Assembly: GCA_002104945.1 (NCBI GenBank)
Contig: MCFH01000126.1
Location: 1 to 34,954, forward strand
Direction: 5' to 3'
Origin: Piromyces finnis finn
Lineage: Eukaryota > Fungi > Neocallimastigomycota
DNA length: 34,954 nt
Shown: positions 1-34,954 of the stretch, one piece after another
How the letters are laid out: each line of letters opens with the position of its first letter
Numbering within the stretch: the stretch's first letter is position 1
Notes under the pieces: generated by a model
What the model was told of the DNA's origin: nothing
Seen by the model: the letters and a program-made list of their open reading frames with translations, nothing else
Databases searched by the model: none
Translations under genes and position numbers: made by a program

Positions 1-780
1 TAAAAGAAATTATCACATTCATAGAAGATTAGAATTTATTTTAATAATTTATATATATAATATATAAGACATTCTCTAAATCCGATTAAAAGTAACAGAT
101 TATTATTGTATATAAATTAACATGTATTTTTCAATAAATTGTTCAATTTAGAACTACTTAAATTTTTAAAATTTATTTTTTAAAATGTTTTTAAAGAATA
201 TTAATCATTTATGCTTTATTATGAAACACTATTATTTTAAATAAAGAACTTTAATTGAATATTTTTTTATATATTAATATTTATAATAAACAATAGAATT
301 CCATATTTTTAATATATTTATTAAGTTCATTTATAATAAAAAATTTATTATTATTTTCATTGTATATTATTTATATAATATTTATATATTAATTATTAAA
401 TAATATGTATTATATATTTTATATATAAATATAATTATTATATAGAGAATTTCATATTATTTAAACCAATAAACTTAAATAATTAATTTGGATATTATAA
501 ATATATTATATTTAATTTATTCTTAATATTTAGACGGCATGTAATTAATTTATTTAAATTGTTACACAATTAAATTTCTTTATAATTATAATATTTATAT
601 AATAATTAAAAATATATTTAGCGATTTCGATTTTATAAAAGATTAAAATCACATTTAAAATATTATAAAATTTATAAGTGTAGTATCATAAACATTAATC
701 CTATATATTAAATAGTTTCAATATGCAAGTTTTACTTTCAATTATATTAAAATTCTAAACAAATTATTAAATGTAAATTA

Positions 781-1013
781 CAAAATAAAATATTATTTAT
801 ATTAATATAATTAATGTATATTTATATTTTAGCCGTCAATTTATTTTAATGTACAATTCTAGAATTTATTATATAATGAAAAGTTTAATATACATTAAAT
901 TTATTATTTAACAATAGTTAATTATAAAAATATTAGTTTATATCATTAAATAATAGCTTTTTTTTAAAAAAATAATAAAAAAATATGCTTGTTAATTCAA
1001 AATTAATTGTTAT
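781..1013 (+). promoter_or_regulatory. Orphan diverged copy of the subtilase promoter plus first ~10 codons (MLVNSKLIVI)
   Basis: Direct-repeat similarity to 3140-3365, e.g. agccgtcaatttattttaatgtacaattctagaatttatt vs agccatcaatttactttaatgtacaatctagaatttatt. ATG at 985 (atgcttgttaattcaaaattaattgtt) mirrors ATG 3337 (atgcttgttaatttgaaattaatagtt). Similarity is lost after ~1013. Confidence 0.8.
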
Positions 1014-1995
1014 ATTTTATTTATAAAATTTAAATTATAATTATGATAATAAGATTTAATATATAAAAGCATAGAATATAAAATGTTAATAGCTTAAAAA
1101 GAGTATATTCAAATAATTTACGTTATGATATTTCTTTATTGTTAATTTTAATTTATAAATATGAATTAAATTCTATTTAATGATTTTTAATGAAAATAAT
1201 TTCAAAATATAAACTAATTTTTTGTAATAATAAATATTATTATGTTATACAGAAAATATATAAAAAATATTTAGAATAATGTAATAAAACTTTTTTATTT
1301 AATTAGGTTTTTACTTTATGTTGAATTTATTAATTATATAATTTTTATTAGTATCCTATACATGATACATATATTTATAAACATTTATAATCAAATACAA
1401 TTAAATATATTATAACATACTCTAGTTAAATTTAATATAAAACCATACATTTAATGTAAATATAAAATGATATAATGAGAGTGTATATATTTTTTTTCAA
1501 TTTTTATATAAATAAATAATAATTAAATATTAAAAATATAACTTTTTTACAATAGACTATAATAAGTAGATATAAAAAATAAATAAATATATACTTTTTA
1601 CATTTTATTTATTAAATTATTAAATATTAAATATAATTTTAATTTTAATTTTTATTACAATTTCCATAAATAATATAGAATATAATTCAAATTTATTAAA
1701 TAATTTTTTAAAATTTAAAAAATTATTTAAAATAAATTAAATTAATATATATATTGAAATATTGAAATAAAAAATTAATGAATTATTTAATATATATATA
1801 TAAATTATTTGAATTTTTATTTAACTTTTTTTAATAAATTTTCTACTTTAATTGTGGTTGAAATTATATTATTTGTTGTTATATAATAATAATAGCTTTA
1901 TACTCTGTTGTTGTTAGAGTTTCAATATAATTTTTATTTTTGTTCTATTCTATTTATAATTTTTGTATGAATTAGGGTTTTTATATTCTTTTATT

Positions 1996-3062
1996 TTAAT
2001 ATATCTGAGTAATAAAGATAATATGGTATGCAATGCCATTATTACTGGTTAACAATTTGTTATTTTTTTTTATAAACAATAATATTTGGTGAATCTCTAC
2101 TTTTTTATTTTCATAATTATTAAATGATTCCATCAATTTAAAAATATAATTAGTTTTGGAACATTTATTTATAGTTAAATAATATGATTTATTACTTCTT
2201 TCTTTACTAATATTTAAACAATAGTCAGATGAACTTCCATTATTATTTACTAAATACATATATATAAAGGATTGTTTTCATTTTTTATTAAACAATTAAT
2301 ATATTTACTGAGTGATTTATTATTTCCACAATATTTTGCCTTAATTAAATTAAAATTTTTTAATTCATTAACTCCAAAATAATAATTTTCACCTAAACAT
2401 TCTTATAAATATTGCTATATTAATTTTTAGTTGTAATACTAATTTCTGTTATGGCTAATATCTCGGTAATATTTTTGTAATAAATTAAAGTTTATTTAAA
2501 CTTTCTTTAATACTAAATGGTATTGAAATAATTAAATTATTATTTTTATTGTTATATTGAATACAATTACCAATTCAAATTGGGCATCCATTATCACGTC
2601 ACAGTTATTTTTTACTTTCCCCATAATATCCATATTTACTACAACATTTATTATAGTTACATTTAATATTACGATATTGTGCTCCACATCTTTTATCTTC
2701 TATATAATTTTCATATTCAATAGCAACGTCTGAACGATTATAATTTCCTTTATATTTCAACATTCTTATTAATAGTATAAGTATATATTTCATTAATATA
2801 TTATTAATCACATTCCATTTTATAATATGAACATAAAAATTTATATTTTGAGAATCCAATATTTTATTCAGAAGAATATATTCCATTGTGGATTATTAAC
2901 TGTAGTAAATTCTGAATTAGCATCCCATAATTCATAAGATATATAATCCCAATTTGAATGATTTATTATACCTGGGTAATTTCCATTCTCATCTTCTAAT
3001 ATATTTATATATATATGGTCAAATTAAAATCTTTAATTTATTAATATTTGGAAATAAACCAT
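1996..3062 (-). pseudogene. Pseudogene: CBM18 (hevein-like chitin-binding) plus ricin-B-like lectin protein, left-arm copy
   Basis: ORF pieces 2605-2886 (RCGAQY..KCNYNKCCSKYGY) and 1996-2259 (DYCLNISK..LTINKCSK). Mirror of 17655-18725, with multiple frameshifts. Confidence 0.75.
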
Positions 3063-3336
3063 TGGATTAAATATTTTATAAATAATATATTTACACCTTT
3101 TCCGTAATTTGAATTTTTATGCTTCTATAATATTTAAAACAAAATATAAATATTTATTTATATTAATATAATTAATATATAATTATATTTTAGCCATCAA
3201 TTTACTTTAATGTACAATCTAGAATTTATTCTATAATAAAATTTAATTTACATTAAATTTATTATTTAATAAAAGTTATAAAAATATTAGTTTATTGCAT
3301 AAAATAATATCTTTCCTCCTTTAAAAATAATAAAAA

Positions 3337-5154
3337 ATGCTTGTTAATTTGAAATTAATAGTTATTAATATTGTATTAATATTATTCTACAAATTTATAT
3401 TTTGTAGTAATGAAATTACCGAATATAAAGAAGACGATTATTATTTAATTTATGTTAATAATACATATTTAGGTAATAGTCATTCAAATAAGTATTTTAA
3501 AAAGCAACAAGAGATAATGAATTCATTGAGGAATTCATGAATACTCTTGATGCTTGATAGAAAAAAAATCAAATACTTATAAAAACCAAGAAAAATTAGA
3601 AAAAATATCTAAACTACACTCATTAAAAAAAAGAGAAAACAGTATAAATATTAATGAATATTCAACTTATGGAAAGCAACTCTAGGTGAAACATCAGTAT
3701 TCTTGCTTATCTTTTAATAATTTAGTTGACATTATAAAATCATTTCCTTTCGTAATTAGTTGTGAAAGGATATGGAATATCAGTCGCATTCATATTATAG
3801 CAAATCTGACATTTTATTAGAAACACAATGGAATAATATTAGTATAAAAAAGAATACAGATTTACATTTATCATTAATATCTCAAGGTATGTTTAATGAA
3901 AAATTAATAAATAAATATGATACAAACTATTATTATCCTGAATCATCAGGAGAAGCATTGACATTTTCATATTAGATACAAGTTTCGATTTTAGAACTAA
4001 AGATTTTTCAAATATAGAAAAACGCATTGTAAAATGTGCAATAAACATTACAGACGGCGATAGAAAAATACCAAAATCCTCGAAATTTTGTTTTTCTTCA
4101 TTAAATCAAAATAATCATGGTAAGGAGTTGCTTCAGTAGCGGCTGGATAAATCATGGGGTTGCTAGTTTATCCAATATATATGGGATTTTAATTAATAAA
4201 TCAATGACGTTAATATTATTGAATCTCTTAGATACATTTTATCAATATGTAGAAATAATAAAGGTATTATTATTATGACTTTTGGAGGTAACTACGAATT
4301 AAATGGAAAACAAAGTAATCTATTAAATATATTGAAGAATTTATTGGAAGGTTTTCAAGCATGGGCATAATTACAGTTGTTTCCGCGGGAAATGAAGGAG
4401 TAAATGTTTGTGATAAAGAAAAAACTTAGTACAATATCCATGCTTCTATAAAAATGTAATTTGTGTAGGTGGGATTGATAATGTTGGTGGTGACGATAAA
4501 TATGACATTTCGATGAGCGAGGCCTCTACCAATATTATGAATAATAAATATTATAGAAAAGCAAAGAACTCAAATTATGGAGAATTTGTAAATATTTATG
4601 CGCCATATTATGTTAAATATGATTATTGTGATATTAATAATAAATGTAGAACAATAGTCAATAGAGGTACATCCTTTTCAGCACCAATTGTAGCAGGTGT
4701 GATTGCAACAATTATGAGTGAGAATAATGATGTAAAATTTATTATACGACTGTTCTAAATTATTTGAATAAATTGGGTTTAAAGAATATTATTAATGGAA
4801 TTACAGAAGGACCTAATTTATTCATTAATAATGGAAAGCATGTTGTATATTCAAAAGACTATATTTATTACGGATGTGGAATTAATTCAGGGAAATCAAT
4901 CTTGTGAAAACAATCAATGTTGTGGTGCAAATGGAAAATGTTATAATCATAGTAACGATTTATGCAAAACCAGCAATGGATGTCAAGTTGAGTATGGTAA
5001 ATGTAATATTATAACAAGCAATTCAAAAATAACTTGTGTGGATTTAGTTATGGAAATGCCATTCAGGATATTGTTGTTCTTATGAAGGAATTTGTGGAAA
5101 AACAAATGATCATTGTGGCGTGGTTGTCAAAAAAACTATGGTCATTGTCTTTAA
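3337..5154 (+). CDS. Secreted subtilisin-like S8 serine protease with prodomain and two C-terminal CBM18 domains, left-arm copy. Frames are broken by many 1-bp deletions (possibly sequencing errors).
   Basis: Signal-like N-terminus MLVNLKLIVINIVLILFYKFIFC. S8 motifs appear across frames: YYYPESSGEG(I)DIFILD, cat-ggt (HG) at 4116-4121, VVSAGNE, YAP, NRGTSFSAPIVAGVIA. CBM18 repeats CENNQCCGANGKC...GCQVEYGKC and (C)CSYEGICGKTNDHCG.GCQKNYGHC. Stop TAA at 5152-5154. Confidence 0.88.
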
Positions 5155-6470
5155 GTAAGCTCATTATAAAATGTTAATTATTTTTATTTATAATTTAATA
5201 TGATAGTAAATTTTAAATAAAAGATATATTTATATTAAATTTATTTTTCAAAATATATTTAATGTAGTAATTAAAAAAATTGAAATAAAGAATTTAAAAT
5301 AAAATTAATAAATAAAAATAAAACTTCCAAAAAAAACATAACTGATTAAGAAATCATTTATTAATATAATTTATTGCTTTTAAATATATAACTTGAATAC
5401 TTTGTCTTTAAAATTATTTAAAAATTTTATAGCTTATTTTTATTATTTTATTTATATATAATTTTCCTTTATATCAAATTCAAATTTGTAAATAGTTTAA
5501 AAAAATATTTTTTATAATTTTAATATATTTTAATATTAAATAACATTTTTTATTATTATTTTTAAATTTAAATATAGTATTATTTAACTATGTAAATTTT
5601 TTGAAAATTTTTTTAAAAAAAAAAAAGTATTTCACTTTTATTTTATTTTGTTATAATTTTATTTTAACTTTACTATAAGAAAATATTCAAATGAAATGTA
5701 AAATTAAATTTAAAAATCATTTATTAATTTTAAAACTGGAAATTATGTATATATTTTTAATTCTTTATGAGTTTTTTAATATTTTTTAAGGTAAAGTCTA
5801 GGAATTTATATTCTTCTTTTAATGTAAATTACATCTCTAATCTTGTTTTGTGTCACGTGTATATCATTGAAATAATAAATTTATTAATTTATGTTTTCTT
5901 TACATATTATTCTTATTTTATTCCACCTCTAAAAATATTATATTCAACCATTGAGAAGAAAAATAAAAAATGATAGTAGAAAAACTATATATATTAAGAT
6001 CTCAAATAAAAATAATATGTTTATTACTATATTTTTATCAATTTAAATAAAGTATTATTCAATAAAATAATAATATTCCTAATATTTAAAATTGTATACT
6101 AATTTTTTAGCTATTTTTTTTTTTTTTTTTTCATTTTTTTATTTAATTATTCAATCATTAAAAAAATTAGATCAAAAGGTTTTTTAATATTTGAACGTTA
6201 ACATGAATAAAAAACTTCATTTTATTACTTTTTTATTATATTTTTATTTTAAAAAATAATTATCATACGGATTTATTAATATAAAATAAAATATATATAT
6301 TTTTTTTTTGAATTATTTATTTTTAAGATATCCTTTTAATATAATCAACAAATCACTTAAAACATTTATAAAATCTGTTTTTAATTGCTATGAATAATAA
6401 ATTGATCTTTCTATTATCTCTCCTAAATTTTTTAATTCTTTTAAAATATATTTTGAAATTTATTTATTTA

Positions 6471-6494
6471 GTTAGTTAGTTAGTTAGTTAGTTA
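6471..6494 (+). repeat. (GTTA)6 microsatellite; mirror (TAAC)5 at 14186-14205
   Basis: Directly visible. The unit number differs between the arms (6 vs 5). Confidence 0.9.
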
Positions 6495-6679
6495 CTTGTT
6501 TATTTGAAATGAATATACAATATACAATACAAATACTAGGAAGATAATATACTTCTTGCATTTATTATTTAATTTGTGATTTACATTAAGTATAATACAC
6601 ATTAATATAATAAATATTAAATAAAAATAATAAAATATATATATAAAGATAAAAATAAAATTTAAAATAATATTGCATA

Positions 6680-7075
6680 AAAGTTCAATTATTCTGTAAA
6701 TTTACTATGTGGAAATGGTCTACCTAATAAACTAATTGAAATAAAAAAAGAGAATATCAGGTATTATAGTATGGTATCCATTAAACTCTCTTATGAGTTC
6801 TTTAGGCTTTCATTCGAAGAAATATTAATATTGGAAAGACTTCAGCGCTCTTGATTACGTTAGGTTTTTACTAAACTTATCAAAAAGTAGTTTCATTGAT
6901 CTATTAATGATAAGAATTGTTTTAGTAGAAAAAACTGCGAAACTCTCTACATATGAAACATGAAACCCCGATGAACTGTAAAGCTGTTAACTTAAATATC
7001 TCTTGTTCCACCTTATTGATTTATAGTATATCATAAGCGAAAGTTCCACCAAGAAGGAACGAAGGAACGTAATCA
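6680..7075. other. GC-elevated island, probable decayed coding or transposon relic (mirror ~13600-14000)
   Basis: Clearly higher GC than the flanks. A protein-like stretch LPNKLIEIKKENIRYYSMVSIKLSYEFFRLSFEEILILERL is followed by frequent stops. No family recognised and strand uncertain. Confidence 0.35.
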
Positions 7076-10000
7076 ATAATATAATACATAACCTAATAAG
7101 AAATTCAAAATGAATTTAAAATTTTTAACTTTTAATAAGTGACTGAAAATAATCTAGTATATAAATATTTCATTTGATTTCCTTCTTCTTCTTGATATAT
7201 TTATTATTAAAATATTTTGCTAAAAAAAATAAAAAATCTTTAAATAATTATACAAAAGCATATTAATATTATGTATATTATGTAAGTTAATATTTAATAA
7301 TTATAAAAAATATATTAAAATATAATGATTATTATGGATATTAAAAATAAGAGACATTATTTTTGTAATAGTTAAATATTTTGATTTGCCCTATTCATAT
7401 ATATGTAAATAATTTGGAAAAATAATTATCTAAATTAGCAACTTTAACATCTAATTTTTATTTTTTTTTTATTTTCAATAGCATGTAAATCGTATAATTA
7501 AAGCCATGAAACTTAAATGTAATTAATAAAAATTTTTGTTTTTTCATACTTAATTATTATAATAAAATTTGTTTTAAATGTCATGATAAATGATTATAAT
7601 TTAAAATTAATTTGTATATATTAATATAAAAAAAATGTTAATATATTGTATAATGAAACATTTTCTATTTCTTATTTTCAAAATTATTATTATCATCATT
7701 TATCTTGACTTAGCCATCTCTTTTTATTATTTCTTTAATATTAACTATTTTCGCTTTAAATTTTCTGAATATTGACCATTTTTTAAATAAAATATATAGA
7801 ATTGATATCAACTTTAATTAATATTACTACTTTTAACATTATTGCTTATTACTATTATTATTATCTTTAATATTATTATTACTTATATTTATATTTTTAT
7901 TTCTATTGTTATTATTATCATTGTCATAACTATTATCGCTTCTGCAATTATTGATAAAATTATTTAAGCAGATTTTATAATATAATTGATCTTGATCTTA
8001 AGATTGTATTGCGTAATATGGATATAACTTAATATTTCATTAACCTATATTCAATACTATAAATAACAATTTTCAAATAAAGATAATAAACCAATAAATT
8101 AAATCAATTATTTTGATTACTTTAACTTAGCACCCTTAGTAATAGACGATAGTAAACAATGGATGATTATATCACAATTTAATTTAAAGCTTTAGTTTCT
8201 CAAATATTCATTTACATAATAATGTTAATCTTTTATTGATTTCATTTTGTATCCTTTCTAATAAAAGTTTTAATCACACTAAATAATTTATATTGTTTTA
8301 AATTTTATTATTATAATCATTATTATTGTTGTTGTTGTTGTTGAAAATGATATTCAATTTATTTTATTGTTTATTTTCCAAATTTTTAATGTAATTGAAT
8401 AAGTAAATGATAAAACAATTCGAATTTTTCTGTCTTTTTTTAAAAAAAATATTTAATATCTATTCTGCAATATTTTATATTTTGATGATAATGATGAAAT
8501 ATACAATTTTTTAATAGAATATAAATATGAATTTATATAACTATGTAAACTTTTACAATTAATCGTATTCTATTAATAAAATCCTTTTGAATAATCCTAT
8601 GTTTATTTCTATTTTAGTCAAGTAATGGAATATAATGTTGATGCTCTGTTAATTATTTATAAATCACGTACTAATTTTTTTAAAATAAATAAACTGAAAC
8701 GGATCCTTCTAAAATTTTGTTATTTAGAAATTTATAACTGATTATTTCCTTTAATGTTACATTTATATCAGTATAATAGAAGAAATCGGATTAAGTTTTG
8801 TAGGAAAATAGAATATTGAATCTTTCATGTTATTAGAATCATTTGATAAAATTCTTTATATATATGTTCCAAGTAATTATCTTTTTCATCAATTATTTCA
8901 AGAATCTTTTTGACATTATTAACTATATTTTCTACAAAGGTTCTACCATAATAATGTATATATCCTAAAATAATTCCAAATCTTATTATTTTAAAAATGT
9001 GTTAATTAATCTGATTTTTATAATTTACTTTAAAATGATTTCCAACTTTTTCAAAAAATAAATATAAATGCTTAAAAAACAAGAAATATTAACTTACTCA
9101 AAAAAAGCCACAAAATAATTTTATTGTTATTTATATTTTTTCATTTTGAAATTGATAACAATTAATATAACCCATTTATACATTGACAATACATAAATTA
9201 ATTATTACATTTGGAATTTAAAAAAGATCTATTTTTGATTAAAGAATTACAATTGTTTAGCTGGAATTATTTTTTTATTATTTAAATTTTTCTTATTTTA
9301 ATATATTATAATGCTACAATTTTTAAAATGATATATTTATATAATAAAAAAATAAAATATTTAAATCTTTATACATAATATTTAAATATTAATATACATT
9401 AATGCATAAGAATATATTATATACATTATATTGTATTATTTTTATAGGCCACAATATAAAATATAGAATTATAAAATTAAATAATTCTTTGTAACTATTT
9501 TATTGGAATTTGTAAAATAAATTGAAAAGTATTTTATTACATTAATATATAAGCCACAATATAAATATATGTCATTGATTTTAAAGAACAGTAAAGTATT
9601 TATATTTATATAGTATTTCTTTATCATAAAATATTAATGAAGTTGACTTGATATAAAACTATAAATCCTTATTAAAGGATTTTTTTACTATATTTAATTA
9701 TTAAAGATGTATAATTATAAAATCAAATTTATTGAGTTTTAATAAATAAATAAAAAATAATTGAATTTAGGCCTTTATATTTAGATTAAGTATATTTTAA
9801 ATGATTTATTAAACATCAAAACTGCTATATTTCTTCATTTAAAAAAATATATTATTAGTTAATAATATTATTGAAATAAAATTATTAAAATATCTTTTAT
9901 TCATTTATAATACTTTATTTAACTATTTTCATTATAAAACTGTATAGTATTTTAGAATTGTATATATTTTATAAGTATATTTTTATTGAAATTGAAATTA

Positions 10001-11549
10001 ATATTTAAAATTATAAAGGTTTGTTTATAATATTTAATATTTATTGATTTTGTTATGTTTAAATTTAAATATTTTATTTTAATATATATATACAAATTTA
10101 TATATTTAGTTTTATAATAATACACATGGAATAACTAATTATCTAAATTTTTTTAGAATTCACTATAGTTTCTAGTGTATTGTGGTTATTTTTAATATCT
10201 TAATATGTAAATGATTGTAAATATTTTTTATAATTTAGTATCAATAAGGAAAATAAATATGTAATAAATGGAAAAGGTTAAATTATAACAAAATTTTATT
10301 TTTGAATAACTAATCCATTTAGATATAATTTTTATTATTTCTTAGAAAATATTTTACATTTTTCATTTTATTCTATATTTATAGGATTTTTATAATATAA
10401 TTAAATCCTTACAAATTACACTAGTAAAACTAATAGTGAATTCTTAAAAAGATTTAGATAATTCTAAAGGTCTTATTTCCATTGTTGTATTATTATTTTA
10501 AAGATCTATATTAATTATAATTAATTTTTGTAATATTATATGATTAATAATAAATATATATATTTAATATTTATAAATAACCACAAAATTTTCAATTAAA
10601 TATATTAAATTATTATAATTATACAAGACCTTTATAATTTTAAAATATATAATTTCCAATTTCAATAAAAAATATACTTATAAAATATATTACAATTCTA
10701 AAAAATACTATAACAGTTTTATAATGAAAATAGTTAAATGAAAGTATTATAAATGAATAAAAGATATTTTAATAATTTTATTTCAATAATATTATTAACT
10801 AATATATATATTTTAAATGAAGAAATATAGCAGGTTTTGATGTTTAATAAATCATTTAAAATATACTTAATCTAAATATAAAGGCCTAAATTCAATTATT
10901 TTTTATTTTATTTATTAAAACTCAATAAATTTGATTTTATAATTATGACATCTTTAATAATTAAATATAGTAAAAAAATCCTTTAATAAGGATTTATAGT
11001 TTTATATCAAGTCAACTTCATTAATATTTTATGATAAAGAATACTATATAAATAAATACTTTACTGTTCTTTAAAATCAATAATATATTTATATTGTGGC
11101 TTATATAATTAATGTAATAAATACTTTTCAATTTATTTTACAATTCCAATAAAATAGTTACAAAGAATTATTTAATTTTATAATTCTATATGTTTATATT
11201 GTGGCCTATATAAAATATATACAATAATGTATATAATATATTCTTATGCATTTAATGTATATTACATATTTAAATATTATGTATAAAGATTTAAATATTT
11301 ATTTTTTATTATATAAATATATACATTTTAAAAATTGTAGATTTATAATATATTAAAATAAGAAAAATTTAATAATAAAAAAATAATTCCAGCTAAACAA
11401 TTGTAATTCTTTTAATCAAAAATAGATCTTTTTAAATTCCAAATGTAATAATTAATTTATGTATCGTCAATGTATAAATGGGTTATATTAAATTGTTATC
11501 AATTTCAAAATGAAAAAATATAAATAACAATAAAATATTTTGTGGCTTT

Positions 11550-12700
11550 TTTTGAGTAAGTTAATATTTCTTGTTTTTTAAGCATTTATATTTATTATTT
11601 TGAAAAAGTTGGAAATCATTTTAAAGTAAATTATAAAAATCAGATTAATTAACACATTTTTAAAAATAATAAGATTTGGAATTATTTTAGGATATATACA
11701 TTATTATGGTAGAACCTTTGTAGAAAATATAGTTAATAATGTCAAAAAGATTCTTGAAATAATTGATGAAAAAGATAATTACTTGGAACATATATATAAA
11801 GAATTTTATCAAATGATTCTAATAACATGAAAGATTCAATATTTTATTTTCCTACAAAACTTAATCCGATTTCTTCTATTATACTGATATAAATGTAACA
11901 TTTAGAAGGAAATAATCAGTTATTAAATTTCTAAATAACAAAATTTTAGAAGGATCCGTTTCAGTTTATTTATTTTTAAAAAATTAGTACGTGATTTATA
12001 AATAATTAACAGAGCATCACATTATATTCCATTACTTGACTAAAATAGAAATAAACATAGGATTATTCAAAAGGATTTTATTAATAGAATACGATTAATT
12101 GTAAAAGTTTACATAGTTATATAAATTTCATATTTATATTCTATTTAAAAAATTTGTATATTTCATCATTATCATCAAAATATAAAATATTGCAGAATAG
12201 ATATTACAATATTTTTTTTTTAAAAAAAGGCAGAAAAATTCGAATTGTTTTATCATTTACTTATTCAATTACATTATAAAATTTGGAAATAAACAATAAA
12301 ATAAATTGAATATCATTTTCAACAACAACAACAACAATAATAATGATTATAATAATAAATTTAAAACAATATAAATTATTTAGTGTGATTAAACTTTTAT
12401 TAGAAAGGATACAAAATGAAATCAATAAAAGATTAAATTATTATGTAAATGAATATTGAGAAACTAAAGCTTTAATTAAATTGTGATATATCATCCATTG
12501 TTTACTATCGTCTATTACTAAGGGTGCTAAGTTAAAGTAATCAAAATAATTGATTTAATTTATTTGGTTTATTATCTTTATTTGAAAATTGTTATTTATA
12601 GTGTTGAATATAGGTTAATGGAATATTAAGTTATATCCATATTACGCAATACAATCTTAAGATCAAGATTCAATTATTATTATAAAATCTGCTTAAATAA
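11550..12700 (+). pseudogene. Probable decayed gene relic of unknown family (mirror ~8000-9100 on minus)
   Basis: Short protein-like pieces such as GYIHYYGRTFVENIVNNVKKILEIIDEKDNYLEHIYKEFYQMILIT (11690-11830, preceded by ttttag) and modestly elevated GC. No long ORF. Confidence 0.3.
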
Positions 12701-15534
12701 TTTTATCAATAATTGCAGAAGCGATAATAGTTATGACAATGATAATAATAACAATAGAAATAAAAATATAAATATAAGTAATAATAATATTAAAGATAAT
12801 AATAATAGTAATAATCAATAATGTTAAAAGTAATATATTAATTAAAGTTATGATATCAATTCTATATATTTTATTTAAAAAATGGTCAATATTCAGAAAA
12901 TTTAAAGGAAAAATAGTTAATGTTAAAGAAATAATAAAAAGAGATGGCTAAGGTCAAGATAAATGATGATAATAATAATTTTGAAAATAAGAAATAGAAA
13001 ATGTTTCATTATACAATATATTAACATTTTTTTATTATTAATATATACAAATTAATTTTAAATTATAATCATTTATCATGACATTTAAAACAAATTTTAT
13101 TATAATAATTAAGTATGAAAAAACAAAAATTTTTATTAAATTACATTTAAGTTTCATGGCTTTAATATATACGATTTACATGCTATTGAAAATAAAAAAA
13201 AAAATAAAAATTAGATGTTAAAGTTGCTAATTTAGATAATTATTTTTTCCCAAATTATTTTACATATATTATGAATAGGGCAAATCAAAATATTTAACTA
13301 TTACAAAAATAATGTCTCTTATTTTTTAATATCCATAATAATCATTATATTTTAATATATTTTTTATAATTTATTAAATATTAACTTACATAATATACAT
13401 AATATTAATATGCTTTTGTATAATTATTTAAAGATTTTTTATTTTTTTTAGCAAAATATTTTAATAATAAATATATCAAGAAGAAGAAGGAAATCAAATG
13501 AAATATTTATATACTAAATTATTTTCAGTCACTTATTAAGAGTTAAAAATTTTAAATTCATTGTTTGAATTTCTTATTAGGTTATGTATTATATTATTGA
13601 TTACGTTCCTTCGTTCCTTCTTGGTGGAACTTTCGCTTATGATATACTATAAATCAATAAGGTGGAACAAAGATATTTAAGTGAACAGCTTTACAGTTCA
13701 TCGGGGTTTCATGTTTCATATGTAGAGAGTTTCGCAGTTTTTTCTACTAAAACAATTCTTATCATTAATAGACCAATGAAACTACTTTTTGATAAGTTTA
13801 GTAAGAAACCTAACATAATCAAGAGCGCCGAAGTCTTTCCAATATTAATATTTCTTCGAATGAAAGCCTAAAGAACTCATAAGAGAGTTTAATGGATACC
13901 ATACTATAATACCTGATATTCTCTTTTTTTATTTCAATTAGTTTATTAGGTAGAGTCCATTTCCACATAGTAAAATTTAAAGAATTAATTGAACTTTTAT
14001 GCAATATTATTTTAAATTTTTATTTTTATATTTATATATATACTTTATTATTTTTATTTAATATTTATTATATTAATGTGTATTATTACTTAATGTAAAA
14101 TCACAAATTAAATAATAAATGCAAGAAGTATATTATCTTCCTAGTATTTGTATTGTATATTGTATATTCATTTCAAATAAATAAGTAACTAACTAACTAA
14201 CTAACTAAATAAATAAATAAATTTAAAATATATTTTAAAAAAATTAAAAAATTTAGGAGAGATAATAGAAAGATCAATTTATTATTCATAGCAATTAAAA
14301 ACAGATTTTATAAATGTTTTAAGTGATTTGTTGATTATATTAAAAGGATATCTTAAAAATAAATAATTCAAAAAAAAAAATGATATATATTTTATTTTAT
14401 ATTAATAAATCCGTATGATAATTATTTTTTAAAATAAAAATATAATAAAAAAGTAATAAAATGAAGTTTTTTATTCATGTTAACGTTCAAATATTAAAAA
14501 ACATTTTGATCTAATTTTTTTAATGATTGAATAATTAAATAAAAAAATGAAAAAAAAAAAAAGATAGCTAAAAATTAGTATACAATTTTAAATATTTAGG
14601 AATATTATTGGTTTTTATTGAATAATACTTTATTTAAATTGATAAAAATATAGTAATAAACATATTATTTTTATTTCGAGATCTTAATATATATAGTTTT
14701 TCTACTATCATTTTTTATTTTTCTTCTCAATAGTTGAATATAATATTTTTAGAGGTGGAATAAAATAAGAATAATATGTAAAGAAAACATAAATTAATAA
14801 ATTTATTATTTCAATGATATACACGTGACACAAAACAAGATTAGAGATGTAATTTACATTAAAAGAAAAATATAAATTCCTAGACTTTACCTTAAAAAAT
14901 AGTTAAAAAACTCATAAAGAATTAAAAATATATACATAATTTCCAGTTTTGAAATTAATAAATGATTTTTAAATTTAATTTTACATTTCATTTGAATATT
15001 TTCTTATAGTAAAGTTAAATATAAAGTTATAACAAAATAAAAATAAAAGTGAAATACTTTTTTATTTTAAAAAAAATTTTTCAAAAAATTTACATAATTA
15101 AATAATACTATATTTAAATTTAAAAATAATAATAAAAAAAGTTATTTAATATTAAAATATATTAAAATTATAAAAAATATTTTTTTAAACTATTTACAAA
15201 TTTGAATTATGATATAAATGAAAATTATATATAAATAAAATAATAAAAATAAGCTATAAAATTTTTAAATAATTTTAAAGACAAAGTATTCAAGTTATAT
15301 ATTTTAAAAGCAGTAAATTATATTAATAAATAATTTTTTAATCAGTTATGTTTTTTTTGGAAGTTTTATTTTTATTTATTAATCTTATTTTAAATTCTTT
15401 ATTTCAATTTTTTTAATTACTACATTAAATATATTTTGAAAAATAAATTTAATATAAATATATCTTTTTATTTAAAATTTACTATCATATATAAATTATA
15501 AATAAAAATAATTAACATTTTATAATGAGCTTAC

Positions 15535-17376
15535 TTAAAGACAATGACCATAGTTTTTTTGACAACCCACGCCACAATGATCATTTGTTTTTCCACAAAT
15601 TCCTTCATAAGAACAACAATATCCTGAATGGCAATTTCCATAATTAAATCCACACAAGTTATTTTTAGAATTGCTTGTTATAATATTACATTTACCATAC
15701 TCAACTTGACATCCATTGCTGGTTTTGCATAAATCGTTACTATGATTATAACATTTTCCATTTGCACCACAACATTGATTGTTTTCACAAGATTGATTTC
15801 CCGAATTAATTCCACATCCGTAATAAATATAGTCTTTTGAATATACAACATGCTTTCCATTATTAATGAATAAATTAGGTCCTTCTTTAATTCCATTAAT
15901 AATATTCTTTAAACCCAATTTATTCAAATAATTTAGAACAGTCGTATAATTAAATTTTACATCATTATTCTCACTCATAATTGTTGCAATCACACCTGCT
16001 ACAATTGGTACTGAAAAGGATGTACCTCTATTGACTATTGTTCTACATTTATTATTAACATTACAATAATCATATTTAACATAATATGGCGCATAAATAT
16101 TTACAAATTCTCCATAATTTGAGTTCTTTGCTTTTCTATAATATTTATTATTCATAATATTAGTAGAGGCCTCGCTCATCGAAATGTCATATTTATGGTC
16201 ACCACCAACATTATCAATCCCACCTACACAAATTACATTTTTATAGAAGCATGGATATTTTACTAAGTTTTTTTCTTTATCATAAACATTTACTCCTTCA
16301 TTTCCTGCGGAAACAACTGTAATTATGCTCTTGCTTGAAAACCTTCCAATAAATTCTTCAATATATTTAAATATATTTAATAGAATTACTTTGTTTTCCA
16401 TTTAATTCGTAGTTACCTCCAAAAGTCATAATAATAATACCTTTATTATTTCTACATATTGATAAAATGTATCTAAGAGATTCAATAATATTAACGTCAT
16501 TGATTTTATTAATTAAAATCCCATATATATTGGATAAACTAGCAACCCCATGATTTAGTCCAGCCACTACTGAAGCAACTCCTACAGCATGATTATTTTG
16601 ATTTAATGAAGAAAAACAAAATTTCGAAGATTTTGTTATTTTTCTATCGCCGTCTGTAATGTTTATTGCACATTTTACAATGCGTTTTTCTATATTTGAA
16701 AAATCTTTAGTTCTAAAATCGAAACTTGTATCTAATATGAAAATGTCAATGCCTTCTCCTGATGATTCAGGATAATAATAGTTTGTATCATATTTATTTA
16801 TTAATTTTTCATTAAACATGCCTTGAGATATTAATGATAAATGTAAATCTGTATTCTTTTTTATACTAATATTATTCCATCGTGTTTCTAATAAAATGTC
16901 AGATTTGCTATAATATGAATGCGACTGATATTCCATATTCCTTTCACAACTAATTACGAAAGGAAATGATTTTATAATGTCAACTAAATTATTAAAAAGA
17001 TAAGCAAAGAATACTGATGTTTCACCTAGAGTTGCTTTCCATAAGTTGAATATTCATTAATATTTATACTGTTTTCTCTTTTTTTTAATGAGTGTAGTTT
17101 AGATATTTTTTCTAATTTTTCTTGGTTTTTATATGTATTTGATTTTTTTTCTATCAAGCAATCAAGAGTATTCATGAATTCCTCAATGAATTCATTATGC
17201 TCTTGTTGCTTGTTAAAATACTTATTTGAATGACTATTACCTAAATATGTATTATTAACATAAATTAAATAATAATCGTCTTCTTTATATTCGGTAATTT
17301 CATTGCTACAAAATATAAATTTGTAGAATAATATTAATACAATATTAATAACTATTAATTTCAAATTAACAAGCAT
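15535..17376 (-). pseudogene. Secreted S8 subtilase plus two CBM18 domains, right-arm copy, probably pseudogenised
   Basis: Three consecutive ORFs (17026-17376, 16367-16936, 15535-16401) rebuild signal-prodomain-S8-CBM18x2. A 10-bp tandem duplication (atatatttaa x2, 16361-16380) causes a frameshift and stop between catalytic His and Ser. Motifs are degraded: HAV instead of HG(T), GTSFSVP instead of GTSFSAP. Confidence 0.88.
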
Positions 17377-17654
17377 TCCTTTATTATTTTAAAGGAGGAA
17401 AGATATTATTTTATGCTATAATCTAATATTTTTATAACTTTTATTATATAATAAATTTAATGTAAATTAAACCTTTCATTATATAATAAATTCTAGATTT
17501 GTACATTAAAGTAAATTGATGGCTAAAATATAATTATATATTAATTATATTAATATAAATAAATATTTATATTTTGTTTTAAATATTATAGAAAGCATAA
17601 AAATTCAAATTACGGAAAAGGTGTAAATATATTATTTATAAAATATTTAATCCA

Positions 17655-18725
17655 ATGGTTTTATTTCCAAATATTAATAAATTAAAAGATTTAATTTGAC
17701 CATATATATATAATGAATATATAGAAGATGAGAATGGAAATTACCCAGGTATAATAAATCATTCAAATTGGGATTTATACTCTTATGAATTATGGGATGC
17801 TAATTCAGAATTTACTACAGTTAATAATCCACAATGGAATATATCTTCTGAATAAAATATTGGATTCTCAAAAATATAAATTTTTATGTTCATATTATAA
17901 AATGGAATGTGATAATAAATATATTAATGAAATATATACTTATACTATTAATAAGAATGTTGAATATAAAGGAAATTATAATCGTTCAGACGTTGCTATT
18001 GAATATGAAAATTATATAGAAGATAAAAGATGTGGAGCACAATATTGTAATATTAAATGTAACTATAATAAATGTTGTAGTAAATATGGATATTATGGGG
18101 AAAGTAAAAAATACTCTGACAGTGATAATGGATGCCAATTTGAATTTGGTAATTGTATTCAATATAACAATAAAAATAATAATTTAATTATTTCAATACC
18201 ATTTAGTATTAAAGAAAGTTTAAATAAAACTTTAATTTATTACAAAAATATTACCGAGATATTAGCCATAACAGAAATTAGTATTACAACTAAAATTAAA
18301 TATAGCAAATATTATAATGAATGTTTGGGTGAAAATTATTATTTTGGAGTTAATGAATTAAAAAATTTTAATTTAATTAAGGCAAAATATTGTGGAAATA
18401 ATAAATCACTCAGTAAATATATTAATTGTTTAATAAAAAATGAAAACAATCCTTTATATATATGTATTTAGTAAATAATAATGGAAGTTCATCTGACTAT
18501 TGTTTAAATATTAGTAAAGAAAGAAGTAATAAATCATATTATTTAACTATAAATAAATGTTCCAAAACTAATTATATTTTTAAATTGATGGAATCATTTA
18601 ATAATTATGAAAATAAAAAAGTAGAGAATTCACCAAATATTATTGTTTATAAAAAAAATAACAAATTGTTAACCAGTAATAATGGCATTGCATACCATAT
18701 TATCTTTATTACTCAGATATATTAA
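17655..18725 (+). pseudogene. Pseudogene: N-terminal region of unknown fold, degenerate CBM18 and ricin-B-like lectin, right-arm copy
   Basis: In-frame TGA at 17697-17699 and frameshifts near 17845 and 18460. CBM18 RCGAQYCNIKCNYNKCCSKYGYYGESKKYSDSDNGCQFEFGNC has lost two conserved Cys. Ricin-like YCL...INKC. The 5' end abuts the divergent subtilase promoter and looks truncated. Confidence 0.75.
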
Positions 18726-18832
18726 AAATAAAAGAATATAAAAACCCTAATTCATACAAAAATTATAAATAGAATAGAACAAAAAATAAAAATTATATTG
18801 AAACTCTAACAACAACAGAGTATAAAGCTATT

Positions 18833-18900
18833 ATTAATTATATAACAACAAATAATATAATTTCAACCACAATTATATTATTTGTTGTTATATAATTAAT
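18833..18900. repeat. Perfect 30-bp inverted repeat with 8-nt loop, right arm only
   Basis: attaattatataacaacaaataatataatt (18833-18862), loop tcaaccac, then its exact reverse complement (18871-18900). Confidence 0.95.
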
Positions 18901-19752
18901 TTCAACCACAATTAAAGTAGAAAATTATTAAAAAAAGTTAAATAAAATTCAAATAATTTATATATATATTAAATAATTCATTAATTTTTTTATTTCAATA
19001 TTTCAATATATATATTAATTTAATTTATTTTAAATAATTTTTTAAATTTTAAAAAATTATTTAATAAATTTGAATTATATTCTATATTATTTATGGAAAT
19101 TGTAATAAAAATTAAAATTAAAATTATATTTAATATTTAATAATTTAATAAATAAAATGTAAAAAGTATATATTTATTTATTTATTTATATCTACTTATT
19201 ATAGTCTATTGTAAAAAATGTTATATTTTTAATATTTAATTATTATTTATTTATATAAAAATTGAAAAAAAATATATACACTCTCATTATATCATTTTAT
19301 ATTTACATTAAATGTATGGTTTATATATTAAATTTAACTAGAGTATGTTATAATATATTTAATTGTATTTGATTATAAATGTTTATAAATATATGTATCA
19401 TGTATAGGATACTAATAAAATATTATATAATTAATAAATTCAACATAAAGTAAAAACCTAATTAAATAAAAAAGTTTTATTACATTATTTACTAAATATT
19501 TTTTATATATTTTCTGTATAACATAATAATATTTTATTATTACAAAAAATTAGTTTATATTTTGAAATTATTTTCATTAAAAATCATTAAATAGAATTTA
19601 ATTCATATTTATAAATTAAAATTAACAATAAAGAAATATCATAACGTAAATTATTTGAATATACTCTTTTTAAGCTATTAACATTTTATATTCTATGCTT
19701 TTATATATTAAATCTTATTATCATAATTATAATTTAAATTTTATAAATAAAA

Positions 19753-19989
19753 TATAACAATTAATTTTGAATTAACAAGCATATTTTTTTATTATTTTTT
19801 TAAAAAAAAGCTATTATTTAATGATATAAACTAATATTTTTATAATATAACTATTGTTAAATAATAAATTTAATGTATATTAAACTTTTCATTATATAAT
19901 AAATTCTAGAATTGTACATTAAAATAAATTGACGGCTAAAATATAAATATACATTAATTATATTAATATAAATAAATATTTATATTTTG
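19753..19989 (-). promoter_or_regulatory. Mirror copy of the orphan subtilase promoter/start remnant
   Basis: Reverse complement of 781-1013, with the minus-strand ATG at 19782. Confidence 0.8.
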
Positions 19990-22467
19990 TAATTTACATT
20001 TAATAATTTGTTTAGAATTTTAATATAATTGAAAGTAAAACTTGCATATTGAAACTATTTAATATATAGGATTAATGTTTATGATACTACACTTATAAAT
20101 TTTATAATATTTTAAATGTGATTTTAATCTTTTATAAAATCGAAATCGCTAAATATATTTTTTAATTATTATATAAATATTATAATTATAAAGAAATTTA
20201 ATTGTGTAACAATTTAAATAAATTAATTACATGCCGTCTAAATATTAAGAATAAATTAAATATAATATATTATTTATAATATCCAAATTAATTATTTAAG
20301 TTTTATTGTTTAAATAATATGAAATTCTCTATATAATAATTATATTTATATATAAAATATATAATACATATTATTTAATAATTAATATATAAATATTATA
20401 TAAATAATATACAATGAAAATAATAATAAATTTTTTATTATAAATGAACTTAATAAATATATTAAAAATATGGAATTCTATTGTTTATTATAAATATTAA
20501 TATATAATAAAACAATATTCAATTAAAGTTCTTTATTTAAAATAATAGTGTTTCATAATAAAGCATAAATGATTAATATTCTTTAAAAACATTTTAAAAA
20601 ATAAATTTTAAAAATTTAAGTAGTTCTAAATTGAACAATTTATTGAAAAATACATGTTAATTTATATACAATAATAATCTGTTACTTTTAATCGGATTTA
20701 GAGAATGTCTTATATATTATATATATATAAATTATTAAAATAAATTCTAATCTTCTATGAATGTGATAATTTCTTTTATGGAGTCCTATATTCTTAGTAA
20801 GTAACATATCATTTATTTTTACTAATCTACTAAAATATGACTATATACGATTATATTATTAAATAATGTTTTTATAACAATTTATATTATATCAAATTTT
20901 ATATCTAAAAAAAAATACAAATAGAATAAAAATAGTTAAAAAAATAAAGATATACAGTTGAAAATATATCTTGAGATTAAAAACCCTTTATATTCATTTT
21001 TATTATTACTATTAATAACAAAAAATTAATTTAATTTTAATTAAAAATTTACATTATTATAGAAACTTAATAATTTATGTATTAATTCACTTATATTGAA
21101 ACATTTAGTATAATAGAATCAAGCTACAAATTGTATATAATAAAGAAATTCTTCATGTATATTAAATTTTAATTAATATTATATATTGATAATTATAATA
21201 TGTTAATAAAATTTATATAAAATAAAGTTTATATAATATTTTTAAAGGAAACATTATTTAATGAAAAAATATAATATATTTTTACTCTTTAAGTAATTGA
21301 CTAATTAATATTGTTTTAAAAAGAGAAGTTATATTAAGTCATTTATTTTACAAATAATTAAAAAATATATATAAATTATCTTAGTTTTTATATAATATTT
21401 TTATTTATTAATTATTAATAGTATTAATTACACAAAAGTTTTAATGAAATTTTTATAGAATTTTGTTTACATACATTTTATATATAAATATAGTATTGCT
21501 TAATATATTTATAAATGCATTTTTCTATAATACATAATAAACTTTATTTTATAATTATATATATGAATGAAACACTACTTAAAATAATTTATATTTTTAA
21601 TTAAAATTACATATATACTAATTATAATTTTTTTTAAATAACAAGTTCATTTCTTTATTTTTATAATAATTTTAAAGTATTAAAGAAATGTTGACTATTT
21701 TTAAATGCTTCCAGAAGATAGTTATGTTCCCCTGATATTTAATATTGGATAATAATAGATCTAGAGGCTCCATGTATATAATTAATAGTTGCTACCATTT
21801 TATTTATACATTAAGCTTTGCCACATATATTCATATAACATATAAACTGCCTCTATATTCCCCTTATTAAAAAGAAATATATATAATTTAAATTCAATTA
21901 TAATATTAAAATTCTCACTTAAAATATTGAGAGAGTAACAAAGTGTTAATAATACAATTTATAATTTGAATTTAATATATGATTAATTTAATATAATTAT
22001 AATTAAATACTATATTTAGTATTATATATTTAATATTTTAATAAAATTTAAATAAATTTAATATGTTATAAAACTTTTATCTTTACATATTATTATTATT
22101 ATAAAAAATAGGGTTTAGATTTTATTAAAACCATAAATCTTAATAATCATAATTTATTTTTAAATTATGATTATTGGTTTAAATATATTAGATATATTAA
22201 AATTTATATTTTACTATAATAGTATTTATATTTGTTAATTTTAATTAATATCGAATCATATATATTTTATTTTTTAATTATTATATTTAAGCTTTATAAA
22301 ATAAAAAAAATAATTAGTAATAAAACCAAAATTTTGTAAAATTAGTAATTTTTAAAAATTTTTATATATATTTGTGAAATTATTATTATTTCTTTAAATA
22401 AAAATATTGAAATCATATTAAATAAAGTAGTGAAATAAAAATATATAATCATAATATTTTAAATATA

Positions 22468-23190
22468 ATGAATTTAAAAGAATTACTAAATATTATTAAT
22501 GTTTTACAGATTATATACTATATTATTGTTGCAATTATTGTTATAGGAATTTTAACTATAATAATAATCTATATAACTAATAAAAGAAAAAACATTTTTA
22601 ACAAAAATATAAATAATTTAAAAGAAAAAAGGAACGAAAATAATGATAAAAACAAATATGTTAACAATGTTAATAATTTAAAACTATGCGTTTCAAAAGA
22701 AAATAAAATAAATAATGAAAAGGATAATAATAGTAATAACAGTAATAAAATTTTAACTAATATTAATACCAATATATCATCAAATTTAAATTCGAATAAA
22801 AATAGTAGTAGAAAAGAGATATACTTAAAAAAAAGTTTTAATAATAATAATACATTATTACCTAATGAACCACCAAATTTAATTATAAGTATGCCTAGTG
22901 CACCTTCAGAGAACATTATTTATAGACCTTGTGCACCATCGGAAAACATTATTAATAAACCTTGCACCCCTTCAGGAATAATTGTAAATAGTAAAAATGG
23001 ATGTTTTGAAACTACTAATAATGTATCTAACGTTCAATATATAATGAATGATAATATATATAGTTCAAAGTCTAAAATAATAGAAAGAAATTCAATAATT
23101 CGTAAAGAAAACGATTTAAATAATATTTGTGCGCCTCTTTCTCCAATTAATATATCATTTATAGAAACATCTTTTTTCCAATCAATATAA
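22468..23190 (+). CDS. Single-pass membrane protein (N-terminal TM, KRK stop-transfer, Asn-rich tail with three 11-aa P-x-A/T-P-S repeats); function unknown
   Basis: 240-codon ATG ORF, far longer than expected by chance at this AT content. Hydrophobic IIYYIIVAIIVIGILTIIIIYI followed by KRK. 33-bp tandem units at 22894, 22927 and 22960. Confidence 0.75.
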   Translation: MNLKELLNIINVLQIIYYIIVAIIVIGILTIIIIYITNKRKNIFNKNINNLKEKRNENNDKNKYVNNVNNLKLCVSKENKINNEKDNNSNNSNKILTNINTNISSNLNSNKNSSRKEIYLKKSFNNNNTLLPNEPPNLIISMPSAPSENIIYRPCAPSENIINKPCTPSGIIVNSKNGCFETTNNVSNVQYIMNDNIYSSKSKIIERNSIIRKENDLNNICAPLSPINISFIETSFFQSI

Positions 23191-23940
23191 TCCAACAATT
23201 CATAAAATTTTAAATATCACAAGTTTAAAGTGTAATATATAAATTTTAAAGCACTCGATTGTGAGGTAAAATTTTAAAATATATGAAATTTATTTATCTA
23301 TATAATTAATTTTTAAATATTTATTATGATTTTTAATAATAATTATTAATATTTTTATTCAAATATACTACTAATTTTTTGAAATAAAAAATAAAATTAT
23401 TATTTAGCATTTATAAATAAAATATAAGTAATGCTAGTTTCAAAAAAATAATAAACTCTAATTTAAAATTAAAAATATTAAAAAGTTAATTATATAGGTA
23501 GTTTATGAAGAATAAAATTAATAAAAACTAAATAAAAAATAAAATAACTAATGAAACTATATTAAGACAAATATATAATAAAAATTAATTTTGTTCAAGA
23601 AAATACCTTATTATTTTACATATAAGAAAATCATTAATTATAATTATATGTATATATGAAATGAATAAAATAAAAGAAATTTAAATGAAATTTTGCTAAA
23701 AATATTGATGTATATTTAATTATTTGTTATTAATTATTATATAATTTATTTATTCTTTTATTTATTTTTAATATTTTTTGAAGAAAGAATCTAATATTTA
23801 TAACTATTTATATAATATAATAAAATAAAATAATATATATATATTATTTATATCATTTAAAAAAAAATTATATAAATTTTAAAAATAAATAGGAAATTCT
23901 AATTTAAAAATTTATGTAACTACGATTTTTATATATTAAA

Positions 23941-25026
23941 TTAAAAAACTATAAAATTAGAATTGTCTTTAGTAAATGAATAAAGAGTTCCATCTAAATT
24001 TCTTTTTACTAATAATAAATGAGGTTTATTAATGTTATCCGGATATATTATTTCCAATGACACTTTACAAGGGTAATAAATTTCATTTTCCCATACACCA
24101 TAAACTATGAATTTTTCATTATTTTCATGCAATACATTGTAATGAAAAGCGGATACGTTTTAATCATTTTACATAGAAATGAAAATGATGGCAGGGTAAT
24201 GTGAAATTCTTCTGCATCCTTTATTATTGGTATTTTAGGTATTACTTCTGAATAATTGGAACTCAATAGATAAAATTTTTCATTTTTATATTCTTTTTCT
24301 GCTATTAAAATAGTAGTTGTTGCTGTATCATTATCTAAGACGTATTGCTTAATGCATTTATTTAGTTTGGTACTACCTGTAATAAAAATAGAATTTTTTT
24401 ATTCATAGAAAATATAGCCTGTTAAAGTCCATCATTAAAATTAAACCAATTATCTTTTGGGCCTACCACAAATTCAAATCGATAATTAGGAAATTTATAT
24501 AATTTAGAAGTGTTTAATATAACTATTAAAAAGAGAATGAAAGGATTAAAATTGAAAACGTGGTTAAAAACGCAATACGGATATACATTAATATCATTAA
24601 CAATAGAAAAAGAAACTATGTTAACATCATTTGAACTGTAATTTTTATTTAGTATTTTTAATTGGTTGTGATGAAGTAAGTCATTTATTTTATCCAAGTC
24701 TTTTTGACTTGAATCCTAATGTATATTTCTCATTTAGGACTGTGGTAAATTTACTAGATATTTCCGGGATTTCGAAATATATACGATATAAATGCAATAA
24801 CTAAAAGCATATAGAATATAAATAAATTTAAAGGGAATTGACTTTTACAATGTTCGTTTAGTTCATGGATTATTTTAAAGTAGGCAACTTCACTTTTTTC
24901 CTTATACTTTCTTATGACTTTAACACATTTAGGTATTACGTTATTATCCTTATATTTTTTATTTGTTGAAAGAATAATTTTATATCCCGAATTTTCCGAA
25001 GCTCTATAGTTATTGTTATTCCATTG
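23941..25026 (-). pseudogene. Fragmented minus-strand gene of unknown function (introns and/or frameshifts; start not identified)
   Basis: Chain of protein-like open segments: an ~90-codon start-less frame ~25026-24755 (NNYRASENSGYKIILSTNKKY...), ORF 24422-24697, GSTKLNKCIKQYVLDND...FLCKMIK after a ttacag acceptor-like site, then a 1-bp shift in an A-run to NVSAFHYNVLHENNEKFIVYGVWENEIYYPCKV..., stop at 23941. GC is coding-like. Confidence 0.55.
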
Positions 25027-26178
25027 AATTTACGGAATATTATTAAAATAACAAAATATATAGGTCTTGATGAAGCCAGTAGTGAAATCTACATATTTAA
25101 CGGAGAACCAGATCCTTCAAATTTCAACGGCGAACATTTAGACGAATCAGATTTTTTTATTCCTTTATGGAAAAAAGCAAAAGTTGCAAATGGAAATAAC
25201 ATAAATGATTATCAAGCCATTAGCGTTATTGAAAATGAATACGTTAAAAGTAGTACTGGAGAAAATATGTATATGAAAGCAGTAGGAAGAATGGGAATTA
25301 ACAATATACCCTTTAATAATGAAGTAATTGACACTGATAGTAACAAAGTGTATAATGATTTAAGCAGTTTAAGTAATAATGGACCCGGCTTAATAACTAC
25401 AAAAATAAAGAGTAATATTGAATTTTTCGATAAATATAATAAATCGGATTTAAAAAAAAGTGATTTTAATATTGTAACAGTCAATGATATAAATTCAAAA
25501 ATTATTGATTTGAATGATAAACTAGATGAAAATCTTCGTAAACTTAAAGACATAAATAATGATAATAAATTGAGTGATAAAGAAAAAAAGGAAAGAAGAA
25601 ATAATGTTTTGGAAGAAAAGAAATATTTATTGGAAAAACAAAAAGAATTTAATGACATTTTAAATGATTTACAAAAAAATTATAATACAAAGGATAATTT
25701 TTATCTTGATTTTGAATATGGTAAAAATATTAAAACTATTAAAGAAGACGTTGAAATGTTAGATGAAGGTATCGACAAATATGGTATTGAAAGTTATAAG
25801 CTAAATGATAAAAACGAAAGCAACAATAGTAATATTGAAAAGTACTTTGTTTTGGATATCAAAGAAGAAGCAGATTTCAAAAATAAAAAGAATTATGTTT
25901 TAAATTATTTAGTTAGCGGTGATGGAAAAAAATATGTATCAGTTGATAATAATTATTTTTATAATGCCAGAGTTAGCAACTTTAATCATAATTACTTTGA
26001 ATCGATTGATAGTCTTAATCCACAAGATCCATTCACAGATTATGAAAATACTTCTATTATGAATTCTATTAAAAATTCTGAATTCCAAGATGGTATGACT
26101 ATAGAAAAGTTTAAAGAAAAATTTAGCGATGAACTTCGTTCTAAAGAGACTTTTACAAAATTCAGACTAGTAAGAAAA

Positions 26179-26224
<46 letters not shown>

Positions 26225-29200
26225 TTGATCCTACAAATGAAGTTGAATCACCTACCTTCTCTACCGGTGGAAATAATCAAAACCAAAATATTAATAATGC
26301 TGATTTTTACGAGAGAAATGTGAAATGTATAAAAATTTTAGGATATTTGGTACAAAGATCACGAGAAACAGCAGTATCTGCCGAAGGAAAATTATTAAAA
26401 TTTGATGTACGAAATAATGGTGGGATATTGAGAAAATTAATTAAATCTATAAAAATTCCTTTAGGTATTAAAACCCAAGATCAGTTACCAGTTCATAATG
26501 ATCCATCTAACACCAATAATAACGGTGTTATAAACATATTATATTTGCCACAATCAGATGCATTAGGGAATCATGTTGATGTTGAATCTAATTTCAAAGA
26601 TTCTAAATTTAATAGTCTTAGAAATCACTTACAAAGTAATAATAAAATTGATGATAATTATGGATTCATATTAACACCAACTGAGTATAATTCAATTGAC
26701 GCTTCATATAAAGATTTTTATACGGCAATTACTATTGGTGATATTGAAGATGGAACAGGTAATCTATATACTCCACCAGGAAATGGAGGAAATGGACAAA
26801 AAGGAAAACTAACATTTTATGTTTTCAACAAAGACAAAAATGGTGACAATATAAAAATTAAAAATCCTCTTAAAGCGGATAACCAGCATACCATCAATAA
26901 TCATGTTATTGTTATGGATAAAGTTATTAACATGGCTTCACACTTTACAAATGCCTGCAGTCAAGGAGGGAATTCAGCTGCCGGTACGTCGTCTTCTAGA
27001 GTAATAACAAAAAGAGCCGACAATGTAAGGTGTCCATGTAATAAAGCAAAATATAGCGATTTAAATAAATATAAAAATAAATTCGATAATACCAAGATTG
27101 AAAATATGATTTCTTCTTTAACAAATGATCTCAAGTTACAAGAATATGAAGAAGCCATAAATGAAATTGATAAAAGTGAAAGCGAGTTTATAAAAGCGGC
27201 AGCCGATATGATGGATAGTCAAAACGACAAAATAGATATGGAAGGAAGAATTTCGGGTTCAGGAGAAAACAAAAAATTTATATATAATGATGTCAGTTCA
27301 GAGATTGAAGTTATGATGAAGTTATCAGAGAATATCCTCAACAACATTTCAAATCCAACGGTGATCAAAACACGTTTATGGATATCGAGAATGAATCTTT
27401 TCTATAGCAAAATGAAGAAATATTTAAAAAACTTAAAAAAAATTGCAAAGTATACAAGATCAAAAGAAGACAACGAAAAAATTAATAATGTTGTATTAAT
27501 GAAGAATTCCATATACCAATCTACAAAGGAAAATTTAAATAATGAAGATTTTATCAAACTAAGTAATGGAGGAACCGAAAAGTTTGAAAACTTTTTAAGT
27601 ATAAATGACCAGCAATCAGAATTGGAAATCGAAGCTATTAATAATTACGTTTCTTTTCTGTCATTATTTGATGATAATGATGATGGTAATAGTAATGGAA
27701 ATGGTCAGTCCAACGAAAATGATAATAATAACGATAATGTCGTATCAGCAAATAATGATGGCCTGGCAGTCGAAATGGATGATAATGGAAATTTCGGTAG
27801 TAGTATAGATGTTAAAAGTATTGATGTTAAAGCATCTTCTTATGGAGAAGCTTTAGAATTAATTACAGATAAACTCTTGAATCGCATTGATTATGCTGAT
27901 GATAAAGAAAAAGACAGCATAGCAAGATCTCTTGGGAAAATTTATCGTTCTTTATCTTTACGTTCTATTTCTGATCCTGATCCGGACACCACCGCTACTT
28001 TGAATCATTTATATAGTGCTGTATATGATAAATTAACCAATAGCAATCCGGAATATAAGGAAGAGTTAGAAAAGCCTATGAACAATGAAAAATCAAGTTA
28101 TTTAAGTAAAAGAGAAAAGGCATACACTCAAAAATTAAATTTAGTAAAAGATAAGCCACTTTCATCCATTGAAAATCCTCAAAAAATCAATGAAGTTTTT
28201 CAAACAAACGATGGAAATACATATAACAGGTATAAAAAATTAATGGCGAACTCGCTCAAGTACAAATTAATAGAAGGAATTAAAAATAATTCGCCTGAAA
28301 TTAAAAATTTAGTTTTGAGTAAATTAAACAAACTAGCTGAAATATATAATGAATATAAACAAGAATTAGCATATACTAAAGATTCAAATTTGAACGGTTT
28401 TGAAGGAAAGCTACTAGAGATGGCAGATATATTAGATATATATAATGACGTTTATTCCGTTGCTCTCACAAACGGAGTAATAGAATACACAGAAAAAAGT
28501 AAAATACTTTTACCACTTGAACCTAATGAAAAAATGATAAAATGTTTAAATGTCTTAAAGTATAAAAGACTAGTTAGATTAATGAAATCTTTAAAAATAT
28601 TTGATAAAAACTTACTTCCGCATAATGGTATGGAAAACAAATTCAATGAACCATCTTATGAAAATTTGTCAAACCATGAGAATTCATTATCTCTAAGTGA
28701 TATATTTAAAAATATAGAAAACTTAGATTTGCCATCATCCAGACCTTTGTCCAACCTTGTTATATTTTTGAGTATTTTCAAAGTTTTAGATAATTATTTA
28801 AAAGGTATTGAAGAAAAATACATTACTGATAATGCGGCCAGATTAGTGCAAGTTAATTCAAATGACGTCAATGAAAGTATTAAAAAATCACTCAAAATAA
28901 ATTCGCCATTAGATATGAATCCGGAAGATTTATATTTCTCACAAATGTTATCCACTATATCCGATGATGATGGTGTAAGCAATTTTTCTAACGAGGACAC
29001 TTATAATGAAATAATGGCTGATTCTATTTCATCTGTATTATCTGATTTAAAATCTTTTTCTAATGATGAAAAGTTACTACCAATGGATAATGAAATAAAA
29101 GTAAATGAAGATTCTGGTGAAATTTTGCAAGATACTCTTGTTGAAGGTGAAAATAGTATTAGCAGTGCAATGAATTATGTCAACGAAATGGTAAAAGATA

Positions 29201-29556
29201 TTATGGAATCGGATAATCCACAAGCTAAAGCATTGGTAAATAAAATTAACAAAATATTAAAAAAAGCCATTAAAAAAGCCAAAAAACAATTAATTAGATC
29301 TGTTGGTCATAATTCTGTTTCTGATATTATTAAAGCTTGTGAATATATTAGTTCTTTGGATAAAGTAGCCAGTTCAATTTCATCTAATCAGGGAAACAAA
29401 GAATTTTCTTCAAGTGCTTTTGTCAGTAAAATCGAAGAAATAAGTAATTCTTATAACACTGATATAACCAATAATAAATATAAAAAATTACGTAATAGAA
29501 AAATAGTTAAGCAATTAAGAAAAACTTTAAAAAAATTATTATTTAAAAAACATTAA
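24914..29556 (+). CDS. Giant (~1,500 aa) orphan protein: coiled coil, poly-Asn, central Cys...KR...CPC loop, long helical C-terminal half with basic amphipathic tail; true start uncertain
   Basis: Uninterrupted frame 24970-29556. The ORF-track start at 25024 is TTG and the first in-frame ATG is at 25267. An upstream ATG at 24914 encodes hydrophobic MTLTHLGITLLSLYFLFVE and joins the main frame either by a frameshift or by a GT-AG intron at 24933-25009. No family recognised. Confidence 0.85.
26182..26223 (+). repeat. (AAT)14 coding microsatellite, poly-Asn
   Basis: Directly visible and in frame within the giant ORF. Confidence 0.95.
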
Positions 29557-31052
29557 AAGAAATAGTTAAAAAAAAATTAGAATAATAAAAAAAATAATAT
29601 ATTTTATTTATTAAACTTAAAAATAATAACTAAAAAAAAAAAAAGTTTTAAAAATATTATAGAACAAATTAATAGATGATTTACAATTAAATATATACCT
29701 TAAAAAATAAATTCAGCTATATATTTTATTTATATTTAGACCTTTTTAATAAAAGTATTATCATTATATATAAATTGAATTATAATGAAATACATCTATT
29801 TTTATCCCATCTGACCAATAATTAAAAATAAAAATAGTACTAACTAAAATATAGAAATAAGTAATTATTAGAAAATAAAAAATAAGATACACTAAAATAA
29901 AAATAATACATAATACATATTAATAAAAAAAATATCAATATATTTAAGCTATTTAACTTATTATTTTTTATATGTTATTAATAATAAAATATAATTATAT
30001 TTATTTTTGTTTTAAATTTGTATTTTAAATGTCACTTTTAATATTATAATTATTATTATTTATTTATTGTAATTATAGTTATTATTTTATTTTTTAGTCT
30101 TAATTATCAATATTTTACTCTAAAATACATGGACTTATAGTTAGACATAAAATCTATTATAATATAATATACGTAATATATATAAATATGTATATAGCTA
30201 TTTTGTTATTTGTTATTTAACATTGAGGGTCAAGGTTAATATTTTATCCTATACTATTTTACATTATGGATTAGGTTAATACAAGATAATAAAGGTTTTC
30301 AATCAAAGGAAATGAATTTACACCTAATATCAAATATTTTCCCCATTGCTAATTGCTTGAGATGAGATGATGTATAAAATAGGAAATAGGTATTAGAGGA
30401 TGGAAAGAATACAAAAGAGGAATTTATTTAAAACAATTCTTTTTCCGCTATTTAGATATAGATAGACCGCCAACACCATTATTTTATATATATACGAAAG
30501 AGTTGATTTATATATATTTATTTTAATTTTATAAGTTTTATAAAATAAAATTACAATTATTATTTTAATATAAATAGTTTATCGATTTATTCACTGACTT
30601 TAAATTCATTATTTTACATAGAAAATTCAACTATTTTACTATTTCCATATACATAAAAGATTCATTTTTAAATATATAAATAAATGTTATTAACAAATAT
30701 ATATTAATGATATAGTTATTATATTATTAATATATTATTTGAAAATAATTCTTATAGGTTGATTTTGAACATAATCAATATAATGATATTAAAAAAAATT
30801 TTTTTTTTAAAATAAAACAAAACAACACTTTATAAAAATAAAAGAAAATACAAAAAGGTAAATAATATTTGTTTTTAATATTAATAAATATTTTACGTTA
30901 AATATAAATTATTGCTCAACAACTAATTTAGTTATTTATTTATAAAAAAAAAATATGTGAAAAAAAAAAAAAGATAATAGAAATCGATATCTATATTAAT
31001 ATATTAATATTAAAATTATTATGAATAAAATATCAACAATATACTTTTTAAA

Positions 31053-33039
31053 ATGAAGTATCTATTAAAAATATTGTCTTTGATATGTTTGTTTCTATTT
31101 ACTGTTGAAGTAAAAGGGGATGATAAATTTTATATCATTCAGACTGTTTTTGAAGAAGAAAACACTGATTTCACACGGGAAGAATTTATATTAGATAAAA
31201 TCAACAGTATAACTGGAGTCATTAAAAATAGTATAAACACATACAATAATATTACCTTTGTAAAAAACGAAATAAAAAAATTACTTTCTAATGATTATAC
31301 AGAAGACACCAATCCAAAAAATACTATTGAAAAGAGAGAAGATTATAAAAAATATTCATATAAACCTAATAACTTAATTAATTATATATCAAGTTTAAAA
31401 ACAAGCACCGATGTTTTATATGGTTATCTTAATGAGGTTGTCGCTGAAGAAGTATCCAATATGGAAGGTATTATAAAGTGTATTGAAGATATTGAGTTAG
31501 GTGAAGACATTATTGAATCAGATTTTACAATCTCTTATCTACCAAATGAAAACAAAAACGCAAATGCAGATAAAGTAATAGATACAGAAAACTTTGAAAA
31601 TTACTACGACATTACAAAGATAAAAGAAGAAACCAATTGGAAGGATGTTAGAGTACAAAAAGAAGCGTATAGTCACCTTTCATTAATATCACAATATAAG
31701 TATGACAGTAATAACATCCATTTATACGACAATAATTATTATATAACTGATACTGCTGGTGAAGGAGTTGACATTTTTATTATTGATCGTGGAATAAATA
31801 CAATACATCTTGATTTTACAGAAGACGATGAAAAAAACGAAAATGAACAGATAAAAAGAACTGTAACATGTGATGCTATTATTCAAAATGGAACTATAGA
31901 AATTCTTAATCCTTCTGATAAGAGAACAAAAATTTGCAGTTTAGAAAAGAATGGTAAAATGCCAGTACATGGAACAAGAGTAGCTTCTGTGGCAGCAGGT
32001 TGTCATTTTGGTGTAGCCAAAAAAGCTAATATTCATGCAATTGCTACAGATATGTCTATTGGAAGTTTGTTACTTGCCTTAACCTATTTGAGAGATAATG
32101 CTAAATCAATCAATCCAAACAAAACCGTAGTGAATATGTCCTTTGGAGCTTATGATATTGAAGATTATTCTGTCTTAAATGATTTAATTAATGAATTATC
32201 AAAATTAGGATTTATGTTTGTAGCAAGTGCTGGTAATAATAAAGTTGATGGTTGTACTATACAACATGGTGACTTTCCAAAAATCGGCTATCATATCCCC
32301 TCCTTTTATGAGAATGTAATTAGTGTAGGTGCTATTGGTGATGAAGAGCTTTATCAAGAAGATTATTTTAATGGTCAATCTTCTGATATTTATTCCATTG
32401 CTAGTTTTTCAAATTATGGATATTGTACTGATATATTTGCTCCAGGATACGTCTATGCCGCCTACCATCCTGAGCAATATATAAAAGATTTCAATGAGAA
32501 CAAAGTTTCAAAAGGATTTATGTATGCAATGGGTACTTCCTATTCCGCACCTATAGTAGCTGGAATTGCAGCTTTACTCATTTCAGAAAATAGAGATACT
32601 GTATATAACCAGAAAATCCTTAGGAATGAACTAGTCGAACTTTCTCAAAAAAATGTAATCGTGGATAATTATGTATTTAATAATATTCGGTTAGAAAATA
32701 CTCCAAATAGACTAGTCAATAATGGTAAGAAAAGTGTTTATTCTCGTGATAACATTTACAATGATAATTCATGTGGAATATATGCTGGTAATAGAAAATG
32801 CCCAAAAATACCAAATTCAAGTAAATTAAATTGTTGTTCTATCGATGGTATATGCGGATCTTCTACTAAGTATTGTTTACAAAGAAACGGTTGTCAATCT
32901 GAATTTGGTGAATGTGCTATAACATCCATCCAATATAAAAGTACTACAACTAAATTAACTACCAATGCCAGTACATCATTAACATCAACTAGAACAACAA
33001 CTGTAATCAAAACAATATTTACTCCTATAACAGAAAGTA

Positions 33040-33068
<29 letters not shown>
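31053..33068 (+). CDS. Secreted S8 subtilisin-like protease with prodomain and CBM18; 5' part of a gene interrupted by a SINE
   Basis: Signal peptide MKYLLKILSLICLFLFTVEVKG. Intact triad: D in GEGVDIFIIDRG (31785), H in HGTRVASVAAG (31968), S in GTSYSAPIVAG (32538), plus oxyanion FVASAGN. CBM18 at 32772-32915, then a Thr-rich linker. The last residues (SRSSFYPGC) and the stop come from the SINE. Confidence 0.93.
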
Positions 33069-33674
<606 letters not shown>

Positions 33675-33682
33675 AGAAAGTA

Positions 33683-34707
33683 CCCCAACCATCACACCTA
33701 CTTCTACTCCTGCACCTACAAGCACCAGTAGTAATACTAGTATTAATAGTAGTACAAGCGTTGCTAGTATTAGTACTGGTACAGTGGAAAAATCGTATAT
33801 AACTACAGATCATAAACTAGGCTGGTTATATATTACGGACAACTCAAATGAAAAAGAAAGATATTTATGTTTGTCATTAAACAGTAATAATGTATATTCA
33901 AAACCTATTCTAAAGGAATGCTCTTATTCTGATTATAATAAATGGTATGTACCAATGACTAAACCAGGATATTATATCAATTCTTTTGATACTTCACTTT
34001 GTTTAGAATTAAACTCTTTAGACAAGTACTCAGGTGTTAATTCATGTTATGATGTAAGTTCTATACTTCCTGTGCTTAGTACTGGAAAAATTCAAACTAG
34101 TGATGATTATTGTTTTTCAATTTTAATTAAAGGAATTAATTATTTAGGTGGAATGGACTGCAAAAGTATCACTTCGGATTATCAATGGAAATTTTCGGGA
34201 ACTTATAGTAATATTGGTAAAGAAAATTTATTAGAAGATGAAGACTTCGTTGATGTAGATATTACTAATGGAAATTTCAGATCTTCTAATGCAGTTAAAA
34301 GTTGGATTTATAATCAAAAGTTAAAACTATGTCTTTCATGGAATGGTTCAATTCTTTCTAGACCTTTATTAAAAAAATGTACCTATAATGATTTGAATTT
34401 ATGGTATGTTGCAAATGATAAATTAAAGAAAGGTTACTATGTGAACTCATACGATAACTCATTTGTATTTCCGTTACCACAACCAATAATGTAATAATAA
34501 AAAGATGTGATGAAAATTGGTAATGTTTAAAAACAAAAATGGTACAATTCAAAAAAGGACTCTGATAATTCATTATGCTTAGGTATTTTTAATTTTAATG
34601 AAAGCATAGATTATATAAATGAAAAAAATATAAAAATTGTAATGGAAGAATGCTCTAATGAGGACGATCAAAATTGGGTTGTCACCACTACTTTACCTGG
34701 ACAGTAA
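33683..34707 (+). CDS. 3' part of the interrupted subtilase gene: Thr/Ser/Pro linker plus two ricin-B (CBM13-like) lectin domains
   Basis: In frame with 31053 once the SINE is removed. Repeated W-LYI/W-IYN...LCL...PxLKxC...N.WYV modules. Three 1-bp deletions (~34463, ~34517, ~34556) interrupt the second lectin domain. The final segment LCLGIF...ECSNEDDQNWVV ends at TAA 34705-34707. Confidence 0.82.
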
Positions 34708-34779
34708 TAAAACAATAATGATCAATAAAGATCAATAATAAAAAGTAATAGAAAATAACATCTTTAAAAATAATTCTAT

Positions 34780-34792
34780 AATAATAATAATA

Positions 34793-34823
<31 letters not shown>

Positions 34824-34887
34824 TCATCATCATCATCATAATAATAATAATAATCATAATAAAAAAAATAAAATTAATAATAAAAAA

Positions 34888-34929
<42 letters not shown>

Positions 34930-34954
34930 TTAATAATAATAATAATAATAATAA
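34780..34954 (+). repeat. (AAT)n/(ATC)n low-complexity microsatellite tract
   Basis: Directly visible and running to the window end. Confidence 0.9.

Follow-up and report, generated by a model that had tools for sequence, protein, structure and literature searches.

A 20.8-kb palindrome occupies one end of a contig of the anaerobic gut fungus Piromyces finnis, and the question that it raises is whether the organism carries such a structure or the assembly made it. The window, meaning the whole stretch of DNA that was analyzed, is the entire contig C31 (34,954 bp), part of an assembly of 56,455,805 bp in 232 contigs. Position 1 is therefore a true contig end, at which the left arm of the palindrome stops. 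The gene content of C31 is that of ordinary nuclear fungal DNA and includes a subtilisin with a chitin-binding domain; a match to a ricin-type lectin was also seen, and is weak, falling under the Pfam cut-off. A G+C content of 10-30% had first suggested an organelle or bacterial (mitochondrial or endosymbiont) origin. This candidate was rejected in favor of a nuclear fungal contig, as the search of C31 returned 0 rRNA or other Rfam families and 0 tRNA, the contig holds long, asparagine-rich open reading frames, and the size of the assembly likewise fits a nuclear fungal genome.

The palindrome is truly written in the contig. Positions 10179-1 align in inverted orientation with positions 10417-20778; of the 10,407 alignment columns, 96.57% are identical (84 mismatches, 220 gap openings), and 193 inverted seed pairs lie within the window. 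The same alignment bears out the earlier claim that identity is high in the outer parts of the arms and collapses toward the center. Two further contigs, C224 of 119.6 kb and C52 of 24.9 kb, hold the locus in linear form, with no self-inverted match in the stretches compared, and both extend 14-20 kb beyond the axis. Measured against these, the window resolves into the following parts:

Positions 1 to 9972, reverse strand: outer, clean part of the left arm; an inverted copy of C224 from 41505 down to ~31450, 97.0% identical to C224 and of draft quality.
Positions 9973 to 10237, reverse strand: noisy zone of the left arm; C224 ~31450 to 31160, deletion-rich.
Positions 10238 to 10345, forward strand: central turn of ~108 nt in a single orientation; C224 ~31050-31160, with raw-read-like noise.
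Positions 10346 to 10679, forward strand: noisy zone of the right arm; C224 ~31160 to 31450, insertion-rich.
Positions 10680 to 20778, forward strand: clean part of the right arm; collinear with C224 31450-41505 and 99.2% identical to C52.
Positions 20779 to 34954, forward strand: the right arm continued, now in single copy; runs collinear with C224 41506-55104 at 99.5% identity (18 mismatches in 12.3 kb).

The original prediction had the two arms meet at ~10293 with no unique spacer. That position is the midpoint of the central turn, and a spacer does exist: the 108 nt at 10238-10345 match C224 31050-31160 in one orientation only, with the left-arm homology to C224 ending at ~31156-31160. At the other end of the palindrome, the right arm crosses position 20778 without any discontinuity.

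The two linear copies bear directly on the nature of the join. Window positions 10251-33039 align with C224 31070-53797 at 98.9% identity, and upstream of 31070 C224 goes on with sequence that the window lacks; a self-comparison of C224 11001-51000 found no palindrome. Positions 2-24915 of C52 are collinear with C224 from 41503 down to 16473, directly across the axis. Moreover, position 1 of C52 is the same genomic base as position 1 of C31, which is the outer end of the left arm. This end falls inside sequence that continues normally both in C224 and in the right arm, and neither a telomere, a new junction nor a unique flank was found past it; the arm simply stops at the contig end. C31 is accordingly a small redundant contig whose locus C224 carries in linear form. 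Because two other contigs carry the locus straight through the axis, these results argue strongly that the palindrome is a misjoin.

Over one and the same interval, C224 31050-31450, identity drops to ~80-85% in both arms of C31, and indels there are biased in opposite ways, the right arm being insertion-rich and the left arm deletion-rich. When this interval is divided into 50-bp bins, counts per bin reach 13 mismatches and 13 insertions in the right arm and 9 mismatches and 10 deletions in the left arm, against 0-1 in C52; the noisy zone of the left arm shows mismatches at roughly 15% and deletions at roughly 17% of a bin. C52 and C224 are both clean there and do not differ from each other. 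The left arm had been described as a deletion-riddled version of the right. It is indeed deletion-rich near the axis; with C224 as the reference, however, the right arm is noisy as well, over the same 400 bp. The deletion-rich profile of the left noisy side is unlike the insertion-rich profile usual for raw PacBio sequence, an observation that counts against the explanation we favor below. C52 carries a stutter at C224 31340-31444, in the form of a 104-bp tandem duplication (2.0 copies, 96% matches). In the 1.3 kb next to the axis the arms have approximately 8 private substitutions in common, all absent from C224 and C52, so the near-axis arms derive from one molecule or version that the linear contigs do not represent. 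As C52 is C224-like near the axis, it is not a clean witness of the same haplotype being linear there, which is a second point against the favored explanation.

Private differences, counted at >700 bp from the axis, occupy 233 columns in the left arm, 14 in the right arm and 23 in C52. Those of the left arm comprise 109 mismatch, 103 deletion and 21 insertion columns. Expressed as events, they amount to 80 deletions versus 18 insertions, or about one indel event per substitution, and 66 of the deletions are of 1 bp. These 1-bp deletions are concentrated in runs, with 52% in runs of ≥3 (33% background) and 23% in runs of ≥5 (9% background).

Apart from these private changes, the arms differ by structured mutations that had been taken as a sign of biology, on the ground that noise should not create them. 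Equal differences separate the linear contigs, however. Two versions of the locus exist, a C224 type and a C52/right-arm type, each present in a linear contig, and at 33 marker sites where the right arm agrees with C52 against C224 the left arm alternates between both types. The mosaic of the left arm takes in a cluster of substitutions at a catalytic His motif, as well as a 39-bp indel. These sites, together with the protease gene concerned, lie as follows:

Positions 16558-16587: cluster of substitutions in the His motif.
Positions 18858-18896: 39-bp indel between the locus versions.
Positions 15535 to 17376, reverse strand: subtilisin-type protease gene in its right-arm copy, spread over three open frames and bearing a chitin-binding tail; catalytic His motif HAV..VVAG.
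Positions 3330 to 5160 (approximate), forward strand: left-arm copy of the same protease gene; His motif of the C224 type, HG..VAAG.

Clustered substitutions in this gene set the two arms apart, and private 1-bp deletions split its left-arm copy into smaller frames. C31 and C224 differ further by a SINE of 630 bp with an 11-bp target duplication, which is present in C31 (33040-33671) and missing from C224, and by substitutions at about 0.15-0.3% between the two versions. Since the structured differences are those between two versions found in linear contigs, they do not reflect divergence of the palindrome arms after a duplication. Likewise, an origin of both arms from a single haplotype with later divergence does not fit the 33 marker events, which alternate.

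We also considered what lies at the turn itself. A missed SMRTbell adapter turns an insert into a palindromic PacBio read, with one half for each strand; such a read should be symmetric about the insert end and carry an adapter of ~45 nt at its center. C31 differs in that its center is asymmetric, its ~108 nt being genomic and present in one orientation only, and a search for a 21-nt adapter core with ≤3 mismatches returned 0 matches. An adapter-like match is therefore absent from the axis, as had been predicted, and a missed adapter was rejected. The self-complementarity score of the turn core was 22, barely above shuffled sequences (9.6 ± 6.8; 21 of 500 shuffles reach 22). Short inverted repeats are present at the ends of the loop in C224, namely an 8-mer at 31071-31078 and 31163-31170, and a self-complementary 10-mer lies at 31160-31169. 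Inverted A/T repeats of 8-11 nt near both loop ends of C224 are nevertheless expected by chance at ~87% A+T, and none fits uniquely. Because of the 15-20% noise, the junction and any microhomology are not placeable to the base.

The assembly statistics agree with a PacBio-only assembly and not with the nanopore platform that had been supposed: the published Piromyces finnis assembly comprises 56.46 Mb in 232 contigs and was built from PacBio data only, using Falcon, FinisherSC and Quiver (review table, PMC5622200). FinisherSC merges dangling contigs and fills gaps from raw reads (bioRxiv 10.1101/010215), and C31 resembles the product of such gap filling in having a raw-like patch between clean sequences that end at the same reference coordinate. 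From the published pipeline we infer that FinisherSC was the program that made the join in C31.

Taken together, these findings lead us to conclude that the palindrome is very probably an assembly artefact that lies outside the consensus genome of the organism, one fold-back raw read having joined contig ends. A draft contig piece covering C224 31450-41505 would have been used twice. In its first use, the piece would have been joined correctly to the sequence past the axis to yield C52, leaving the 104-bp stutter as an overlap at the join. In its second use, it would have been joined in inverted orientation to the right-arm contig by way of a single fold-back (U-turn) PacBio raw read, and the gap filled by ~700 nt of that read in uncorrected form (window 9973-10679). 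With the locus then present three or four times, reads may have mapped ambiguously or favored the linear copies, and the junction and left arm would for this reason never have been polished. This account builds on features observed in the contigs themselves, namely copies of the locus in linear form, a start base common to C31 and C52, noise that coincides on both arms, the profile of errors and a mosaic of alleles, while support of the junction by a single read is suggested by its raw-like error and not by a count of reads. As the turn is ~108 nt long and free of adapter, a strand or template switch, or a snap-back hairpin molecule, is a likelier source of the read in DNA so rich in A+T than a missed SMRTbell adapter.

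The original prediction is thereby upheld in one of its two readings. The evidence supports the artefact reading, in which a long read folded back at the end of a contig, with PacBio as the platform and a finishing or assembly join as the probable immediate cause, whereas breakage-fusion-bridge, fold-back priming fixed in the genome and a hairpin replicon are not supported, given a locus that is linear in two contigs, a left end that coincides with the start of C52, and a right arm that runs on through 20778. Its description of the palindrome likewise held in part: the arms, the collapse in identity, the contig end and the lack of an adapter stood, and the missing spacer, the nanopore origin and the confinement of damage to the left arm did not.

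The alternative closest to the misjoin accepts the read and differs as to the molecule. The fold-back could have been a real but rare (sub-clonal) molecule in the culture, either a break capped by a hairpin or the product of a template switch during replication, arising at short inverted repeats of A/T, which one read copied faithfully and the assembler promoted to a contig. The adapter-free turn with its ~108-nt loop in a single orientation has the geometry of fold-back priming, and both the short inverted repeats at the two loop ends in C224 and the near-axis private variants common to both arms are in keeping with it. However, 8-10-mers made of A/T only are expected by chance at ~87% A+T, and noise blurs the junction at which they would have acted; in addition, an origin in vivo is indistinguishable from a product of DNA extraction, end repair or sequencing. 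We therefore consider such a molecule unlikely, and even if it existed it would not be genome structure, given the linear contigs. Quite unlikely, too, is the broader proposition that the junction copies real fungal DNA and that palindromes across the assembly reflect frequent fold-back events (hairpin-capped break or template switch) in anaerobic gut fungi, whose genomes are extremely AT-rich, as opposed to library or assembly noise.

If one homologue (the B version) carried an inverted duplication, fixed or heterozygous, that arose by fold-back inversion or breakage-fusion-bridge and whose arms have since diverged, the palindrome would be part of the genome. Real palindromes of this type reportedly occur as inverted copy-number variants and as inverted triplications in Aspergillus flavus, and C31 resembles them in its inverted duplication, its short asymmetric spacer and possibly an inverted microhomology. 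C31 also differs genuinely from C224 in the SINE and in ~0.15-0.3% of positions by substitution, and clustered substitutions in the protease gene separate the arms. Those clustered differences are nonetheless the same ones that distinguish the linear contigs, the left arm being a mosaic of them, and C52 is linear yet carries B-type alleles in the outer arm. In real fold-back inversions, multiple reads support the junction, depth is doubled and both arms belong to one haplotype. A fixed palindrome would have been crossed by many reads and polished, but the central ~700 bp of C31 is of raw quality on both arms; its left arm stops, to the base, at the start of C52; and the private changes of that arm are mostly 1-bp homopolymer deletions, unlike natural divergence. 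With linear copies of the locus set beside this raw-quality junction, we regard an inverted duplication as very unlikely. A hairpin-ended linear replicon or covalently closed chromosome end, suggested by shape alone as a palindrome at a contig end, is extremely improbable: the turn lies inside the contig, an arm has its outer end at position 1 amid ordinary sequence, the genes are ordinary nuclear fungal ones with no replication or resolvase gene seen and no rRNA or tRNA, and the locus lies within the 119.6-kb chromosomal contig C224, so that the linear copies contradict this reading as well.

Returning to the misjoin, fold-back reads are a described long-read artefact able to tangle assembly graphs (Heinz, Meyerson and Li 2026, PMC12870357). 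In such chimeric reads the locus is read along, turned and returned on the other strand, as in C31 (PMC12870357; Pacasus, bioRxiv 10.1101/173872). The little or no intervening sequence at the junction, the position at a contig end, the low quality at the turn and the want of support from other contigs are further points of likeness. A further point against the misjoin is that the survey profiling such reads found almost no fold-backs in its three PacBio samples (HiFi, Iso-Seq and Mas-Seq), all of them other than the older chemistry used for C31 (PMC12870357). C31 differs from the described reads in that the artefact sits in an assembled contig, made from older PacBio continuous long reads, and in that its arms were built for the most part from ordinary draft consensus, only ~700 nt being raw-like. 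Its position at a contig end, the linear copy elsewhere and the raw-quality junction beside clean copies are the marks of a fold-back misassembly.

These findings indicate that the palindrome should not be read as a gene amplification, a breakage-fusion-bridge scar or a hairpin replicon. They also serve as a quality flag, in that ~35 kb (C31) and 25 kb (C52) repeat a locus already contained in C224; such redundant copies inflate gene counts, for example those of the subtilisin family, and the unpolished frameshifts of the left arm would be mis-called as pseudogenes. A linear copy elsewhere, a start base in common with another contig, noise that coincides on both arms and a stutter at the join are forensic signs that can be applied to other palindromes of this genome. 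Finally, the redundant contigs reveal a second version of the locus, set apart by the presence or absence of a SINE and by substitutions in a catalytic motif, which bears on the question of ploidy in anaerobic gut fungi.

In a gapped self-alignment of contig C31, which makes up the entire window, positions 10179-1 paired with 10417-20778; the 10,407 aligned columns were 96.57% identical and included 84 mismatches and 220 gap openings. This agrees with the original prediction of two inverted ~10-kb arms. As likewise predicted, identity dropped steeply close to the centre and the left arm terminated at base 1, the contig end. A palindrome this large cannot have arisen by chance, and it is real in the text of C31. 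We nonetheless consider it very likely that the structure is not real in the genome.

The assembly was searched for other copies of the locus with 2 kb around the axis (~10293), and two further contigs were recovered, C224 (119.6 kb) and C52 (24.9 kb). Positions 31070-53797 of C224 were collinear with window 10251-33039 at 98.9% identity, while upstream of 31070 this contig carried on with sequence absent from the window; comparison of C224 with itself over 11001-51000 revealed no inverted match. C52 2-10223 corresponded to the right arm in reverse (99.2% identity). The next 14 kb of C52 remained collinear with C224 as far as position 16473, and C52 contained no internal palindrome. Two contigs, C224 and C52, thus run linearly through the supposed axis. 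In addition, base 1 of C52 and base 1 of the window are the same genomic base, the opening sequence being common to both contigs; in C224, as in the right arm, the corresponding point lies within ordinary sequence that is unchanged beyond. A shared arm end and contig start is expected from a shared draft piece or graph node, and is unexplained by a biological palindrome.

Both arms were aligned to C224, followed by a four-way alignment with counts per 50 bp. The left arm tracked C224 down to ~31156-31160 (window ~10229-10238) and the right arm from ~31050 (window ~10232). These limits leave ~108 nt (window 10238-10345) in one orientation only, with ~10293 as the midpoint. Self-complementarity of this core hardly exceeded that of shuffles (score 22 versus 9.6 ± 6.8; 21 of 500 shuffles reached 22), and, contrary to the original proposal, the centre was not spacer-less. 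The predicted lack of an adapter there was borne out, inasmuch as C31 contained no match to a 21-nt adapter core at up to 3 mismatches. In C224, short A/T inverted repeats occur close to each end of the loop, but noise blocks base-level placement of the junction. The loop and the lack of adapter-like sequence disfavour a missed adapter, and argue instead for a putative strand switch or snap-back hairpin.

Both arms were noisy across one reference interval, C224 31050-31450 (window 9973-10679), over which C224 and C52 were identical and clean, and the noise ended for both at one and the same C224 coordinate. The left arm was deletion-rich here, as expected from its description as a deletion-riddled version of the right arm, but against C224 the right arm was noisy too, being insertion-rich, with counts per 50 bp reaching 13 for insertions and 13 for mismatches. 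Exactly at the clean-to-noisy switch of both arms, C52 carries a 104-bp tandem duplication (10106-10321; 2.0 copies, 96% matches). Neither C224 nor C31 has this duplication, which is probably overlap stutter at a contig join. Three features from two contigs therefore converge at C224 ~31340-31450, which looks like a former contig end after a finishing step.

Private differences, columns at which one aligned copy departs from the others, were counted only at >700 bp from the axis:

Left arm: 233 private columns (109 mismatch, 103 deletion, 21 insertion)
Right arm: 14 private columns
C52: 23 private columns

Private events of the left arm comprised 80 deletions versus 18 insertions, with indel events about as common as substitutions. 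Of the deletions, 66 were 1 bp long; these fell in runs of at least 3 in 52% of cases and in runs of at least 5 in 23%, compared to per-base backgrounds of 33% and 9%, respectively. Judged from the alignments, this profile is that of consensus error, unlike natural divergence.

The features bearing on differences between copies, together with a 1,510-residue reading frame, are as follows:

15535-17376, minus strand (C224 36442-38166; C52 3379-5229): subtilisin gene of the arm, in three open frames in each copy
16558-16587 in the right arm (left arm ~4120-4148; C224 37337-37366): catalytic-histidine cluster
25024-29556, plus strand: 1,510-residue ORF without a Pfam match, asparagine-rich and with low-complexity runs
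33040-33671: SINE, ~630 bp; target duplication of 11 bp at 33029-33039 and 33672-33682

The right arm and C52 agreed against C224 at 33 events. Within 30 bp at the subtilisin catalytic histidine, four substitutions cluster with a single 1-bp indel. The motif is HGT..VAAG in C224 and the left arm, as in the intact paralogue at 31053-33068, and HAV..VVAG in C52 and the right arm. The in-frame version lacks the canonical motif, and the canonical version is frameshifted in C224. Frame breaks fell at differing positions in every copy of this gene, the left-arm copy being the most broken, so that at least some are residual indel errors rather than introns or true pseudogenisation. A 39-bp segment (18858-18896) was shared by C52 and the right arm and had no counterpart in C224 or the left arm. 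It contains an inverted repeat, has an 18-nt direct repeat on its flanks, and so has the appearance of a genuine indel polymorphism. Outside the palindrome, C31 and C224 differed by 18 substitutions in 12.3 kb, and C224 53787-53797 is the empty site of the SINE, a presence/absence polymorphism between locus versions. The SINE lies in the 3' end of a 671-residue subtilisin ORF, whose tail it replaces, and has near-identical copies (98-99%) at C224 26184-26730 and C52 14260-14811. By these sequence comparisons, both versions are genuine. The arm differences, predicted to be too structured for noise, are thus real, but they are not evidence of a biological palindrome, since they match two versions in linear contigs and the left arm is a mosaic: C52-like by the axis, C224-like across the protease gene and C52-like again at its outer end.

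The assembly comprises 56,455,805 bp in 232 contigs. In a review table (PMC5622200), the Piromyces finnis entry gives 232 contigs totalling 56.46 Mb, with PacBio as the sole read type and Falcon, FinisherSC and Quiver as the software; given this match we take the platform to be PacBio, not nanopore as first supposed. We propose that a 10-kb draft piece (C224 31450-41505) was used in two joins. One, with sequence beyond the axis, would have produced C52; the other, in which the inverted piece was joined via one fold-back raw read to the right-arm contig, would have produced C31. With the locus in three to four assembly copies, reads may have mapped ambiguously or favoured the linear copies, leaving the raw patch and left arm unpolished. 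Reads that fold back have been described as an artefact able to tangle assembly graphs (PMC12870357), in a survey whose samples did not include this older PacBio chemistry.

A fixed inverted duplication is very improbable, and a hairpin replicon scarcely credible: two contigs are linear across the axis, the left arm ends at the start base of C52, and arms of differing haplotype cannot come from one molecule folding back. A real but rare DNA molecule behind the fold-back is unlikely, yet retains a small probability. About 8 substitutions within 1.3 kb of the axis were common to both arms and found in neither C224 nor C52, indicating that near the turn both arms derive from one source unrepresented in the linear contigs; this could be a fold-back read or molecule, or one corrected read used both ways. 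C52 is C224-like there, and is therefore an imperfect witness that the second version is linear.

C31 has a G+C content of 10-33%, and a search of the whole window found no rRNA, other Rfam family or tRNA. Its long ORFs carry many asparagine runs; two encode subtilisin-type proteases that have chitin-binding tails, and there is a weak ricin-type lectin match under Pfam's cut-off; the 1,510-residue ORF is a predicted orphan protein of the fungus.

One locus occupies three contigs (C31, 34,954 bp; C52, 24,915 bp; C224 16473-55104), leaving ~60 kb redundant. The copies lie 0.15-0.4% substitutions apart, with many 1-bp indels besides, a pattern that points to unpolished duplicates as well as to a second haplotype or paralogous copy. 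This bears on the ploidy of anaerobic gut fungi.
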